This document shows positions 1 to 64,000 of a stretch of 64,000 nucleotides of DNA, in pieces (within the stretch, counting starts at the first letter, position 1; every line of letters starts with the position of its first letter). The stretch spans positions 1 to 64,000 of the forward strand of contig JBCCYL010000024.1 of NCBI GenBank assembly GCA_039189765.1. Reading direction: 5' to 3'. Source of the DNA: Cyanobacteria bacterium P01_F01_bin.150. Lineage in GTDB: Bacteria; Cyanobacteriota; Cyanobacteriia; CAKZMO01. The notes beneath the pieces were generated by a model that was given only the letters and a program-made list of their open reading frames with translations, searched no databases and was not told the origin of the DNA. The translations under genes were made by a program, and so were the position numbers.

Positions 1-189
1 AGCTCCTAACCCTATCTAGGGTCTGTGGATACGGCCAAGGTCTTAGTCGCTTCTAATCTGGTGAATTTAGGCATAATCGCAATTTATGCAACTATGCCTG
101 GGCTTACCCAACTTTAATGCTATCTGCTATGACCCGATCGCTTGGATTTGAGCTAAGCATGGGCAAAATTTGAGGAAGCGATCGCTTCC

Positions 190-223
190 AAAAAAAAATC
201 CCGGCCTGTTGTAGGACCGGGAA
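190..223 (-). terminator. Rho-independent terminator (hairpin + U9) on minus strand
   Basis: Plus strand shows A9 followed by tcccggcc..ggaccggga inverted repeat; on minus strand this is a GC stem followed by a 9-U tract, downstream of minus-strand ORFs at 391-1377. Confidence 0.55.
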
Positions 224-526
224 AGAGCTGTGTTTAGAGAGAAAGTAGAGTGTTCTAGAAGGAGAAGGAAAAACTTTTAATGTTGTTCGTTCGTCTGTGT
301 GTTGTTTGTGTGTATAGAGTACTTCAGCCATTCACTAATTCATTTCAAAAGGGCAATGGTGTTCTTCATCAAGCAATCAAGTGATGGCTATCACTCACTG
401 CAAAAAGGAAGAAAACCGTAGTGCATCAGTTGGGCCGAGACAACATCATGCCGAGGTTGCCTCGACGGCAATACCCTTCTGCCACTATCTCCCCCTGCTA
501 TGGCAGACTCACTGGAGCAGATATGT

Positions 527-1377
527 TTAATCGTCGTAGTTAAACGTGAGTTTTTGATACTTCCGGGAATTACCCTGACTGGCGAGTTGACATAGAACTT
601 CCTTTTGTCTGGACCCCTCAGCCCGAAAGCAGTTGACCTGCTGTTCAAAGCTGGCTAATCGAGTGATGTAATTCTTGGGATTAAGGCGAAGCTTATTACG
701 GAACTGTTTCCAGGGGACGTCTACAATATCATCGCCACACACCATCTCCACTTCGCCCCCCTCAATATCCACATCGTTAGCTGGTCGATATAATTCATTT
801 TTGTCCATCCCTAACATCAATCGTTCGTTGCTCCAGCAATCCCATTAAGTCGGCAACACAACCACTCATACTCGAAAATTGTCTTTCTATCGCATTGTAA
901 ACAACATTGGGCGTTCTTGACGGTTGTTGTTCTGGACGAACACCATCCAGAGATCTTCGTGCTTCTTCTAAGCTAGTGAGCAACTGATTGATGGTGTCTT
1001 TTAGGGCAGTGTCATCGTCATTTTTCAGTGATGCCGTTAACCGCCTCAAGCGTCTGGAGATTTCATTATGTAAATCCCGTGCATCAATAAATGAAATATT
1101 CGCCTCAAGCACATCAAGGCGTTGAATAATTTCTGACAATTCAATCGTTACAGTCTGAACTTTAACCATTTTCCCTGCTTCCACCGCCGCCTTCTTGGCT
1201 GCTTGAGCCTCCTTAAAGCTGCGAATCGATTACCATAAGCCAAACGCACTGAGTACTACGCCAACAACACTCAAAAGTAAGAAGACCCAAAAATCCCATG
1301 TTTGAATAAGTGGCTGTTCGCCCTTTTCTAAAAGCTGGTCTAGTTTCTGTTCAAGGATTTCTGCGCTTTCTTCCATT
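527..1377 (-). pseudogene. Disrupted or overlapping small-gene region: N-terminal TM segment ORF (1377->1233) interrupted by in-frame TAA at 1230-1232, continuing as 795..1184 ORF, then -1 frame overlap into 527..820 ORF; no recognisable family
   Basis: Manual translation of minus strand: MEESAEILEQKLDQLLEKGEQPLIQTWDFWVFLLLSVVGVVLSAFGLW-TAA-SIRSFKEAQAAKKAAVEAGKMVKVQ... is a continuous frame broken only by one stop; 795..1184 and 527..820 ORFs overlap by 26 nt in different frames. Confidence 0.3.
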
Positions 1378-1611
1378 TGGATTTGCCAAACTCTACACCA
1401 TGATAGCGCTCGTTATTTTAACTTTCACATTACTAATTTGTGATGATGAAATTACTCATATGATCAGTCGCTTAGTTAACACGACCTAATCAATAAAATT
1501 TACTTCTTATTAACAGTCCACTAGTACATCTCAATGGCGAGGGTCAGATTTTGCTGAACCCCAAGTCGGGGATCAGGGCAATGTAACACTAAAGAGCGAT
1601 GTGCCAGTACT

Positions 1612-1826
1612 GCGCGGCAGAAGTTCTGCCCCATTCTAAACCGGTATGTTTCTCGTTCCCAGCGGGACGCTGGGAGTGCTATCCAGAGACTCTGGCTCTG
1701 GGAGCATTCATGATGCCAATCTGGCTCTCAATTTGGACTCTAACCAGACCTGGAGACTCTGGCTCCAGGTCTGGTTCCCAGCCAGAGACAGGGAACCAGA
1801 GTTAGTGGGGCAGAACTTCTGCCGCC
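1612..1826. mobile_element. MITE-like element with perfect 20-bp terminal inverted repeats (gcggcagaagttctgcccca / tggggcagaacttctgccgc) and internal nested palindromes
   Basis: 1613-1632 is exact reverse complement of 1806-1825; interior contains palindromes cccagcgggacgctggga, ccagagactctgg, ccagacctggagactctggctccaggtctgg, ggttcccagccagagacagggaacc; no coding capacity. Confidence 0.6.
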
Positions 1827-2072
1827 TACTACTAGTGTTGAGCGATCGCAGCCGTATCATCACCAACTCCAGTGGTAGATCTGCCGAGAGAGATGGATGC
1901 AGAGACGATCGCCGCACTCAATAATAGCGACATTTCTGCCGATGCCCAAGCAGCATTTGGCGGGAGAAGTATCGTCAGTGCAGATGAACATCTATGCCAA
2001 CAGAGCAAAACAACGGATGAACTGCGAGCACGGGAAGTGAGCCGCAGTCCATTCGCTGATGAGAGCTTAGAT

Positions 2073-3644
2073 TTATGGACGGTTGATTTGGATAATTTCC
2101 GTTAGGATACTTTCCAATCCCCCATTCACGTTAATCCGTTCGATCTTATCGGCAATGCGCTCTAGTACCTCCAGCTCCTTTAACCGCAGAGCAACCGGAT
2201 TGCTTTCCATAACCTTGGCGGTGTTGAGCATGCTACGAGTGGCCGAAGTTTCCTCACGGCGACGAATCACGTTGGCCTGGGCCGCCTTCTCCGCTTCCAC
2301 TACCTGACACAGAATGGCCTTCATCTCACCGGGGAGAATAATATCCTTAACCCCGACCGATTCCACCTCAATTCCATACTCGGCAGTCTTCGAGAGAATG
2401 TAATCCGCCACACTAGAGTCGATCGCCCCCTTATCTTCCAAGAGGTCATCCAGCGATCGCGTCCCCACCGCCCCTCGCAGGGCAAACTGGAGTTCCTTAT
2501 ATAGAAAACCCTTGATATCCGCTAAGCCAGCCTTTGCCTTAACTGGATCAACAATGCGGTAGCCAGCGGTCAGATTCAAGCGCAGAGGCACCTTATCCTT
2601 TGAAAGAATTTCCTGACCGGATACATCCAGCGTTTGCAGACGTAGGTCTAGAACTTCAGTTTTGAGCGATCGCCCAAAAAGCCACCACACATGCCAACCT
2701 GGCTCCAGAGTCTCCTGTAGAGCCCCCTCGGAATAGAGCAAGCCCATATGCTGACTGGGTACTTCAGTAATATGCAGATGGGTATGGGCCAACTGGAAGA
2801 CTGCTGGCAACCCAGACACCAGTTCCTTCACCAATCGGGCTGGCAGCTTGGCGTCAGAGCTAAAGTTGATCACTTCCACTTCCACCCCACGCCAGAATAG
2901 CTGACGGCTGGTGGGCTGTAGAACCCCGATCACCTTTCCCTGGTAGCGGGCGATCGCCACTTCTTCTGCCCCCAAGGTCACGGCCTCACAGTACTCAGCT
3001 ACAAACTCAGGGTGCTGTTCCATTAACACGTCAGTGTTGGTAAAGCCAGGGATCGGCTTGGTGCGATCGTACAAGGTCACTCGAACCGTCTGACCATAGG
3101 TCCAGAACCCATATTCACCCGGCCCAAGAGGCCGCACAAAGTTATCTTGAATGTACAGCATGCCGATTTGGAACTCGGATACTCGCACAACTTTCAAGCC
3201 AGCCAAAGCGCTAGCGGCCTGATCCTTTACCTGTTCCACAAATGGGGTGGCCAGCTCTACGCTCTCATCCAGGTCAAAGCAATGGGCTTCCACATCAATA
3301 AATCCCCGCCAAAATAGGCGCAGTTGGTTGGGGGCGATCGCTTGCCACTGCTGTCCCACTCGAACCAGAGCCGCTTGGTTAAAGGCGGTCCGAACTACAA
3401 CAAATTGCTTATTAATCACATCAGCATGGGACTGCAACAATAACTCCACGTTATCGATGGTGGCTTTGGGAGTATTGAGATCAAAAATTTTTACGTTCCA
3501 GTGCCAGCCCATGCGGCGATGGGTGCCCGGCATAAGAACCTCTTGGAAATGACTGCGATAAAACAACATTCCCCGCTCGTTAGGCTTGATGTAAAACGTC
3601 TTGAATAGTTCGAACATAGCTCTTCTTCCTTGCAGCCGTGACAA
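2073..3644 (-). CDS. SPFH/band-7 (stomatin/prohibitin-like, slipin family) domain protein; alternative start at Met ~3617
   Basis: C-terminal half has SPFH hallmarks (..DIILPGEMKAILCQVVEAEKAAQANVIRRREETSATRSMLNTAKVM..NPVALRLKELEVLERIA..), long ORF with consistent codon usage. Confidence 0.75.
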   Translation of the reverse strand: MSRLQGRRAMFELFKTFYIKPNERGMLFYRSHFQEVLMPGTHRRMGWHWNVKIFDLNTPKATIDNVELLLQSHADVINKQFVVVRTAFNQAALVRVGQQWQAIAPNQLRLFWRGFIDVEAHCFDLDESVELATPFVEQVKDQAASALAGLKVVRVSEFQIGMLYIQDNFVRPLGPGEYGFWTYGQTVRVTLYDRTKPIPGFTNTDVLMEQHPEFVAEYCEAVTLGAEEVAIARYQGKVIGVLQPTSRQLFWRGVEVEVINFSSDAKLPARLVKELVSGLPAVFQLAHTHLHITEVPSQHMGLLYSEGALQETLEPGWHVWWLFGRSLKTEVLDLRLQTLDVSGQEILSKDKVPLRLNLTAGYRIVDPVKAKAGLADIKGFLYKELQFALRGAVGTRSLDDLLEDKGAIDSSVADYILSKTAEYGIEVESVGVKDIILPGEMKAILCQVVEAEKAAQANVIRRREETSATRSMLNTAKVMESNPVALRLKELEVLERIADKIERINVNGGLESILTEIIQINRP

Positions 3645-3790
3645 TTTTGGATTTTAGATTTTGGCTTTTGGCTGCGTTCCAGTTTTGAATAGTGACAGTT
3701 TGGGAGTTTGGGCGTTTGGGAGTTTGGGCGTTTTGAATTTTGAATTGGACTTTCTGCCTTCTGCCTTCTGCCTTCTACCTTCTGCCTTTT
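3645..3790. repeat. STRR-like tandem repeat array: (TTTTGGA/TTTTAGA)n, (GGGAGTTTGGGCGTTT)2, (TTTTGAA)2, (TGCCTTC)5; immediately 5' of SPFH start codon
   Basis: Direct reading of tandem units; same motif set recurs at 10345-10527, 11845-11895, 44351-44383 and inside CDS at 53014-53075. Confidence 0.85.
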
Positions 3791-4323
3791 TAAAGCTCTA
3801 CTGACGCTGGCATTTGCCGGGGTCTGTGCGGGCGATCGCCTGTACAGGAATGGATTAAGGCTCCCTTAGGGGCGGGCATGTCTTCTTAAGTTGCTCTGAT
3901 CAGATTGCTCTGACCAAAGTACTGTGGCAAGACATGTAAGATCGCCAAATATATTGTTCCGATTCTCCGTTGGAAAATAGGAAGAGATATACTCGATTCC
4001 AGTATCAAAAGCACTTCGCTAAAAGCGATGCGATGCGACTAGCTAAAAGCTACGCTACGCGATCGCGCTGGCCATTCCCTGGTGCTGTTTTCGCCTTGCT
4101 GTCCTGCATCTAGCGACTGTTTCCAGCGGTCAGATCCGGTTTAGTTTCGGCAAATTCAGCCCAATACCAGCACAGTAGAGCAGAGTGCGGAGTTGAACCG
4201 CATAGGATTTGTTTACCCTATTTACCAGTTGACGCTTGGAGAGCGCTGCTCTTGTAACCCCAGAGCGCGGGAGTACTTGTCCCTAACAAGTCGTCCTTAT
4301 TGCCCACAGGACTTGGGTAGCGT

Positions 4324-4399
4324 TGGCTAAACGTACAGGATTCGAACCTGCTACAGTCAGATTAACGGTCTGATGCTCTACCAATTGAGCTAACGTTTA
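4324..4399 (-). tRNA. tRNA-Asn (anticodon GTT), 76 nt with encoded CCA; unusual C at position 33
   Basis: Hand-folded cloverleaf: acceptor TAAACGT/ACGTTTA, D-stem GCTC/GAGC, anticodon stem TCAGA/TCTGA with loop CCGTTAA, T-arm GCAGG-TTCGAAT-CCTGT, discriminator G, CCA. Confidence 0.7.
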
Positions 4400-4402
4400 A
4401 GT

Positions 4403-4478
4403 TGGTACACGATGTAGGATTCGAACCTACGAATTCCGGATTTTAAGTCCAGTGCCTATTCCACTCGGCTAATCGCGT
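4403..4478 (-). tRNA. Non-canonical tRNA, 76 nt, anticodon UAA (Leu-decoding) but class-I architecture (5-nt variable loop), encoded CCA
   Basis: Hand-fold: acceptor ACGCGAT/ATCGTGT (one G-U), D-stem GCC/GGC, anticodon stem CTGGA/TCCGG (one U-G) with loop CTTAAAA, variable AATTC, T-arm GTAGG-TTCGAAT-CCTAC, discriminator A, CCA. Confidence 0.5.
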
Positions 4479-4646
4479 GATGACTACAGCACCATGTTCA
4501 GTGGTACACACCTGAGCAATTTTCAGCCCCAGTGCGCCGGTCAGGCTCAGAACCTGAACCACTACGTTCCACAATGTCGTATTCACCTCATACTACATAT
4601 GCTACAAAAACATTTTAAGGCTGTCAAGATGATGAGGGACCGGATC

Positions 4647-7600
4647 TCAGAGACCGTCACACAATCTCTTATCTTCGTCTCTAAGCTCAACCGGGTTATG
4701 GGCAACATGAAAGCGAAGCCAATCACAGCCATGAGCTACCATTGCATCCAAGCTAAGTGCCTTTAAATCCCAGAGTTTAATCGTCTTGTCTGAACTGCCG
4801 CTAATGAGGGTCTTGCCATTAGGACTGAAACTCACACTGGTGACCCAATCGTCATGGCCTATGAAGCTGCGGAGTTGCTGACCAGTCGTCACATCCCAGA
4901 GTTTGATTGTTTTATCCGCGCTGCCGCTAACGAGAGTCTTGCCATCGGCACTGAATCTGACACCCATGACCCAATTGTCATGACCTATAAAGTTGCGGAT
5001 TTCCTCTCCGGTCGTCACATCCCAGAGTTTGATCGTTTTGTCTGAACTGCCGCTAACGAGGGTCTTACCATCAGGACTGAAACTCACACTATTGATCCAA
5101 TCGTCATGACCTGTAAAGCTGCGGAGTTCCTTCCCGGTTGCCACATCCCAGAGTTTGATCGTCTTGTCCGTACTGCCGCTAATGAAGGTCTTACCATCGG
5201 CACTGAAACTCACACTATTAACCGACTCGTCATGGCCTATGAAGCCGCGAAGTTCCTCCCCGGTCGTCACATCCCAGAGTTTGATTGTTTTATCCGCGCT
5301 GCCGCTAACGAGAGTCTTGCCATCGGCACTGAAACTCACACTATTAACCGACTCGTCATGGCCTGTGAAGCTGCGGAGTTGCTCCCCAGTCTCCACATCC
5401 CAGAGGTTGATTGTCTTATCCGTACTGCCGCTAATGAGGGTCTTACCATCAGCACTGAAACTCACACTCATGACCCACAGGTCATGACCTGTAAAGCTAC
5501 GGAGTTCCTCCCCGGTCTCCACATCCCAGAGTTTGATCGTCTTGTCTGAACTGCTGCTAACGAAGGACTTGCCATCGGGACTGAAACTCACACTACTGAC
5601 CAACTGGTCATGACCTGTAAAGTTGTGGGGTTGCTCCCCAGTCTCCACATCCCAGAATTTGATTGTCTTGTCTAAACTGCTGCTAACAAGGGACTTGCCA
5701 TCGGGGCTAAAACTCACACTTATGACTGACTCGTTATGACCTGTGAAGCTACGGATTTCCTGCCCAGTCGCCACATCCCAGAGCTTGATCGTTTCGTCCG
5801 CACTGCCGCTAACAAGAGTCTGACCATCGGGGCTGAAACTGACCGTGACTGGCTCGTCATGACCTACAAAGCTGCGGAGTTGCTCCCCGGTCGCCACATC
5901 CCAGAGTTTGATCGTCTTGTCCGAACTTCCGCTAACGAGGGTCTGGCCATCAGGACTGAAACTCACACTAATGACCGCCTCATCATGACCTGTAAAGCTG
6001 CGGAGTTGCTCCCCAGTCGTCACATCCCAGAGTTTGATCATCGTGTCCGCACTGCCGCTAACGAGGGTCTGGCCATCAGAACTGAAACTGACACTACTGA
6101 ACGACTCGTCATGACCTGTGAAGCTGCGAAGTTGCTCCCCAGTGGCCACATCCCAAAGTTTGGCTGTCTTGTCCGCACTGCCGCTAACGAGGGTCTGGCC
6201 ATCAGGACTGAACCTGACACGCAAGACGTGCCTGTCATGGCCTGTGAAGCTGCGGAGTTCTTTCCCGGATTCCACATCCCAGAGTTTGATCGTCTTGTCC
6301 GCACTGCCGCTAACGAGGGTCTGGCCATCGGGGCTAAAACCGACACTCCAGACCCAATTGTCATGGCCTGTAAAGCTGTTGAGTTGCTCCCCGGTCACTA
6401 CATCCCAGAGTTTGACCGTCGTGTCATCACTGCCGCTAACGAGGGTCTGGCCATCGGGACTAAAACTGACACTCCTGACCCAACCGTCATGGCCTGTGAA
6501 GCTACGAACCTTATTACTCTTTAACATAACTTGCTGTAATGCATTCAGCCCCTCTGGTTGAGTAATTTGGTACTTCTGAAGAATAGTGCCTGCTCGAATG
6601 GCTTCCATCCACGCCTCAAAATCTTTACCTTCATTTAAAAGCGTTAATGAACCAAGCCCTGATGATCGCGCCTGGCTCAACTCGGCTTGTTTGATCGCTT
6701 TCTCCGCTCGTTTTAGTTGCTGTACCGCAACACCCCCACCTACCAATGCTAATACCAGCAACGATGCCAACCCCCCAATCACTAGCCGTTGCAGACGGAC
6801 CGATCGCTGCTGATTCATCTCCACCACCAACCGACTTGCTGTCACATACTCCCCCTGCAACGCCGTCGGACTCGGCTGCTTCTCCACTGCTCCCAACAAC
6901 CACTGCTCCGCCTCAGCCAAGTCACTCCCCCGCAGCAGCACATCCTCCCGTCGCCCCTTCTTATCCCACTCGATCGCCTTTACCAACAACTGCGTGTGAA
7001 ACCGCAAATGCTCCGGGTCCGTATCCAACGTCCGCAGCAGCTCCTTAAAATTGGTATCAAACTCCCCCTTATTCGCCGTAAAATCAATCCACTGCACCTT
7101 CGCCAACTCCGGATGCAAGTCCTTCGGATTCACCGGACGATGCAGCACCGTCACCATCCGCTTATTCAGCTTCGCCGCATACTCTACCTCATCAGCACAG
7201 TACGGAGACCTCACCGCCCGAGGCGACAGCACAAACAGAAAAAAATTCGACGTTTCAATTCCCTTGTAAATCTCCTGCTGAAAATCCGCCCCCGACGCAA
7301 TACTTTCCTGATCAAACCAGGTGCGCTTCCGCTGTCGTTGCAACGCATTATTTAACCGCCGGGCAAAATCTGAATCCGCCCGCGAATAGGAAATAAACAC
7401 ATCCGGAGCCACCGCCGCCGTCTGACTTTGACTCGCCTCAATAAAATCCTCCTGAATCTCCGTTGGCCCCTGCCCATCCTTCGCCTTCGCCACCTCCCGC
7501 CACGCCAGCGCATGTTGCAACTCATAGCCCTGAAGCAAAATACAGGGATTGCGCTGCTGCCGCTCCCACTTTAGCGCCTTGGTCAACAGCACCTTATGCT

Positions 7601-8717
7601 CCTTGTGATAGGTCGCATCCTGCTTTAACACCCGCAGCAGATCATCCTCATCCTGGAGATAATCCGCCTCCGTTTCATTGTCCGTCAGGTCAATATATTG
7701 GCGATTGCGCAGGAACACCGGAATCTCAGCCTCCTCCACCTGCCCCGCCAGCATAATAATCAGCCGCTTATTCAGTTGCAGCGATCGCTCCAATTCCATC
7801 TGACAATACTTCGACTTCAGCGAATGGGACGACATCAGCAACAGCACATTATCCGCCTGCTCTACCCCACGGGCGATCGCTCCCTCAAAATCATCCCCAT
7901 ACTCAATATCCGCCCGATAGCTCCAGGTAGTGATGCCGGAGCGCATAAGCGATCGCCTCACCGTCTCCGTCATCGCCCCATCTTCCTCCGCATGGGCCAA
8001 AAACACCTGGGTCATCAAGTTGTCGCCATTCTTGATGCTCTCGGTAATGTACTCATAATGCAAATCCGTCGGCCACAGAGGCGGCTGCTTATCCGCAAAC
8101 CGAACCGCCAGCCACTCCACCGCCTCTTGTTTATCCTCCCCAGTCAACAAGTAGCGGGTCTGCTTCTGATGTCGTTCCCACTCCAGTGCCTGATTCAGCA
8201 ACACCGTATGCTGATGCACATAGCCTTTTTCCAACTCCAGCAGCGCCAATATCTGCTGCAACGACTGCTCAAAATCATTAATCCCTTCCTTACACTGCAC
8301 CCAGTTAATTTTGCCGATTTCAGGATGCATATTTGTGTGGCAGGAATGCAGTCCCTCCGATTCATACTCAGCCCACTGGTCATCCGTGCCATCCAGATTG
8401 CGCTGCTGCCAGATCTCTTGGTCAATGTTCTCTACATGCAGCAGGGGAATAATCCGCTTTTTCCGCTTCAGCGCCAACTCAATTTCCAGTCGGCAATAGG
8501 CCGAATTGGTGGCATGGGGCGCAATGACAAACAGGAAATTATCCGCTTTTTCAATGCCATCATCAATTTGCTTTTGGTAATCTACCCCCAACGGAATATC
8601 TTCAAAATCAAACCAGACGGTGTAGCCCAACTCAACTAAGCGATCGTTCAGGTTCTTGGCAAAGTGCTTACTGTCGGCACGACCATAGGAAATAAAGACA
8701 TCTTGGAGAGGATTCAT
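4647..8717 (-). CDS. Giant multidomain protein: three tandem TIR domains (aa ~5-135, ~236-325, ~438-530), single TM helix (aa ~645-666), 14 WD40 repeats (two predicted 7-bladed propellers)
   Basis: TIR signatures DVFISYGRADS.. and DVFISYSRADSDFARRL.., divergent middle TIR VFLAHAEEDG..; each TIR followed by conserved H..LL..A.EWE...R..LL.G..L..A..WL module; hydrophobic LVIGGLASLLVLALVGGGVAV; 14x GHD..V.SV.FSPDG..L.SGS.D.TIKLWDV repeats. Confidence 0.85.
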   Translation of the reverse strand: MNPLQDVFISYGRADSKHFAKNLNDRLVELGYTVWFDFEDIPLGVDYQKQIDDGIEKADNFLFVIAPHATNSAYCRLEIELALKRKKRIIPLLHVENIDQEIWQQRNLDGTDDQWAEYESEGLHSCHTNMHPEIGKINWVQCKEGINDFEQSLQQILALLELEKGYVHQHTVLLNQALEWERHQKQTRYLLTGEDKQEAVEWLAVRFADKQPPLWPTDLHYEYITESIKNGDNLMTQVFLAHAEEDGAMTETVRRSLMRSGITTWSYRADIEYGDDFEGAIARGVEQADNVLLLMSSHSLKSKYCQMELERSLQLNKRLIIMLAGQVEEAEIPVFLRNRQYIDLTDNETEADYLQDEDDLLRVLKQDATYHKEHKVLLTKALKWERQQRNPCILLQGYELQHALAWREVAKAKDGQGPTEIQEDFIEASQSQTAAVAPDVFISYSRADSDFARRLNNALQRQRKRTWFDQESIASGADFQQEIYKGIETSNFFLFVLSPRAVRSPYCADEVEYAAKLNKRMVTVLHRPVNPKDLHPELAKVQWIDFTANKGEFDTNFKELLRTLDTDPEHLRFHTQLLVKAIEWDKKGRREDVLLRGSDLAEAEQWLLGAVEKQPSPTALQGEYVTASRLVVEMNQQRSVRLQRLVIGGLASLLVLALVGGGVAVQQLKRAEKAIKQAELSQARSSGLGSLTLLNEGKDFEAWMEAIRAGTILQKYQITQPEGLNALQQVMLKSNKVRSFTGHDGWVRSVSFSPDGQTLVSGSDDTTVKLWDVVTGEQLNSFTGHDNWVWSVGFSPDGQTLVSGSADKTIKLWDVESGKELRSFTGHDRHVLRVRFSPDGQTLVSGSADKTAKLWDVATGEQLRSFTGHDESFSSVSFSSDGQTLVSGSADTMIKLWDVTTGEQLRSFTGHDEAVISVSFSPDGQTLVSGSSDKTIKLWDVATGEQLRSFVGHDEPVTVSFSPDGQTLVSGSADETIKLWDVATGQEIRSFTGHNESVISVSFSPDGKSLVSSSLDKTIKFWDVETGEQPHNFTGHDQLVSSVSFSPDGKSFVSSSSDKTIKLWDVETGEELRSFTGHDLWVMSVSFSADGKTLISGSTDKTINLWDVETGEQLRSFTGHDESVNSVSFSADGKTLVSGSADKTIKLWDVTTGEELRGFIGHDESVNSVSFSADGKTFISGSTDKTIKLWDVATGKELRSFTGHDDWINSVSFSPDGKTLVSGSSDKTIKLWDVTTGEEIRNFIGHDNWVMGVRFSADGKTLVSGSADKTIKLWDVTTGQQLRSFIGHDDWVTSVSFSPNGKTLISGSSDKTIKLWDLKALSLDAMVAHGCDWLRFHVAHNPVELRDEDKRLCDGL

Positions 8718-8973
8718 AGGGGGATGGGGAAAAAAGACAGCAGATCAACACACAGATAAGGACATGATCCGATAAAGCCCCTATCCTGAGATACAAGCAT
8801 CTTTTGTAGAGTACCGTACGAAAAGACAGGGATAGGTCAAGACGCCAAAGTTCTTAAAAACCTAATTCTGTAGGGGTTTTAGTAGTCCATATGCATTAAT
8901 GTTAAATAAGGACCCAGCTTGCTGTCCTCGTTCATTTTCAAAATCATGACGTGTCATCATTTGGGCGAGTTAT

Positions 8974-9756
8974 TTAACCTATCAAAGCCTTTGCATGATG
9001 TTGAATATGATCTCCCATAAAGGTGGAGATAAAGTAGTAGCCGTGGTCATAGCCAGGGTGTTGACGGAACGTAACAGGCTGACCGACAGCCTGACAAGCA
9101 GCTTCAAATTTTTCAGGCTGGAGTTGATTCTCGGTAAAAAATTTATCGGCCATTCCCTGATCAACTAGAATGGACGAAAACACAGGCTCTGAATCATCAT
9201 GGCTAGTTCTCGACTCGCTAACAAGAGCCGTGGCATCATAGGCCGACCACTTTGATTGATCTGAGCCTAGGTAGGCAGTAAAGGCTTTTTGACCCCAAAA
9301 ACATTGGGTAGGAGCAGCAATTGGAGCAAAGGCCGACACAGAACGATACTGATTGGGATTTTTCAACGCACAAATTAACGCTCCATGTCCGCCCATCGAA
9401 TGGCCAAATATGCTTTGGCGATCGCCCTTCACCGCAAAATTAGCCGCCACCACCTGGGGCAGTTCGTTTACCACGTAGCTGTACATGCGATAGTGCGATC
9501 GCCACGGATCTTCCGTTGCGTCTACATAAAAACCGGCTCCAGAGCCTAAATCCCAGGTAGTGTCTTCCTCTGCAATTCCTGTGTTACGGGGGCTTGTATC
9601 CGGAGCCACCAACATTAGCCCGTGCTCTGCCGCATAGCGTTGTGCACCAGCCTTTATCATAAAGTTTTCTTCCGTACACGTTAGACCTGACAGGAAATAA
9701 AGTACAGGGACTGCACCCAGCTTCGCCTGCGGCGGTTGATACACCGAAAACCTCAT
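8974..9756 (-). CDS. frmB: S-formylglutathione hydrolase (esterase D family); ORF extends to 9849 but conserved start is MRFSVYQPP
   Basis: Full-length match to FGH family: ..[38 protein letters not shown]...W..YDA..L; GHSMGG nucleophile motif. Confidence 0.85.
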
Positions 9757-9936
9757 AGTGCTGTTGCACTCTGTAGACAAATGACTATAAAACCCCTGAA
9801 TTCCCCCAAAGCAGAAGGAATGACTGAGAGCAGAAAGCGTTGTAGGCATGGACAGCGGTTAAGATCAACATCTGAGTACCCATCATTTTATGGGATTATG
9901 CCCCAGTTTCTCGGAGAAGAAAATTTATTGCAACCG

Positions 9937-10338
9937 CTAGCCCATAAGAATGACTTTATCGAGCACATGAATAATGCCATTATCCGCTTCAAGGTCCGCA
10001 GCGACAACTGAAGCATTTTTTACCTCAAATCCACTGGATGAGCGAATAGGAATCACAGTCCCCTCTACAGAGGTAACCGTGCCCATGTCTTCTAACTCTT
10101 TTTGGGTAAACTTACCAGACACAACATGATAGGTAAGAATGCGAGCGAGCTGAGGAATATTCTGCACAAGCGTTTGAATAGTTCCGGGTGGAAGTTTAGC
10201 AAACGCTTCATCTGTGGGTGCAAAAACGGTAAACGGACCTGGAGACTTTAGAGTATCGACTAAATCAGCCGCTTTTACGGCAGTTACCAGGGTTTCAAAA
10301 TTACCTGCACCAACGGCAATATCAACAATATCGGGCAT
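9937..10338 (-). CDS. cupS: Fasciclin (FAS1) domain protein; by position directly downstream of cupA, candidate CupS subunit of NDH-1MS
   Basis: FAS1 motifs ..[16 protein letters not shown]...L..N...L..IL.YHVV.G.....E.......T..G..I...S.G..V.NA.VV..D.EA.NG.IHV.D.V; operon position after ndhF3-ndhD3-cupA. Confidence 0.6.
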
Positions 10339-10344
10339 GGGAAA

Positions 10345-10527
10345 AACGATTTTGGATTTTAGATTTTGATGGAGGAGTTGGGGAGTTAGGGCGTTTAAGG
10401 AGTTAGGGCGTTTAAGGAGTTAGGGCGTTTAAGGAGTTAGGGCGTTTAGGGAGTTTAAGGAGTTGGGAGTTGGATAGTCTGCCTTCTGCCTTCTGCCTTC
10501 TGCCTTCTGCCTTTTTTCCTTCTGCCT
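10345..10527. repeat. STRR-like tandem repeat array: (TTTTGGA/TTTTAGA)n, (GGAGTTAGGGCGTTTAA)4, (TGCCTTC)6; fills entire cupA-cupS intergenic space
   Basis: Direct reading; 17-mer repeated 4x, heptamer TGCCTTC 6x, ends at cupA stop codon and begins 7 nt after cupS ATG. Confidence 0.9.
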
Positions 10528-11835
10528 TTACCGATAGTCTTGGCTTTGAATATCCCTTAGCCGGGCTTCCGGACGTTTAAACCGATCGAGCTGAGTTTGA
10601 AAAAATTCGCGATTAGCCTGTAAGTGAGCTGGGTTTGGATCATCAAGGGGGTAAAGCAGGGCTTCTCGTAAGGCATGGATAACAGCAGAGGTGACGTTGT
10701 ACATGGAGCGCTGAAAGCTGACCCCCAGCTGAGTGATCATATCGTCTTCTCCTCGGCAATATTGCTTGTAATAGTCCACCAAGTAGGACGGCAGGAAGTG
10801 GAGCATATCTTGCATTAGCAATGTGGGTGGAATTCCTGCCGTCCCGACAGGAAAGAGATCGGCGTAAAGAATACCGTAGTGAAACTCTTCTTGATTGTTA
10901 GGAACCTGCTGGGCTTGAGCGTTATAGGATTTGGTGCCCCGGAAAGGGGATGTGCGGTAAAAAATGGCTTCAACATAGGGCAGCGCAGCTTCATAGAGCC
11001 ACATAAACCCTTTAGATTTTGGAATAATTTCGTAGCATTCGCCATCAATATAAGCGTGATGGTAAATAGGACGCCCGGACACAGCAAAGATGCCGTTCAC
11101 AAGAAAATCCATCGCTTCCGGAACAGTCTTTAAATTGCCCTCATCGTAAAGATCGGACATTTCGAAAAAGACGGCCGCCATCACCTCCCAGAACAAACCC
11201 AAGTTGGAATACTGAGATAGTTGCCGTACTTGTTCAATAAACATGTCAGGAAAAAGCTTATATAGTCCCAACATAACGGGATTGCTCTTGAAGTAGGCGC
11301 GAATGGCACGATCCGCGTTAGCCTTATATTCCTCAGTATCCAAGTAGGCATCAAACTTATTTACGGGAGCATACATGTGACGATGCCAAAGCATTGCCCT
11401 CATACAGGCCTCGGCAAATTCCATGTTGATGCGATCGTGATTCAAATGATGCAGCAGTCGAGGAAGGGTACGATTTGCACCTCCCTTCTTCATAAAGGCA
11501 AGCAGTTCAGGGTGCGCTTTTTCAGTGCCACGCCAAATTCTTAGGTCAGCATTGTCACCAGCATATTTGCTGGGGAGATCGAGATAGTCTTGGGAAATAA
11601 AGTACTTAAAAGCGGGAAGGGGATTGAGAAATACCTGTTCGGCAATGTAAAGCAAATCACGCCAGTAGAAATCCATTGGTACCGCATAGGCCTTATAGAT
11701 ACCAATAATTTGCATCAGGTTTTCAGGGGTATCCGGTAGCATGGACCCGCCTGCTTCCAGACGATGAATCACCTCAGCAAATTCATGATTTGCTGGGGGA
11801 AGGGCCGTAGAAGCAGGTGCGGTGGTAGTGGTCAT
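10528..11835 (-). CDS. cupA: CO2 hydration protein CupA/ChpY of the NDH-1MS high-affinity CO2 uptake complex
   Basis: ~435 aa, ChpX/ChpY family features, positioned immediately downstream of ndhD3 on the same strand as in canonical ndhF3-ndhD3-cupA-cupS operons. Confidence 0.8.
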   Translation of the reverse strand: MTTTTAPASTALPPANHEFAEVIHRLEAGGSMLPDTPENLMQIIGIYKAYAVPMDFYWRDLLYIAEQVFLNPLPAFKYFISQDYLDLPSKYAGDNADLRIWRGTEKAHPELLAFMKKGGANRTLPRLLHHLNHDRINMEFAEACMRAMLWHRHMYAPVNKFDAYLDTEEYKANADRAIRAYFKSNPVMLGLYKLFPDMFIEQVRQLSQYSNLGLFWEVMAAVFFEMSDLYDEGNLKTVPEAMDFLVNGIFAVSGRPIYHHAYIDGECYEIIPKSKGFMWLYEAALPYVEAIFYRTSPFRGTKSYNAQAQQVPNNQEEFHYGILYADLFPVGTAGIPPTLLMQDMLHFLPSYLVDYYKQYCRGEDDMITQLGVSFQRSMYNVTSAVIHALREALLYPLDDPNPAHLQANREFFQTQLDRFKRPEARLRDIQSQDYR

Positions 11836-11844
11836 AGTTCAGCA

Positions 11845-11895
11845 AGGGAGTTTGGGAGTTAGAGCGTTTGGGAGTTAAAGCGTTTGGGAGTTAGT
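11845..11895. repeat. STRR-like tandem repeats (GGGAGTTWGAGCGTTT)n in ndhD3-cupA spacer
   Basis: gggagtttgggagttagagcgtttgggagttaaagcgtttgggagttag. Confidence 0.85.
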
Positions 11896-11973
11896 TTGGC
11901 TAATAAACACGGCAGTGCTGTACTAAAGCTTAGCGTAGTGGTTGTTTATGAACAGTAAGGACCCTAATGTAGC

Positions 11974-13545
11974 CTAAAGGCTAGATATGGTAGTTGGCTC
12001 AGGAAAGGGAGATACCTGGGTGATATCGTAAATCAAATCCTTAATGGCAACGGTCTCAACAGAAGTCTCTGGAAATGCAGCCACCATCTCGGTTGCTGTC
12101 GCTTCACTCCACCGGACAAGCCAATTGGGTTGGATACCGAAGAAAAGAATAGAAAAAACTAGCATTAAGGCCGGAACTCGCTCCCGCCATTCCACTTTTG
12201 GGAAGTAGGCCACGGAATTATCTAAGCGCCCAAAACAGGTACGGTTCAGCAAAATGACAAAGTATACTGCGGTCAGTCCACTACCCACGACGCAGAAAAG
12301 AGTTTGGATGGGGAAAACGCTGTAGCTGCCTTGGAAAACAAGAAACTCAGCAATAAATCCGACTAATCCAGGGATGCCAGCACTGGCCATGCCGCTCAGG
12401 ACAAGGAGCGCACTGATAAGCGGTAAGCCACGCATCGGATTCATTAACCCATTCAGTACATCTAACTCACGGGTGCCAACTTTGGCTTCTACAACCCCAA
12501 CCAGATGAAACAGGATGGCCAATATAAGACCATGGGCAACCATTTGAGTGATGATGCCCACCATGCTTAGAGCTGTGAGCGATGATGCTCCAAGTAGGAT
12601 ATAGCCCATATGCCCGACAGAGCTATAGGCAACCATACGTTTGATGTCCTTTTGGGCGATCGCTACAACTGCACCATACAGAACGCTGATCGTTGCCCAC
12701 GTTGCTAGCCCTGGGGCAATCACTGTCCAAGCATCAGGAAAAAGAGCAAGGCCAAAGCGAATCAGACCGTATGCCCCAAGTTTTGCAAGGACCCCCCCCA
12801 ACAAAATGGCGACGGGAGCAGAGGCCGCAACGTAGGTATCTGGAAGCCAAGTATGGAGAGGAACCAGAGGCACCTTCATGCCAAAGCCCACCACGATAAT
12901 ACTTAGCAACAATATTTGAAAGCCAAGGGGAAGGACCTGACCAGCAAAAGCAGTGTAGGCGAAGTCAGAGGCTCCAGTAAACCAAATTAGGCCTAAAAAT
13001 CCCAGAACAATTAAGGCTCCTGACACTGCGGTGTAGAGCAAAAATTTTGTGGCTGCATAGTTCCGCTGTCCCCCACCCCAGATGGCAACAAGTAAGTAGA
13101 ACGGAATCAGCTCCACTTCGTAAAAAAGGAAGAATAGCAGCAAATTATGGGCCAAAAACGCCCCGGCAACCGCACCGCTAACCAGCAACATAAGGGCATA
13201 GAAAAGGCGAGGACGGTGGGTTCGTTCATCACTGCTATAAATCGCAATCCAGGTGAGAAAACTATTGAGGACAATCATTGGCAATGACAGCCCATCCACT
13301 GCTAAGTCATAATCCAACCCCAGAGCCGGAAGCCAAGGTAGCAGTTCCTGGAACTGAAAGGCAGGGTCTGTATAGTCAAACTGAGAGACCAGCCACAAAG
13401 ACCATAACAACACTGCTCCACTCAGGATTAGGGTTGTGATTTTTATGCGATTTGCTGGAATGGGCAAGAAACCAACGGCGATCGCCCCCACTACGGGAAA
13501 CCAAATTAATGTACTCAACACGGGCCAGATGATACCTCCAAACAT
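11974..13545 (-). CDS. ndhD3: NAD(P)H-quinone oxidoreductase subunit D (NuoM-like), CO2-uptake specific paralog
   Basis: Polytopic membrane protein with NuoM/NdhD motifs (..GLSLPMIVLNSFLTWIAIYSS.., ..TWLPDTYV.A.APV..LLGGVLAKLGAYGLIRF..); between ndhF3 and cupA. Confidence 0.8.
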   Translation of the reverse strand: MFGGIIWPVLSTLIWFPVVGAIAVGFLPIPANRIKITTLILSGAVLLWSLWLVSQFDYTDPAFQFQELLPWLPALGLDYDLAVDGLSLPMIVLNSFLTWIAIYSSDERTHRPRLFYALMLLVSGAVAGAFLAHNLLLFFLFYEVELIPFYLLVAIWGGGQRNYAATKFLLYTAVSGALIVLGFLGLIWFTGASDFAYTAFAGQVLPLGFQILLLSIIVVGFGMKVPLVPLHTWLPDTYVAASAPVAILLGGVLAKLGAYGLIRFGLALFPDAWTVIAPGLATWATISVLYGAVVAIAQKDIKRMVAYSSVGHMGYILLGASSLTALSMVGIITQMVAHGLILAILFHLVGVVEAKVGTRELDVLNGLMNPMRGLPLISALLVLSGMASAGIPGLVGFIAEFLVFQGSYSVFPIQTLFCVVGSGLTAVYFVILLNRTCFGRLDNSVAYFPKVEWRERVPALMLVFSILFFGIQPNWLVRWSEATATEMVAAFPETSVETVAIKDLIYDITQVSPFPEPTTISSL

Positions 13546-13689
13546 TAAAGCCTTTCTTACTAAGGGAGAGTTGACTCCAACCTCTTACCTTGACAGACAG
13601 AACTAGTGCTTTTTCAAGTTTTAATTTTGAGGTAAATCCCAGGGGATTTACCCCAATTCTTAAGGTTGAAAGAACACTAGAGAGATGAA

Positions 13690-15543
13690 TTAAAAAGCAG
13701 TGGACGACATAAACGATGTCCACCCCACCCAAATAGCAATCAAAACGCTAGCAATAGCAATGGTTAACAAGTAAGACTGGCCCTTCCCAGTATTGCTATA
13801 TCGCAAAGACTCTCCCGTTAATAGGGAAACAAATCCCACCAGGTTCACCACACCATCAATAATGAATCGGTCAAACCAATCCGTTAATCGGGATAGAGAC
13901 GCTACGCCCAAAACAATCGTGGATCGATATAGCTGAGGCGTATACATATCGTTGGCCAACATTTTCTGAAATCCAGGTAGGGGTAAACGTACAGGTCTAG
14001 CCACGACCTGACCAATGTAAATCACTCCACCAACAAAGCAGCCAACTGTACTGGACCATAGCAGCAGCAAGGCTACATCTTTATTTAGAGTGGCCCAACT
14101 AGGTAACAAACTTAGGTTTTGAAGAATAATCGGTAAATGGAGTGTCAAGCCCATTAAAGCCATCATTGGCAGAGTCACTAACCATGCACTTTCGGGCGAT
14201 CGCTCTGTCATCTGGGCGGGTTTACCGGCAAAGATTAGTCCAAACTCCCGCACCATACTTACGGCTGTTAGGAAGTTAACCAGTAGCAATACGGGAACAA
14301 GCCACGGATGAGACACCCACAGTCCGCTAGCCAACTTATTCAACGCCCAGAATCCGCCCAAAGGAGGCAGACCAATCAAGCCTGCGACGCCAACTATAAA
14401 ACAGATGCCAGAAATCGGGCGGCGGCTCCATAATCCTCCCATCAAGGTTAAATTCTGAGTAATGGAGTTGAGAATAATGGATCCACTGCTCATGGTTAGC
14501 AACCCTTGTGCTAAAGCATGACTGAGGATTAGAAGTAAAGCTGCCTTCGTGTGATGAGTAGCAACGGCTATAAAAACAAGCCCCATATAAGCGCTGACCG
14601 TGTAGGAAAGCGATCGCTTAATATCAATTTGAGCAATGGAAATAAGAGTTCCACCAATGGCGGTAATCGTACCGATAACAATCATTGTGGTCAGAGCCAC
14701 CGGAGATAAAGCCAAGACTGGCTCTAACTTGATAAGCACCCAAGCGCCTGTGGCAACCACAACGGAGTTTCGCAAAATAGTACTAGGCGCAGGCCCTTCC
14801 ATCGCCTCATCCAACCAAAGGTGCAGGGGGAACTGAGCACATTTCCCCATTGGACCAGCAATCAAGGCTAATCCTAGTAAAGCCGCTGTTCTTGGCTCCA
14901 AATCTGCGGTTTGCGCCCACTGCCCCAATTCACTAAAGTTCCAGGTCCCGGCAAGGGGATATAGGGCCAATACTCCCATCAGCAGAAATAGGTCGCCCAC
15001 CCTTTTAGTGAGAAACGCATCCCTCGCTCCTGTGACCACCAGCGACTGATTCAGCCAGAAGCCAACGAGAAGATAGGTCCCCAAGGTAAGAATTTCCAGG
15101 AGGATGTAGCTGAAAAACAGAGAGTTGCACAACGCAAGAGCACACATACCGCCCTCAAACATCGCTAGAAATGCAAAGAATCGCGCCCAACCCCAGTCCA
15201 TCTCCAAGTATCCAATGGCATAAATCTGAGCCAACACATTTAGTCCTGCAACTAAAATAGAAGCGCTGATAGTGATGGCTGAAACCTCGATAGGTAGGGT
15301 AAGTTTGAGCCCTGCCACATCAAGCCAGACCGCACTAATGTAGATGGGTTCACTCTGCCAAACAGCAGGAAATGCGATTAAACAGTGCAACAAGGTTGTT
15401 GCAGTGGTAAACAGATTTACATATCCCGCAGGACGAGGACCAGTGTGCTGGATCATTCCAGGTGACCACAACAGCGTCAAGACCATCCCCAGCAATGGAT
15501 AGCAGGGGATGAGCCAAGCGGTTTCTGCAAAATACTGTGTCAT
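13690..15543 (-). CDS. ndhF3: NAD(P)H-quinone oxidoreductase subunit F (NuoL-like), CO2-uptake specific paralog
   Basis: 617 aa NuoL/NdhF family membrane protein (..WLDEAMEGPAPSTILRNSVVVATGAWVLIKLEPV..); first gene of operon with ndhD3-cupA-cupS. Confidence 0.8.
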   Translation of the reverse strand: MTQYFAETAWLIPCYPLLGMVLTLLWSPGMIQHTGPRPAGYVNLFTTATTLLHCLIAFPAVWQSEPIYISAVWLDVAGLKLTLPIEVSAITISASILVAGLNVLAQIYAIGYLEMDWGWARFFAFLAMFEGGMCALALCNSLFFSYILLEILTLGTYLLVGFWLNQSLVVTGARDAFLTKRVGDLFLLMGVLALYPLAGTWNFSELGQWAQTADLEPRTAALLGLALIAGPMGKCAQFPLHLWLDEAMEGPAPSTILRNSVVVATGAWVLIKLEPVLALSPVALTTMIVIGTITAIGGTLISIAQIDIKRSLSYTVSAYMGLVFIAVATHHTKAALLLILSHALAQGLLTMSSGSIILNSITQNLTLMGGLWSRRPISGICFIVGVAGLIGLPPLGGFWALNKLASGLWVSHPWLVPVLLLVNFLTAVSMVREFGLIFAGKPAQMTERSPESAWLVTLPMMALMGLTLHLPIILQNLSLLPSWATLNKDVALLLLWSSTVGCFVGGVIYIGQVVARPVRLPLPGFQKMLANDMYTPQLYRSTIVLGVASLSRLTDWFDRFIIDGVVNLVGFVSLLTGESLRYSNTGKGQSYLLTIAIASVLIAIWVGWTSFMSSTAF

Positions 15544-15756
15544 AGCAGAGGGATGTCCTCAACAGCAATGTAACAATTGAACAAGGGATAATTAAATATC
15601 TAGGAAGCCTTACACATGTTCTCCGGCAGCTCACGCTGAAACCCTGAGATGAGGGTGCCCAGAACCAGCCCAAGAACCTGTTGAAAAGCCGCTCGAATCC
15701 AGACCCTAAAGCAGGATGGTGGACTACAATTTTCAGTCAAGTACCACGAGCTATCC

Positions 15757-15772
15757 ATAGATTAATTTCTAT
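15757..15772. promoter_or_regulatory. Candidate LysR-type NdhR/CcmR operator ATAG-N8-CTAT upstream of ndhF3, within AT-rich divergent promoter region (15544-15912)
   Basis: atagattaatttctat at ~215 nt upstream of ndhF3 start; matches T-N11-A LysR logic and the ATAG-N8-CTAT motif reported for NdhR targets; overlaps a second palindrome ctatccatag. Confidence 0.35.
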
Positions 15773-15912
15773 GATTATGACGTTTCTATTTATTTTAATT
15801 TATGTTTTTATATTAACCATATTCTTTGAGAAATGTAAACATCCATCTTATTAGCACCCAAGTTTCTTACTTTTCTTCTGTTTAATAGTTTTATCACTAC
15901 AAGATATTTGCT

Positions 15913-16914
15913 ATGAAACCGCACCTTTGGCCTGTTGCCTCTGCTTTTACAGCATCCAAACATCGTAACTCTTCAATCGATTCTGAACTGGGTTCATCTT
16001 CACAAGTCGTTCAAGCAGATACTGCTATAGATAAAACTAAATCTTTGTTGAAAGATGGCGATAGGTTTTGGACGCCTGTTAGGCAGATGGGGCTATTGGC
16101 ATGGCTTCTGGGCAGTGCGGTGGCGTTCCCTTTGCTTGCTTCAGTTGTTCAGTCCTATACACTGCCTGTTCGAGTGGATAGATGGTTGGAAGTTCGTTCC
16201 ATTGATGGCGTGGTCAATTTCCATCGGAATAATCAAGTCCAGGCAGCAAATTATGATACGCGGTTGGAGCAGGTGGGCGATCGCATCACCACCGACAACG
16301 ATTCCAGTGCAACTTTGGCGGTGGATACAGGCATTGGGTTTGTCTCGTTAGCAGAAAATACTGATTTGCACGTTCAGGAATTTAGCATTACGGATAGTGG
16401 GGGCCGAGTGACTCGCTTGAATATTGTTACAGGGCAAGCGCGTTTACAGGTTCGACCGTTTCTTAATCCGGAGTCTGAATTAGAGATTCGGACGCCGGCT
16501 GGGGTCAGTGGTGTGCGTGGCACCCAATTTGGTGTTGGAGTAGCGCCGAATGGGCAAACGGGAATTGCCACCACAGAAGGACAGGTGTATGCATTTGCTC
16601 AGGGCGTCACAGTATCTATTAATCCGGGATTTCAAAGTCTAATTGTTCCGGGGCAACCACCCACGCCACCAATGCCGATTACGGACAATGTGGAGATTGA
16701 CATCACCCGTTTTCATCCCATTGATAGAAACCTGGTTCGAGTTGCGGGACGGATTGATCCATTTAGCTTACTGACTGTTAACGACGAGATTCAGGATGTT
16801 AATTCTGAAGGGTGGTTTAACATTCTTGTTCCCCGTCCTGGTAATGATCTCATTCCAGTGACTGTATCTACTCTCTCGGGCAAATCAAAAGACTATGAAC
16901 TGGCAGTTCCGTAA
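15913..16914 (+). CDS. FecR domain-containing protein (periplasmic sensor partner of CHASE2 kinases)
   Basis: FecR-domain beta-rich region (..[48 protein letters not shown]..), N-terminal TM segment; overlaps and precedes CHASE2 kinase as in conserved FecR-CHASE2 pairs. Confidence 0.7.
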
Positions 16915-19900
16915 ACCGTTTTCTGGACTTGGGCGACTGTGCCCTTGGGATAATATGTTGTCTCGACTCAGGACGTTGCTACCGGGGATAGCGACGTCCA
17001 CTGCTGTAATAGGCCTGACCTACCTAGGAACATGGACTCCTTTAGAGCAATTAGCCTATCGATTGCTATTTAATGCCCGGGGGGAACGGCCTTGGGATGA
17101 GAGAGTTATTGTCATTGCCATTGATGAAAAAACCCTAACGGCACTAGATGAATATCCCCTGTCTCGAACCCATCACATTGAGCTACTTAATATTCTTCAA
17201 CCCATTGACTCAATGGTTATTGGGTTTGATATCTTTATGCAAGAAGCCAACACTGACAATAAGAAGTTGGCAGAAAAAATCAATAAATATGGTGGTCGAG
17301 TCGTTATGCCCTGGGCAAGAAGTGATAGCGACGCTTTTCCCCTATTAACCCATCCCACACTCCTTGAAAGTAATTTAAATATTTCCCATGTGGTGTCTTC
17401 TCCAGATGAGGATGGATTTGGTCGCCAGGTAGACCTATTTCATCCACTTTGGATTCCTGACACCATAACTGAATCCCCCTGCTGTTTTTTGTACGATGCA
17501 TTAATCCCCATTGAACCCGAAAAAATGATTGGCGGAGGATTGCAATTGGAAACGCAAGTTTCAACTGCCACGATGGCAGATTCAGAGACAGCGATCGCTC
17601 CAGACGCAGTCCCCAATACGTTGCTGACGTCACCCAATCAGCCAGCTTCAGAACCAACCGCAGATTTCTCAAGACGTGACGGTCGCCTTGCCGTTGGGGT
17701 CCCGATTCTAGGTCTGCGTCTTCTCCAACTTCGCAATCTTGTGAGTGCCGATCCAATTGTTGAATTACCGGTTCCAAACCTCAGCGATTCCACTCCCGAA
17801 GACCTCCCCATCCCTTATACATTTCCAGCTCCCAACACCTACTGGTTAGACTGGCCTGGTCCTGTCGAAACATTTATCGCCCAAGGTCAGCAGCACTCAT
17901 ATATAGATGTTCTAAATGGCAACGTTCCATTGGAAACCTTTGAAAACAAGATCGTCTTGGTCGGATATACAGCAGCAGGAATAGACTATATTCGTACCCC
18001 ATTCAACAGCTCTAGGGTGCGCAATGAGGGGAAATCTGTTAACGGGGTCCACCTCCAGGCTGTACTCGTCGATAATCTATTACACAAACGCTCCCTCAAA
18101 CCCCTACTGAGCCATAATCCTTTTTTCTCGATTATCCAAGCAGACACCGCATTAGGCCCTCAAAATGGTCAACTGGTTATCGTTCTATTAGTCCTTGGTC
18201 CAGGGGTTGCATTATTGGTCTCCAAACGGCCATTACCATGGCAAGCAATGATATCGGGAGGGGGAATTTTGGGGTGGATGGCGATCGCTCTTGTCCTTTT
18301 CCATACTGGCTACTGGCTCCCCACCGTAGCTCCCATTGTCACCATTGGCTTGACCATTGGCATCATCGCCGTTTATGAATATATTGCGTCAAAGGCTCAA
18401 ATTAAGGCCCACAGCCAGTTTATGGCCACCATGAGTCATGAAATTCGGACACCGATGAATGCCATCATTGGCATGTCTGGTTTGCTGATGGATACATCCC
18501 TTTCCTCAGAGCAAGAGGAGTTTGCCCAGATTATTCGGACCAGTAGTGACACGCTACTGTCGTTAATTAACGATATTCTTGATTTCTCTAAAATAGATGC
18601 TGGACGCCTAGAGCTAGAGCATAATGCCTTTAGTATTCGACGATGTGTGGAAAATGCGCTAGAACTGGTGGGGCCTCGGGCAAGCGAGAAACAGCTTGAG
18701 CTTGTTTATGAACTGGCTACAGATGTGCCAGAAGTTGTCGTAGGAGATACCATTCGCCTCCAGCAAATCTTAGTAAACTTAGTCACAAATGCGGTTAAGT
18801 TTACGAATAGGGGAGAAGTTGTTGTATTTGTCAAAATGGCCTCGATGCCGTTGGGAGTGCCGTTGGGAGAGAGTCATCCTTCTACGTCCACCTCGAATAG
18901 TTCGGTCTTGCAATTCTCAGTTAAAGATACGGGTATCGGCATTCCCGCTGATCGCACCGAGCGATTATTCAAACCCTTTAGCCAAATTGATGCCTCAGTG
19001 ACGCGTAAGTACGGTGGCACTGGGTTGGGTCTCACCATCAGTCATCGCCTCAGTCAACTCATGGGTGGACAAATGTGGGTGATTAGTCGAGATAAGCAAG
19101 GACGTAAAAGTCAAGCAGGCAATATCCCACCAAACTTTGTTCATCCGTCCATACCTAACCAAGGTTCTATTTTCTATTTCACCATTCCTGCCCCCCTGCC
19201 TGCCTCGCAAGAAACCGCGACCGATTTGTTGATAAATATGGGCGATCGCGACCAGCTACTCGGGCGACGAGTATTAGTAGTGGATGATAATGCAACCAAT
19301 CGGCGTATCCTTGCCTTACAGACCCAAGCTTGGGGCATGGAACCCGTCACTGTTGCCTCAGGCCAGGAGGCCCTGGCTATATTGAAACAAGGAGAACGGT
19401 TTGATATCGGGCTATTGGATATGCAAATGCCCGAGATGGATGGGGCGACATTAGCAGCAGAAATTCGCCAACAGTATTTTAAATTGGACTCTCAAACATC
19501 TCCTACCCCCCTAGTTTTGCTATCTTCTGTTCACCATCAAGACATTGGTTTGCGAGCTGTCGATCGCTATTTTGATGCCGTTGTCTATAAACCGATTAAA
19601 CAGGGACAACTCTACGAAATATTACGTTCGTTTGTGGCAAAGGATCGTCAACAGTTACAGCATCCACTAGAGCATCCACAAGCACCTTCGTTGACTGCTA
19701 GCCAACTTTTTGCTGAATCTTATCCCCTTCGTATTCTGCTGGCCGATGACAATCGGGTGAATCAAAAGGTCGCCATACGGCTATTGGAAAAATTAGGATA
19801 TCGAACCGATGTAGCTGCGAATGGATTAGAGGTCATTGCGGCGTTAGAACGCCAAACCTATGATGTGGTGTTGATGGATCTACAAATGCCTGAAATGGAT

Positions 19901-20590
19901 GGAATGGATGCCACAAAACATATTTTAAAGACGTTTACCCAATCTCCATATATTGTTGCAGTAACGGCGAGTGTCCTGGATAGCGATCGCCAGAAATGCT
20001 TGAAAGCTGGCATGCATGACTATGTCTGTAAACCATTCCGCATTGACGATCTCGCTCGTGTTCTGCGATTGGCCTCCACATGGGTTCCAAAACAAAAGCA
20101 AGATCTATCGTCACCGCTCCAACTTTCAAAAGAAGCAATAAGCTCAGAGCAAAATCAAACTAACACGACCCCCTCTTTTTCTGTATCGCTGGCGACAACG
20201 TCTCAATCTGAGCAGGACGTATTGGATATCAATACGTTTAATGCACTCAAGAGCGCATTTCCTCCTGATGCAGCCAGTGATTTGATTGATATTTATCTTG
20301 AGACAGCTCCTCAATATCTCCAAATTCTGCAATCTTCCCTTGGGGACGATACGATTGAGCAGCTCAATCGCTCTGTTCATAGCTTCAAGTCCAGTAGCGC
20401 TACATTGGGAGCGCTGCATTTAGCAAGCTTATGCAAGCAATTAGAGTCCATTACCTATGATGAGATAGCTGGTATGGCAAAGCTAGACGCAAACAATCTA
20501 GTGGAAGCAAAGCGACTGATTCAAGAAATAGTACTAACCTATCCTAGGGTTGAAACAAAGCTAAAGCAGGAACAAGAATTGCTGAACTGA
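16895..20590 (+). CDS. Hybrid sensor histidine kinase: CHASE2 sensor - TM - HisKA - HATPase_c - REC - REC - HPt
   Basis: CHASE2 N-terminus (..[12 protein letters not shown]..), H-box [20 protein letters not shown]-boxes, two receiver domains (..[24 protein letters not shown].. and ..[25 protein letters not shown]..), C-terminal HPt (..[14 protein letters not shown]..). Confidence 0.85.
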
Positions 20591-20591
20591 G

Positions 20592-21134
20592 CTAAACAGA
20601 ACCGCCATTACGGAAATAGACAACTCGTGAACGAATCTTGCAGGCCATTAATCGCATAGATAAATCTTCTGCATCTTCGCGAGTTTCAAATGCCCCGGCG
20701 TGGACATAGGTTCCTAAGCGAGATTCAATCACAAATGCGTCTGGGATATAGTGACGAACCTCCATTAATAAGGACTCTCGCCGTCCTGGAACAACCACAA
20801 CATAATTATGATTTGGCAAATGGCCAATAATCGTAACCTCGCCTTCTGCTCTTTCCGGTAGAGTATTGAGTACGCTTGCTTCAAACGTAAAGTCATCACA
20901 GACTTCACTGGTAGCCCAGGATGCAGGAATGCAGACGTAAAAAGAGGCTAGGACAATGAATAGAATTACCTCTAGCTGATATTTGCACGTGACGGCGAAC
21001 CCTCGATGCTGCCATTTTTCCAATACTTGCCTTGCTTTGTCCACACTGTGAAACTGCACGATCTCTGACATATATGACAAAAACGCGTGGGCCTTACATT
21101 GCTTGTTTAAATGCACGTTACTTTCAATAGCCAA
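20592..21134 (-). CDS. Membrane-anchored SPOR-like domain protein (hypothetical)
   Basis: One TM helix (LEVILFIVLASFYVCI) and C-terminal beta-alpha-beta region resembling SPOR (..YVVVVPGRRESLLMEVRHYIPDAFVIESRLGTYVHAGAFETREDAEDLSMRL..). Confidence 0.45.
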   Translation of the reverse strand: MAIESNVHLNKQCKAHAFLSYMSEIVQFHSVDKARQVLEKWQHRGFAVTCKYQLEVILFIVLASFYVCIPASWATSEVCDDFTFEASVLNTLPERAEGEVTIIGHLPNHNYVVVVPGRRESLLMEVRHYIPDAFVIESRLGTYVHAGAFETREDAEDLSMRLMACKIRSRVVYFRNGGSV

Positions 21135-21362
21135 TTGTCAAATTTTATTATATTCATCATAATTTTTTTTTAGATTTTATAATATTCAAAGGAATTCAAT
21201 TTAAGGTGAAATAGGTGGTGCTAGTGATTTTTTACTTTCTACCATCTGCTTAGAATGGATACTTTTTAGGTGAGCTTTTTGTTCTAGGTACTAGGACAAA
21301 GCCCTTGACAGATACCGCTCAATGACAAATATCATCGCCCAACATGGGCAGGACCCTATGAG

Positions 21363-23633
21363 ATGACTGCGGATCAGTCTTTACCTCCAAGCAATTCCCA
21401 TATGTTTTTCGCTCGTCGTCATCGAGAACGACCCACTGGCTCAAGCGGCCCTTTGGATTATGTTGAGTCTTGGACGATGCAGACACATAGCATTTCTCAG
21501 CATCCACCACAACACTATCTATTGGAACAGCATTTATTAGATGCTCTACGTCAAAAAATTGCAGAGGCTGGTCCAATACAGTCTCTATTGACAGAAACCG
21601 TCGCTGACTTACAAAAGAACTTACAGGTAGATCGAGTCCTTATATTGCCAATGGGCGATCGCTTTGCCACACCTCTGTTTACCTTGGGGGATATTGAAGC
21701 CCGTGTTGAGTCGGTTTTGTCCGTTTCAGATTATCGCCAGCACCATGCTGAGCATGGTGAGCTGCACAGTGATCAATCTCCCATTTGGATTGTGACAAAT
21801 GCCGATCGCAAAGCCTATGCCAATGGGCAGATTGATGTTGTTTGTGATATTTCCAGCACTACCCTACTGCTGCCTCAACGGACATGGCTAGAAGCTTTGG
21901 GGGTCAAGTCTTACATTAACCTGCCGATTTTGCAGCATCAACAATTGTGGGGAATGCTGATGCTGCAATGTTGTGAGGAGTATCGCGATTGGTCCTCTTT
22001 AGAGGTTGCAACATTGAAGCGTGTGGTTCAACAAATTGCCATTGCGATTGAACAAGCTGAATTACGCCAAACCTGTAAGCACATGGGGCAAAGTCCGCAA
22101 ATGGAGACCAATGGGCAGCAGTCCGCCTCAAATCGGTCCTCAGATCAACAAGAGCCGCAATCCAGTGCGTTGATGAATGAAGGCATGGCTCCTTTGAAGC
22201 AATCCTTGAAGTTTGCAGAATTAGTGCTAGAGGTGACCGAACGAATTCGCGACAGCTTAGATGAATCTCAAATTCTCCAAACCGCAACTCAAGAATTAGC
22301 TGAAGCTCTTAATGTTGAACGGTGCAAGATTGAGCTTTATGATCCTTCTCTGTCCACAGCAACAGTGGCCTATGAGCATGCATTAAATCCGCCCAATTGT
22401 ATTGGCATGACCCGAACAATGGCGGACTTTTTAGATCTCTATAAGCCTCTGTTCCAACATCAGCCAGTGCAGTTCGTCGTGCCACAGTCATCAAATTTAC
22501 GCTTAGTGAATATGACCCGACTTGCCTGCCCCATCTTTGATGATCAGGGTTTATTAGGAAATCTGTGGCTGTTTCGTCCTCGCAATGAGATGTTCAATCG
22601 CTGGGAAATACGAATTATTCAGCAAATTGCCAATGAATGTGCGATCGCCATCCGTCAAGCTCGTTTATACGAAGCATCTCAGAAACAAGTTCGAGAGTTA
22701 GAGCGTTTGAGCCAGCTTAAGGATGATTTCCTGAAAACGATTTCCCATGAACTCCGCACCCCTCTTAGCAGCATTATGCTTGGAGTCCAAACCCTAGAGC
22801 GTATCTTAAATCAAACCTTTGATGAGGAAAAATCACCGTCAACCGAGCTATCCGCAACAGCGTTATTGCAGGCAGAGCAGGCAGAGCAGGCAGAGCAGGC
22901 AGATGCATCGATAATAAAAACATCAGAAGAAATCGAGGTGTCAAGCACCAATGTATCCCAAGCAAAATCGTTAACGAAAGAGCATCTCAAAAAAATAGAT
23001 CGGCCAACAATCCAACGCTTATTTCAAACAGTGCGTATGGAATGCCATCGCGAAAATAAGCTAATTGAGGACTTGTTAACGTTCTGTTATCTGGAGGCGG
23101 GAAAGGAATCATCCATGACTACGTCCATTGATCTGAATCATTGGATTATGGACATCATCAAACGTTTTGAAATTCGCATCCAAAATCAGCAGCAACAGCT
23201 CACTGTTGACTTGTGCAACTGCCTACCTCTACTTACCACTGAGCTAGCTTATTTAGAGCGAATTGTATCTGAACTGCTTAACAATGCTTGTAAATACACT
23301 CCTCCCTACGAAAACATTACTATCTGCACGACCCTTAAATCGCTAATAGAGGAAGAAGCATTTGACAGCATTGACGATGAATACATTGTACTAATGGTAA
23401 AAAATTCAGGAGTTGAAATTCCGCAAGAAGAGCAGGATAGAATTTTTGATAAGTTCTATCGCATTCCATCTAGCGATCCTTGGCAATATGGGGGTACAGG
23501 GTTAGGACTTGCCCTAGTGAAGAAATTAACAAAATGTTTGGGAGCCTCCATTCAAGTCAGCAGTATGAACGGGCAGACTAGTTTTATGGTGCTATTTCCA
23601 GCCGATAGCTCTTCACATGCATCGTCTGAATAA
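21363..23633 (+). CDS. Sensor histidine kinase with two GAF domains, HisKA and HATPase_c; contains (AEQ)n tandem-repeat insertion
   Basis: H-box ISHELRTPLSSIMLGVQTLE, ATP-lid ..GGTGLGLALVKKLTKCLG..; tandem 9-nt repeat gcaggcagag x3.5 at 22870-22905 encodes QAEQAEQAEQA. Confidence 0.8.
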   Translation: MTADQSLPPSNSHMFFARRHRERPTGSSGPLDYVESWTMQTHSISQHPPQHYLLEQHLLDALRQKIAEAGPIQSLLTETVADLQKNLQVDRVLILPMGDRFATPLFTLGDIEARVESVLSVSDYRQHHAEHGELHSDQSPIWIVTNADRKAYANGQIDVVCDISSTTLLLPQRTWLEALGVKSYINLPILQHQQLWGMLMLQCCEEYRDWSSLEVATLKRVVQQIAIAIEQAELRQTCKHMGQSPQMETNGQQSASNRSSDQQEPQSSALMNEGMAPLKQSLKFAELVLEVTERIRDSLDESQILQTATQELAEALNVERCKIELYDPSLSTATVAYEHALNPPNCIGMTRTMADFLDLYKPLFQHQPVQFVVPQSSNLRLVNMTRLACPIFDDQGLLGNLWLFRPRNEMFNRWEIRIIQQIANECAIAIRQARLYEASQKQVRELERLSQLKDDFLKTISHELRTPLSSIMLGVQTLERILNQTFDEEKSPSTELSATALLQAEQAEQAEQADASIIKTSEEIEVSSTNVSQAKSLTKEHLKKIDRPTIQRLFQTVRMECHRENKLIEDLLTFCYLEAGKESSMTTSIDLNHWIMDIIKRFEIRIQNQQQQLTVDLCNCLPLLTTELAYLERIVSELLNNACKYTPPYENITICTTLKSLIEEEAFDSIDDEYIVLMVKNSGVEIPQEEQDRIFDKFYRIPSSDPWQYGGTGLGLALVKKLTKCLGASIQVSSMNGQTSFMVLFPADSSSHASSE

Positions 23634-24245
23634 GAGGCACTATCTGACTTTAGGGGGAAACTTGGCTACTTCGTGCCTAAGCTTCTTACATTTTGTGTTC
23701 CGTTTTAAGACGAAACACGATGAACGATCGCGTGAGCGTTTCGTTTCCACACAACCTGAATAAAATTGATCGTCACCCATCCTTTAAATATTCTATCTAT
23801 TCCTGTAAACGGAAGTCTAATTCGAAACTCTTCCTTAAAATCGAATAGGCCGATGTTCTCTCCGCCACTGTATTTCAAAGCTATGGGACGGTAACTGGCT
23901 GTACGTCTGCCCTGCTTTTAATGTGGCCCATCGTTGTTGAAAAAGTTGGGCACCTGTTCGGAGACGAGTCTGTTGGATTGGGCTAGGAACAATGGGGTTA
24001 GCTCTGAAACTGATGGTCTCAGTTTCCAAGACTGCAACCAATCCGTTTGCTCTCAGATAGATTAAAAGATTAAGGACCAGCCAAGTAGATTGGCTTGATC
24101 TTTTGTAGGATAGACGATAGCTTAACTCCATCACAGCGTTGACTGCTGTTGGGGTTCATAAATTTAGCCCAACCTACAGCCTATGTAGGTTCATCGTTCC
24201 TACGTAAATTCAGTGAATACCAGATAAGTGGAATATCAACCGTTT

Positions 24246-24275
24246 GGATATTGAGCAGTGGGATATTGAGCAGTG
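24246..24275. promoter_or_regulatory. Perfect 15-bp tandem direct repeat (GGATATTGAGCAGTG)x2 abutting the start of the RND adaptor gene; candidate operator
   Basis: ggatattgagcagtgggatattgagcagtg read directly; overlaps GTG start at 24273. Confidence 0.3.
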
Positions 24276-25571
24276 GTTTCAAAAATTCCTGATGCATTAA
24301 AGCGCATTAACTGGCAGTGGTTATGGTTGTTGCCAGCGTTTATGGTGATAACGTTTTGGTTGGATCGATCTCGGTCAATGTCGGTTGGGGCAGGGGATGC
24401 TGTCGCTGCTCTGCCTGTGCAAACTCTAGTTCTGGAGAGTGTACCTGCCTATCAAGTGGAACGCACCTATAGTGGAAAAATTGTTGCCCGACGCAGCAGT
24501 GATCTTGGATTTGAACAAGCGGGTACTCTGGTAGACGTGCTGGTGGACGAGGGCGATGCGGTTGCCAAGGGAGAGCCACTGGCCCGGTTAGATATCCGTA
24601 GTCTGGAGGCCCAGCGGCAGCAGTTAGAGGCTCAGCGTCGTCAGGCCCAAGCTCGGTTTCAAGAACTACAGATTGGGCCACGCCAGGAAGATATTTCTGC
24701 GGCTCAAGCGACTGTTGATGATTTACAGGCACAGCTTGCCCTTGCCCGTCTACAACAGCAGCGTCGAGACAATCTGTATAGTGAGGGCGCAATTTCCCTC
24801 GAAGCAAGAGATGAGGCTGCGTTTGGGGCTGAGGCGTTGACGGGTCGTCTTAACCAGGCTCAAAGCCAACTGGATGAACTACAGGCCGGAACCCGAGTTG
24901 AACAGGTCAGCGCCCAGGATGCTCTGGTGGATGAAGTTGAGGCTGCGTTAAAGAATTTAGACGTCTCAATTTCTAAAAGTACGATCTATGCGCCCTTTGA
25001 CGGTCGGATATCGTTGCGGTGGCTGGATGAGGGAGCCGTCGTTAGTCCGGGGCAGGCGGTGATCAGACTGGTGGAAGGAAGTGCTCTGGAAGCTCGCATT
25101 GGTGTACCGAGCCAAATGGCTAATCGTATTATCACTGGGAGTCAGCACACAATCGATGTGAATGGTCAGGTGGTTAGCGGTCGAGTGACTGCGCTGCTGC
25201 CAGAGTTAGATGATGCCAGTCAAACGGTTACGGTGGTTATGACATTGCTAACCGATGCCCAGTTATCCATTGGCAAGTTAGCCATTGGCACAACGGTACG
25301 GTTAACCTTACAGGATGAGCAAAATGAAATTGGCTACTGGCTCCCGACCAGTGCGCTTGTTGCTGGAGAAAAAGGGTTGTGGTCAGCCTATGTGCTAAAC
25401 GAACCAGACAATCAGACGGAGGACAATCTCTATCAAGTTAGCCGTCGAGAGGTCGAGGTAATTTATACGGAGAGCGATCGCGTCTTTGTCCGAGGATTAT
25501 TGCAACCAGGGGAAGAGCTTATTACTAGTGGAACTCATCGCCTTGTTCCCGGTCAGCTTGTTCAGCATTAG
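24273..25571 (+). CDS. Efflux RND transporter periplasmic adaptor subunit (HlyD/MFP family)
   Basis: N-terminal TM anchor, coiled-coil region (..LEAQRQQLEAQRRQAQARFQELQ..), beta-barrel/MP domains; immediately followed by RND pump. Confidence 0.8.
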   Translation: MVSKIPDALKRINWQWLWLLPAFMVITFWLDRSRSMSVGAGDAVAALPVQTLVLESVPAYQVERTYSGKIVARRSSDLGFEQAGTLVDVLVDEGDAVAKGEPLARLDIRSLEAQRQQLEAQRRQAQARFQELQIGPRQEDISAAQATVDDLQAQLALARLQQQRRDNLYSEGAISLEARDEAAFGAEALTGRLNQAQSQLDELQAGTRVEQVSAQDALVDEVEAALKNLDVSISKSTIYAPFDGRISLRWLDEGAVVSPGQAVIRLVEGSALEARIGVPSQMANRIITGSQHTIDVNGQVVSGRVTALLPELDDASQTVTVVMTLLTDAQLSIGKLAIGTTVRLTLQDEQNEIGYWLPTSALVAGEKGLWSAYVLNEPDNQTEDNLYQVSRREVEVIYTESDRVFVRGLLQPGEELITSGTHRLVPGQLVQH

Positions 25572-25573
25572 GG

Positions 25574-28500
25574 ATGGTTGTTACGCTTGCTCGGCTTGAT
25601 ATGTTTAACCTGTTTTTTCGAAATCGACAGCTTTTGTTTTTAACGCTGACGCTGATTATCGTTTGGGGATTGTCAGCGTTTTTATCGTTGCCTCGATTAG
25701 AAGATCCTGAGATCGTGCAGCGATCGGCGACGGTGACAACATTTTTTCCAGGAGCAAATGCTGAGCGGGTCGAGTCGCTGGTGACGGACAAGGTTGAGGA
25801 AGAACTCTCTGATATTGAGGAGGTGGACGAGATTATATCGTCTTCTAGCCCTGGGATATCGGTGGTGACGGTCATCCTCAAGGATACATTTTCGGATGTG
25901 GATCCGGTGTTTGCGCGGGTGCGCAGTCAAATTGATGATGTGATTCCTGAACTGCCTCCTGAGGCCAGTCGGCCAGAGTACGAGGACCGAAAAGTAAAGG
26001 CCAGTGCCATCATTGTGGGGCTGACCTGGGACATCGATGACCCCGTTAACTATTCGATTCTGCGGCGGGTAACCGAGGGATTAGAAGCTAAGCTGCGGAA
26101 TTTGCCTGGCACAAAACGGGTAGAGCTATTTGGGGAGCCAGATGAAGAAATTCAAGTGGAAATCAGTCAGGCTGATTTGTTGAGATTAGGGATTAGCGCT
26201 CAAGGACTCGCTCAGCAGATTGCCACAAGTGATGCAAAGGTGTCTACGGGGGAACTCCAGGGAGACGCCATTGAGCTGTTTTTTGAGGTAGACAGCGTTT
26301 TGGATTCGTTGGATCGAATTCGAGCCATTTCAATTCAGGTAGGCGCAGATGGCCAAACGGCTCAGCTAGGAGACATTGCCCAGGTGACCAAGGGGATACA
26401 AACGCCGGTGTCTGACCTAGCGCTGGTGGCGGGAAAGCCCGCAATCGTTGTGGCTGCGACGGTGGAGTCTGACTACCGGGTGGATCAGTGGGCGCAGCAG
26501 GCGAAGAAAGTGCTGAATGACTTTGAAGCCGATCTGTCGGACGGTCTCGGCATCGTTATTGTGCTGGATCAGAGTCGGTATGTGCGGCAGCGACTCAATG
26601 GGGTGATTAGCAATCTTATCCTCAGTGCTATTTTGGTGCTTGGCATATCGCTTGTAGTGCTGGGATGGCGCTCGGCGTTAATTGTTGGCGCAGCGCTGCC
26701 GCTGTCTATTCTGATGGTCTTTGGCAGCATGGACATGGTGGACATTCCACTGCATCAGATATCGATTACTGGGTTAATTATTGCCTTGGGATTGCTGATC
26801 GATAATGCGATTGTGGTGGTAGATGAGGTGCGGGTGCATTTACAGGACGGCAGCCGTCCGGATGAAGCGGTGAAAGAGACGGTAAAACACCTGGCAATAC
26901 CGCTGCTGGCATCGACGCTGACAACCGTGCTGGCGTTTATTCCCATTGCGGTATTGCCAGGCAGTACGGGGGAATTTATTGGCCCCATTGGCGGTACGGT
27001 GATTTTGGCCCTGCTGAGTTCGTTGGCATTATCCCTAACGGTGATTGCCGCTCTGGCAGGGCTGGTTTATCGCTGGAAACCGATGCCAGAATCGTCCCAC
27101 AAACAGCACTGGAGCGTGGGAGGCTGGTCCAATCAGCGACTTTCTCGCCTTTATCAACATAGCTTGAGGGTGGTGTTTCGTCGGCCTATTCTCGGCGTTT
27201 TAGTGGCGATGGTACTGCCCGCTATTGGTTTTATTCAGTTTTCGAGCCTGCCGCAGCAGTTTTTTCCACCGACCAATCGAGATCAGTTTCAAATCGAACT
27301 GGAGCGACCTGCATCTAGCTCGATCGCCACCACGCGCACCCAAACCCTGGCCATTCGCGATCGCATTAGACAGCATCCGGCCATCAACGACATCCACTGG
27401 TTTTTAGGGGAGGATGCTCCATCCTTTTTCTATAATCTTTTGAGCAGTCGTCGTAATCAATCTGAATATGCCCAGGGCATTGTTCAGCTAGACTCAACCC
27501 AACATCTCCGAGACACGATTCAAACCTTGCAGACTGACCTAGATGCGGCCTTTCCAGATGCACAGATTCTGGTTAAACAGCTAGAGCAGGGACCGCCCAT
27601 TGATGCGCCGATTGAGGTCAGCCTTTATGGCCCCAATTTGAAACAGTTGCGCATGCTGGGGGAGCGACTCCGCTTAATTCTGTCTCAGATTGATGAGGTG
27701 ACCCATACTCGCGCTACACTGTCGGAACTGTCCCCCAAGCTGTCATTAGACGTGGATGAGGCGGCGGCAAAAAGGGTGGGGTTAAGTAATGGGGCGATCG
27801 CCGCCCAGCTCAATACGCTCCTCAACGGTCAACTTGGTGGCTCTATTCTTGAAGACACGGAAAATATTCCGGTGCGAGTGCGGCTACCGGACCAGGAGCG
27901 GGGCGACCTGTCGAGTATTGCCTCTGTGGATTTGCTCAGCGACCATGGCACAACGGTGCCGTTTTCTGCGGTGGCATCAGTTCAGCTTCGACCAGAGGTC
28001 AGCACCATTGCTCGGCGAGATGGGCAGCGCGTCAACACTGTCCAGGGATTTATTACGGCGGGGTCTTTACCCAGTAGCGTGCTAGCCGAGTTTCAGCAGG
28101 CACTCGCAGAGCAAGAGTTTGAGCTACCGCCAGGCTACCGCCTCAGCTATGGAGGGGAAGCCGATGCCCGAGGGTCGGCCGTGGGTAATCTGCTGTCTAC
28201 GGTGGGGGTTTTGATGGTGCTGATGACCGCAACCTTGGTTCTGTCGTTTAATTCCTTTGCCTTGGCGGGACTACTGGCCATTGTGGCCATAGCAGCAGTG
28301 GGTTTGGCCGCGATGGCACTATGGCTATTTAACTCTTTGTTTGGCTTTACGGCCATCCTTGGTACCCTGGGACTTATTGGTCTGGCCATTAATGACTCGA
28401 TTGTTGTTTTGGCCGCGTTGCAAGATGATCCGCTGGCATGTAAAGGAGACCCAATCGCCACGCAGCAGGTCGTAATTAAGGCGACGCGACATGTGGTGGC

Positions 28501-28675
28501 GACGACGGTGACCACGATGATTGGGTTTACGCCGTTACTGCTGGATGCCACTGGATTTTGGCCACCGTTGGCGATCGCGATCGCTGGCGGATTGGGGGGA
28601 GCGACAGTATTGGCACTGTACTTTATTCCAGCCGCACACCTGCTGATTTATCGGTCTAAAGGAAAGCCACTTTGA
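25574..28675 (+). CDS. RND family efflux transporter permease (AcrB/AcrD/AcrF-like), 12-TM with two large periplasmic loops
   Basis: 1033 aa; characteristic motifs ..LGLLIDNAIVVVD.. and ..GLAINDSIVVL..; operon with adaptor. Confidence 0.85.
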   Translation: MVVTLARLDMFNLFFRNRQLLFLTLTLIIVWGLSAFLSLPRLEDPEIVQRSATVTTFFPGANAERVESLVTDKVEEELSDIEEVDEIISSSSPGISVVTVILKDTFSDVDPVFARVRSQIDDVIPELPPEASRPEYEDRKVKASAIIVGLTWDIDDPVNYSILRRVTEGLEAKLRNLPGTKRVELFGEPDEEIQVEISQADLLRLGISAQGLAQQIATSDAKVSTGELQGDAIELFFEVDSVLDSLDRIRAISIQVGADGQTAQLGDIAQVTKGIQTPVSDLALVAGKPAIVVAATVESDYRVDQWAQQAKKVLNDFEADLSDGLGIVIVLDQSRYVRQRLNGVISNLILSAILVLGISLVVLGWRSALIVGAALPLSILMVFGSMDMVDIPLHQISITGLIIALGLLIDNAIVVVDEVRVHLQDGSRPDEAVKETVKHLAIPLLASTLTTVLAFIPIAVLPGSTGEFIGPIGGTVILALLSSLALSLTVIAALAGLVYRWKPMPESSHKQHWSVGGWSNQRLSRLYQHSLRVVFRRPILGVLVAMVLPAIGFIQFSSLPQQFFPPTNRDQFQIELERPASSSIATTRTQTLAIRDRIRQHPAINDIHWFLGEDAPSFFYNLLSSRRNQSEYAQGIVQLDSTQHLRDTIQTLQTDLDAAFPDAQILVKQLEQGPPIDAPIEVSLYGPNLKQLRMLGERLRLILSQIDEVTHTRATLSELSPKLSLDVDEAAAKRVGLSNGAIAAQLNTLLNGQLGGSILEDTENIPVRVRLPDQERGDLSSIASVDLLSDHGTTVPFSAVASVQLRPEVSTIARRDGQRVNTVQGFITAGSLPSSVLAEFQQALAEQEFELPPGYRLSYGGEADARGSAVGNLLSTVGVLMVLMTATLVLSFNSFALAGLLAIVAIAAVGLAAMALWLFNSLFGFTAILGTLGLIGLAINDSIVVLAALQDDPLACKGDPIATQQVVIKATRHVVATTVTTMIGFTPLLLDATGFWPPLAIAIAGGLGGATVLALYFIPAAHLLIYRSKGKPL

Positions 28676-28914
28676 GGAAGGCCAGTGTGGAACACCGATC
28701 AATATATGAACTTTAGGAATTGACATTTGAGCTAATTTGTGAGTAAGTCAGCTGTAGAGCAAAAAATATGACTATTTAGGGCGAAAGATATGACTAAATA
28801 TGAACTTTTAGGTATTTTGCCGATTTGGGATTTGCCCCATACTATGGACAACTAAATAACACAAGTCAAATCTAGCTTATGGCTGACTCCAAACAAAAGC
28901 TTGTAAGAAAATAT

Positions 28915-28998
28915 CCAATTAACTTTGGGCTTAAGGTTTAAGCCGGGAAGAATTTAACGGGATACTGGGGCGCGAAGCGCCCCAGTATCCCGCCTTAA
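28915..28998. repeat. Copy 1 of ~80-nt structured interspersed repeat (GGGCTTAA..TTAACGGGA-[15-bp stem]-GAAG-[stem]-TCCCGCCTTAAAA..ACAAGCC)
   Basis: Nested hairpins ggcttaaggtttaagcc and gggatactggggcgcg aag cgccccagtatccc; near-identical framework at 55755-55845 with different stem sequence. Confidence 0.75.
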
Positions 28999-29209
28999 AA
29001 GACAAGCCTAACTTTGTCATTTATAGGCGAAAATTTAGATATAGATATCAAGTTATTTTTGTCACTTTTTATTCTGTTCTTTCTGTTAGACTCATGTTTG
29101 CTGATAGCGTCTTTTTATAAATTCCTGCAACGATAAATCTGTAAATATTTACAAAGCAGTCATTATTGTTATTACAGCAATCGATTTTATCTAAGAGATA
29201 TATCTCAAA

Positions 29210-30055
29210 ATGACTAAATTTAAAAATCAACCATGGAATTTGTTTAAGCGTAAATTTGTTAGCTTTACCAAAAAGAAAGTTAATCCAACCCCAAGAGTCG
29301 TCACTGGTATAAAAAATCTTAATACCTATTCTCTATTAAAGAGTTGTCATGGCGTTAACTATTATCTTTGGAATGGGAGCGAATTTAATCCTAATCAGCC
29401 AACCTTCATCGTTACCCATGGATGGCGGGCCAAAGGCGCTAAATCTGGAGTTTTCCAGAAATTATTGGCTGCGATTAAGGCGCGTGCTACCCATGCCAAC
29501 GTCATTCTGGTTGATTGGACAGAATATTCTACTTCTTTAAACTATACAACGGTTAAAAATAATACTCTAAAGGTTGGGGACTGGGTCAGAAATTTTTTAA
29601 TTGACCTAAAGATTAACCCCGCTACAACGACCTTAATCGGTCACAGTCTTGGTGCACATATATTGGGCAATGCTGGAGACGGATATAGAAAAGAGATCGG
29701 TCGTTCAATTAATACCATTATTGCCCTTGAACCCGCTGGCCCACTGTATAGCACAACCTGCAAAGGCCAACGGTTAGATGACGGTGATGCAGCCCACGTG
29801 GTTGCGCTTCACTCCACTGATTTTATCGGATACAAAGGAGCCATAGGCGACGTAGATATTTACCTTAATGACTGGTCTTACGACAGCCAATCCGGCTTAA
29901 ACGGTTTGTTGTCTGCTGGACTAAGGCATCTCTATCCTGTCTTAGTTTTGACCGATTTATTTGAAGGCAAAAGATTTAAACAAGGTGATAATTCATCATT
30001 TTCGCTGACTTGCCTTTATACTCGGTCCGGCAGTTCTGTCGTTAAGACCATCTAA
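29210..30055 (+). CDS. Pancreatic-lipase/phospholipase-A1-like alpha/beta hydrolase (GHSLGAH nucleophile elbow)
   Basis: Motifs ..PTFIVTHGW.. and ..LIGHSLGAHILGNAG.. typical of the pancreatic lipase-type lipase family; AT-rich codon usage unlike neighbours. Confidence 0.65.
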   Translation: MTKFKNQPWNLFKRKFVSFTKKKVNPTPRVVTGIKNLNTYSLLKSCHGVNYYLWNGSEFNPNQPTFIVTHGWRAKGAKSGVFQKLLAAIKARATHANVILVDWTEYSTSLNYTTVKNNTLKVGDWVRNFLIDLKINPATTTLIGHSLGAHILGNAGDGYRKEIGRSINTIIALEPAGPLYSTTCKGQRLDDGDAAHVVALHSTDFIGYKGAIGDVDIYLNDWSYDSQSGLNGLLSAGLRHLYPVLVLTDLFEGKRFKQGDNSSFSLTCLYTRSGSSVVKTI

Positions 30056-30067
30056 GCCAACTTAGTT

Positions 30068-31414
30068 ATGGGACTAAAAAACATGACGAAGACTAACACC
30101 ATACCCAACAGTTTGCCCACTCAAGATCAACTTTCACAAACAGTGATGGACTTAATTATAAAGTTTATCGAACCCTGTGAGAATGACGAATTTGCGATCG
30201 AATTATGGAACGGTCAACGTTGGGACCCCACACCGGAAAAGACCCGTGCCACTCTGATTATTCGTGACCCTGGGGCTATTCGTACCCTACTCTTTTCCGG
30301 GGGAACCCTTGCCCTTGCAGAGCTATATATGGGCGGTCGAGTAGACATTGTGGGTGAGATTGAGGCGATGCTGCCTTTGGTGGATTACCTGATCACGCTA
30401 AAGCCAAAATGGAGTGACGTGCTGCCAGTCGCCGTAAAGCTGCTCAAATTTTCTGACAACAGCAACCATCAAAACGGTCAGATTAGTCATGAGCCTGCGG
30501 TTGTGTCTGGCGATCCTAAAAGTCGCCAGCGCGTTGGCGATGCCATTAAATATCACTATGATCAGCCATCGGAGTTTTGGCAGCTTTGGCTTGACCCCTA
30601 CATGCAGTATACCTGTGCCTATTTTCAGGACGAGGACGACGATCTGGCTACGGCACAGCTCCAAAAGATGGACTACATTTGTCGGAAATTGCGTCTCCAG
30701 CCTGGAGACCGCTTTTTGGACCTCGGCTGTGGTTGGGGTGGATTAGCCGTTTATGCAGCCAAGCACTATCAGGTCCAGTCGGTAGGCATTACCATTAGCA
30801 AATATCAGGCGGAATATGCACAAAACTGGATTAAGCGGGAAGGATTAGACGATATTTGCCGTGTCGAACTAGGGGATTTTCGGGATGCCCTAAACTTTGA
30901 AAAGTTTGACAAGGTAGCTGGGGTTGGTATTCTTGAACACCTCACTTCGCACTTAATCAATGAATATTTTGAGACCGCGTGGACGTGCTTAAATCCGGGG
31001 GGGATCTTCCTAAACCATGCCACGGGTTCTGTTGCAAGGCAACCCACTCGCAAGGGTAAGTCGTTTATGCATCGCTATATTTTTCCAAATACTGAACTTA
31101 TTCCCATTAATGATGTGTTGGCGGTAGCCGATCGGACGGGATTTGAAATTCGGGACTTGGAGAATCTACGGGAGCATTACCGATTGACGTTAATCCGCTG
31201 GCTCAAGAACTTTGAGGCCAATTCTAGTCAGGTTCTTGAATTTATGGATAAATCAGCATACCGTGCCTATCAGCTCTACTTTGTCGGCTGTATCTATGAC
31301 TTCAATATTGGACGAAATAATCTTTATCAGTCTCTCTACGTGAAGCCAAAGAACAATAAAAGTGGAATGCCTTTATCACGGGCATACCTGTATAAAGGCA
31401 TGGATAAAGCATAG
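30068..31414 (+). CDS. Cyclopropane-fatty-acyl-phospholipid synthase family SAM-dependent methyltransferase
   Basis: CFA synthase/mycolic acid cyclopropane synthase family signature incl. SAM motif I ..FLDLGCGWGGLAVYAAKHY.. and downstream ..GVGILEHL.. ; 13 nt after lipase stop. Confidence 0.8.
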   Translation: MGLKNMTKTNTIPNSLPTQDQLSQTVMDLIIKFIEPCENDEFAIELWNGQRWDPTPEKTRATLIIRDPGAIRTLLFSGGTLALAELYMGGRVDIVGEIEAMLPLVDYLITLKPKWSDVLPVAVKLLKFSDNSNHQNGQISHEPAVVSGDPKSRQRVGDAIKYHYDQPSEFWQLWLDPYMQYTCAYFQDEDDDLATAQLQKMDYICRKLRLQPGDRFLDLGCGWGGLAVYAAKHYQVQSVGITISKYQAEYAQNWIKREGLDDICRVELGDFRDALNFEKFDKVAGVGILEHLTSHLINEYFETAWTCLNPGGIFLNHATGSVARQPTRKGKSFMHRYIFPNTELIPINDVLAVADRTGFEIRDLENLREHYRLTLIRWLKNFEANSSQVLEFMDKSAYRAYQLYFVGCIYDFNIGRNNLYQSLYVKPKNNKSGMPLSRAYLYKGMDKA

Positions 31415-31432
31415 GATTTACGTGGAAAAAGC

Positions 31433-32305
31433 ATGATTGAATCAACTCAAGGGCTGTATTTACCCACATATGCCAGTCGAGAAGGCTTTAAACCAGGTGT
31501 TTGTGTGGGTATGGCTATCGTTCACATTATCGCCTGTCTAGCGCCATGGTACTACACCCCCTATTCCCTACCTTTGCTATTGGGCGGATGGATGCTAACG
31601 GGTGGGATCGGAATTTCAATTGGTTACCATCGGCTGCTGGCCCATCGTAGTTTTGACACATTTATGTGGTTAAAGTATCTCTTTGCCACCTTCGGGGTTT
31701 TGTCCGTACAGTCCGGACCGATTACATGGGTTGGCTCGCATCGCCTCCACCATAGGTTTACCGACCAGGAGCTAGATATTCATACGCCTAAAGCTGGTTT
31801 TTTGTGGGGACATATGGGCTGGATTGTTTTTGAACACCCCATGATTGCCGCGAAACCATTGGGAACGTACGCAGCGGATATTGCCAAGGATCCAGTCTTT
31901 CAAGTCCTCGATCGGTATTATCTGGGCATCAATATTCTGTTGGGAATCATCTTGTTGGGAATCGGATATTTATGTGGTGGCATGCACACGGCCCTATCTT
32001 TTTTGATTTGGGGAGGATTTCTGCGCATTGTTTTTACGTGGCACTGTATATTCTCAGTTAACTCAGTTTGCCACTATTGTGGATATCGTAACTTCGACCT
32101 CTCTGATGATAGCTACAATAACCCTCTTGTTTCATTACTGACCTTTGGTGAAGGCTGGCACAACAACCATCATTTCTGTCCCTCTTCAGCTAGTTTATCG
32201 TTGCGTCCCTTCGAAATTGATGTCGCTTATTACTTTATTGCTTTGCTACAGAAACTAGGGTTGGCTTGGAATGTTCGAGTTAAAACTAGAAATAAGAGTA
32301 CTTAA
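31433..32305 (+). CDS. Membrane fatty-acid desaturase, Delta9 (DesC/stearoyl-CoA desaturase-type) with three His boxes
   Basis: His boxes HRLLAH, HRLHHRF, HNNHH with spacing typical of Delta9 acyl-lipid/acyl-CoA desaturases; 18 nt after CFA-synthase stop. Confidence 0.8.
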   Translation: MIESTQGLYLPTYASREGFKPGVCVGMAIVHIIACLAPWYYTPYSLPLLLGGWMLTGGIGISIGYHRLLAHRSFDTFMWLKYLFATFGVLSVQSGPITWVGSHRLHHRFTDQELDIHTPKAGFLWGHMGWIVFEHPMIAAKPLGTYAADIAKDPVFQVLDRYYLGINILLGIILLGIGYLCGGMHTALSFLIWGGFLRIVFTWHCIFSVNSVCHYCGYRNFDLSDDSYNNPLVSLLTFGEGWHNNHHFCPSSASLSLRPFEIDVAYYFIALLQKLGLAWNVRVKTRNKST

Positions 32306-32392
32306 AATTCAAGATGGGAAAGGTTTAACGAAAGGTTGGATCACCAAGTATCTTCTAAGAAACACGACGTGTTTCTTGCATTTTTAACGTGT

Positions 32393-32432
32393 TGTGTCGG
32401 TGAGGCCGACACAACACGTTAAAGGCTCCTAA
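32393..32432. repeat. Perfect 18-bp-stem hairpin (ttaacgtgttgtgtcgg tgag gccgacacaacacgttaa) downstream of desaturase; member of TTAACG-flanked hairpin family or terminator
   Basis: Direct reading of inverted repeat; flanks TTAACG/CGTTAA as in repeats at 28950, 51350, 55790. Confidence 0.6.
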
Positions 32433-32724
32433 CTTAGAATCCAGCGGTCAGGATGATAGTGAGGGAACATAAATTTGTCCAAGTGTGATATGGCCCACAT
32501 TCAGCAGGTTGATGCATTGAGCAAATAATATCGTTGACAGGTGGAGGCAAAGAAGCTGAGCATATGTCGCTGAATCTGAGTAAGCTTGATGCCGACTTTC
32601 GTTCCATTGAGCCAAATCAAATGGACGGTGTGCACGCTGGCGCGCTTGACTCTCCACTAGCCCTCACGCTCACTCGGCTGAAATTGTTCGGCAGGTAGCG
32701 TTTCAAGCAACTCCTTTGCCCAGG

Positions 32725-33564
32725 TTAGCCAAGCGCCTTAATACCGCGTAGCAGCATGTAGCTTGACAACCCTAAGAGTAATAAGCGAAAGAGAGTGGTA
32801 ATAGTCTTATCGGAAAGTTTGGGAAGAAGACGGGTGCCAAATTGAGCACCAATAATAGCGCCTCCCCCCAAACAGAGGCCAGGAATCCATAACACATGAC
32901 CACTGATGGACTGACGAATAAGCGCAGAAGACGCGATCGCCACAATTGCGCCTAAACTGGTGCGTACCGCGATTTTAATCGGCTCATTTAGAGCCAGCAT
33001 TTGCAATGGCACCATCACCGCCCCACCACCAACACCAAATAATCCCGATAGCATTCCCGCCAAAACGCCAATCCCCATCGTCGGTACAAATGGATAGCGC
33101 CTCTCCCGCTCAGTCCCACTTACAGCTTCTCCTTGCTCCCCTGCTCCCCCGCTCCCCTGCTCCCCTGCTCCCTTATGCCCCTGCTCCCTTACCAGCGATC
33201 GCTTCAACCCCATTAGATAAATAGTGGTCAACGCCAAGACAGCAAAGCCAATGGACAGAAAAGCATCAGGAATGCTGGCCCCCAACCACGATCCTACTTG
33301 AGCCGACATTAGACCAAAGCCGCCCAAAATTAAGGCCACTTTCCAATTTAAGGTCCCCGTTTGTAAATTGCGAATACTGCCAGAAAGACCGCTGAGTAAG
33401 ACCCCAATGAGGCTGGTGGCGGCAGCTTGAAGAGTAGTAGCGCCAGCTAAGGTTAGGGCTGGAACATTGAGTAAGCCACCACCAATGCCTAAAATACCAG
33501 CTAAGGTTCCAGTAAATAAGCCAAATCCAAATAGAAGAAACCAGCCTAACGGGGTATCAATCAT
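32725..33564 (-). CDS. TSUP (TauE/SafE) family anion exporter, with in-frame Gly/Glu-rich repeat insertion
   Basis: Two 4-TM halves with conserved ..GIGGGLL..P.L../..GVGGGAVMVPL.. motifs; central loop GAGEQGSGGAGEQGEA encoded by tandem ctcccctgctccc repeats (33111-33195). Confidence 0.75.
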   Translation of the reverse strand: MIDTPLGWFLLFGFGLFTGTLAGILGIGGGLLNVPALTLAGATTLQAAATSLIGVLLSGLSGSIRNLQTGTLNWKVALILGGFGLMSAQVGSWLGASIPDAFLSIGFAVLALTTIYLMGLKRSLVREQGHKGAGEQGSGGAGEQGEAVSGTERERRYPFVPTMGIGVLAGMLSGLFGVGGGAVMVPLQMLALNEPIKIAVRTSLGAIVAIASSALIRQSISGHVLWIPGLCLGGGAIIGAQFGTRLLPKLSDKTITTLFRLLLLGLSSYMLLRGIKALG

Positions 33565-34026
33565 TTGCGCTATTGCACCTAAAACGTCTGTCTTTACTCA
33601 ATTCATAAAAGCATAAAGGCGCTTACAACTTAAACAGACTTCATTTTAGGGCCAGTTTTTACTAGATTTTACGGATCGGAGCGATCGCAGCCTGTAAAGA
33701 GGCTAGAGGATTACGAAATTGTGCGGAAACAGAAAAGAACTTTGATGAAGATTTCAAGTACTTTTACTTAACCGTCATGGATGAGCGTTAGCTACCCTTT
33801 CGTACAAACTCTTATGGATACGAAGCAAAATCTCAGTGTATACACTATAATCTTTGGATAAGAGAGAGTAGTTCGGGTGCATGTAGTTAGAAGAAACGAC
33901 CTAAATTGGTACGCTAGTTCCAAAAAAGGTTCTGAAAACTGCTTAAGGTGTAGGGTTCCATCTAACTGTGTCGTTCCATAGCTAATAGAACTGTTGCATT
34001 CCCCTAGCGGGGCTTCCTTGAATTTC

Positions 34027-34236
34027 ATGACTGTTTTAACAAATGTGCGCCCACTTAAAGTGCGGTTAAGAGAAACTGTTGAACGGATTATCAAGTCAGG
34101 CTGTATTACACGAGCTGATGAAGACTTACTGTTCCATGCTGCAACCTCAGATCAAGTATTGACCCAAGAAGAAATGAAGCTGGTACAGCGGGTCTTCGAT
34201 CGTCTTCAGATGAATATGCTAAAGCTTTCAGACTAA
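34027..34236 (+). CDS. Small hypothetical protein (~70 aa)
   Basis: ORF in a 1-kb otherwise non-coding gap; no recognisable family; weak. Confidence 0.2.
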   Translation: MTVLTNVRPLKVRLRETVERIIKSGCITRADEDLLFHAATSDQVLTQEEMKLVQRVFDRLQMNMLKLSD

Positions 34237-34583
34237 GACCCCTAAATTAGAGAACGTTTGAGAAATCCGATCCTTTTAAGCGACGTTGCTAGGAAGTAAG
34301 TTACTAGTGGCTTAGACGGTTAAAAATCATCAATGTTCCCATTAAAAGCGTGGATTGGGTAAATCGCGTCTGCTGATTTTCTAATCGTTTACATTGTGAC
34401 TACAAGATTCGGATTTGTCTTAGCCATTTGAGTATGCTCAAGCCGAGTGATTTGAGATGGTGGCCATTGCTTCTGCTCATGGGTAGGAGTGCCAGGCTGA
34501 ACTTCTGAGAAATCATCTTTTTAATATTCGTCAACAAATACAATCCGGCAGGGATTCTCTCCTCATCTATGTATGACATGCAA

Positions 34584-34608
34584 GAGTGCTAGCACTCTAA
34601 GATTTTTT
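34584..34608 (+). terminator. Terminator-like perfect 16-bp palindrome agagtgctagcactct followed by T6 (plus-strand orientation), abutting stop of minus-strand permease gene
   Basis: Direct reading; could terminate an unannotated plus-strand transcript from 34240-34600 or act bidirectionally. Confidence 0.35.
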
Positions 34609-35389
34609 AGCTGGAAGCACTAGTGTAAAATCTGAGTGCAAAACGCCATATTTGTTTGGAAATCCATAAAAGTCCGAAGGACAACAGCAAGCTGATCAGA
34701 AACCATGATGACTCCAAGCGGTCGAGCAGGGCTTGAGCAGGAATCGTCGTTAGAAACGTGACTGGCACCACAAATGTGAAAAAGACTCGATAGGCCGCAG
34801 GGTAGGCAACAATCGGATATCGGCCTGCTTCTAGTAAGCCCCGCAGCACTTCAGTAACGTTATAGACTTTGACAAACCAAATACTGGTGGCACCCAGCAT
34901 AAACCAAAGACTATACAAACTCAGCGCACCACAAAATAGAGGCAGGATTCCTGTCACATAGTTAGCAATATTCAGGTTGAGCTGGTTGCCGGCATAACCA
35001 ATAATCAATAGCCCAAATAGAACATCTGGTAGTCCCCAGGGCGAGACAACTCGGGTTGATAGCCAAAACTGGGAGCTAACGGGCTTAAGCAAAACAAAGT
35101 CAAGGGTACCGTCTTGAACGTGACGAACAATCTTGCTCAAATTGGGGGATAAAAAAGTGGAAGAAAACCCCTGAAGAAGCGTAAACATTCCCAAAACAAC
35201 TAGAGCTTCTTCCCAGGACCAATCTTGGAAAGTATAGTCTGTTTGATAGAAAAGAAAAAGACCAAATATGCTGCCTACCAGCCCTGTTATGCTGCTGAGG
35301 GCGGCAATCAAAAAGTTGAGACGATACTCTAGCTCAGCAGCGATCGCGGTTCCCCAGAACAGTCTCAATACTCTAAAATAACGCAGCAT
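34607..35389 (-). CDS. ABC-2 family transporter permease (6 TM)
   Basis: 260 aa polytopic membrane protein with ABC-2 permease-like topology; weak motif support. Confidence 0.5.
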   Translation of the reverse strand: MLRYFRVLRLFWGTAIAAELEYRLNFLIAALSSITGLVGSIFGLFLFYQTDYTFQDWSWEEALVVLGMFTLLQGFSSTFLSPNLSKIVRHVQDGTLDFVLLKPVSSQFWLSTRVVSPWGLPDVLFGLLIIGYAGNQLNLNIANYVTGILPLFCGALSLYSLWFMLGATSIWFVKVYNVTEVLRGLLEAGRYPIVAYPAAYRVFFTFVVPVTFLTTIPAQALLDRLESSWFLISLLLSFGLLWISKQIWRFALRFYTSASS

Positions 35390-35406
35390 AATTCACCCTA
35401 AAGCAT

Positions 35407-35850
35407 TTACGATGAGGCGAACTCCAAAGCGTAATCACGAAACCGATTGAGATCCTCTTGGATAGTAGACTCCACCACACGTCCCAGGAACAGGTTATCC
35501 ATCAGAGCCAAAACCGGAGGAACATTATAGGAAACAGACAGACGTACGATGCTGCCATCCTCTCCTCGATCGTAGAATCGAATCGCTCCTCGATTCGGTA
35601 AGCCGCTGACTGACTCCCACCGAATGACTTGATGAGTAATAAGGTCGGTGATGCGCGATCGCCAGCTAAACTCAAATCCTGCGGACGCTAGCTTCCACAC
35701 CGATAGTTCAGGATCTTCCTCAAGTATTTTGACCGAATCAATCCAGCGCATCCAATTTGGCATTTGCTCCAAATCGGACCAAAGGGACCAAACAACCTCA
35801 ATAGGTATTTCAACTTCAACTTGCACGCTATGTTCGAGCCACTTGGCCAT
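35407..35850 (-). CDS. SRPBCC (polyketide cyclase/dehydrase, START-like) family protein; likely start MAKWLEHS (ORF track extends to 35910 via TTG)
   Basis: ..VEVEIPIEVVWSLWSDLEQMPNWMRWIDSVKILEED.. typical SRPBCC helix-grip N-terminus. Confidence 0.65.
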   Translation of the reverse strand: MAKWLEHSVQVEVEIPIEVVWSLWSDLEQMPNWMRWIDSVKILEEDPELSVWKLASAGFEFSWRSRITDLITHQVIRWESVSGLPNRGAIRFYDRGEDGSIVRLSVSYNVPPVLALMDNLFLGRVVESTIQEDLNRFRDYALEFASS

Positions 35851-35985
35851 AGTTGCCTTGCTCCTCCCTCGATACAAATGCATCGTCTGACGGGACTGAT
35901 TCCGTGTCAAGTATTCTCATGCTGAAGACAGTGAAACTTTACGCGGTCCCTTAACTCTTGGTCATAATAACGAAACCCATTTCCG

Positions 35986-37452
35986 CTAAGCTGCTGGCGA
36001 ACAGCAGCGGCAGCTTGACGCAAGCTGATCGAGCACAGCAGCGGCAGCTTGACGCCCAGAAAGGGTCGCCCCTTCCATGCTGTCAATGTAATCTTGCTGC
36101 GTGTAACTCCCTGCAAGAAAGAAGTTACTCACTGGAGTCTTCTGAGCAGGGCGATAGGGTTCCATTCCTGGGGCTTCCCGATAAAGAGACTGGGCCAGCT
36201 TAACAACGCTGTACCAGGTCATATTCAAATCGCGGGAAGAGGGGAACAGCTTACGGACCTGCTCAAGCACATGCTCAGCAATGACTTCTTTCCGCTCTTT
36301 AATAAACGGATCTCCCGGCGTCAACACTAATTGAAGCAGTGACCCCTCGCCTTCTTTGTAATAATCGGCAGGACTAGTGAGGGCTAAATCGGCAAAACAT
36401 GAGAAATCAGCATCAGGAGTGTAAAGCAGGTTGTCCAAGCCGGTGGCATGCTCAAGCTGAGTTCGCTCCGCATGATCCTGCATTTCCGTAACCCAACCAT
36501 CAAACCGTAGCTGCACCGTGACGACGGGAACCGCATCCAACTTGTAGAGGTTATCGAACTGCTCCCATTTACGCCAGCCCTCAGGCACTAAACGCTGGAT
36601 GCCGGGCACATCACAAGCACAAACATAGGCATCCGCTTTAACCGTACTAACGTCACTGCCTTGGGAGACTTCCAATCCTGTTACTTTAGTATTGTCCCCC
36701 TCACTCTCAAAATGCACCTCACGCACCTGGTTGCGCAGGTGAATCTTAACGTTGTGCTTCTCCAAATAATCCACAATTGGACGGTGCAAATATTCACCAG
36801 GCGACCCTTCCAACATCCGCAAAATGGACGCTTCTGTGCGAACGGCAAAGAATTGGAAGATGGTAAGCATACACCGGGCAGAAATATCTTCGGTGTCGAT
36901 AAACCCTAGGGCATAGGCAATGGGGTCCCACATCCGCTTTAAGCTGCCGTTGGACCCTCCATGACTGCGAAACCAGTCAGCAAAGCTAACGTTATCTAGG
37001 CCTCGAATGGTTTTCATTGCTCCATCGAAATCCACTAAGCCCCGCACGATGGGACTAGTGCCCAAGGCAAGGGAGTTAGACAGCTTGTCCTGGACCGAAA
37101 GTTGAGACGTGGTAAAAAAGGCTTTAAGACCATTAAAGGGCGCTCCGGTCAAGAAGCGAAAATCAAGCGCCCCTAAATCACCGCCCTCGTTGACAAAGGT
37201 GTGAGTATGCTCCTTAAGCCGCAGATCTTTGAAGGAGCCAACCTTTTTCATCAGCTCAAATAAATTGTAGTAGCAGCCGAAAAAGACATGCAGGCCCATT
37301 TCAATATGATTGCCGTCTTTGTCTACCCAACTGCCCACTTTGCCGCCAACAAAGGAACGAGACTCAAAAATTTCTACTTCATGACCCGCGTCTACCAGCT
37401 CCACTGCAGTGGACAATCCAGCTAACCCCGCGCCAACAATTGCGACCCGCAT
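35986..37452 (-). CDS. pds: 15-cis-phytoene desaturase (plant/cyanobacterial PDS type); C-terminus altered by a 34-bp tandem duplication
   Basis: FAD-binding N-terminus [19 protein letters not shown].., ..[33 protein letters not shown].. full-length PDS/CrtP family; see finding on 35990-36060. Confidence 0.9.
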
Positions 37453-37551
37453 GACCCAACCTTTCTAATGTGTCCTTAACACAGTGTAATATACATCTTC
37501 CCCACTGCCTGGAACAAATTGGTGCTCTATCCCGAACGTCCTTTGCCCACC

Positions 37552-38664
37552 CTAAGCTGGTACGTTATTTTCTGGCAGGTCTCTCATACTATCGCTGGGT
37601 AGCTTTGATTCATAGACTATAGATGTGTCCAGAAGACGCAGTTCTGAACAGCGCGATCGCCCATAATACTGCTGATACCAAGTCACAAACTGCTGAAGAC
37701 CATCTTCAAGCTTGGTTTTAGGCACAAAGCCAATGGCTTGATTTAGGGCATCCACATCCGCATAGGTTTCCAGCACATCACCAGGTTGTAGCGGCAGCAT
37801 ATTTTTTTGAGCGTTAACTCCAAGACAGCGTTCCAAGGTCTGGATAAAGTCCATAAGGGTAACAGGCTGATGATTCCCAATATTGTAGATACGGTAAGGC
37901 GCTTGGCTGGTGCTGGGATCGGGACAGTGGCCGGACCACAGACGATCAGCCTGGGGCGTATGGGGAAGCAGTCGCACAATCCCTTCCACAATATCGTCAA
38001 TATAGGTAAAGTCGCGACTCATATTGCCATAGTTGTACACATCAATGGGTCGGCCTTCTAGAATGGCCTGGGTAAATTTATAGGTCGCCATATCTGGTCG
38101 CCCCCAAGGACCGTAAACGGTAAAGAATCGCAGCCCCGTACTGGGGATGCAATAAAGATGGCTGTAAGCATGGGCCATCAGTTCATTAGCTTTTTTAGTC
38201 GCTGCATAGAGGCTGATGGGGTGATCCACATTATGCTGAACGGAAAAGGGGACAGCGCGATTGGCTCCATAGACCGAACTGGATGAGGCAAAGATCAAAT
38301 GTTTGACTTTATAGCTGCGGCATCCCTCCAAAACATGGAAAAATCCCACCAAATTACTGTCCGTATAGGCATGGGGATTGTCGAGGGAATAGCGTACTCC
38401 GGCTTGGGCGGCTAAGTGAATCACATCGTCAGGCTGATATTCGCCAAACAGCCACTCCATTGCTGCGCGATCGCTCAAGTCTATCTTATGGAACTGAAAA
38501 TTAGGATAGGGCTGAAGCTGAGCCAGGCGATCGCCCTTTAGCTGAACGCTGTAGTAATCATTGAGATTGTCCATCCCGATGACGGTATAACCATTATTCA
38601 ACAGTGCTTTGGCAACGTGATACCCAATAAAGCCAGCAGCACCAGTGACAAGAATCGTTGACAT
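37552..38664 (-). CDS. NAD-dependent UDP-glucuronate 4-epimerase-like (SDR extended family)
   Basis: ..ILVTGAAGFIGYHVAKAL...G..V.G.DNLNDYY....K..RL..L, catalytic YAATKKANELMAHAY; family typical of UDP-GlcA->UDP-GalA epimerases. Confidence 0.75.
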   Translation of the reverse strand: MSTILVTGAAGFIGYHVAKALLNNGYTVIGMDNLNDYYSVQLKGDRLAQLQPYPNFQFHKIDLSDRAAMEWLFGEYQPDDVIHLAAQAGVRYSLDNPHAYTDSNLVGFFHVLEGCRSYKVKHLIFASSSSVYGANRAVPFSVQHNVDHPISLYAATKKANELMAHAYSHLYCIPSTGLRFFTVYGPWGRPDMATYKFTQAILEGRPIDVYNYGNMSRDFTYIDDIVEGIVRLLPHTPQADRLWSGHCPDPSTSQAPYRIYNIGNHQPVTLMDFIQTLERCLGVNAQKNMLPLQPGDVLETYADVDALNQAIGFVPKTKLEDGLQQFVTWYQQYYGRSRCSELRLLDTSIVYESKLPSDSMRDLPENNVPA

Positions 38665-38676
38665 GGGTTCTAATCC

Positions 38677-40044
38677 TTAATAGTGGGTTAAATTCAACGC
38701 CTGTAAAACGGGGGGATGATCGCCTACCGGAAAATGTAGGACACTCAGTTTGCCGGGGGAGAGTGGCAGAGTGGGGGCCAAACCATGACGAAGACGAATG
38801 GTTTTAGCGATCAACGATTGCAGAGTGGGGATAGGGGCGATCGCCATTCCCGTAATCAGTCGCTTCTTGGCCGGATCGGTATGATTTTCCTGGTCTAAGG
38901 CCCGATGCCATTGACGGGCAAAGTCATGGCGTTGAACCTGGAGCTGCACCAGATTTGTACGGTCCTGAAATAGCTGCTGGGCGATCGCTTGGGCGACCGG
39001 ATCGGTTTGCGTCAGACTATAGGCCATCGGCATATCTGCCAGATGCTGGCGAATGGTAGTCGTTTGTTGCATTAACTGATCTGTCGCACGGTCTGACTGA
39101 GGAGCTACAGGGAGTAACAGTAGACGTAAGCCCTGTTTGCCTGCTTTAAGTTTGGGTAAGGGTTCCCCCAAGTGGCACGTGCAGTTCAAAACCCGCAGTT
39201 GGGCAGTGGATGTGGGCTGGGAATAGTCGAGGATACTAATGCCACCATTGGACTGTTGTAAACGGTGGTGAAATCGCGGCGAGAGTCCTAAGGCCGTGCT
39301 GATAAGGGCATGGTTGGTACCGCCATGGCTGACAACTAAGATGGTTTGACCAGGATGGTTGGGAAGAGTGGCTTGCCAAAAAGCTTGGGCTTGACGATAC
39401 AGCTCCAGAATCGGAAACGTCTTTTGCGGTTTAGGATGTAGCGCCTGTGTGGTCGTTTTGTCCAATCCTCTGGAGCTAGCAAATCCTCCGGGGCTAGATA
39501 ATCCTCTGGGGCTAGATAATGGAACGACAGACTGGCGGTCAAGATTCATCTGAAATTCGTGGGGCCGTTTGAGCCAGCATTGGTAGGCGATCGCCTCTTC
39601 ACTACGCACATCTTTGTAGCATCGCCCTTCCCACTGCGGCAGATTAATTTCCCGTAATCGTTCCGAAAAAATAGGTGCAGGCATTGGATATTGACTCGTT
39701 TTTGCCGCAATCCCTTCTGTCGTTTCACGGACCCGTTTTAGGGGACTAGCATACACTGCATCCACAGGAATAGAGGAAAGAATGGTGCCAACCCTATGGG
39801 CCTGCTGCCAGCCTTGGGCATTTAATACTGAATCATTGCTGCTGCCCTGGTATCGCTGTTGATCGTTGAAGGTGCTGCGGCCATGGCGGACTAGGATGAC
39901 ACGGGTGGTATAAGGGCCACAAGGGGGGAGATTAAACCAGTTACGGATATAACTAGTATTAGCCTTATCGTTGGTGGTTCTGGAGTCGGGCTGATTTGAG
40001 GAGATGTCGGTTAATGGTTGGCGTTGTTCAATAAGAGAGAGCAT
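38677..40044 (-). CDS. Histidine phosphatase (phosphoglycerate-mutase-like) family protein with in-frame repeat insertion; ORF track start 40143 overlaps ABC gene, likelier start MLSLIEQ
   Basis: RHG motif ..VILVRHGRSTFN.. and ..VVSHGGT..; tandem ggggctagataatcctct x2 at 39470-39520 encodes SSPRGLSSPGG. Confidence 0.6.
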   Translation of the reverse strand: MLSLIEQRQPLTDISSNQPDSRTTNDKANTSYIRNWFNLPPCGPYTTRVILVRHGRSTFNDQQRYQGSSNDSVLNAQGWQQAHRVGTILSSIPVDAVYASPLKRVRETTEGIAAKTSQYPMPAPIFSERLREINLPQWEGRCYKDVRSEEAIAYQCWLKRPHEFQMNLDRQSVVPLSSPRGLSSPGGFASSRGLDKTTTQALHPKPQKTFPILELYRQAQAFWQATLPNHPGQTILVVSHGGTNHALISTALGLSPRFHHRLQQSNGGISILDYSQPTSTAQLRVLNCTCHLGEPLPKLKAGKQGLRLLLLPVAPQSDRATDQLMQQTTTIRQHLADMPMAYSLTQTDPVAQAIAQQLFQDRTNLVQLQVQRHDFARQWHRALDQENHTDPAKKRLITGMAIAPIPTLQSLIAKTIRLRHGLAPTLPLSPGKLSVLHFPVGDHPPVLQALNLTHY

Positions 40045-41893
40045 AGGGTCGTTCTCCTTTTCGGGGTTGGGCGGGGGATGGGTTACCCATCTGTAGATGA
40101 TAGAGGTGGGCATACCGGGCGTTGAGTTGAAGCAGTTCATCATGACTTCCCTGTTCTAAAATGCGGCCCTGCTCGATATATAAAATATGGTCAGCCGTTT
40201 GAGCCGTATGGAGATTATGGGAAATCAAAAAGGTGGTTTTGCCCTGAACCAGTCGATTAAGGGCAGAGGTGACGAGGCGATCGCTTTCGTTATCTAACCC
40301 CGTGGTGGGTTCATCCAAAATCAGAATAGGAGCCTTACGGACCGCAGCGCGGGCAATGGCAATCCGCTGTCGCTGTCCCCCTGACAGGGTTGCCCCTCGT
40401 TCCCCCAAAACAGTGTCGTAGCCGTCTGGTAGCTGTAGGATAAAGTCATGGGCATTGGCCAGTTTAGCCGCTGTCTCAATATCGTCCTGGGTCGCAGTAA
40501 GACAGCCATAGGCAATATTCTCTCGGATGGTGGTGGCAAATAGCACGCTGTCCTGGAGCACAATACTAAAGCGCTGTCGCAGAGTGTCGAGGGTATAGTC
40601 TCGAATGTCCTGACCATCAATAAGAATCGCGCCATCGCTGGGGTCATAGAACCGCATCAGCAAACTGACCAGGGAGGACTTGCCACCACCAGACGGACCC
40701 ACCAACGCCACTTTTTGGCCCGGCATGATGTGAAAATTCAAGTCTTTCAGGGTGCCGTGGTGTTCGTCATAGCCAAAGTAAACAGCCTGGAATTGGATGG
40801 CACCTTGAAAGGATGGGGTGGGTTGGGCATGGGGGCGATCGCTTATTTTGGGCACCGTATCAAGAATATCTAAAATCCGTTCACCCGAAGCCGTCGCCTT
40901 GGCAATTTGTCCCGTGTACTTCGCCAGTTGGCGCATGGGCTTAAAGGCCACTTTTAGATAGGTGGTGAACACCAGCAGGTCGCCTGCGGTCAAGGCTCCC
41001 TGAAGCACTAATTGAACGCCGCGCCAGAGGACAAGGGCAGTGGCGATCGCCACTAACACTTCCACTAGACGTTCTTGGCCTGCCCTTAGCTTTTGGGCCT
41101 GGGCACTTTCCCTAAGGCTTTTACGATTCTGACGGCTAAAGCTCCGTTCCAGCATGTCCTGAAGCCCAAGTGCTTTTACCACTTTGATGGCACCAATCGA
41201 CTCAGCAACTGAGGCGGCCATGGCTCCCTCTCGTTTACGCTGACGTCGGGCCACGTCTCGAATTTTGCGGGTCATTTTTACAGTGGACAGGGCAAACAGC
41301 GGCAGGACCAACAGGGCAATCATCGCTAGTTCCCAATTTAGCCACAGCATTACGCCCAACATACCCACTAGGGTCAGCCAATTGGTGAGTAATGGCAGCA
41401 CGGCCACAACGGTGACTTCTCGCAGCCGCTCAATATCGTAAGTAACACGGGTAATCAAATCCCCACTTTTATGCTGGTGATGAAAGCTAAGAGACAGCCG
41501 CTGAATATGGCTAAAAAGCTGGCCACGAATCGCGGTCATAATATGGGTTGCGGCAACGGCCATCCCGACGGTGCTAAAGTAGGCCGCTCCTCCTCGTAAA
41601 CTAGAAACCCCGACCAGGGAAAGGGTAAGTACGGTCAATAAACTCAAGGGATGGAGGCCAAAGGTATCCGGGGATGCAGTCAAATCAGTTCCAGCAGAAA
41701 AGCCAGGAAGAATGACGCGATCGAACATAAATTTCAGGGGCCACGGCTCCAGGAGTCGCATCGCAGTTTCCAGCAGCAACGCCAGAAACGACAGAGATAA
41801 GAGTCGTTTTTCTTTAACAATCTGGGGCTGAAACTGCCGCAGAATTCGACCAATACCTGGAATGGATTTTTTCAATGATTGATGACTGGGCAT
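40028..41893 (-). CDS. ABC exporter, fused TMD-NBD (MsbA/type I exporter-like)
   Basis: 6-TM N-terminal domain; Walker A GPSGGGKSS, signature LSGGQRQRIAIARA, Walker B ILILDEPT. Confidence 0.85.
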   Translation of the reverse strand: MPSHQSLKKSIPGIGRILRQFQPQIVKEKRLLSLSFLALLLETAMRLLEPWPLKFMFDRVILPGFSAGTDLTASPDTFGLHPLSLLTVLTLSLVGVSSLRGGAAYFSTVGMAVAATHIMTAIRGQLFSHIQRLSLSFHHQHKSGDLITRVTYDIERLREVTVVAVLPLLTNWLTLVGMLGVMLWLNWELAMIALLVLPLFALSTVKMTRKIRDVARRQRKREGAMAASVAESIGAIKVVKALGLQDMLERSFSRQNRKSLRESAQAQKLRAGQERLVEVLVAIATALVLWRGVQLVLQGALTAGDLLVFTTYLKVAFKPMRQLAKYTGQIAKATASGERILDILDTVPKISDRPHAQPTPSFQGAIQFQAVYFGYDEHHGTLKDLNFHIMPGQKVALVGPSGGGKSSLVSLLMRFYDPSDGAILIDGQDIRDYTLDTLRQRFSIVLQDSVLFATTIRENIAYGCLTATQDDIETAAKLANAHDFILQLPDGYDTVLGERGATLSGGQRQRIAIARAAVRKAPILILDEPTTGLDNESDRLVTSALNRLVQGKTTFLISHNLHTAQTADHILYIEQGRILEQGSHDELLQLNARYAHLYHLQMGNPSPAQPRKGERPYALSY

Positions 41894-41903
41894 AGTGTGT
41901 CCT

Positions 41904-43019
41904 TCAGGAGACTCCGGCTCTGTTTTCTACCCTGTTCTCCTCAGGGGCAACATTAACCATTGGCAGCGCTGGGATTGGATAATATGCGTGGGCAGTGCGC
42001 TTTTTGTAGGAGTTAGTAATCCACTTGTTAAGAATGCGCTCCAGGGCGATCGCCCTTTGCTCCAGCCACGGCACCGTTTTGCCAAAAGTAAACCGACGGA
42101 CAAGGGGCTTTAGAAATGCATGGTGGCGACGATGGCCCATGCGACGGTAGCGCTTCTTGAAGTACTTGTCTTTTTTCAGCAAATTCCATTTTTGGCTGAA
42201 GTGATGGAGACTCTTGCGTTCCCAATCATCACTCCAGCGCAGCATAAAATAGGATAGATCGGACCAGCGGTAGAGGATCTCAGGCACATAGGTAACAACG
42301 GACTCTGGTTCACAGAAAATAGTCCCTCCAGCCTGGGTAACGGTGAGGCAAAAGTCGATATGTTCGCGGGTACTCAGCAGGCTTTCATCCAGCAGCCCGG
42401 TGCGATGAAAGATATCGGTGCGCACCAGCATACAGTGAAATTCGGCAAATTCACATTGACGCTGATGGAGCTGATCCTGCACCTCCGCTACGGGGCGGTT
42501 AACGAAATAGTGTTTTTCATGGACTCGATGCCGGGTCCGATCGCCATGGACCTCCAGAACAATCCTGGCTTCTCCTCCCGCCAAGTGAATTTTTTGGTGC
42601 AGCGGTTTGCCAATGCAGGTGAGGGGACAGACGACATCTGCCTGATTGTCTGAGGCGCATTGCAGGAGGCGATCGCACCATCCCGGTGACACCTCCACAT
42701 CATTGTCGATAAACAGAACATAGGGGGTTTTAACGTGGCTTAGCCCAATGTTCCGGGCCTGATTAGGCGACAGATAGTGATCGGTGCGAATTAATTCAAA
42801 GTCACGCGTTACCGCTTGAGTTTCAAGATAGCTACGGACCGAAGCCGGAGACCCACCATCTACATAAATCAAATGAAACGGAATTTTGGTACAGGCATAA
42901 ATGCTTTCAAGGGATTCGCGAGTGTAGCTAAACCGTTCACGGGGAACCACCACAATGGTGACAGCAGGAGTAGAGCCAATGGAGCTAAAAAGCGGTTGAT
43001 GCTGATTAAGGATATTCAT
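41904..43019 (-). CDS. Glycosyltransferase family 2
   Basis: ..VTIVVVPRERFSYTRESLESIY.. GT-A fold N-terminus, DxD-type motif ..FIDNDVEV.. Confidence 0.7.
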   Translation of the reverse strand: MNILNQHQPLFSSIGSTPAVTIVVVPRERFSYTRESLESIYACTKIPFHLIYVDGGSPASVRSYLETQAVTRDFELIRTDHYLSPNQARNIGLSHVKTPYVLFIDNDVEVSPGWCDRLLQCASDNQADVVCPLTCIGKPLHQKIHLAGGEARIVLEVHGDRTRHRVHEKHYFVNRPVAEVQDQLHQRQCEFAEFHCMLVRTDIFHRTGLLDESLLSTREHIDFCLTVTQAGGTIFCEPESVVTYVPEILYRWSDLSYFMLRWSDDWERKSLHHFSQKWNLLKKDKYFKKRYRRMGHRRHHAFLKPLVRRFTFGKTVPWLEQRAIALERILNKWITNSYKKRTAHAYYPIPALPMVNVAPEENRVENRAGVS

Positions 43020-43090
43020 GATGATCGAATGTGGATAGACGAACTTGGATAAATAAAGTTGGATAAACGAGCTTGAGTTGTGTCGTTTGA

Positions 43091-44338
43091 CTAGGCACTT
43101 TGAGATAAGGGTTGGGCGATAGCATTATGAACCGAACGTAATGGAGCGATGGAGTGACCCAGCACCTGGGCATAGACCTTTACCCAGTTGTCCTGTTCTA
43201 CCTCAGGGGAAAGCTTTTGTGAGACATTGATTTGTGCCTGGCGGCCAAGGGACTGGCGCAATTCAGGAGAATCGGCAAGCTGGCGGATCGCCTGGGCAAG
43301 CTCCACTCTGGAACTGGGTGGAACAACTAATGAATCCTCTCCATTGGTCAAAATTTCGCCAATGGCGTCAACATTGGTGCCAATAATCGGACAGCCTGCC
43401 ATCATGGCTTCTAGCATGGCGTTGGGACAGCCATCATGAATGGATGGAATCGAGAATATATCCAGATGGGGCAAAAAGGTCAGGGCGTCTTCACGGGGCA
43501 TCATCCCAGTGACATGAACCCGATGCCTAAAAGAGTGATGCGTCAGGAGATCATCCCAATAGGCCTTTTCCTTATCGACAAAATCCCCAATCAAAACCAG
43601 CGTTAGGGGAATACTGTCTTGGAGCAGAGCACAGGCATCTAGCAAAAATTCAATCCCTTTCTTATCCCGAAATCTCCCCAGGGAACCAATTACTAGCCCT
43701 GTATCAGCATTCTGCCACAGGGATTTAATCAGCCCTGGTGTAGGCATTTCTTCAAAGTCAACAGCAGCAATCGAATTCCAAAACGCTGAAGACCGGGGCC
43801 TAAGCGTAGGAACTAGCACCGTTGCTCGTCGCTGCAGATCTCGACTGACACAGGTCACCCAATCAGATTGCTCAAGAGTCCAGGTAATCTGGCCGTGATA
43901 TTTGGGATTAAAAACATGTTTATGCAGGTCATTACCGCGAATGCTGTTGAGAACGGGGATACCATATTCCTTAGCCAGCAACGTGGCTAGAAACCCCGTC
44001 TCATTGAGAAAAAAGGCGTGAAAGGCATCAAAGTCATAGCGGAGGTGGAGCGATCGCACCTGAGCATACACTTCGGTCATATAGTCCTGAACGGCCCAGT
44101 TTTCCGCCCGCACTGCGCAGTGAATACGATGCACCAATACCCCATCATCATTATTAGTGGTGTAGCCTGTGCGAATGCTGGGATTTGGCGTATTGTGAAA
44201 CTTAGCGCTGAAGACGGTTACATGTACTTCGTAGCCAGACCTCTGAAGCATATGGGCGATACGATAAACAGACGTGCCAACCCCACCAATATCGGGGGGA
44301 TATTCGAGGGTAGTCATGCAAATACGAGCAGCAGTCAT
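43091..44338 (-). CDS. Glycosyltransferase family 4 (GT-B, retaining)
   Basis: ..E.PPDIGGVGTSVYR.. N-terminus and C-terminal ..PS..DGCPNAMLEAMMAGCPIIGT.. EX7E-like region. Confidence 0.75.
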   Translation of the reverse strand: MTAARICMTTLEYPPDIGGVGTSVYRIAHMLQRSGYEVHVTVFSAKFHNTPNPSIRTGYTTNNDDGVLVHRIHCAVRAENWAVQDYMTEVYAQVRSLHLRYDFDAFHAFFLNETGFLATLLAKEYGIPVLNSIRGNDLHKHVFNPKYHGQITWTLEQSDWVTCVSRDLQRRATVLVPTLRPRSSAFWNSIAAVDFEEMPTPGLIKSLWQNADTGLVIGSLGRFRDKKGIEFLLDACALLQDSIPLTLVLIGDFVDKEKAYWDDLLTHHSFRHRVHVTGMMPREDALTFLPHLDIFSIPSIHDGCPNAMLEAMMAGCPIIGTNVDAIGEILTNGEDSLVVPPSSRVELAQAIRQLADSPELRQSLGRQAQINVSQKLSPEVEQDNWVKVYAQVLGHSIAPLRSVHNAIAQPLSQSA

Positions 44339-44350
44339 GGAAACTCCTTT

Positions 44351-44383
44351 GATTTTGGATTTTGGATTTTGGATTTTGGATTG
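44351..44383. repeat. Heptamer tandem repeat (TTTTGGA)x4.5 immediately 5' of GT4 start codon
   Basis: gattttggattttggattttggattttggattg; on mRNA strand reads (UCCAAAA)n just upstream of AAGGAG SD and AUG. Confidence 0.9.
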
Positions 44384-44492
44384 TCTGCAAGGAAGTCCGG
44401 TCCTCTCCTCTTGGCAAAGGCGAGTTAGAGGGGGTGCTCCAAAAGTTGGACTATTTCAGCCAGGCATTACAAGAGGTGGGTCTTCCAAACCA

Positions 44493-45677
44493 TTAAAGTG
44501 AGGACAAGTTGAATGAAGGGCGATCGCAAAACTCTTTTACGATTTCAGCGGTGTGCTTCACTCCATCTAGGTCAAAGGACATGGGAGACGGGGTTTGATC
44601 CAAAGCATCTATCACTCGCTGGGCAAAGCGTTCGGGAGCCAAGTCTTCGGGGTGAATAACGGATACAATGCCTAGTTCTTCTAGCTGTTTAGAGCGGATG
44701 GTTTGTTCCTGGTCGTTGTTGCCAGTGAAAGGGAGGAGGAGCGATCGCACTCCGGTCGTCAGCACATTCATGGTGGTGTTGTAGCCTGCCATGTTGATGG
44801 AAAGATCAGCACGGCACATATATTGCAGTAAATTGGGCGTATATCGTTGAACTGAAAGATTGGATTGTTGAGAAGCGATCGCTTTCAGCCGCTCAAATAC
44901 CTCATCCGGGGAAAATGGCCCAGTAAACATTTGAATATGATGGGGAATCCGTCCTTCTAAAAATTTGCTAGCCTGGGCTGCACAATTGAGCAACTCATGA
45001 CCAAAGCGTCCCCCGCCAACGCTGACCAGAATCAGTGGGTAAGGGATGGTGGGCTGCTGGGCTGTTTCAACTACTTGGAGCTGCTGTTCTTGAACCACAT
45101 ACCCGGTGTAGTATAGCGGGCAGCTCAGGTCGCGAGTGCGGGAAAAGCTACGCTCTAGGGGCATAAACTTGGGATCGCCGTGAACCAATAACAGGTCAAA
45201 GTAACGGTTCATCAGGGTGCAAATTTTCATCTCATGCCGTTCTTGATCCTGTTTGGTGACGACAATATCTCGCAGGCTACAGGCAATTTTGGCTCCGTGG
45301 AATCGGGCTCGTTCAATTAAGGGCAACAATTCTGGAGAAAACTTGCGACGACCAAAGGGAAAGAGTTCCACCATCAAAATATCGGGCTGGAAGTCATCAC
45401 AGATTGCCAGAAGGCGATCGCGCCGGATCTCCATGGCTTTTTCAACCGTGCTGACTCCAGCAGGAGCTTGAAGGGCGGAAAATTCGGCATCGGTTTTAAG
45501 GGGCAAAATATTCACTACCTCAATGCCATCAGGAGTGGGGTAGTCCTGAATTACTTCGCCACCATTGATAAAGCAGATTTGGAAGTCTGAAGTTAGTCCT
45601 TTAACAATTTCCATACTGCGAATTAGGTGACCGATACCAAGGATATGTTGGCAGTAGAACAATAGGCGTTTTTTCAT
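44493..45677 (-). CDS. GT-B fold glycosyltransferase (GT1/GT28 MGT-like)
   Basis: N-terminal ..LLFYCQHILGIGHLIRSMEIVKGL.. and C-terminal nucleotide-sugar binding region; paralog of 45756-47015. Confidence 0.6.
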   Translation of the reverse strand: MKKRLLFYCQHILGIGHLIRSMEIVKGLTSDFQICFINGGEVIQDYPTPDGIEVVNILPLKTDAEFSALQAPAGVSTVEKAMEIRRDRLLAICDDFQPDILMVELFPFGRRKFSPELLPLIERARFHGAKIACSLRDIVVTKQDQERHEMKICTLMNRYFDLLLVHGDPKFMPLERSFSRTRDLSCPLYYTGYVVQEQQLQVVETAQQPTIPYPLILVSVGGGRFGHELLNCAAQASKFLEGRIPHHIQMFTGPFSPDEVFERLKAIASQQSNLSVQRYTPNLLQYMCRADLSINMAGYNTTMNVLTTGVRSLLLPFTGNNDQEQTIRSKQLEELGIVSVIHPEDLAPERFAQRVIDALDQTPSPMSFDLDGVKHTAEIVKEFCDRPSFNLSSL

Positions 45678-45755
45678 GGGAAGACTTTTGAGAATATTGA
45701 AACGTCAGCAGATAGGCGAAGACTTGGTGTTATTCCTCTTCTGTGGGGAAAACAG

Positions 45756-47015
45756 TCAAGACGCTGCGATCGCTAATCTAGGATTGGGCTGCGATAAATG
45801 GCAGTCAGGAAAGGAAAACGAAGAAGGATGATTTGGGAGCAACGCCATTAGGCGCTGAGCAATACGAGGAAGGGCACCCATATCAAGAGGTGCGGTGGGA
45901 GTGAGTGGAGTCGTCAACTGTTGTTGAATGGCAGTTGCCAGGGTATGGGGTGATAAATCAAAGGGATGAATGGCGTTAAAAAGGTGCTGCTGCCGCATCC
46001 GTTCCGCTCGAATCCATTGTTCTTGCACAGGGTGGACTCGGGGAACGACAATGGCCTGTTTTTGCAGGGACAGAATTTCACAAACCGTGTTGTATCCTCC
46101 CATGGACACGACTAAATCCGCAGCTCCCATCAGACTGAGTAAATCATCGCTAAAATCCAAAACGGCTACGTCAGAGTAAGCTAATGCGGCTTGATGCACT
46201 CGTTTACACTGGGCCTCAGGCATTTCATATCCACACACAATCAGACTTTTTATGGCCGGTAGGTTGGGCTGCCCTGCAATCATGTCCAAATAGGTCATTA
46301 ATAGGCGATCGCCATCGGCTCCTCCTCCAGCCGTTACCAGCACTAGCTTTTCGTCTGGACTAACATGCAACTTTTGTCGAACATTGATGGCCGCAGAGAG
46401 CCCTGGTTTGCGGTGAATATAACCACAGAAATGGGTCTTTTGGGCGATCGCCTCTGGAAACTGATACTCCTGAAGCACGTTAAAAATATCCTGGTTGCCA
46501 ACGACCCAAATTTCAGCATAGTGTTGGTTAAGAATGTCAAAATAATTATGGCGTTGCCACTGTCGATAGGTCGCTTCGGGGGTATCCAAAATATCTCGCA
46601 GCAATAACACCAGGCGGGTTGAAAGGCCTGTAGATGATTGGGCCGATTGCGCTAAAAAATTAAGGGTTGGCTGTAGCTCTTGCAGTAGCCCACTGGGTTT
46701 TTTATCGACTAAAAATACGTCTGGCTGAAAGGCCTGGATGGCCGATAGGATCAGATCGGCTCGAAGATTAACGGTTTCCTCCAGAGGAGTATCCAAAAAG
46801 GTAACACCGAGGCCACCGGTCTGATCACGACTCACGCAGGGAAGTTTGATATAGTCCAGTCCTCTGGGCAAACGCAGGCTGTGCAGGGCAGGAGAACCAG
46901 AGAGGACCAAAATAGAAAGGCCAGGGATTGTCTCCAACAGGTAGTCACAGATAGCCAGCATTCGTCGGATATTGCCCAGACCAAAGGCATCATGGGAATA
47001 AACCATTAGTTTCAT
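45756..47015 (-). CDS. GT-B fold glycosyltransferase (GT1/GT28 MGT-like), paralog of previous
   Basis: N-terminal ..MVYSHDAFGLGNIRRMLAICDYL.. mirrors neighbour; similar length and C-terminal region. Confidence 0.6.
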   Translation of the reverse strand: MKLMVYSHDAFGLGNIRRMLAICDYLLETIPGLSILVLSGSPALHSLRLPRGLDYIKLPCVSRDQTGGLGVTFLDTPLEETVNLRADLILSAIQAFQPDVFLVDKKPSGLLQELQPTLNFLAQSAQSSTGLSTRLVLLLRDILDTPEATYRQWQRHNYFDILNQHYAEIWVVGNQDIFNVLQEYQFPEAIAQKTHFCGYIHRKPGLSAAINVRQKLHVSPDEKLVLVTAGGGADGDRLLMTYLDMIAGQPNLPAIKSLIVCGYEMPEAQCKRVHQAALAYSDVAVLDFSDDLLSLMGAADLVVSMGGYNTVCEILSLQKQAIVVPRVHPVQEQWIRAERMRQQHLFNAIHPFDLSPHTLATAIQQQLTTPLTPTAPLDMGALPRIAQRLMALLPNHPSSFSFPDCHLSQPNPRLAIAAS

Positions 47016-47092
47016 GATTGTTTCTGTTGATTAGAAGTCTCTCGGTTCAAGGAATGGCAAATAAATAGCCCTTTGCTGCGCAGGGCATTTGA

Positions 47093-48577
47093 CTAAGCCA
47101 CTTGGGATAATGGCTGCACAGTTGCCCCGTCCTTGAACGATAACGATGATTTCAATAACGCCCAGGATGGTTGTGAATTCCCGGCAGTCCGACCAATGCC
47201 GACGTAGTAAAAGCCTGCTTTGGTCATCGTCTCTGGTTCCAAGGCATTGCGGCCATCGATCATGACAGGAATGCGCATAATTGTCGCTAGGTTTGCATAG
47301 TCTAAAGATTGAAATTCTGCCCATTGCGTCACTAGCACTAAGGCATCACAGCCGTCTGCCAAATCTTCCACTGATGTCATTACCGCGACGTTTTCTAGAG
47401 AATCAGGTGCATGGTGAGGGGCAATAATGGGGTCATAGACTTTAACTTTTGCCCCCAGGCGATGGAGTTCACAAATAAGGTCGAGGGCCGGTGCATCTCG
47501 CATGTCGTCCGTATTAGGTTTAAAGGTTAAGCCTAACAAGCCAATGATTTTACCCTTGAGAATTTTTAGAGTTTGCTGTAGCTTTTCCAAGGCTAAAGTA
47601 CGCTGATATCGATTGGTTTGGACCGCTGCATTTAAGACAGGAGCCTCATAACCATAGTCCTGGGCAGTGTGAATTAGTGCCGCTACGTCTTTTGGAAAAC
47701 AGGATCCGCCCCAACCAATGCCAGACTGTAAAAACTTTGGGCCAATGCGGGAGTCCAGTCCTATGCCCATTGCCACTTGCGTAACATCTGCCCCAACGCG
47801 ATCGCAAATATTCGCCACATCATTAATAAAGCTAATCTTGGTAGCCAAAAATGCATTGGCTGCATATTTAATCATTTCTGCAGATGCCAAATCTGTCACT
47901 ATCAGAGGAACTGAATTTTGACTCGGCTGGCTGTAGTGATGAATGCGATGAATTAGTGGTTCATACAGTTCGCTCATAAGCACGATCGCTTGGTTATTTT
48001 CACTCCCTAACACAATCCGATCGGGGTTAAACGTATCAAAAACCGCCGAACCTTCTCTCAGAAATTCAGGATTGCTTACCACATCAAAGCACTCTGACCA
48101 TTGCTTTTGATCAGTTGCCAAATCTGTAGTCACTGTAGCCTGATGGATTTCGTCTAGAATTATCTGACGGACCCAGTTCCCAGACCCAATGGGAACCGTA
48201 GACTTATTGACAATAACTTTATAATTATCTGGGGTGCTACCTTTCACCAGATTGCTGCCAATACCGCGGGCAACTGCTTCTACATAACGAGTATCGCTCT
48301 CCCCTGTGGGCAACGACGGTGTGCCCACTGCGATAAAAAGAATCGTTCCATGGGCTACCCCAGCAGCTAAGTCCGTGGTGAATCTTAGCTGGCCTAACGC
48401 CATCGAGTTCTGCATTAGCTGCTCTAGACCGGGTTCGTAAATGGGCGATCGCCCTGCTTGCATCTGAGCGATTTTTTCAGCGTTATTGTCCACACAGATG
48501 ACATCATGGCCTAACTGTGCCAGACAGACTCCAGTCACTAATCCAACATATCCTGTGCCAATTACACATACATTCAT
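47093..48577 (-). CDS. ugd: UDP-glucose 6-dehydrogenase; start at MNVCVIGTGYVG (ORF track extends to 48619)
   Basis: Rossmann N-terminus MNVCVIGTGYVGLVTGVCLAQLGHDVICVDN, catalytic region ..GGSCFPKDV.., full-length UDPGDH family. Confidence 0.85.
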   Translation of the reverse strand: MNVCVIGTGYVGLVTGVCLAQLGHDVICVDNNAEKIAQMQAGRSPIYEPGLEQLMQNSMALGQLRFTTDLAAGVAHGTILFIAVGTPSLPTGESDTRYVEAVARGIGSNLVKGSTPDNYKVIVNKSTVPIGSGNWVRQIILDEIHQATVTTDLATDQKQWSECFDVVSNPEFLREGSAVFDTFNPDRIVLGSENNQAIVLMSELYEPLIHRIHHYSQPSQNSVPLIVTDLASAEMIKYAANAFLATKISFINDVANICDRVGADVTQVAMGIGLDSRIGPKFLQSGIGWGGSCFPKDVAALIHTAQDYGYEAPVLNAAVQTNRYQRTLALEKLQQTLKILKGKIIGLLGLTFKPNTDDMRDAPALDLICELHRLGAKVKVYDPIIAPHHAPDSLENVAVMTSVEDLADGCDALVLVTQWAEFQSLDYANLATIMRIPVMIDGRNALEPETMTKAGFYYVGIGRTAGNSQPSWALLKSSLSFKDGATVQPLSQVA

Positions 48578-49024
48578 AAAGCGTGATCTCCAGTTCTTCA
48601 ATGCCAGAAGCCAAACCACAAATGCTTAACACTTCAAGGATTTATGGTGGTCAGACCCGGTGGCTTTGTTCCAGTGACTTTAGAATCGTTGAACTGGATA
48701 AGATGGTCGTGAAGAATTGATGAGAACCAGTTCATGAAGGTTCATGAGAAAAAGATGAGAAGAACTTAGAATTCAGCCCTTTGAATCTCCTCAGCCGTCT
48801 TTAAAACTCGGCTATATGGGACATTCAAAGATAGTTAAGCTTAATATCTATTTTGCTAAGAGCTTTTTCATCAACGGAGCTTAGAGGCAACTTCAGCGAT
48901 AGAATTCACGTCAGGCATTGCAAAGATCACAAACTACCATGGTGCCAAAATCATCCATCTTGAATTAGTTTAATATTTAATTTCTCATGTTTTTATTGCT
49001 CTCATAGTTAAGGATAATGATGCG

Positions 49025-50626
49025 GTGACTGTACCAAACCCCATCCGTAACGAAGACAAGCCAACCGCCGATACCTTCTCTGAAACGTTGGCACCAACCC
49101 AGCCCGTTAAAACATCACCATCTTCTAAAAATCTTATTCAGAAGGGATGGATCCTGTGGCAACGCTGGTTAAAAGAAACACGGACCCGTGTTTTACTTAT
49201 CTATGCGCTCAGCATGTTGGGGGTTACTGCAATCTCTATCCCCATTTTTCGCACTCTCTTATTTGCCCAAGTTGGCGATCGGGTCCAATCCAATTTACTC
49301 AAAGAAATTGATGAGTTTCAAGATGAATATAGAAACTGGGTCACCACTGTCTCCCCCACAGATAGGGAGATGGATACGAATGCAGCATTAAGATCTTTTA
49401 TCGATGACTTTATTAGAGAAGAGTCCCCAGAAGATGATAACTATCACCTTTTCTTCTTAAATAATGGTAGCCCTGACAGTCAGTTTTATCGGGCCACGCC
49501 CCCTGCATTACCAGACATTATTCACCCCGAGTCAGAATTAGTGAACGAATGGCTGACCCAATCTTTACCTGAAAAGCCGAATAATGAATCACGACTCGTA
49601 ATTCGGGGTGAAGATGCGGTAGCCGATTCAGAAATTGGCTCAATCCTTTACAAGGTAATTGCCCTAAATATTGATAATCAGCGTCAAGGTTTATATATTG
49701 CCGCCCATTTCACGGCTGGAGAACGGAGGGAAGCCTTTGGTGGAGTATATATTTTTGCCGCAGTAGCGCTGTGGGTCGTCCTGGTCTCATTTCTTTTAGC
49801 CTGGGTTGGCAGCAGACAACTCTTCGCTCCGGTGCGTTCCCTTGCAACCGCAGCTCGTTCTATTGGGAGGCACAACTTGTCAGAGCGTTTGAACGTTCAA
49901 GGCAGAGGAGAACTGGCCGATTTGTCCTCCACCTTCAATGCCATGATGTCTCGACTAGAAACGGCGTTTGAAACCCAGCGCAAATTTATCAATGATGCCA
50001 GCCATGAATTACGGACTCCGATTACGATTATTCGTGGCCATCTCGAACTTATGGGCACAGACCCGGCTGAACAGCGGGAAACCTTGACCTTAGTAATGGA
50101 TGAATTGGATCGGATGACGCGTTCAGTCACCGATTTGCTGTTGCTGGCCAAAGCCGAACGCCCAGATTTTCTTAGGATTGAGAGTATTGATGTCGAGGCT
50201 TTTACAGAGGACGTTTACCAGAAAGCGATCGCCCTGGCTCCTCGCCAATGGTCGCTAGTGAATAAAGGCACTGGCATCATGATGGGCGATCGCCACCATA
50301 TTGCTGGAGCAATCCTTAATCTGATTGGAAATGCCATCAAATATACCCATGAAGCCGATACGATTGAGGTCGGATCAAGCTGCACTCACCGCAAAATTCA
50401 ATTCTGGATACGTGATACCGGAGAGGGAATTGATCTGAGTGACCAAACTCGGATTTTTCAACGATTTGCTCGGGCCTCTCACTCATCGGGCCAATCTGAG
50501 GGAGCTGGTCTGGGATTAGCAATCGTCAAAGCTGTGGTAGAAGCTCATCAAGGACACGTTGAACTTACCAGTCAACCAGGAGTGGGTTCCAACTTTACCC
50601 TCGTTTTTCCGTTAGAGATTGATTAG
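49025..50626 (+). CDS. Two-component sensor histidine kinase (periplasmic loop-TM-HAMP-HisKA-HATPase_c)
   Basis: H-box ASHELRTPITIIRGHLEL, N/G-boxes ..LIGNAIKYT.. ..GLGLAIVKAVVEAH.GHVELTS.. Confidence 0.85.
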   Translation: MTVPNPIRNEDKPTADTFSETLAPTQPVKTSPSSKNLIQKGWILWQRWLKETRTRVLLIYALSMLGVTAISIPIFRTLLFAQVGDRVQSNLLKEIDEFQDEYRNWVTTVSPTDREMDTNAALRSFIDDFIREESPEDDNYHLFFLNNGSPDSQFYRATPPALPDIIHPESELVNEWLTQSLPEKPNNESRLVIRGEDAVADSEIGSILYKVIALNIDNQRQGLYIAAHFTAGERREAFGGVYIFAAVALWVVLVSFLLAWVGSRQLFAPVRSLATAARSIGRHNLSERLNVQGRGELADLSSTFNAMMSRLETAFETQRKFINDASHELRTPITIIRGHLELMGTDPAEQRETLTLVMDELDRMTRSVTDLLLLAKAERPDFLRIESIDVEAFTEDVYQKAIALAPRQWSLVNKGTGIMMGDRHHIAGAILNLIGNAIKYTHEADTIEVGSSCTHRKIQFWIRDTGEGIDLSDQTRIFQRFARASHSSGQSEGAGLGLAIVKAVVEAHQGHVELTSQPGVGSNFTLVFPLEID

Positions 50627-50637
50627 GAGAAGGATCC

Positions 50638-51312
50638 ATGACTCAAATCCTTATTGTTGAAGATGAATCCCGTATTGCCGCCTTTGTGGAAAAGGGACTA
50701 AAGGCTGAGGGCTATTCCACAGTGATTGCAACAAATAGTGCCGATGCAGAGGCGATCGCCCTGGATGGCACTGTTGACTTAATGGTTCTGGATCTGGGTC
50801 TACCGGATAAAGATGGTCTGTCTCTTCTGGGCGATCTGCGTGGGCAAGGGTTTGCAGCTCCAATTATCATTTTGACGGCCCGTGATGACATCAACGATAA
50901 GGTGTCTGGATTTGAAGGCGGGGCCGATGATTATATGACCAAACCTTTTCGATTTGAAGAACTGTTGGTGCGTGTTAAAGCCCGTCTCCGTAGAGCGACC
51001 CCGACCCCAACCGCGACTGAGACCATGAGCCTACACATTCAAAACGTAATCCTGGACCTGCGCACCCGCTGTGTCACAGTAAACGGCCAGGAATTAGAAC
51101 TATCGGCCCGTGAGTTTACTCTGATCGAGACGTTTATGCGCCACCCCAATCAGGTTATGAGTCGGGAACAACTGTTAGATAAAGTATGGGGGTATGATTA
51201 TGCTCCAGGCTCTAATATCGTGGACGTTTATGTCGGCTACTTACGAAAAAAAATAGGAGCCGATTTTATTGAAACAGTTCGCGGTATGGGATATCGCCTC
51301 AAAACGACCTAA
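50638..51312 (+). CDS. OmpR/PhoB-family response regulator (REC + winged-helix)
   Basis: ..ILIVEDESRIAAFVEKGL..DLMVLDLGLPDKDGL.. and C-terminal ..RVWGYDY...NIVDVYVGYLRKKI.. Confidence 0.9.
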   Translation: MTQILIVEDESRIAAFVEKGLKAEGYSTVIATNSADAEAIALDGTVDLMVLDLGLPDKDGLSLLGDLRGQGFAAPIIILTARDDINDKVSGFEGGADDYMTKPFRFEELLVRVKARLRRATPTPTATETMSLHIQNVILDLRTRCVTVNGQELELSAREFTLIETFMRHPNQVMSREQLLDKVWGYDYAPGSNIVDVYVGYLRKKIGADFIETVRGMGYRLKTT

Positions 51313-51329
51313 TCTTTTTTCAAGAATCA

Positions 51330-51395
51330 ACGGTTTCGTTTTAAGGCGAAACAGAATTGACGGTATTGTGGGCGCGTCGCGCCCACAATACCCGC
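51330..51395. repeat. Hairpin repeat (copy 3 of TTRACGG-stem-loop-stem-CCGCCTAAA family) in convergent intergenic region; may also act as bidirectional terminator
   Basis: gtttcgttttaaggcgaaac small hairpin followed by ggtattgtgggcgcg tcg cgcccacaatacc perfect 15-bp stem. Confidence 0.65.
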
Positions 51396-51427
51396 CTAAA
51401 TTTGATATCCGAAATCAACCCAAAGTG

Positions 51428-51991
51428 TTAAGCCATAAACGATTCGTCAATCTTAGCTGCCATAATCAAATCTCGCTGTAGCTCATTGCCAAACATAAAA
51501 TCATGTTCGCCAACCGCTTCAAATCCATATTTGCGGTAAAAAGCGATCGCCCTCGGATTATGCTCCCACACCCCAAGCCAGATAACGTCAGCGTTGTCCT
51601 GGCTTGCTATTGTTAGAACCTGGCTCATGATTTTATGAGCCACTCCTTGCCCATGCCACTTCTTTGATACATACAAGCGACGTAACTCTGACGGGCGATC
51701 GGCAACCACAGAGGCTTGAGGTGCGTGTAAAAGAACTTGGGCAAAGCCCACTGGCTGACCATCCACCTCCCCCAACAGCACAACACTGTTAGAGCCGATA
51801 ATTTCAAGCCGTTGAACCTCAGGACCAAAATTCTTTGCACAGTAGAGGTCCAGATCAGAGCCATTGTTTTCTGTTGCAAACGCGTCGCGAAAGGTATACT
51901 CCGCCAGATGAGCCAGCACTTCTGCATCGTCGATGTCAGCTCGTCTGATAAACGCTTGTTCCATCGTTGCCATTATGACCGGTCCCTCCAA
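51428..51991 (-). CDS. GNAT family N-acetyltransferase
   Basis: ..RRLYVSKKWHGQGVAHKIM.. acetyl-CoA binding motif A region, ~187 aa. Confidence 0.75.
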   Translation of the reverse strand: MEGPVIMATMEQAFIRRADIDDAEVLAHLAEYTFRDAFATENNGSDLDLYCAKNFGPEVQRLEIIGSNSVVLLGEVDGQPVGFAQVLLHAPQASVVADRPSELRRLYVSKKWHGQGVAHKIMSQVLTIASQDNADVIWLGVWEHNPRAIAFYRKYGFEAVGEHDFMFGNELQRDLIMAAKIDESFMA

Positions 51992-52041
51992 TAGCTAGGT
52001 TAAACGCCCAGTGGCCTGCTGCCCACAGGGTAGTGTAGTAG

Positions 52042-53472
52042 CTAAACTTTTTTGAATCGTTCTTTTGCCGCTTGAAACGCTTCAGTCATCGCCTGTTGAA
52101 TGCGATCGGGATCGGGCTTTTTTCCTCCCATTACATCCCCAAAGTACACACAAGCGCCTTCACCCAACGCCCAAGTGTAGGCTGCGGCCCACGATGCTGC
52201 AACTACGCTGCCAAAGCCAGGAATAAACTTAATCAGTTCTCGACCGATGGCCTGGGCTAGAAATCCACCGGCGATCGCGCTTACAATTCCCCCCGCCTGG
52301 GACGTCGAAATTTTCTGACCGTAGAGCTTACCCAACAGTCCCACCATCGACACCTGGAGCGCCGTCAAAACGGGCATAGTTGCAAAGGGCAGCGGCACTG
52401 CCGCCAAGGTGGCCGCCATTGTTGCAAAAGCCAACATATAACGACGTCCCACTTCCCGATATACGGACCCCAACTGCTCATTAGCCTGCTTACTTGCATC
52501 AGCATCCAATAGTTGACGAATCGTTCGCGCCTCCGCCTCTGGTAACAGCTCCGCCAGCGTATCCCGCAGCGCTTCCAATCCATAAAATACAGGACTATAC
52601 CCATCCTCCTCCAGAGTAAAATCAATCAATATTGCCCGATCCCAAAGGCCATCAAATGCCTCTTTCACAGATTCAAAGGCACGATTGACGTCTTCCATCA
52701 TTGGAGGGTAGTCGGGATGATTTTCAACGTCACTGGCATACAGCTCATGGACACAAGTAACCACCAGAAGACAGGGAATAGCTGGAGAACCCATCGACTC
52801 TGCGCCCTGGAAATATCGTACCTGCTTCACAATGTCCCTTAACGACGCAACGGCAAAATCATTAATCTTCACCGTCAAAATCAGCACCCTCGCCTGCTGC
52901 TTCTCTTTCACCCCACCCTCTAAATTTACATCAGCAAGACCAGAGTTATTGTCCGTCTGAACAACGGTGTTGGGTTTCCTACCGTCAACCCAACCTACGC
53001 CCTCATTCTTCCTCCCCAACGCCCCAACTCCCCAACTCCCCAACTCCTCAACTCCCCAACCCTCTACCAACTCCTCCACCCAACTTTCCGTATCCTGAGC
53101 TACATCCCCCAACCCAACTGTGTCCGTAAAAATAAGCAGAGGAAGCTCTGCGGAAGGATAGGCATACCGCTCCGTATTCTGAGTATGGGGCCGAAACCCC
53201 TGACCAACGATGTCCGCAGATACGCCAGTCAGCCCTCGAACGATAGAGCTTTTACCAGCCTGGGGTTTACCAATTAAGATGGCTTCTGTAGTGGGTAACT
53301 GTCCTCGTAGGCTCTCTAAAATTTCAGCAATCTGTTTATCGTCCACATCTAGCCACCGTGAGGATTTTCGTGCTAGCCAGGCAGATAGTTCTTTAGGAAA
53401 AGATGCAGGATTGAGCTTTTCAAGATTTAGGTGCTTTAGGTATTGGGACGTTTGCTGCCAGAAGTCGGTCAT
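52042..53472 (-). CDS. P-loop GTPase with C-terminal DUF697 membrane-associated domain (YcjF/YfjD-like), carrying in-frame STRR-like repeat insertion
   Basis: G1 GKPQAGKSSIVRGLTG, G3 ..FTDTVGLGD..; C-terminal hydrophobic DUF697-like region; (CCCCAACT)n repeat at 53014-53075 encodes WGVEELGSWGVGALG. Confidence 0.65.
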   Translation of the reverse strand: MTDFWQQTSQYLKHLNLEKLNPASFPKELSAWLARKSSRWLDVDDKQIAEILESLRGQLPTTEAILIGKPQAGKSSIVRGLTGVSADIVGQGFRPHTQNTERYAYPSAELPLLIFTDTVGLGDVAQDTESWVEELVEGWGVEELGSWGVGALGRKNEGVGWVDGRKPNTVVQTDNNSGLADVNLEGGVKEKQQARVLILTVKINDFAVASLRDIVKQVRYFQGAESMGSPAIPCLLVVTCVHELYASDVENHPDYPPMMEDVNRAFESVKEAFDGLWDRAILIDFTLEEDGYSPVFYGLEALRDTLAELLPEAEARTIRQLLDADASKQANEQLGSVYREVGRRYMLAFATMAATLAAVPLPFATMPVLTALQVSMVGLLGKLYGQKISTSQAGGIVSAIAGGFLAQAIGRELIKFIPGFGSVVAASWAAAYTWALGEGACVYFGDVMGGKKPDPDRIQQAMTEAFQAAKERFKKV

Positions 53473-53684
53473 GGCGTCGTCGTTTTTTTGAATATCGATC
53501 TTAAGCTTAACTAACGTTGATCCGCAAGTTTGCTATGCCGTTGGGCAAAATAGTTTTAGCCGTGGACCAATTGCAAAGAAAAACGTCGCCAATGTTACGG
53601 TTTATTTCGTTGTTTTTCACATTCAGAGACAGGACATGAGTCATACCGTATCCTCAAGTCTATAGGAGAATAAGATTGTGACTT

Positions 53685-54422
53685 ATGTATCAGCCTTTTC
53701 GTGAGCATTTAGAAACTGAGATATTTACTCGATTTGACGACCTTCAAGCTCGTCCTATTCCTCCTGGATTAGAGTCGAACGTTAGGAGTCATGGACGCCA
53801 CCCTGCGACGATTCAGAGCTGGTGTTATCAGTGCGGTCCTTTGCGAAAAATTCGTTACACCTACATTGATGCAGGTCCTGCGGCTCAGATATTTAACAGC
53901 GTCATTTATCCCGATCATCGCTACGATTTGCCATTCTTGGGATTAGACTTTCTGTCATTTGGCAGCGTTAAAAATCTTGTAGTTCTCGATTTTCAGCCCT
54001 TATTTCAAGATGAAGATTATCAAGAAAAGTATATTCATCCTCTGAGGGCTTTGCATGCGAAGTATCCAGATCTAGCTCAAGATCTGGAAATGAAGTACTA
54101 CGATGCAAACCAGTATTTCTCTAAGTGCCTGCTGTTTGCTAAAACCGATCCGGAAACCATTAAAACTAGGCTGTTTGAGGCCTTTAAAGACTATCTCAAC
54201 TTGTATTGGGAGTTGCTAGATAATGCTGAGCCATTTACTGATGCAGCGGACATCGAACGTATTGCTCAGGCTCAAAGAGACTATGATCAGTACAGTGCCG
54301 ATCGTGATCCTGCGTCAGGGTTATTCAAGAGCTATTTTGGTCACGAGTGGGCTGAGAAGTTTCTTTACGAATTCCTGTTCGAAGATGCTGAACCCGCTGT
54401 AGTGGGAGCGACTCGCACATGA
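53685..54422 (+). CDS. pebA: 15,16-dihydrobiliverdin:ferredoxin oxidoreductase
   Basis: FDBR family; ..[55 protein letters not shown].. ; 4-bp ATGA overlap with following FDBR paralog. Confidence 0.8.
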
Positions 54423-55192
54423 CTTTGTATCAATCATTCTTAGACTATGCGATCGCCCAGCTAGAAGAACACCTTGATATTCAACCCTATCCTATTCCGG
54501 AAGGCTTTGAGACAAAGTCTGCCATTGTCGGTAAAGGAAAGCATCAAAACGAGGTGCAAACCGATAGCTATGGTTCTTGTTCTCCAAAGCTTCGCCAGAT
54601 AAGGGCGGCCCATGTTAAGGGAGGGGGTGCGTTTCAGGTCCTTAATTTTGTGATTTTTCCCCACATTAACTACGATTTGCCATTCTTTGGGGCTGATTTA
54701 GTGACCTTGCCTTCAGGCCATTTGATTGCCATTGATATGCAGCCCCTGTTTCGGGATGAGCCTGAGTATCAGGCGAAGTATGCCGATCCAGTGATGCCCA
54801 TTTTTGAAAAGCATCAGCAAAATTTGCCTTGGGGTGGTGATTTTCCTGATGAAGCACAGCAGTTTTTCTCTCCGGCTTTTCTATGGACTCGTCCCAAGGA
54901 AACATCCGATGTAGAGACTCACGTGTTTGATGCGTTCAAAGACTATCTCCACGCCTACATTAATTTTGTTAAAAAGGCTGAACCTGTAACGGATGAAGCG
55001 AAGCTTCAGGAGATTGAAGCGGCTCAGTTACGTTACCTTCGGTATCGCGCAGAAAAGGATCCTGCCAGGGGGATGTTGACTCGCTTTTACGGCCCAGAAT
55101 GGACCGAAGAATATATTCACGGATTTTTGTTTGACCTAGAGCAAAACCTTGACCAAGAGCGACAATTAGCTAGGGCTGTGGTATTGGCTTGA
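54419..55192 (+). CDS. pebB: Phycoerythrobilin:ferredoxin oxidoreductase
   Basis: Second FDBR paralog (257 aa) ..[49 protein letters not shown].. ; canonical pebA-pebB order. Confidence 0.8.
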
Positions 55193-55255
55193 TGATTGTC
55201 ATAAAGTAGAAGATAAAGTCCACAGAAGCCTGCCCTTGACGGTACGGGAAGACTA

Positions 55256-55669
55256 CTAATCACTCGTCGCATGGGCTTTGAGATCATCCAAGGAGACATA
55301 TTCCAAAGCGCTTGCATGGGTAGCATCAAGAGCAACGTTTGGAGCCCTTTTAGCATCCATCGCTTCTTTCCAGCGAGAGGCACATAAACACCAGCGATCG
55401 CCCGGCTTTAATCCTGGAAATCGATACATTGGTCTAGGCGTACTTAGATCATTGCCTCGCGCCTTAGTAAATTCTAGAAACTCTTCAGTCATTTCAGCGC
55501 ACACCACATGTGCTCCCATGTCTCCAGCTCCAGTACGGCACATGCCGTCTCGATAAAATCCCGTCATCGGATCGGTGCAGCAGCATTGTAGGGGGCCGCC
55601 CAAAACATTGGTGGCAACAGGCGGATTGTTTGCCTTGACGGGGTTTCCAGATATATCGTTATTGGCCAT
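55256..55669 (-). CDS. DUF2237 family protein (Cys-rich, uncharacterised)
   Basis: ..TGFYRDG.C.TG..D.G.H.VCA.MT.EFL.F....GNDLSTP.....FPGLKPGDRWCLCA.RW.EA pattern. Confidence 0.6.
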   Translation of the reverse strand: MANNDISGNPVKANNPPVATNVLGGPLQCCCTDPMTGFYRDGMCRTGAGDMGAHVVCAEMTEEFLEFTKARGNDLSTPRPMYRFPGLKPGDRWCLCASRWKEAMDAKRAPNVALDATHASALEYVSLDDLKAHATSD

Positions 55670-55754
55670 AGCTGTTTCCCGCTGATTCTCGTTTCAAGTT
55701 GAGTTCTTTGCCGTTTAATATTGGCGCTTTGAATTGTAGCACTGCAAGAGTCCC

Positions 55755-55845
55755 ATATATGAAGGGGGCTTAAAACTTAAACCGGGAAGGACTAACGGGA
55801 AATTGGGGGCGCGAAGCGCCCCCAATTTCCCGCCTTAAAATACAA
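55755..55845. repeat. Copy 2 of ~80-nt structured interspersed repeat (same framework as 28915-28998, different but self-complementary stem)
   Basis: gggcttaaaacttaaaccgggaaggactaacgggaaattgggggcgcg aag cgcccccaatttcccgccttaaaatacaagccc. Confidence 0.75.
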
Positions 55846-55927
55846 GCCCTTATTTTTCACAGGGGTTAAAATACGAGAGGTTAACGTTCATATTCTTAAC
55901 CGCATTCTTAAATTACAGCATAAAGTA

Positions 55928-56899
55928 ATGAGTCCATCTGCCACTCAGACGTCTTCTATCTCTGCTCCAGACGCATCCAAGTCTGGCTCTGGGGCTGTAT
56001 TAAATTCAGGATCGGTTGACGCGATCGCATCTTCTTCCAAGCCAGACATGTCATCTAAATCTGTCGATAATCTGTCTGATTCTCTAGAGCATAAATTGGA
56101 TACCCTTCGGCAGCTATTTTTAGACATGGAACAAGCTTTAATTGCTTACTCTGGAGGTGTAGACAGTACGCTGGTGGCTAAGGTCGCCTATGATGTGCTG
56201 GGCGATCGCGCCGTTGCCATCACCGCAGATTCTCCCTCTTTGCTACCGGATGATTTAGAAGATGCCCGCATTCAGGCTGCGGCCATCGGTATTGCCCATG
56301 AAGTTGTGGCCACCCATGAGATGGATAATCCGGCCTACACGTCAAACCCAGTAAACCGCTGTTACTTTTGCAAGAGCGAACTACATGACACCCTAAAACC
56401 ACTGGCCCTGGAACGGGGATTTCCCTATGTGGTAGACGGAGTCAATGCGGATGACCTACAGGACTACCGCCCAGGGATTCAAGCCGCGAAGGAACGGGGA
56501 GCGCGATCGCTCTTGGCCGAAGTGGGCGTTAGCAAGAAGGAAGTCCGTCAGCTATCCAAAGCGCTAGGATTAAGTTGGTGGGATAAGCCTGCTCAGCCCT
56601 GTTTAAGCTCACGTTTCCCCTATGGTGAGGAAATTACCGTGGAGAAATTGCGGCGAGTGGGTCAAGCAGAACGGTATTTAAGAAAGTTGGGATTTACGGA
56701 TATTCGTGTCCGCTCAGATGGTGATACGGCTCGAATTGAGGTTTTACCGGATAAAATTCAGTCTTTTGTAGCCACAACTGATTTGCCAGCACTAGTGGCA
56801 AAGCTACAAGACTACGGCTTCTTTTATGTCACTCTGGATTTGGAGGGCTATCAAAGCGGTAAGTTAAACCGTGTGCTAGCCAGCCATATTCATAAATAA
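55928..56899 (+). CDS. LarE-like PP-loop ATP pyrophosphatase (TIGR00268 family), with Ser-rich N-terminal extension
   Basis: PP-loop ..LIAYSGGVDSTLVA.., ..NPVNRCYFCK.. and ..PCLSSRFPYGEEIT.. conserved in LarE/ThiI-like sulfur transferases. Confidence 0.75.
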   Translation: MSPSATQTSSISAPDASKSGSGAVLNSGSVDAIASSSKPDMSSKSVDNLSDSLEHKLDTLRQLFLDMEQALIAYSGGVDSTLVAKVAYDVLGDRAVAITADSPSLLPDDLEDARIQAAAIGIAHEVVATHEMDNPAYTSNPVNRCYFCKSELHDTLKPLALERGFPYVVDGVNADDLQDYRPGIQAAKERGARSLLAEVGVSKKEVRQLSKALGLSWWDKPAQPCLSSRFPYGEEITVEKLRRVGQAERYLRKLGFTDIRVRSDGDTARIEVLPDKIQSFVATTDLPALVAKLQDYGFFYVTLDLEGYQSGKLNRVLASHIHK

Positions 56900-56954
56900 G
56901 CTTGTATAGAATGAGGGGTTTGCCTCTAATCACATCGCCGCTCAGGAATTATCC

Positions 56955-57197
56955 ATGCTGTGCTTGTATCTGTTGCAAATCAGTCTGGACCAAGATGGAG
57001 ACGGGGGGGGCTATTTTTGCCCAGCAGCTCACGGTGATGACACCCTGATTGGTGGTGTCTGTAGCAATATCTTTGTCCTTCGGAAGGGCTACGGTACCGA
57101 CCTGATTCGTGACTTCAATATCGGGGAAGACCTAGTTCGTCTCCAGGGTAGCCTCAGCCAAAGGACTCATCAAGCTATTTGGGCAGCATTTTATTAA
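56955..57197 (+). CDS. Orphan 80-aa ORF resembling a C-terminal fragment of an RTX/hemolysin-type Ca-binding protein (possible gene remnant)
   Basis: ..GDDTLIGG...NIF.L.KGYGTDLIRDFNIGEDLVRL.. resembles terminal repeats of RTX proteins; no upstream coding continuation. Confidence 0.25.
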   Translation: MLCLYLLQISLDQDGDGGGYFCPAAHGDDTLIGGVCSNIFVLRKGYGTDLIRDFNIGEDLVRLQGSLSQRTHQAIWAAFY

Positions 57198-57199
57198 GG

Positions 57200-57880
57200 T
57201 TAAACCACTTTCGCCGATACTTTATCAGTCACATCAGCGGCATTAAGGGCAACCATCACGACCTCTGAAGGATCATAAATAAGATCATAGGACTCTTCAG
57301 TTGCTAGAGCTTGCATTGCCTCGCGAACCTTTTTGTCGGCTTCAGCTTTAATCTTCTGAGCATATTGCTCTTTGAGATTCTTGATGTCTGCCTGATCTTG
57401 CTTTATTTTTTCGATGAAACCCTTAGCTCGTTGATAGAGCGCTGGCATTATGGTGAGCTGGTAATCGTATGAATACTCTGAAAGTTCTAACTCCCTGTCC
57501 TCAAGCCTCCAATCCTGCTCAATAAAGTACACCTTTGATTTCCCATACCAACCACCGTAGCGACGTTGATCAACGGCAGAAACGAATTCTACTGGATCGG
57601 GTTGGCCAAGGTCTTCCATATAGGCTGCTAGCTCAGGAAAACGCTCTTTAAATGGCTTCCCTCCTACGAGAATTTCACTCGTACCATAATAACCGCACAT
57701 TTCTTTTTCTTTCTCTTGCTGTTCAGCATATAGCTTTGCAAAGCTATCCTTATGATTTTCTATGGATGCTTGTTCACGTAAAATGTCTGCGGGAGGGTTG
57801 GCCTCTAAGTCTTTAATTTTCTCGGATGAATACTTTTCTACAATTGTGCTGACTGAAACGTGGCCAACTTTTATACTCAT
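57200..57880 (-). CDS. Hypothetical protein with C-terminal coiled coil and OmpH/Skp-like tail; AT-rich; immediately downstream of STAND NTPase gene
   Basis: 226-aa ORF, K/E/Q-rich coiled coil (..IKQDQADIKNLKEQYAQKIKAEADKKVREAMQAL..), tail ..YDLIYDPSEVVMVALNAADVTDKV.. ; no signal peptide. Confidence 0.45.
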   Translation of the reverse strand: MSIKVGHVSVSTIVEKYSSEKIKDLEANPPADILREQASIENHKDSFAKLYAEQQEKEKEMCGYYGTSEILVGGKPFKERFPELAAYMEDLGQPDPVEFVSAVDQRRYGGWYGKSKVYFIEQDWRLEDRELELSEYSYDYQLTIMPALYQRAKGFIEKIKQDQADIKNLKEQYAQKIKAEADKKVREAMQALATEESYDLIYDPSEVVMVALNAADVTDKVSAKVV

Positions 57881-58074
57881 GATGATTTTTCTTGAACTAG
57901 GACATGGTTAGCTAATCATCAAATTGTAAAATCCAGGTAAAATGGGCCAAGTCAGGGAGATAAATCTTTTGTAAGGTGGGTACATCCCTAGAAGCAAATG
58001 AGAAAAGCGATAGTGAAACCCATGCAGGTTCTTGGTTTCGCTCCTGATTCCGTTGGTAAATTTTTTTGACATGG

Positions 58075-61000
58075 CTATAGTTCTTGGACAGCCCCTAGCT
58101 GTTCCAATGTCGATATTTCAGACTCCGTCAGTCCTTCAATATCCGCAATATTCATGCCATCATAGGGTTCTCGGTTTTTGATGATCTTCAGACATTTGCC
58201 TGTTTCGACGGACCATAGACGAATGGTTTTATCATCGCTGCCGCTAGCCAGTGTTTTGCCATCAGGGCTAAAATCAACGGCCCATACCGTATTTCCGTGG
58301 CCATTCAGGACATATACTCGCTTCCCCGTCTGCATATTCCATAATCGGACCGTACGATCTGCGCTACCGCTGGCTATCCACTGGCCATCTGGACTGACCG
58401 CAACAGAAATCACCCAATTTTCATGCCCTTTGAAAATTTGCTCACAAGCTCCTGTACAGGTATCCCAACGCCTGATGGTTTGGTCCATGCTGCTGCTGAC
58501 TAAAAAGTCTCCTTGCGGAGAAAACGCAATGCACCAGATGCCGCTGCTATGGCCTTTCCAGGTCGCTACACAGTCATAGGTCTCTAGGTCCCAAAGCTTA
58601 ATGGTGCGATCATAAGATCCGCTGGCCAATAGATTTTTTTCAGGATGAAAGGCAACTGAGCTGACCCAATGCCGATGCCCCGTTAGCGTTTGCTTACAGT
58701 TGCCCGTACGTAGGGTCCACAGCTTGATACTCTGATCAGCACTGCCGCTGGCTAAAAGGGTCGTTGCTGGATTGAAGGCAACAGACCAGACCGATTTTGT
58801 ATGGCCTGAAAAGCGGCGGTGCGTTCTTTTTTTACTATTATTGGGTTGCTTATTGAGTCGCCATAGGTGTACTCCGCCATCTTCATTGCCACTGGCTAAC
58901 TGCTGTCCATTTGGGCTAAACGCAACAGTCCAGATAACTTCTTGCACCTCTTTTAGGGTCTCTGAGGTGTTCTCCGCAGCCATATTCCACAGGTGCAAGC
59001 TGCGATCGCCCTGACCACTAGCCAACTGACGACCATCCGGACTATACGCCAGGGTCCACACCCAGTTGCCGCTGCCCTGCAATGCCTTTAGACACTGGCC
59101 ACTGCCCCGGTCCCAGAGCCGCAGGGTGCGATCTTCGCTGCCGCTGGTCAAATAGTCGCCGTCTGGACTAAAGGCCACGGACCAGACCCAATTACTATGT
59201 CCGGTTAGCACCCTCAGACACTGGCGTGTTTTCACATCCCACAAGCGCACCGTCTGATCCGCACTGCCACTGGCCAGCAGGGTGCCATCGGGGCTAAAGG
59301 TCACCATCCAAATCCAGTTACTATGCCCCTCTAAGGTATGCAAACACTGTCCCGACGGCATTTCCCACAGGCGAATGGTTTGATCGGCGCTACCGCTGGC
59401 CAACTGGCTGCCATCAGGGCTAAAGGCAACCGACCATACGCCATGCTTATGCTCTGCTAGGGTCTGCAAACACTCCCCCGTAAGTGATGACCAGAGTCTA
59501 ATCGTGCAGTCGGCGCTGCCGCTGGCCAAGTAGTCTCCGTTGGGTGCAAAGGCAACCGACCAAATGCCGTGCCCGTGTCCGCCTAAAATCTGCCGACACT
59601 CCCCTGTCTCAATGTCCCACAAGCGTACAGTACGATCAGCGCTGCCGCTGGCTAGCACGGTGCCATCAGGGCTAAAGGCGACGGACATCACCCAGTTTTG
59701 ATGTCCGTCAAAGGTCTGTAAGCACTCCCCTGTCTCCACATCCCAAAGGCGTACGGTGCGATCAGCGCTGGCGCTGGCCAGCAAGATGCCATCGGGGCTA
59801 AACGCAACGGAGCACACCCAGTTCTGATGCCCTTCAAAGGTGGCGATGTGGGAGCCAATATCGCCAGTGGCTCCTGGTGATGATGCAGGGGTTAGGTGCG
59901 ATCGCCACAGCCAGATTTCGCCGTTTGTATCCCCCGTTGCCAGTAAATTATCTTCCGTTCTAAACGTGATGGCGCGAATGCTGCCAAAAGGCTGATTAAA
60001 CAATGAATGGGTCAGATCAGAGCCAGAAAAGTTGACGTTGTGCAGCGTCAGTCCCCGCAGTGAGGTTTGGCGAATGGTGAGGTTAGAAAAGTCGTAGCCC
60101 TTTAGATCGACCCCCAGATGGTGCAAAAGGGTCAGGACATTGCCGCCTAGATAGCTGCGATCGCGCGTTGGCAGCGATTGCACCGATTCCAGGCAATCAG
60201 TCAGGGTTGAGGCTAAGGCGTTTATTGACGACCATTCTGTCTGTAGCTGCGACCGAATGGGGCCTAAGATAAGGCGAATTTGCGCCTGGTAGATGTAGTC
60301 ACTGCTATTTGCTTTCACCAAACCATGGGACCGCAGTCGTTTAGGTGTTTGGCTCCGAATCTCCTCACACACTTGCTCGATCAGCTCACCGGTAAAGTAA
60401 TCCATAATGACCGCCTGCTGAGTGATGCGAGAGCCACTTTTTTCCAGCAACGAACGCCGCTCCAGCGAGTCTATGGCCTGCAATAGCTTGTTTAGCGGCA
60501 CGGTTTCTACCATATCGGTCTGTAGCGATCGCCACACCACAGGCTCTCGACGAATCGCTAGCCAGTACATAATGTCTTGTTCCAGCGTCGTTAAGCGCTT
60601 CATCTGTCGCGCTAGCAGTTGCCTAATATCGCCAAAAATAAACAGATCCTGCTGTGCTAATTCCAAAAAAGCAGAAAGGCTGCCATCGAAATAATCCCTA
60701 ACCGCTGCGGCAATAATCTTAAGCGCCAGAGGATTGCCACCATAGACGTCAATTAGCTGATTCCATTCCGCCTCGGTTCCTGAAAATGAACGATTCACTT
60801 GGTCCGTGGCCTTGATTAGCGCCTGCCCCGCCGTAATCGAAAGCCCCGAAAGCTGAAAGCTGCGGATTGGCGATGTATCGATCGCCTGAATCGAGATTTC
60901 CTTGGGTAGCTCACGGGAGGTCAGCAAAATGCTGCTGCTGTGGTCGGTTTCACTCAGGGTTTTTAGCAGTTGACCATAGTCTTCATAGCCTGGAAGGTAA

Positions 61001-61776
61001 ATACCTGCACCATCTCCTTCCCCAAATAACGATTCAACATTATCTAGAACAATTAGACAGCGATGATTTCGCAGGCAGGTCATCAAGGTTCGAATCTGAG
61101 CATCGATACTTTGAGTGGCACCATTATCAACCAGATCAACCATTGGCTGCTCAACAAAAAAGTTGAGTATACTCGCTAATATCTCCTGAATAGACGGGGC
61201 ATTTTTCAGACCACGCCATATTAAATAGTCAAAACGATCAGCGACTTGGTGCGCCAACTTTGCACTCAGCGTTGTTTTTCCCATGCCGCCGATACCACAG
61301 ATCGCCACAAGCCGACATCGGTCCTCAACCAGCCAGCTTTCCAGGGTTGTTAATACTTGTTCACGTCCAAAGAATACAGAACTATCGATCGCTTCCCCCC
61401 AATCTTGAGTCGCTTTGGCTGTAGCCTGATCTGTATCGCGTTGAGACGTATCTTTTTCAAGATTTTTTGGGGAAGCTTGGAGATTTTCTACTTCTCTTTC
61501 TTTGGAAGATCCTTCTTTGGAAGATAATCGTGAACTTGCTTTTGCCGGTAGCTCACGCTCTAAATCGGCAATATCTTCCCATTCCAGATTGAGCGTTGCG
61601 CAAAGTTCAGTAAATGTCGCAAAGTCAACAGGTTTGCCTCCTAAGAATTTCTTAACAGTTGCTAGGGAATAGCCTGCTCTTTCCGCTAAAGCACGTTGGG
61701 TTGGAAATCCGTTGCGTTGAATAGCAATGCGGAGGGTGTTCAAGCAGACTTGCTGGGCTTTGAGCGAACGAGGCAT
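58075..61776 (-). CDS. STAND NTPase: N-terminal XRE-type HTH - NB-ARC/AAA (Apaf-1-like) - ~13 WD40 repeats
   Basis: HTH ..FPTQRALAERAGYSLATVKKFLGGKPV..; P-loop ..VAICGIGGMGKTTLSAKLAHQ.., Walker B ..CLIVLDNVE..; C-terminal GH..V.SVAFSPDG..LASGS.D.T.RLW repeats. Confidence 0.85.
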   Translation of the reverse strand: MPRSLKAQQVCLNTLRIAIQRNGFPTQRALAERAGYSLATVKKFLGGKPVDFATFTELCATLNLEWEDIADLERELPAKASSRLSSKEGSSKEREVENLQASPKNLEKDTSQRDTDQATAKATQDWGEAIDSSVFFGREQVLTTLESWLVEDRCRLVAICGIGGMGKTTLSAKLAHQVADRFDYLIWRGLKNAPSIQEILASILNFFVEQPMVDLVDNGATQSIDAQIRTLMTCLRNHRCLIVLDNVESLFGEGDGAGIYLPGYEDYGQLLKTLSETDHSSSILLTSRELPKEISIQAIDTSPIRSFQLSGLSITAGQALIKATDQVNRSFSGTEAEWNQLIDVYGGNPLALKIIAAAVRDYFDGSLSAFLELAQQDLFIFGDIRQLLARQMKRLTTLEQDIMYWLAIRREPVVWRSLQTDMVETVPLNKLLQAIDSLERRSLLEKSGSRITQQAVIMDYFTGELIEQVCEEIRSQTPKRLRSHGLVKANSSDYIYQAQIRLILGPIRSQLQTEWSSINALASTLTDCLESVQSLPTRDRSYLGGNVLTLLHHLGVDLKGYDFSNLTIRQTSLRGLTLHNVNFSGSDLTHSLFNQPFGSIRAITFRTEDNLLATGDTNGEIWLWRSHLTPASSPGATGDIGSHIATFEGHQNWVCSVAFSPDGILLASASADRTVRLWDVETGECLQTFDGHQNWVMSVAFSPDGTVLASGSADRTVRLWDIETGECRQILGGHGHGIWSVAFAPNGDYLASGSADCTIRLWSSLTGECLQTLAEHKHGVWSVAFSPDGSQLASGSADQTIRLWEMPSGQCLHTLEGHSNWIWMVTFSPDGTLLASGSADQTVRLWDVKTRQCLRVLTGHSNWVWSVAFSPDGDYLTSGSEDRTLRLWDRGSGQCLKALQGSGNWVWTLAYSPDGRQLASGQGDRSLHLWNMAAENTSETLKEVQEVIWTVAFSPNGQQLASGNEDGGVHLWRLNKQPNNSKKRTHRRFSGHTKSVWSVAFNPATTLLASGSADQSIKLWTLRTGNCKQTLTGHRHWVSSVAFHPEKNLLASGSYDRTIKLWDLETYDCVATWKGHSSGIWCIAFSPQGDFLVSSSMDQTIRRWDTCTGACEQIFKGHENWVISVAVSPDGQWIASGSADRTVRLWNMQTGKRVYVLNGHGNTVWAVDFSPDGKTLASGSDDKTIRLWSVETGKCLKIIKNREPYDGMNIADIEGLTESEISTLEQLGAVQEL

Positions 61777-61926
61777 AGTTATCTAAATCGGTCAGAATTC
61801 AAGATCACTTTAAATCAAATTCTATATTTTTTGTGTCCAGTACCTCCTTCGAACACCATCTGAATCAACAAGATATTTAAGTCTCGCAGCGTTTGGTTCT
61901 CAAAGTGTCCCTGATTTAATTGCGAC

Positions 61927-62763
61927 TCATAACCCGAATTTTTTTCGTAGAATACTATCTAAGACTGCGTTAGGCAATATCCTTTTGATAAGGGGTAGCC
62001 ATAGACTTTTCTTGCCAAGGCGAATAACGGGTGGAGGAGACGGCTTTAGCAACTGTTTTACTAATGCTTGAGCGATCGCCCCAACCGGGCTCGCATCTGT
62101 TTGAGACGCATTCGCCCGATTAGCAATGGCCTCAGAGCGATTAGCATACCAAGAATCAGATTTGAGGAACTGTTGGACTGTTGCCGTTGCCGTCGCTCCA
62201 AAATTAGACTGCACGGCACCTGGCTGCACCAAAACCACCTGAATACCAAAGCTAGCAAGTTCCATCCTTAGCACCTCTGTCAGCGCATGAAGTGCAGCTT
62301 TGGAGGCACAGTAGGCTCCAGCAAAAGGAGTCGGCACAATCCCAGAAATACTGCCAATATTGACAATCAATCCCTTTCTCCCAGACGTATCATCCTGCTT
62401 TTTCATTTGGGACGCAAAGGCTTGGGCGATCGCCACCGGGGCAAATACATTGGTTGCAAACTGCTGCTCAAGAGCGGAGGTTGGAAGCTCAATAGTTGGT
62501 CCCATAAGACCATAGCCAGCATTGTTGATAAGAATATCAATGCGGTGGTGAGTAGAAATGACGTCCCCAAGGACTTGATTGATTTGGTGCCCATCCGTAA
62601 CATCCAGGCGAGCAATACTTATTCCCATTTGCTCAAGTTCGTGTAGGGGATCGAGCTGGCGAGCAGTGGCAATGACTCGACAGTTACTTTTATAAAATGT
62701 TTTGGCCAAAGCACGACCAATACCCGACGAACACCCAGTAATAAATACAACTGTCATAATCAA
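61927..62763 (-). CDS. SDR family short-chain dehydrogenase/reductase
   Basis: TGCSSGIGRALA Rossmann motif, catalytic YCASKAAL. Confidence 0.85.
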   Translation of the reverse strand: MIMTVVFITGCSSGIGRALAKTFYKSNCRVIATARQLDPLHELEQMGISIARLDVTDGHQINQVLGDVISTHHRIDILINNAGYGLMGPTIELPTSALEQQFATNVFAPVAIAQAFASQMKKQDDTSGRKGLIVNIGSISGIVPTPFAGAYCASKAALHALTEVLRMELASFGIQVVLVQPGAVQSNFGATATATVQQFLKSDSWYANRSEAIANRANASQTDASPVGAIAQALVKQLLKPSPPPVIRLGKKSLWLPLIKRILPNAVLDSILRKKFGL

Positions 62764-62792
62764 AGGTACATGTTTCGAAATTCTGTTGCCTG

Positions 62793-63134
62793 TTAACTAG
62801 ACTCAAAATCGGACATAGAGGGCGTCCATCGATACACCGATAGGTTAATTCTACCCTTAGCATCAAATTCAATACCTTCATCTTCCAGGAGCGCTCGCTG
62901 AGCGTAATCGGTTCCGTGGCGAAAAATTGAGTGAGAAATTTCCCCCTTAGCATTAATGACTCGTTGCCAAGGAATATCAGAATGTTTCATATCCACTTGG
63001 TAAAGCGCATAGCCCACAAGACGAGCCCGTCGGGGAAGATTTGCTAATTCGGCAACCTGACCATAAGTGGCCACTTTTCCCTCTGGAATCTGGCGAACAA
63101 CTGCGTAGATAGAGTCATAGCTCGACATAGCCAC
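62793..63134 (-). CDS. Alkyltransferase-like protein (MGMT DNA-binding domain, active-site Cys replaced: PWQRV)
   Basis: ..GKVATYGQVAELANLPRRARLVGYAL....DIPWQRVINAKG.. ; PCHRV->PWQRV indicates ATL rather than catalytic Ogt. Confidence 0.75.
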   Translation of the reverse strand: MAMSSYDSIYAVVRQIPEGKVATYGQVAELANLPRRARLVGYALYQVDMKHSDIPWQRVINAKGEISHSIFRHGTDYAQRALLEDEGIEFDAKGRINLSVYRWTPSMSDFESS

Positions 63135-63295
63135 GTCCTAAAGTCATCAAAATTCCTACGAGTATTGTAAGCGATCGCTTCAATGGCCGGTTACAGCTGC
63201 TTAGGAACGAAGATTTAATTACGTGTCAAACTTCTCTAAAGGTGCGTTACGCTGTCGCTTCACAGCACCCTACGCATTGATAAATTCTTAAATCC

Positions 63296-63877
63296 TCATT
63301 TCTTACCGTAGAAATTAAGCAACGATTGAACAAAAGCCCCTGCTGTTTTCCCCTTCTGGTCATCAGAGAAGCTGACATTATGCTGTTGAGTCCCGGTACG
63401 AATGCCAGAAGCCGTGTGGGGCGATCGCCACAGCTCCAGATGGGCAACAGCAGGTTCGGCATAAAAGTTATCGTAGGCAGGCCCCCAATGCAATGAACTC
63501 CAGTGGGTCCAAACATCATGGCTGACTCGATGAATGGGGAAGTCCCCGTACAATGGCACTCCCCAGCCGTCAACCGCAATTAGAGCGGTCACCTGGCCGC
63601 CTTGCGTTTGCCATTGCCGAGCAGCCCCAATACTTCCCACAACCCCTGCACTAAACCCAATAAACAAGATTGCCTGACTACCGTGACCCAAGGTAGAACC
63701 ATCAAGTCCGATGTGTTCACACTGCATATCTAAAAATGCTAAGACATGTTGTGGTGAATACACAGGAACCACTTGGCTAGGTGTGACCCAAGCCTTATCC
63801 AACAATGGTTGTACCGATCTAATAAACTCATGGGTAAAGGTAACAGAATGAATGCCAGGAACCACAAGAATGTTCAT
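63296..63877 (-). CDS. Alpha/beta-hydrolase-like hypothetical protein
   Basis: GxSxG ..GFSAGV.. with flanking hydrophobic beta-strand pattern; no closer assignment possible. Confidence 0.45.
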   Translation of the reverse strand: MNILVVPGIHSVTFTHEFIRSVQPLLDKAWVTPSQVVPVYSPQHVLAFLDMQCEHIGLDGSTLGHGSQAILFIGFSAGVVGSIGAARQWQTQGGQVTALIAVDGWGVPLYGDFPIHRVSHDVWTHWSSLHWGPAYDNFYAEPAVAHLELWRSPHTASGIRTGTQQHNVSFSDDQKGKTAGAFVQSLLNFYGKK

Positions 63878-64000
63878 TCAGATAGGCCACTTAAATAAAT
63901 TCTTTTTAGGGCAGGAACAAATTAACGTTAATTTGCGTCAGGCACAACCAGTATCACATAGAGGGCACTATGGGGTATTAGAAGACAAAATAATGTTGTT

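What the first reader, a model, noticed from the sequence alone, without database searches (positions are those of the whole stretch)
29041..32305. AT-rich three-gene lipid cassette: pancreatic-type lipase, CFA-synthase-family methyltransferase, Delta9 desaturase
Three same-strand genes sit 13 and 18 nt apart, so they are likely co-transcribed. Their A/T-rich codon usage differs from the flanking RND and TauE genes, and they are bounded by repeat clusters (28700-28998) and a long hairpin (32393-32432). The encoded chemistry is coherent: a desaturase makes a cis double bond, a CFA-synthase-type enzyme methylenates or methylates it, and a GHSLGAH lipase could release or transfer the modified acyl chain. 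The lipase family (pancreatic lipase/PLA1 type) is uncommon in cyanobacteria. Candidate functions are membrane remodelling under stress or biosynthesis of a modified (cyclopropane or branched) fatty acid, possibly horizontally acquired.
Basis: partly seen in the sequence, partly recalled or inferred. Interest (0 to 1): 0.6.

Follow-up and report, generated by a model that had tools for sequence, protein, structure and literature searches.

The report
Cyanobacterial lipase–cyclopropane synthase–desaturase gene trio
A marine cyanobacterial genome carries three tightly packed genes that probably add a double bond to membrane fatty acids, convert it to a cyclopropane ring (or methyl branch) and clip the chain off; the last two genes are a rare conserved pair, while the first looks like a later add-on.

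Summary
The three genes are real and intact on the + strand. They are a PF00151 lipase (29210-30055), a two-domain CFA-synthase-family methyltransferase (MT; 30068-31414) and a Δ9-family His-box desaturase (31433-32305). The gaps are 12 and 18 nt, and two stacked hairpins follow the last gene.

"AT-rich cassette" is only partly right. Only the lipase is a compositional outlier (GC 0.41, z = -2.6). The MT and desaturase are within the window's normal range.

The conserved unit is MT→desaturase. It recurs in 5 of the 6 loci of a very rare clade, which has one hit among 185,579 species genomes. It occurs in 0 of 80 more distant cfa loci.

The lipase is linked to the pair only here. Its 75% ortholog sits elsewhere, and its 52% paralogs head lipase-CdsA-Pss-Psd operons.

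The MT keeps all E. coli Cfa catalytic and bicarbonate-binding residues. Sister genes that sit behind a P450 have His→Gln at one of these positions. The lipase is a short, cytoplasmic, PLA1-like enzyme with a Ser-Glu-His triad, and its nearest relatives are marine cyanobacteria, not animals.

Best reading: an accessory module that modifies acyl chains on membrane lipids (desaturate, then cyclopropanate or methylate), with a recruited PLA1-type deacylase. The product is not determined. I rate it a new variant of a known kind, of moderate interest.

The parts
28676..29209 (+). 534-nt AT-rich intergenic region upstream of the lipase gene (sliding-window GC about 0.34). It contains short imperfect direct repeats (28755-28812; 28704/28798) and presumably the promoter.
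   Evidence: No consensus sigma-70 promoter was found on the + strand here, which says little for cyanobacteria.
28958..28992 (.). Perfect 16-bp palindrome with a 3-nt loop and no T run. It may be the RND-operon terminator or an insulator. It is unique in the window.
29210..30055 (+). 281-aa single-domain lipase of the pancreatic-lipase family (PF00151), PLA1-like. The triad is S146 (GHSLGAH, nt 29639-29659), E174 (ALEPAGP, nt 29723-29743; Glu where the family has Asp) and H240 (nt 29927-29929). It has no signal peptide, no TM segment and no lid disulfide. GC is 0.410.
30068..31414 (+). 448-aa (443 aa from Met6) SAM-dependent methyltransferase of the CFA-synthase/CMAS family. Its two-domain architecture matches the phospholipid-type enzymes (N-terminal DUF7884-like domain). 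The SAM motif LDLGCGWGG is at nt 30716-30742. The E. coli Cfa C139/G236/E239/H266/Y317 equivalents are C183, G287, E290, H317 and Y371.
31433..32305 (+). 290-aa membrane di-iron desaturase of the Δ9 (DesC/acyl-CoA) family. The His boxes are HRLLAH (nt 31628-31645), HRLHH (31739-31753) and HNNHH (32159-32173). It has two long hydrophobic regions.
32356..32423 (+). Two stacked hairpins just after the desaturase stop: 32356-32378 (10-bp stem followed by a T run, terminator-like) and 32383-32423 (18-bp perfect arms). They are the likely 3' end of the transcription unit. They could also terminate the convergent TauE gene.
   Evidence: z = -8.0.

Best explanation
This is an accessory module that modifies acyl chains on membrane lipids. 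Its core is a co-inherited pair.

The Δ9-family membrane desaturase puts a cis double bond into a glycerolipid-bound acyl chain. Cyanobacteria make cis-unsaturated chains with O2-dependent desaturases of this kind (own knowledge).

The two-domain, phospholipid-type CFA-synthase homolog then transfers a methylene from SAM onto that double bond. Because every catalytic and bicarbonate-ligand residue of E. coli Cfa is retained, the most likely product is a cis-cyclopropane acyl chain.

In this genome only, a cytoplasmic PLA1-like Ser-Glu-His hydrolase of the pancreatic-lipase family has been placed 12 nt upstream and is probably co-transcribed. It most likely deacylates the sn-1 position of a polar lipid, so that modified or unmodified chains are released or exchanged (remodelling).

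Shown: gene integrity, family membership, catalytic residues, conservation of the MT-desaturase pair, and the rarity of the clade.

Inferred: the substrates, the order of the reactions, the product, and any functional coupling of the lipase.
For: - Families and residues.
- C183, G287, E290, H317 and Y371 of the MT align with E. coli Cfa C139, G236, E239, H266 and Y317.
- The NCBIfam CfaB model aligns over its full length, positions 17-393 of 393.
- MT→desaturase adjacency occurs in the window, L005/6/7, L008, L010 and L012. Divergence of the two genes is parallel: 62/61, 61/61, 60/58 and 92/79% identity.
- 0 of 80 metagenomic cfa loci at 30-42% identity (790 kb) hold a desaturase, and neither of two outgroup genomic loci does.
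- The lipase has no hydrophobic leader (maximum KD19 1.24), no lid cysteines, a short lid and a short β9 loop. Its best fold match is venom PLA1 4qnn (TM 0.67).
- The 52% lipase paralogs sit directly beside phospholipid-synthesis genes in three loci (CdsA-Pss-Psd in L002 and L013, CdsA in L001; a PlsC-type acyltransferase is also present in L002 and L003). This ties that branch to polar-lipid metabolism.
- The gaps are 12 and 18 nt with no intervening intergenic hairpin, and strong hairpins follow the third gene.
Against: - No experiment supports any step.
- CFAS-family enzymes with the same residues can give methyl, methylene or vinyl products. UfaM and FshF are examples, and FshF gives both cyclopropane and vinyl products in vitro (PMC7380195, PMC13548996).
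- The MT scores below every NCBIfam equivalog cut-off (306 < 650; 235 < 400), so it is not an ortholog of a characterised Cfa.
- The lipase-MT link is seen only in this genome. The closest lipase ortholog is not linked, and the lipase differs in composition. Its coupling may therefore be incidental.
- The desaturase could act after the MT rather than before it.
- The acid residue of the lipase triad is Glu, not the family's Asp.
Confidence: 0.5

Rival explanations
1. The MT is a methylase rather than a cyclopropane synthase (UfaM-, BfaB- or FshF-like), and the neighbouring desaturase acts after it (UfaD-like). The product would be a methyl-branched mono- or di-unsaturated chain, or a cyclopropene. 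In sister loci the P450 would oxidise it further, for example to a furan-type fatty acid.
For: - In every locus the gene order is MT then desaturase.
- The sister subclade is always preceded by a 498-aa P450, and twice also by a second desaturase.
- There is precedent for methylase → desaturase → oxygenase acting on phospholipid-bound chains (PMC7380195).
- A cyanobacterial CFAS homolog gives non-cyclopropane products (PMC13548996).
- The desaturase is only about 45% identical to ordinary cyanobacterial Δ9 desaturases.
Against: - The window has no P450.
- The window's MT keeps His317 (the Cfa H266 equivalent), whereas the P450-linked subclade has Gln there. The two subclades may therefore differ in chemistry, with the window's enzyme the canonical one.
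- G287 (the Cfa G236 equivalent) is also kept.
Confidence: 0.25
2. The lipase is a separately acquired gene that merely landed in front of the MT-desaturase pair and has no functional link to it. The 'three-gene cassette' is really a two-gene module plus a neighbour.
For: - Lipase GC is 0.410, against 0.466 and 0.450 for its partners.
- The whole lipase family is AT-rich in every context.
- The 75% ortholog in L004 follows a GT2 glycosyltransferase and has no MT downstream.
- The paralogs serve a different operon.
- None of the other clade loci whose flanks are held carries a PF00151 gene; L012 is cut upstream of its MT fragment.
Against: - A 12-nt spacing on the same strand, with no terminator in between, makes co-expression likely.
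- Every close member of this lipase branch (ortholog and 52% paralogs) lies next to lipid or glycolipid genes. L005 has a different α/β-hydrolase convergent on the pair, which hints at a recurrent need for a hydrolase.
Confidence: 0.2
3. The genes tailor a fatty-acyl moiety of a secondary metabolite, with an ACP-tethered substrate as for FshD/FshF in fischerazole biosynthesis.
For: A cyanobacterial membrane desaturase and a CFAS-family MT occur together in the fsh cluster (PMC13548996).
Against: - No FAAL, ACP, PKS, NRPS or halogenase was found among the large ORFs (at least 120 aa) scanned from about 27 kb upstream to about 29 kb downstream of the trio.
- The MT has the N-terminal domain of the phospholipid-acting enzymes.
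- The neighbours are housekeeping or transport genes.
Confidence: 0.05

Closest known systems
Cyclopropane-fatty-acyl-phospholipid synthases (E. coli Cfa, PDB 6bqc; P. putida CfaB; Lactobacillus 5z9o)
   Same: - PF02353 core plus an N-terminal domain.
- SAM motif and all bicarbonate/catalytic residues are kept (C183, G287, E290, H317, Y371).
- E=3e-55 to 5z9o.
   Different: - About 35-45% identity only, and below all NCBIfam equivalog cut-offs.
- It belongs to a tiny cyanobacterial clade that is always followed by its own desaturase. The 30-44%-identity cfa genes examined here (82 loci from other bacteria and metagenomes) have no desaturase beside them.
Cyanobacterial acyl-lipid Δ9 desaturases (DesC family) and acyl-CoA Δ9 desaturases
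   Same: - PF00487.
- Eight-His motif (HRLLAH, HRLHH, HNNHH), matching size, and hydrophobic regions.
   Different: - At most 46% identical to ordinary cyanobacterial members.
- Genetically tied to a methyltransferase.
- Regiospecificity and lipid substrate are unknown.
PLA1 members of the pancreatic-lipase family (vespid venom PLA1 4qnn; PS-PLA1; LPL catalytic domain)
   Same: - Same fold: Foldseek E=3e-17, TM 0.67.
- About 300 aa in a single domain, GHSLGAH elbow, short lid and short β9 loop.
   Different: - Bacterial, cytoplasmic (no signal peptide) and without a lid disulfide.
- Catalytic Asp replaced by Glu in this clade.
- Linked to lipid-biosynthesis genes rather than secreted.
UfaM-UfaD-UfaO furan fatty acid pathway of Rhodobacter and Rhodopseudomonas (PMC7380195)
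   Same: A CFAS-family methylase is genetically and functionally coupled to a desaturase, both acting on phospholipid-bound chains. In sister loci an oxygenase (P450) is added.
   Different: - The desaturase here is a His-box membrane enzyme, and as far as I know it is not a UfaD homolog (own knowledge; not tested).
- No UfaO-type (DUF1365; own knowledge) match and no P450 was found among the window ORFs scanned with Pfam.
- The window's MT keeps a canonical Cfa active site.
FshD/FshF of the fischerazole cluster, Fischerella PCC 9431 (PMC13548996)
   Same: A cyanobacterial membrane desaturase together with a CFAS-family MT. That paper notes a group of cyanobacterial MTs of undescribed function.
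   Different: - FshF acts on ACP-tethered chains inside a PKS/NRPS cluster, and none is present here.

Membership tests
Pancreatic lipase family (PF00151) | Significant match to the family profile above Pfam's gathering score | tested here: met
   106.7 bits against a cut-off of 27, E=2e-30. LPL and PLA1 chains match at E=1e-17 to 2e-13.
Pancreatic lipase family (PF00151) | α/β-hydrolase fold of the family's catalytic domain | tested here: met
   The AF2 model has pLDDT 80 and pTM 0.81. The top 21 Foldseek hits in the PDB are all PLA1, LPL or pancreatic lipases.
Pancreatic lipase family (PF00151) | Ser-acid-His triad at the family's positions (GXSXG elbow, xLDPAGP Asp, His after the lid) | tested here: met
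   S146 and H240 are invariant in the 14-sequence alignment. The acid position is E174 (ALEPAGP) in the six close cyanobacterial members and Asp in all others. The acid is retained, but as Glu.
Secreted animal-type lipases (PL/LPL) | Signal peptide, lid disulfide and C-terminal PLAT domain | tested here: not met
   Only 281 aa. The Pfam match stops at profile position 231 of 336. No hydrophobic leader (KD19 maximum 1.24), and no Cys flanking the lid.
PLA1 subgroup of the family | Short lid (about 7-12 residues) and short β9 loop (criterion from own knowledge of the PLA1 literature) | tested here: met
   12 residues lie between Q227 and H240, as in insect PLA1. LPL has a 6-residue insertion in the β9 loop relative to the query.
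PLA1 subgroup of the family | sn-1 phospholipase activity | not testable with these tools
   Needs an enzyme assay.
Cyclopropane fatty acyl phospholipid synthase (Cfa/CfaB) | CMAS domain with SAM-binding motif | tested here: met
   PF02353 at 264 bits. LDLGCGWGG lies at aa 217-225.
Cyclopropane fatty acyl phospholipid synthase (Cfa/CfaB) | Bicarbonate-ligand and catalytic residues C139, E239, H266, Y317 (and G236) of E. coli Cfa | tested here: met
   The equivalents C183, E290, H317, Y371 and G287 are seen in the phmmer alignment to 6bqc. His317 is replaced by Gln in the P450-linked sister subclade.
Cyclopropane fatty acyl phospholipid synthase (Cfa/CfaB) | N-terminal domain of the phospholipid-acting enzymes | tested here: inconclusive
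   DUF7884 scores 26.7 bits against a cut-off of 27. The CfaB model aligns from position 17 to 393 of 393. Only weak N-terminal alignments to 5z9o and 7qos were found.
Cyclopropane fatty acyl phospholipid synthase (Cfa/CfaB) | Score above the NCBIfam equivalog cut-off (orthology to a characterised enzyme) | tested here: not met
   CfaB 306.5 < 650; PRK11705 235 < 400; CPFASynBruc 217 < 600.
Cyclopropane fatty acyl phospholipid synthase (Cfa/CfaB) | The product is a cyclopropane ring | not testable with these tools
   Needs GC-MS or NMR of the product.
Δ9-type membrane fatty acid desaturase | PF00487 match, three His boxes with eight His, and membrane-spanning hydrophobic regions | tested here: met
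   70.2 bits against a cut-off of 29.7. The boxes are H66/H71, H103/H106/H107 and H243/H246/H247. Hydrophobic regions lie around aa 18-45 and 164-190.
Δ9-type membrane fatty acid desaturase | Δ9 regiospecificity | not testable with these tools
   It is only 40-46% identical to proteins that sources name Δ9 desaturases.
UfaM/UfaD/UfaO furan fatty acid system | Presence of UfaD- and UfaO-type partners next to the methylase | tested here: not met
   Pfam scans of the large ORFs (at least 120 aa) from about 27 kb upstream to about 29 kb downstream show no DUF1365-type protein. The only amine-oxidase-type protein is a 488-aa phytoene/ζ-carotene-desaturase-like gene at 35986-37452 on the other strand. 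The partner here is a His-box desaturase.
Fischerazole-type (FshD/FshF) acyl-ACP tailoring | Embedding in a FAAL/ACP/PKS/NRPS cluster | tested here: not met
   None of these domains occurs in the window ORFs scanned.

The most novel reading that the evidence does not exclude
The MT-desaturase pair defines a previously uncharacterised cyanobacterial pathway for an unusual lipid-bound fatty acid. In the sister subclade it adds a P450, a second desaturase and a His→Gln active-site change. Candidate products are a cyclopropene, a methylated conjugated diene or a furan-type fatty acid, made with enzymes not homologous to UfaD/UfaO. In this genome a bacterial, cytoplasmic Ser-Glu-His member of the 'animal' pancreatic-lipase family would release or redistribute the product. 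The same lipase branch heads AT-rich lipase-CdsA-Pss-Psd operons. That would imply acquired phosphatidylserine/phosphatidylethanolamine synthesis in cyanobacteria, a phylum generally regarded as lacking these lipids.
Probability: 0.2. Interest if true: 0.7.

Novelty: new variant of a known kind. Interest (0 to 1): 0.42.

Why it matters
Cyclopropane or other SAM-modified fatty acids are not regarded as normal cyanobacterial membrane components, and cfa-type genes in this phylum are largely uncharacterised.

A self-contained desaturase + cfa module shows how an organism that makes its double bonds with desaturases can acquire this membrane modification. It also offers a compact two- or three-gene part for engineering cyclopropane or branched fatty acids in photosynthetic hosts.

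The cytoplasmic bacterial branch of the pancreatic-lipase family, tied to phospholipid genes, is an unstudied enzyme group.

None of this overturns current understanding, and every part belongs to a known enzyme family.

Tried and rejected
1. Precursor of 7-/8-methylheptadecane. The methyltransferase for that pathway was still unidentified in 2014 (PMC3903477). I rejected this MT clade as the general enzyme. It is found in only 1 of 185,579 species genomes and in no named Nostocales protein among the best 120 hits, whereas branched alkanes occur in well-studied strains such as Anabaena/Nostoc PCC 7120 (PMC3903477).
2. Recent animal-to-cyanobacterium transfer of the lipase. The word-indexed search suggested insect PLA1 as the next-closest relatives. 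The exhaustive profile search found 159 representatives at E<=1e-30. The best-scoring insect/crustacean entries are multi-domain proteins whose scores add up over several lipase domains, and the best short single-stretch hits that carry names are cyanobacterial.
3. Secondary-metabolite cluster. No PKS, NRPS, FAAL or ACP is present.
4. Flanking repeats as mobile-element ends. The hairpins are unique, with no copies in the window or in 96 loci. No transposase lies next to the trio in the window.
5. Rfam. Only two tRNAs were found, far from the trio.
6. Promoter/terminator scan. Counts were not above the shuffled expectation.
7. JGI metagenome scan. No close relative was found; the best hit was 42% identical. 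I used it only as a background set for the adjacency test.
8. Shared RND context. The RND and MFP genes next to the paralogous lipase in L002 are 48-49% and 46% identical to the window's, but the orientation differs. I treat this as possible coincidence.
9. The P450 of the sister loci gave no informative match to solved structures.


Full report
**What is there**

The window comes from a cyanobacterial MAG. The three proteins are 100% identical to entries of 'Cyanobacteria bacterium P01_F01_bin.150' on a 77.7-kb contig. Other genes in the window fit a cyanobacterial chromosome: ndhF3/D3/chpY-type genes, pebA/pebB-type bilin reductases and a ζ-carotene-desaturase-like gene.

Three intact + strand ORFs lie at 29210-30055 (281 aa), 30068-31414 (448 aa, or 443 aa from Met6 as NCBI annotates it) and 31433-32305 (290 aa). 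The gaps are 12 (or 27) and 18 nt.

Pfam assigns them as follows:
- Lipase PF00151: 107 bits
- CMAS PF02353: 264 bits, plus a borderline DUF7884 N-terminal domain
- FA_desaturase PF00487: 70 bits

A 534-nt AT-rich spacer separates the trio from an upstream MFP-RND pair (24273-28675). It holds a unique 16-bp palindrome (28958-28992). Two stacked hairpins lie at 32356-32378 (followed by a T run) and 32383-32423. Their RNA fold z-score is -8.0, and they separate the trio from a convergent TauE gene.

**Composition**

Over 40 ORFs the window GC is 0.483 ± 0.028.

| ORF | GC | z | GC3 |
|---|---|---|---|
| Lipase | 0.410 | -2.6 | 0.379 |
| MT | 0.466 | -0.6 | 0.497 |
| Desaturase | 0.450 | -1.2 | 0.454 |

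Only the lipase is an outlier. The visual contrast comes from the GC-rich RND gene (0.531) and the AT-rich spacer.

All members of this lipase branch are AT-rich relative to their contigs, at 0.35-0.41 against 0.40-0.48. The low GC is therefore a property of the gene family, or of its source. It is not a property of a three-gene island.

**The methyltransferase**

- It aligns over its full length with the P. putida CfaB model, but below every equivalog cut-off.
- It matches solved Cfa enzymes at E=3e-55 to 4e-46.
- All residues that bind bicarbonate or catalyse the reaction in E. coli Cfa are kept: C139→C183, G236→G287, E239→E290, H266→H317 and Y317→Y371.
- Relatives above 60% identity are extremely few.
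- A pattern scan of 185,579 species genomes found one locus. The JGI metagenome scan found none closer than 42%.
- The next relatives, at 42-45% identity, are stand-alone cfa genes of Chloroflexota, Bacteroidota and Acidobacteriota.

**The conserved unit is MT→desaturase**

| Locus | MT identity | Desaturase identity | Other features |
|---|---|---|---|
| L005/6/7 | 62% | 61% | P450 upstream |
| L008 | 61% | 61% | P450 and a second desaturase upstream |
| L010 | 60% | 58% | P450 and a second desaturase upstream |
| L012 (Tara contig) | 92% (C-terminal part only) | 79% | IS200-type transposase downstream |
| L009 | about 69% by tblastn (called product P0018: 72%) | no desaturase | MT frameshifted |

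In contrast, 0 of 80 more distant cfa loci (790 kb) contain a Δ9-family desaturase, a PF00151 lipase or the P450.

The flanking genes differ between loci, which fits a mobile accessory module.

Within the clade there are two subtypes:
- The window, L012 and L009 keep His at the Cfa H266 position.
- L005, L008 and L010 have Gln there. These are exactly the loci where a 498-aa P450 precedes the MT.

The window's enzyme is thus the more canonical one. Inferences drawn from the P450 loci should be transferred to it with caution.

**The desaturase**

It has the complete eight-His motif (HRLLAH, HRLHH, HNNHH) and two long hydrophobic regions. It is at most 46% identical to ordinary cyanobacterial Δ9 desaturases.

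**The lipase**

- It is a genuine member of the pancreatic-lipase family.
- The AF2 model (pLDDT 80) matches hornet venom PLA1 best (TM 0.67), then LPL and pancreatic lipases.
- It is a single domain with no leader or TM segment and no lid cysteines. The lid is short (12 residues between Q227 and H240) and so is the β9 loop, which is the PLA1 pattern.
- The triad is S146/E174/H240. Glu replaces the family's Asp in all six close cyanobacterial members.
- The word-indexed search found only 14 homologs. The exhaustive profile search found 159 representatives at E<=1e-30.
- The best short single-stretch hits that carry names are marine cyanobacteria: Leptolyngbya SIO3F4, Crocosphaera, Richelia and the P01 bins. 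Some of these are fused to RTX or cadherin modules.

The family is therefore rare in cyanobacteria but has its own branch there. No recent animal origin is indicated.

**Lipase linkage**

- The 75% ortholog (L004) follows a GT2 glycosyltransferase and has no MT in the 338 nt downstream.
- The 52% paralogs include one in the same MAG. They head lipase-CdsA-Pss-Psd operons, next to a PlsC-type acyltransferase or a PKS and an MFS/RND set.
- A distant Pseudanabaena member has no lipid neighbours.

This branch is consistently tied to polar-lipid genes. Its link to the MT-desaturase pair is unique to this genome.

**Mechanism**

The best explanation (confidence 0.5) has three steps:
1. The desaturase supplies a cis double bond on a lipid-bound chain.
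2. The Cfa-type MT converts it, most likely to a cyclopropane.
3. The co-transcribed PLA1-like hydrolase deacylates polar lipids for release or remodelling.

The rivals are:
- A UfaM/UfaD-like order, giving methyl-branched or diene products (0.25; precedents PMC7380195 and PMC13548996).
- An incidental lipase neighbour (0.2).
- A natural-product tailoring role (0.05; no PKS/NRPS context).

**Verdict**

The 'AT-rich three-gene island' does not hold as stated. The biologically meaningful unit is a rare MT-desaturase pair, with a lineage-specific lipase added. I rate it a new variant of known lipid-modifying systems, of moderate interest.

Noticed in passing
L002 8001-11459; L013 10001-13548; L001 1869-3882: Paralogs of the lipase (about 52% identity; one is in the same MAG as the window) head an AT-rich operon: lipase, CdsA, CDP-alcohol phosphatidyltransferase (Pss-like) and phosphatidylserine decarboxylase. 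Its GC is 0.33-0.42. It lies next to a PlsC-type acyltransferase (L002) or a 2454-aa PKS (L013), plus an MFS gene. This would give PS/PE synthesis to cyanobacteria, which are generally held to lack these lipids. One literature search found no paper describing it.
   Followed up: partly
L005 6403-10235; L008 4240-9012; L010 1139-5911: The sister subclade of the MT-desaturase pair is always preceded by a 498-aa P450, and in L008 and L010 also by a second Δ9-family desaturase (about 35% identical). Its MT has Gln instead of the His equivalent to E. coli Cfa H266. It may be a distinct oxidised or methylated fatty acid pathway. ABC (cNMP-binding) and FtsX/MacB genes recur nearby.
   Followed up: partly
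L009 7604-8903: The subclade-A MT copy on contig L009 (about 69% identical by tblastn; its called product P0018 is 72%) is split into two ORFs, apparently by a frameshift. It has no adjacent desaturase, so it is a likely pseudogene or an assembly error.
   Followed up: no
window 24273-28675 and L002 1-4092: The MFP-RND pair just upstream of the trio is 46% and 48-49% identical to the MFP-RND pair that lies near the paralogous lipase operon in bin.116. The orientation differs. It could be coincidence, or a lipid-export link.
   Followed up: partly
window 4647-8717 and 58075-61776 (- strand): There are two giant WD40-repeat proteins. The first (1356 aa) carries three TIR_2 domain matches N-terminal to the WD40 array, an architecture of the NLR/defence-like type.
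   Followed up: no
window 4327-4399 and 4406-4478 (- strand): Two adjacent tRNA genes are the only Rfam matches at gathering score in the window.
   Followed up: no
window 38677-40143 and 40028-41893 (- strand): The mechanical ORFs for a histidine-phosphatase-family protein and an ABC exporter overlap by 116 nt. The downstream gene's start is probably later than the first in-frame start. They sit at the edge of a glycosyltransferase/UDP-glucose dehydrogenase cluster (37552-48619).
   Followed up: no
window 33565-34606: About 1 kb has no ORF of 120 aa or more and has low GC (0.39-0.43). It lies between TauE and an ABC-2 permease gene and holds only short overlapping ORFs (80-100 aa).
   Followed up: no
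protein P0255 (Rhynchophorus ferrugineus, 4769 aa): An insect protein has 17 tandem PF00151 lipase domains. It topped the profile search only because the domain scores add up.
   Followed up: no

Follow-up and report, generated by a model that had tools for sequence, protein, structure and literature searches.

A probably harmless 34-bp tandem duplication in the 3′ tail of a cyanobacterial zeta-carotene desaturase gene

The zeta-carotene desaturase gene (zds) of Cyanobacteria bacterium P01_F01_bin.150 ends in two adjacent copies of a 34-nt unit, the second of which is read in a frame shifted by one base. We regard this as probably a genuine 34-bp tandem duplication in the 3′ tail of zds, one that leaves the enzyme intact and the downstream SRPBCC gene untouched and that is most likely neutral. 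It would be an ordinary 3′-end duplication, tolerated and probably harmless, and the finding is of little biological weight. All coordinates refer to the window, the whole 64-kb stretch of DNA that was analysed.

Identity of the gene

The gene and the two repeat units are laid out as follows.

35986..37452, minus strand: zds/crtQ, 9,9′-di-cis-zeta-carotene desaturase, 488 aa, TIGR02732, identical to NCBI MEM9214818.1
36022..36055, minus strand: repeat unit 1, GCGTCAAGCTGCCGCTGCTGTGCTCGATCAGCTT, in the native frame; encodes the last part of the conserved C-terminal helix (..GRQAA.A[IV]L.. at the end of homologues)
35988..36021, minus strand: repeat unit 2, GCGTCAAGCTGCCGCTGCTGTTCGCCAGCAGCTT, read one base out of register, giving 11 residues

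An earlier note on this DNA had called the gene phytoene desaturase (pds), a misnaming that is corrected here to zds. Residues 2–474 of the product match TIGR02732, the zeta-carotene desaturase equivalog, over profile positions 1–474 of 474 and with 906.5 bits (cutoff 622.15), whereas TIGR02731, the phytoene desaturase profile, yields 307 bits, well below its cutoff of 569.4. NCBI records the identical protein of 488 aa as ‘MAG: 9,9′-di-cis-zeta-carotene desaturase [Cyanobacteria bacterium P01_F01_bin.150]’; because this record is a MAG protein, the source is a metagenome-assembled genome (MAG). Among close relatives in the database, all those with a name are 9,9′-di-cis-zeta-carotene desaturases.

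As with other ZDS of the cyanobacterial and plant type (CrtQ), the match to the equivalog profile is full-length and far above the cutoff, with 78–92% identity to annotated cyanobacterial ZDS, and a zds–SRPBCC–ABC2 permease neighbourhood is common to the window and its relatives. Only the last 11 residues set the window protein apart, and they are encoded by a second copy of the RQAAAAV(L)xQL codons, read out of register. The phytoene desaturases (PDS, CrtP), represented by the rice structure 5MOG, are paralogous desaturases with the same FAD-dependent amine-oxidase fold; 5MOG aligns with residues 2–476 (E 5e-72) and has the C-terminal SMEGA.LSG..A helix in common with the window protein, but the window protein falls well short of the PDS profile cutoff.

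The tandem repeat

The two units follow each other head to tail on the minus strand with no spacer, 36022–36055 and then 35988–36021. They are identical at 30 of 34 positions, and the first 21 nt match exactly. The earlier description of an imperfect 34-nt tandem duplication (34 mod 3 = 1) is borne out, with the last 11 codons lying in a frame other than the single-unit frame, and its range of 35986–36069 is the repeat itself (35988–36055) plus a few flanking bases. Both translations given there are also right, namely the 488-aa frame with its stop TAG at 35986–35988 and the open reading frame at 35907..36116 on the minus strand. The zds stop codon is formed by the last two bases of unit 2 and the next A.

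A repeat search returned a tandem duplication of two copies of 34 nt, at a spacing of 34 and with 88% identity. The 64 kb of the window contain exactly two copies of the 21-mer shared by the units, also with three mismatches permitted; it is absent from 100 dinucleotide-preserving shuffles, and 0 occurrences are expected by chance. A custom scan of the 64 kb for adjacent copies (periods of 12–120 scanned, those of at least 20 kept, identity at least 85%) found three repeats in total, compared with none in each of 10 shuffles. TRF missed the 34-nt repeat when run on the window, even at a minimum score of 30. The sequence is single-copy in all 86 related loci.

Conserved enzyme and variable tail

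The match to TIGR02732 stops at L474, and the alignment to 5MOG, the only solved relative, stops at residue 476. The junction between the units falls just after L477, and the shifted frame runs from residue 478. Because both alignments end at 474–476 and the shift begins at 478, no conserved ZDS residue is lost, and the enzyme, as judged from these alignments, is not truncated. The contention that the duplication truncates the desaturase does not hold, with the profile covered at 474 of 474 positions, unit 1 intact and in frame, and a length of 488 aa that lies inside the 476–493 aa of full-length close homologues (two outliers have 520 and 612 aa). Neither the loss of conserved residues nor that of a domain, which would mark a truncated or pseudogenised enzyme, is seen.

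Tails after the conserved Leu were compared in 88 rows, comprising 86 related loci and the window itself twice. They range from 2 to 20 residues (median 11) and are unrelated in sequence, with examples among the relatives such as EQ, ESLKK, ENAEQLKAVAV and HWNETTQRDDVKPTKEAVSL, each directly followed by the stop. The window tail, 14 residues by this count, is of unremarkable length. The closest relatives end in VLNQFS (in the relative with 92% identity), VLQQLSPSTVAAASVG, VLQQFNSTPPAPAVAGAQ and ILQQFAAKTTATPVS, again directly before the stop, and these ends are rich in Ala, Ser, Pro and Thr. The 11 shifted residues of the window are made up of Ala, Ser, Cys and Pro and are Cys-rich (CRCC), a composition not unlike that of the closest relatives’ tails; no other ZDS among the homologues and related loci compared carries such an 11-residue tail. 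The earlier note had proposed an alignment of C-termini from related cyanobacteria as a way to identify the ancestral tail; the tails of the relatives are unrelated in sequence, and neither the window tail nor the tail of the single-unit frame is present in any of them.

Since the tail region is free to vary, with 2–20 unrelated residues, the change is most likely neutral; for the Cys-rich tail (CRCC) itself, neutrality is assumed. The case suggests that cyanobacterial ZDS can have its C-terminal tail replaced arbitrarily, and in scans of this kind a frameshifting repeat at a 3′ end is best judged against the point where the conserved region of the family stops.

Two other zds sequences in public data carry duplications of different kinds. 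A ZDS homologue of 612 aa among JGI metagenome proteins (P0007) has an in-frame internal tandem duplication of about 134 residues (HQPIVDYIRARGG...FSCFADL, present twice) and is a further duplication-bearing zds allele. In the MAG MFD02581.bin.2.179 (locus L020), two near-identical zds 3′ ends with tails ENANNFVMRSPVTTA and ENADNFVMRSPVTTA lie 3.8 kb apart on one contig, at ~3280 and ~7124; this pair may stem from duplication of the whole gene or be an assembly repeat.

Assembly and conspecific comparison

An artefact of assembly or strain mixture, in which a gene with one real unit was lengthened either by the joining of two co-occurring alleles of the last helix (..VLDQL and ..V[L/R]QQL) or by a chimeric path through the reads, is an improbable source of the repeat, although it has more in its favour than the readings taken up further below. 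The source is a MAG, the sequence is found in one sample with no second sample, and the units differ just where relatives vary (VLNQF, VLQQL, ILQQF), with the differences clustered. Weighing against it is contig SRR22824305_56247 from Logan, a separate pipeline, which encodes the exact 488-aa protein and reproduces window positions 33143..40452 (locus L081), a stretch of 7310 bp that contains the duplication, with 0 mismatches, although this contig probably comes from the MAG’s own sequencing run and so tests the assembler and not the sample. The alternative of an assembly artefact, raised in the earlier note, appears unlikely because this second assembly of SRR22824305 repeats the duplication exactly. 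Logan uses a short-k de Bruijn assembler, in which allelic variants form a bubble and not a tandem array, so the junction between CAGCTT and GCGTCAAG must exist in the reads. Furthermore, the version of the helix in unit 2 puts Arg in place of a Leu kept by nearly all homologues and is therefore unlikely to be a natural allele. The four sites at which the units differ also argue against a fresh or trivial duplication artefact from one template.

The window contains 73 copies of HIP1 (GCGATCGC), compared with 0.66 expected, which confirms a HIP1-rich cyanobacterial genome. The repeat had been described as a HIP1-rich site, and it is not: the nearest copies are at 35655 and 37653, and no exact octamer lies at or next to the repeat or within 330 nt of it.

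We found no conspecific genome among the GTDB representative genomes, where the best match has 84% identity, and no conspecific protein in a collection of 5.8 billion clusters, where the best match has 92% identity and the 90% cluster contains no more than 2 members. In JGI metagenomes, a degenerate DNA pattern for zds (19 residues plus [VI]) yielded no conspecific gene; it hit 3 loci, all distant and all single-copy. With no conspecific genome found, the state before the duplication is not directly readable.

The single-unit frame and the downstream SRPBCC gene

Beyond the repeat, the frame that a single-unit gene would follow remains open for a short distance, ahead of the SRPBCC gene and its putative ribosome-binding site.

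35907..35987, minus strand: tail frame of the single-unit gene, 26 residues; as the sequence stands, the first part of the 135-nt spacer between zds and the SRPBCC gene
35861..35870, minus strand: Shine–Dalgarno-like GAGGGAGGAG (GGAGG box), ending 10 nt upstream of the SRPBCC ATG, proposed from sequence only
35407..35850, minus strand: SRPBCC/Polyketide_cyc gene, 147 aa, ATG at 35850 (MAKWLEHSVQVEV); PF03364 1.4e-20, PF10604 1.9e-13

Developed from the earlier note, one reading has the ancestral protein run through this frame to a TGA at 35907; the duplication would then have shortened and altered it and broken its translational coupling to the SRPBCC gene, at a physiological cost. This reading is largely refuted, and we give it very little credence. 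What speaks for it is that the frame is open for 26 codons, that its TGA overlaps a TTG, and that the AGC (Ser) codon directly after the repeat fits the ..QFS and ..QLS ends of the nearest relatives; the nearest relative then stops (AGC TAG).

The tail itself fits poorly with such an ancestry. Deleting either unit would give a 503-aa protein with a 29-residue tail, beyond the maximum of 20 among the 88 rows. A search of the 5.8-billion-cluster collection with the single-unit C-terminus returned no protein that carries this tail, the matches covering the conserved half only, and a Pfam search of the 69-aa open reading frame (35907..36116) gave no match. The segment has a GC content of 0.42 and a GC3 of 0.41, which looks intergenic, compared with 0.51 and 0.54 for zds, and at the local base composition a 26-codon frame is open by chance with a probability of ~0.2. 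Without a homologue, with its low GC3, its chance openness and its over-long tail, the open reading frame is weak evidence for a lost coding extension, and its tail is not demonstrably ancestral. A programmed frameshift from one frame to the other was considered and dropped: the single-unit frame needs a +1/−2 shift, and no slippery motif is evident.

Loss of coupling between zds and the SRPBCC gene, the second part of the claim, rests on a TTG at 35910 that is the mere opener of the longest open reading frame. The conserved N-terminus M-x-x-WLEHSVQVEV follows zds in 72 of the 88 rows (70 related loci and the window twice) and corresponds in the window to the ATG at 35850; the gene calls of both Logan and NCBI likewise give a product of 147 aa. 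The single-unit frame had been said to end immediately before the SRPBCC gene, and its stop is in fact 56 nt upstream of this ATG. Across these 72 rows the distance from the zds stop to the SRPBCC start is 3–341 nt (median 68), with no overlap of stop and start in any of the 70 related loci. Both the 135 nt in the window and the 56 nt that one unit would leave are ordinary, and no upstream stop overlaps or abuts the genuine downstream start, as translational coupling would have it. As the gene has its own ATG at 35850, its own Shine–Dalgarno-like box and a 135-nt spacing well inside the 3–341-nt range, we do not expect the choice of zds stop to affect its expression. A ‘coupled’ downstream start is thus better judged by the N-termini of orthologues than by the longest open reading frame.

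The SRPBCC gene with its M..WLEHSVQVEV start is found at this distance after zds across many cyanobacterial orders, and the order zds–SRPBCC (Polyketide_cyc)–ABC2_membrane_6 permease is kept in the closest relatives (window 34607–37452, minus strand; loci L001–L087). Synechocystis slr0941 is presumably the orthologue of the SRPBCC gene beside zds. The cyanoglobule proteome lists slr0941 as ‘Lipid binding/START domain like’ (PMC12223511). The pairing of zds with the SRPBCC gene suggests a functional link to carotenoid handling and is a more interesting biological lead than the duplication. Further upstream on the same strand, at 38677–40143, lies a His_Phos_1 (phosphoglycerate-mutase-like) gene, whose longest open reading frame has 488 aa compared with 455 aa in the Logan gene call; its N-terminal 33 residues are probably not translated.

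Divergence of the units and origin of the duplication

The units differ at unit positions 22, 24, 26 and 28, which correspond to window positions 36000, 35998, 35996 and 35994. Under uniform placement, four differences within 7 nt have a probability of ~0.012, and such clustering is not predicted by simple drift after duplication. The end of zds in the nearest relative, GTT CTC AAT CAA TTC AGC TAG, serves as the reference for the changes. Set against it, unit 1 keeps CTC and the xAT codon and suggests a synonymous change GTT>GTG, while unit 2 keeps GTT and suggests the changes CTC>CGC, synonymous in the new frame (TCT>TCG), and GAT>CAG. The non-identical copies are compatible with an allele of some persistence. 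Third codon positions of zds are only 0.51 identical to those of the relative with 92% identity, so the duplication would be much younger than the split from that relative.

Unit 2 also contains an inverted repeat, which the DNA fold shows as a 7-bp stem.

35990..36008: perfect 7-bp inverted repeat GCTGCTG–5 nt–CAGCAGC (TTCGC loop), inside unit 2

Differences 26 and 28 create this perfect stem (GCTGCTG...GATCAGC before), and the corresponding stem in unit 1 is only 4 bp long. One template switch of the quasi-palindrome (Ripley) type would yield such a perfect inverted repeat. The resemblance lies in the two changes that complete an imperfect inverted repeat to GCTGCTG/CAGCAGC; such an event does not account for differences 22 and 24, which sit in the loop, and the link is suggestive only. 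The fold of the whole 96-nt region, with a z-score of −1.98, is not exceptionally stable. The hairpin in unit 2, after which the sequence continues with TTAGCGGAAA, does not form an intrinsic terminator, and 35700–36200 contains 0 terminator-like sites.

Short tandem duplications that arise by replication slippage or unequal exchange can leave frameshifted, tolerated C-terminal tails. The zds repeat resembles them, as generally known, in its head-to-tail arrangement with no spacer, a unit not divisible by three and a site tolerant of change; it differs in that the copies are non-identical, with four clustered differences, and the mechanism here is a presumed one. The only flanking microhomology at the 34-nt unit is an unconvincing GCG, shifted by one base.

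The sequence of events that we favour is the following. The lineage of Cyanobacteria bacterium P01_F01_bin.150 would have gained a 34-bp tandem duplication at the 3′ end of zds, presumably by replication slippage or unequal exchange. Unit 1 would have stayed in frame, keeping all conserved residues up to the last helix, and unit 2, one base off register, would have supplied the 11-residue Ala/Ser/Cys/Pro tail and the TAG in place of an earlier short tail. The copies would later have diverged, possibly including one quasi-palindrome template switch that made GCTGCTG/CAGCAGC perfect. With the tail free to vary in cyanobacterial ZDS, the enzyme would have remained functional and the change most likely neutral.

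An adaptive duplication, in which the Cys-rich tail (CRCC) or the unit-2 hairpin is functional, for example in membrane or lipid-droplet anchoring, in redox sensing or as an RNA element that sets the zds:SRPBCC ratio, seems very unlikely: the divergence of the copies, which may point to an allele of some age, the two differences that create the perfect 7-bp stem and the listing of slr0941 among cyanoglobule proteins would agree with it, but no other ZDS has such a tail, the fold z-score is modest and comes with no terminator-like site, and a single MAG gives no selection signal. Retention of the out-of-frame copy for the sake of a new Cys-rich ZDS tail (membrane or lipid-droplet association, redox) or of a hairpin that tunes SRPBCC expression is slightly less probable still; if true, it would be a de novo birth of a tail by frameshifted self-duplication.

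Other repeats in the window

At 10381–10448, four head-to-tail copies of the 17-nt unit GGAGTTAGGGCGTTTAA form the only other long mixed-sequence tandem repeat in the window. An imperfect array of 8-nt units of the CTCCCCAA type spans 53012–53059 and was found at a period of 24. Two HIP1 copies overlap at 28571 and 28577 (28571–28584).

Follow-up and report, generated by a model that had tools for sequence, protein, structure and literature searches.

In MalT- and GutR-type STAND activators, ligand-controlled, ATP-dependent oligomerisation of the STAND core drives DNA binding by a helix-turn-helix (HTH) domain (cited in PMC7159879). More generally, the bacterial STAND proteins that have been characterised are mainly NTP-dependent transcription regulators (PMC7159879; PMC10936776 for AfsR). 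The large SARP AfsR of Streptomyces, a demonstrated transcription activator, is composed of a SARP DNA-binding domain, an NB-ARC/NOD module and a TPR region (PMC10936776, PMC11301090). For the NB-ARC-WD40 proteins of multicellular cyanobacteria, a role as conflict systems has been widely proposed, and HTH domains are listed among the modules that occupy their effector position (PMC7159879, PMC12803255). The closest bacterial homologs of Apaf-1 are cyanobacterial, and STAND clades with and without defence functions are intermingled (PMC12803255). Furthermore, NB-ARC and WD40 are accessory domains of cyanobacterial sigma70-type proteins (PMC11119718).

We analysed a stretch of 64,000 nt from Cyanobacteria bacterium P01_F01_bin.150 (hereafter the window), in which a large gene with this domain composition is followed on the minus strand by a small one. 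Both open reading frames are present as originally predicted, at 58075..61776 (1233 aa) and 57200..57880 (226 aa). The large protein also has the anticipated Apaf-1/AP-ATPase layout, with an XRE-type HTH where an effector would be expected. Specifically, HTH_26 (PF13443) matches aa 15-73 (61558..61734, minus strand) with 26.8-29.8 bits against a gathering score of 22, which places the domain in the XRE/Cro-C1 family and predicts a DNA-binding output. NB-ARC (PF00931) matches aa 139-359 (60700..61362, minus strand) with 55.6 bits against a gathering score of 23.5. Within this nucleotide switch lie Walker A GIGGMGKTT (aa 161-169, with K167; 61270-61296, minus strand), Walker B CLIVLDNVE (aa 240-248, judged by the STAND pattern hhhhD[DN]) and the GLPL-type motif GGNPLAL (aa 346-352), all three at positions that do not vary in a core alignment of eight sequences. 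The protein belongs to the AP-ATPase/NB-ARC clade. We also considered the NACHT clade and rejected it: PF05729 reaches 20 bits against a gathering score of 26.7, and the segment LIVLDNVES is without the D[GAS]hDE signature that follows Walker B in the published definition (bioRxiv 10.1101/2022.07.19.500537).

The C-terminal part of the protein is a predicted sensor made of WD40 repeats (PF00400; 556 bits in 13 stretches). By repeat parsing, the region from about aa 584 to 1210 (58147..60027, minus strand) divides into 14 units of 42 aa, which is sufficient for two seven-bladed propellers. A pentapeptide-repeat-like stretch (aa 556-595; 59992..60111, minus strand) leads from the helical domains into the propellers; its Pfam Pentapeptide score of 19 bits is below the cut-off of 20.2, and it is 70-87% conserved among orthologs. 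Identity between the WD40 repeats is 40-71% at the protein level, and the encoding DNA has a 126-nt period with 74-84% matches in the best pairs. These values speak against recent shuffling of the repeats, of which hyper-similar copies would be a sign.

Among described proteins, AfsR is one of the closest parallels. It has the same order of N-terminal DNA-binding domain, NB-ARC-type NTPase and C-terminal repeat sensor, and it is the best bacterial relative of known structure (8k60, phmmer E 1.4e-3); the best solved relatives of the NB-ARC module are plant CNLs and AfsR, with E about 1e-3. The NCBIfam AfsR model gives E 3.3e-5, which is far below its cut-off. SARP/BTAD N-termini (BTAD, PF03704) occur in some distant homologs of the window protein. 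However, sequence similarity to AfsR is weak and confined to the P-loop region, and the sensor consists of two WD40 propellers rather than TPR. The DNA-binding domains also differ, being an XRE/Cro-type HTH in the window protein and an OmpR-type winged helix plus BTAD in AfsR. Neither Trans_reg_C nor BTAD matches the window protein, and it is thus not assigned a SARP DNA-binding domain. The likeness to MalT- and GutR-type activators is one of principle, an HTH joined to an ATP-dependent STAND core; no significant sequence match to these proteins was found, and MalT belongs to a different STAND clade and carries its LuxR HTH at the C-terminus. Cyanobacterial fusions of HTH or sigma70-r4 with NB-ARC and WD40 that are already in databases share the architecture with no substantive difference, and in JGI annotation homologs are named ‘WD40 repeat protein/transcriptional regulator with XRE-family HTH domain’. 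The HTH-NB-ARC-WD40 arrangement is a known and widespread cyanobacterial architecture, abundant and already annotated, to which the window protein adds a further example.

The reference genomes contain at least 577 relatives of this protein, and among the 115 homologs whose N-terminus is intact some DNA-binding HTH is present in about three-quarters: 57 cluster with the XRE HTH of the query, 15 have another XRE type, six are LuxR-like, four are SARP/BTAD and four are other HTH-like domains. The N-terminal module of 28 of the 115 was not identified, and a recognisable enzymatic effector was found at the N-terminus in none. The commonest non-XRE N-terminal module (precomputed PF26355) returned nothing meaningful from Pfam, NCBIfam or a PDB profile search.

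The window protein is sister to a Phormidesmis-type ortholog group, with 61-63% identity, and the HTH is the best-conserved domain in this comparison (76% between the window and the group, 88% inside the group). The WD40 region is colinear with that of the orthologs, having 11 gap positions in 610 residues, and is conserved as well as the NTPase core. In this it is unlike an arms-race sensor. The surroundings of the STAND gene vary even between close relatives. The Phormidesmis-type orthologs have a stable synteny with a membrane-protein gene and a transporter gene. The membrane-protein gene lies 3-95 nt downstream of the STAND gene in seven of eight close orthologs and at one further locus (L011), and encodes an unannotated protein of 280-320 aa with 8 TM segments; it is absent from the 64-kb window. 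An 80-aa RTX-like ORF was considered as a remnant of the RTX genes that lie near orthologs, to which it has no similarity.

The gene that does lie downstream in the window encodes a signal-peptide-less protein with a Skp/OmpH-like tail, a feature of the original prediction that is borne out by OmpH (PF03938) at aa 157-224 (34.4 bits against a gathering score of 32.4). Aligned by hhalign to a genuine Skp (P0129), the 226-aa protein gives 94.9% probability and E 4e-8, and its top PDB match, both by profile and by Foldseek, is E. coli Skp. The homology with this periplasmic chaperone covers the C-terminal 46-70 residues, and the predicted order of strand, long helical hairpin and strands is also shared, with AF2 placing long helices at 31-65 and 144-193. 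The protein differs from Skp in an additional stretch of about 80 residues, poorly predicted, that is inserted in the helical arm, and in its N-terminus, MSIKVGHVSVSTIVEKYSS, which has no hydrophobic leader and thus no Sec signal peptide. The ORF begins at the first start codon following a stop, making an N-terminal extension impossible, and all relatives share the leaderless N-terminus, in contrast to the genuine Skp P0129, which does have a leader. Presumably, the protein is a cytoplasmic holdase-type chaperone.

Its family is tiny. We found three clusters in 5.8e9 proteins and seven hits in 1.84e9 representatives, amounting to two close and about four distant relatives in billions of sequences, and scans of genome contigs and metagenome contigs produced no match. 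Some family members are tandem paralogs beside a cold-shock gene. The gene had been described as AT-rich, which is true but mild: its GC content is 42.6%, compared with an ORF mean of 48.3 +/- 2.8%, and is the second lowest among 38 ORFs. Searches of phage and plasmid collections with tblastn yielded no match, and there is therefore no sign that the gene originated from a mobile element.

The two genes are separated by a non-coding spacer of 194 nt (57881..58074, minus strand). The small gene is thus downstream on the same strand as predicted, at a distance of 194 rather than 195 nt. No terminator-like site was predicted in the spacer after the STAND stop codon, and read-through co-transcription of the two genes may therefore occur. 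The spacer also carries a promoter-like site, TTGGCC-16-TACAAT (57950-57923, minus strand), and the small gene is probably a separate gene with its own promoter. Rfam gave no match in this long leader, either in a run on the whole window or in a permissive one on 56800-58200.

An HTH this strongly conserved would be expected to have an operator that is conserved too; no candidate was found that is common to the upstream regions of both genes or conserved in orthologs. The two upstream regions share a single 8-mer, AATTTGAT, for which about 0.9 is expected by chance. Upstream of the orthologs a block, CTGGTTTAATG, is conserved; it has the look of a promoter element, and nothing in the window clearly corresponds to it. 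The closest homolog of the STAND gene has 75.6% nucleotide identity, and its similarity to the window ends about 10 nt upstream of the ATG.

We consider the most likely explanation, with somewhat better than even confidence, to be that the STAND protein is a signal-dependent transcription regulator in the style of AfsR and MalT and that the small gene is a separate, rare Skp/OmpH-like gene and an incidental neighbour. The original prediction had instead suggested that the small protein could be an effector or a cargo partner of the STAND sensor, to which a role as its chaperone partner can be added. The same strand, the short spacer and the missing terminator are consistent with a two-gene system of this type, and certain conflict systems are known to have a chaperone as third component, as TAC systems have SecB (cited in PMC7159879). 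However, the neighbourhoods of STAND homologs point the other way. No relative of the small protein is present at any of 79 genome loci (+/-8 kb) or five metagenome loci, the close orthologs have the conserved membrane-protein gene downstream instead, and a STAND neighbour is missing from those distant relatives of the small protein whose flanking DNA is long enough to show one. The contigs of its two close homologs end short of the upstream neighbour, and as far as public data allow, the small gene appears never to co-occur with NB-ARC-WD40 homologs. The promoter-like site within the spacer and the difference in GC content (51.2% for the STAND gene) also argue against a single unit. Reading the two proteins by eye revealed no apparent common motif, including a shared terminal amyloid or adaptor motif like those of NLR-associated BASS systems (bioRxiv 10.1101/2020.01.06.895854). 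The two-gene model is largely refuted by the missing co-occurrence, and we hold it to be highly improbable; the adjacency is a lineage-specific juxtaposition and not a functional pairing with a conserved partner.

Local regulators often neighbour their target genes. The HTH-STAND protein might accordingly regulate its Skp-like neighbour, in this genome alone. A near-palindrome, ATGATTAGCTAACCAT (57904-57919), is suitably located to serve as a putative operator, directly downstream of the promoter-like -10 element and before the small-gene start codon. This near-palindrome, however, is neither conserved upstream of small-gene homologs nor present upstream of the STAND gene. Furthermore, the HTH is nearly invariant in orthologs that are without the small gene, and a different, conserved target is therefore implied. 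We judge a regulator-target pair restricted to this genome to be decidedly improbable. A role in defence or programmed cell death, which had also been suggested, fares a little better. Here the protein would be an NLR-like (Avs-like) sensor whose WD40 propellers recognise a phage or other invader protein and whose HTH is the effector; on oligomerisation of the NB-ARC modules it might, for example, set off a protective or suicidal transcription programme or bind invader DNA. Apaf-1-like NB-ARC-WD40 layouts are enriched in multicellular cyanobacteria and tied to conflict systems (PMC7159879, PMC12803255), and the very large, paralog-rich family and the shifting contexts of the STAND gene would suit such a role. 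The other large WD40 sensor noted originally, the triple-TIR protein, does exist in the window (4647-8717, minus strand), but it is about 50 kb away.

Several observations weigh against defence. Apaf-1-like, Avs and bNACHT proteins have the same NB-ARC/STAND core with WD40 beta-propellers after it, but carry N-terminal caspase-like, nuclease, TIR or other death effectors and are found in defence contexts, whereas the window protein has a DNA-binding HTH. No PADLOC Avs or bNACHT model matches its NTPase core; the sole significant PADLOC match is HEAT-ARM_XIII, on the WD40 part, with PDC-M16A at E 0.014. A search for a cell-killing effector (nuclease, protease, TIR, SIR2 or pore former) at the N-terminus or in the adjacent gene recovered none, only the HTH and the Skp-like protein. 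The flanking genes have housekeeping functions (pebA/pebB-type bilin reductases, DUF2237, a PP-loop ATPase, an SDR and an MGMT-like protein), and the Phormidesmis-type synteny likewise includes no defence genes. Together with the colinear, conserved sensor and the mostly DNA-binding N-termini of the clade, these data make a defence or cell-death role unlikely.

For the preferred reading, transcription regulation by the STAND protein, we propose a mechanism by analogy with the characterised regulators. The two WD40 propellers would bind a conserved ligand or protein, and this binding would free the NB-ARC module from autoinhibition. Exchange of ADP for ATP in the NB-ARC module would then permit oligomerisation, which would gather the N-terminal XRE-type HTHs on DNA and thereby change transcription.

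Two further readings, which we jointly rate as quite unlikely, go beyond this model. First, the 226-aa protein may belong to a class of Skp-like holdases, cytoplasmic and without a signal peptide, that has not been described before; about seven clusters are known. Second, the HTH-NB-ARC-WD40 clade may normally form a conserved pair with the 8-TM membrane protein, the two making up a signalling module linked to the membrane; this genome would then have lost the partner, and the Skp-like gene would have been recruited in its stead, either as a target or as a new partner.

The analysis adds little that is new about the STAND protein itself, which is of a known kind and abundant in cyanobacteria. 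Its useful outcome is a negative one, in that adjacency suggested a sensor-effector pair and comparative genomics indicates an incidental pairing. It also uncovered a better candidate for experiments, namely the pair that the orthologs conserve, STAND gene plus unannotated membrane-protein gene. This pair is the starting point for learning what cyanobacterial HTH-STAND proteins sense and regulate.

Both open reading frames of the original prediction are present on the minus strand, a 1233-aa HTH-NB-ARC-WD40 protein (58075-61776, hereafter the STAND protein) and, after an intergenic gap of 194 nt, a 226-aa Skp/OmpH-like protein (57200-57880). WD40 families swamp a Pfam scan of the whole STAND protein (PF00400, 556 bits), and its N-terminal domains were resolved by restricting the scan to the first 599 residues. 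This portion carries HTH_26 at aa 15-73 (26.8 bits, or 29.8 bits when scanned alone; gathering score 22) and NB-ARC at aa 139-359 (55.6 bits; gathering score 23.5), while its match to the NACHT profile lies under threshold. A pentapeptide-like stretch at aa 556-595 is sub-threshold in Pfam. A Walker A motif (GIGGMGKTT, 161-169), a Walker B motif (CLIVLDNVE, 240-248) and a GLPL-type motif (GGNPLAL, 346-352) can be read from the sequence; no NACHT-type D[GAS]hDE was seen on inspection of Walker B. Repeat parsing divides the WD40 part into 14 units of 42 aa (mutual identity 40-71%; a 126-nt period in the DNA), enough for two seven-bladed propellers. The WD40-coding half of the gene (58075-59976) has a GC content of 53.8% (GC3 56.8%; local peaks of ~59% at 59000-59800), and the HTH/NB-ARC half (59977-61776) is markedly lower at 48.6%.

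The N-terminal modules of its homologs, domain conservation, defence models and gene context, and solved relatives point to a signal-controlled transcription regulator, rather than a defence sensor, as the most likely identity of the STAND protein. Among 115 homologs with intact N-termini, 57 belong to the XRE HTH cluster of the query, 15 carry another XRE type, six a LuxR/GerE-like module, four a SARP/BTAD module and four other HTH-like modules. A further 28 (P0030-P0122; ~90 aa, alignment A4) begin with a helical module labelled PF26355 in precomputed Pfam annotation (consensus ..VFRQSWEGKSYxEIAxxxGYDxxYIKxxGSxLWxxLSxxLGEKVTKxNLQ). This module resembles an HTH by eye, and Pfam, NCBIfam and PDB sequence searches returned no significant match to it. 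No nuclease, protease, TIR or comparable effector is recognisable in any of the 115 N-termini.

The nearest orthologs form a Phormidesmis-type group (loci L014-L020 and L022) with 73-84% mutual identity and 61-63% identity to the window protein; the ortholog at L021 stands at 54-57%. Conservation peaks in the HTH (76% between window and group, 88% within the group), compared with 62% and 80% for NB-ARC and 67% and 78.5% for the WD40 region, which is colinear with 11 gap positions across 610 residues. A pathogen sensor under rapid diversification would not be expected to show such a pattern. Against solved structures, the STAND core matches plant CNLs, with AfsR as the best bacterial match, all weakly (E ~1e-3). 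AfsR is an established transcription activator in which a DNA-binding domain is followed by NOD and TPR (PMC10936776, PMC11301090), and bacterial STANDs have been characterised mainly as NTP-dependent transcription regulators (PMC7159879). Defence and non-defence STAND clades are intermingled (PMC12803255). NB-ARC and WD40 are also catalogued as accessory domains of cyanobacterial sigma70-type proteins (PMC11119718). JGI already labels homologs 'WD40 repeat protein/transcriptional regulator with XRE-family HTH domain'. In such a regulator, a signal bound by the WD40 propellers would cause nucleotide exchange, leading to oligomerisation and in turn to cooperative DNA binding by the HTHs. No operator was found in the upstream regions of the STAND gene, the small gene and the STAND orthologs.

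The original prediction suggested that the protein may act in defence or programmed cell death, a role that we consider rather unlikely. Proteins combining NB-ARC with WD40 typify the conflict systems of multicellular cyanobacteria, the STAND family is rich in paralogs and its gene contexts are variable. However, PADLOC yielded no Avs or bNACHT match, its sole significant match falling on the WD40 part, and the genes on either side have housekeeping functions (two ferredoxin-dependent bilin reductases, DUF2237, a PP-loop ATPase, an SDR and an MGMT-like DNA-binding protein). Together with the conserved HTH and colinear WD40 region, these results leave the proposed role unsupported. The triple-TIR WD40 protein invoked alongside it does exist (4647-8717, minus strand; 1356 aa), but it lacks NB-ARC and lies ~50 kb from the STAND gene. 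It has three TIR_2 domains (266 bits), ~14 WD40 repeats and, as judged from its sequence, an apparent transmembrane segment, and its gene is also GC3-rich (60.8%). The bilin reductase genes are adjacent (53685-55192, plus strand), a pebA/pebB-like pair ~2 kb from the two-gene locus that is consistent with a phycoerythrin-containing cyanobacterium. Two adjacent tRNA genes (4327-4478, minus strand) are the only Rfam gathering-threshold matches in the window.

The small gene is genuine, though its relatives are very few. It had been called AT-rich; its GC content (42.6%) does fall below the ORF mean (48.3 +/- 2.8%), though only mildly. Searching 5.8 billion proteins by word index recovered only the protein itself and two homologs (57-59% identity), and a profile run exhaustively against 1.84 billion representatives gave seven matches in total, including two full-length tandem paralogs (P0126 and P0127), one further distant relative (P0125) and a genuine Skp with a signal peptide (P0129). 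Both termini are strongly conserved in the family. Long helices are predicted in the window protein, and it has no signal peptide. Its relationship to Skp/OmpH is indicated by Pfam OmpH at aa 157-224 (34.4 bits, barely over the gathering score of 32.4), by hhalign of the family with genuine Skp (94.9% probability, E 4e-8, last 46 columns), and by E. coli Skp as top match both in PDB profile searches (weak, E 0.22) and in Foldseek with a second AF2 model (E ~1-2, TM <=0.46 on Skp). On contig L008, two distant Skp-like paralogs without signal peptides (10001-10606 and 11120-11689; 36% mutual identity) sit either side of a cold-shock-domain gene in housekeeping surroundings, a context that hints at a stress-chaperone role for the family.

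The proposal that the small gene is a partner of the STAND gene fails on several grounds. A scan with the HTH+NB-ARC core aligned with its closest homologs (A5), covering one genome per GTDB species, found more than 577 stretches coding for STAND relatives. In 79 of these loci, fetched with flanks of up to 8 kb, no small-protein relative was detected, whether by tblastn with six members of the family or by a family HMM run over every ORF >=50 aa, nor was one present in five metagenomic STAND loci. The contigs of the two close small-gene homologs are short, and their 217-229 nt of upstream sequence is stop-rich in every frame and shows no WD40 gene end; downstream in L001 is a cupin gene, which differs from the window. 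Distant relatives lie either in housekeeping contexts (histidine kinase, cold-shock protein, RNase R) or on the short contig L013, whose called neighbours lack family annotation and evident P-loop/WD40 motifs; no STAND gene is nearby. The closest known STAND homolog (P0011, locus L093; 75.6% nt identity) loses all similarity to the window ~10 nt upstream of the STAND start codon. The spacer holds a promoter-like site (TTGGCC-16-TACAAT; -10 at 57928-57923, minus strand), although no terminator-like site was found after the STAND stop. A two-gene system is extremely improbable. A lineage-specific relation in which the STAND protein regulates the small gene is very unlikely. A near-perfect 16-bp palindrome (ATGATTAGCTAACCAT, 57904-57919) does lie between the promoter-like -10 and the small-gene ATG, but the leaders of the small-gene homologs do not conserve it.

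All small-gene homologs share a stop-rich leader of at least 217 nt, in which an Rfam search found nothing. Directly 5' of the start codon is a conserved TGTCCTA(G)TTC...ATCA(G)TG block (window 57881-57910, minus strand; L001:190-220; L002:200-229) that may be a translation-initiation or regulatory element. Convergent with the small gene, with 2 nt between stops, is an 80-aa ORF (56955-57197, plus strand) whose product contains GDDTLIGG, an RTX-like Ca-binding motif. This ORF has no family match and no similarity to RTX genes near STAND orthologs, and may be a gene fragment.

The orthologs have a different conserved neighbour. In seven of eight ortholog loci and in L011, a multi-pass membrane protein of 281-321 aa is encoded on the same strand 3-95 nt past the STAND stop (L014:7773-8675, L015:11690-12652, L016:11974-12843, L018:3897-4811, L019:11719-12597, L020:11689-12543, L021:5361-6203 and L011:4582-5337). 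It shows an apparent internal duplication (WVWPLKPFNTRFLGAIYL / AWLWPLDVFHSQLYSSIFL) and is likely a genuine partner of this STAND clade. Several loci also share, upstream, a divergent small secreted protein with FKLQTLRLSELDARNKSE repeats (minus strand; L014:3416-3832, L015:7337-7717, L016:7059-7643, L019:7419-7763, L020:7383-7733) and, further upstream, a SulP-family transporter (minus strand; L015:5693-7006, L019:6088-7389, L020:5958-7259). These conserved neighbours, the membrane protein included, have no Pfam or NCBIfam annotation, and the membrane protein, repeat protein and transporter are absent from the 64-kb window. Since the more distant L021 retains the membrane-protein gene, its pairing with the STAND gene is probably ancestral and the arrangement in the window derived.

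The HTH-NB-ARC-WD40 architecture is already known, widespread and annotated, and the window protein is one more such protein. Two by-products are possibly worth follow-up: the conserved pairing of STAND orthologs with an 8-TM membrane protein, and the tiny family of Skp-like proteins that lack a signal peptide.
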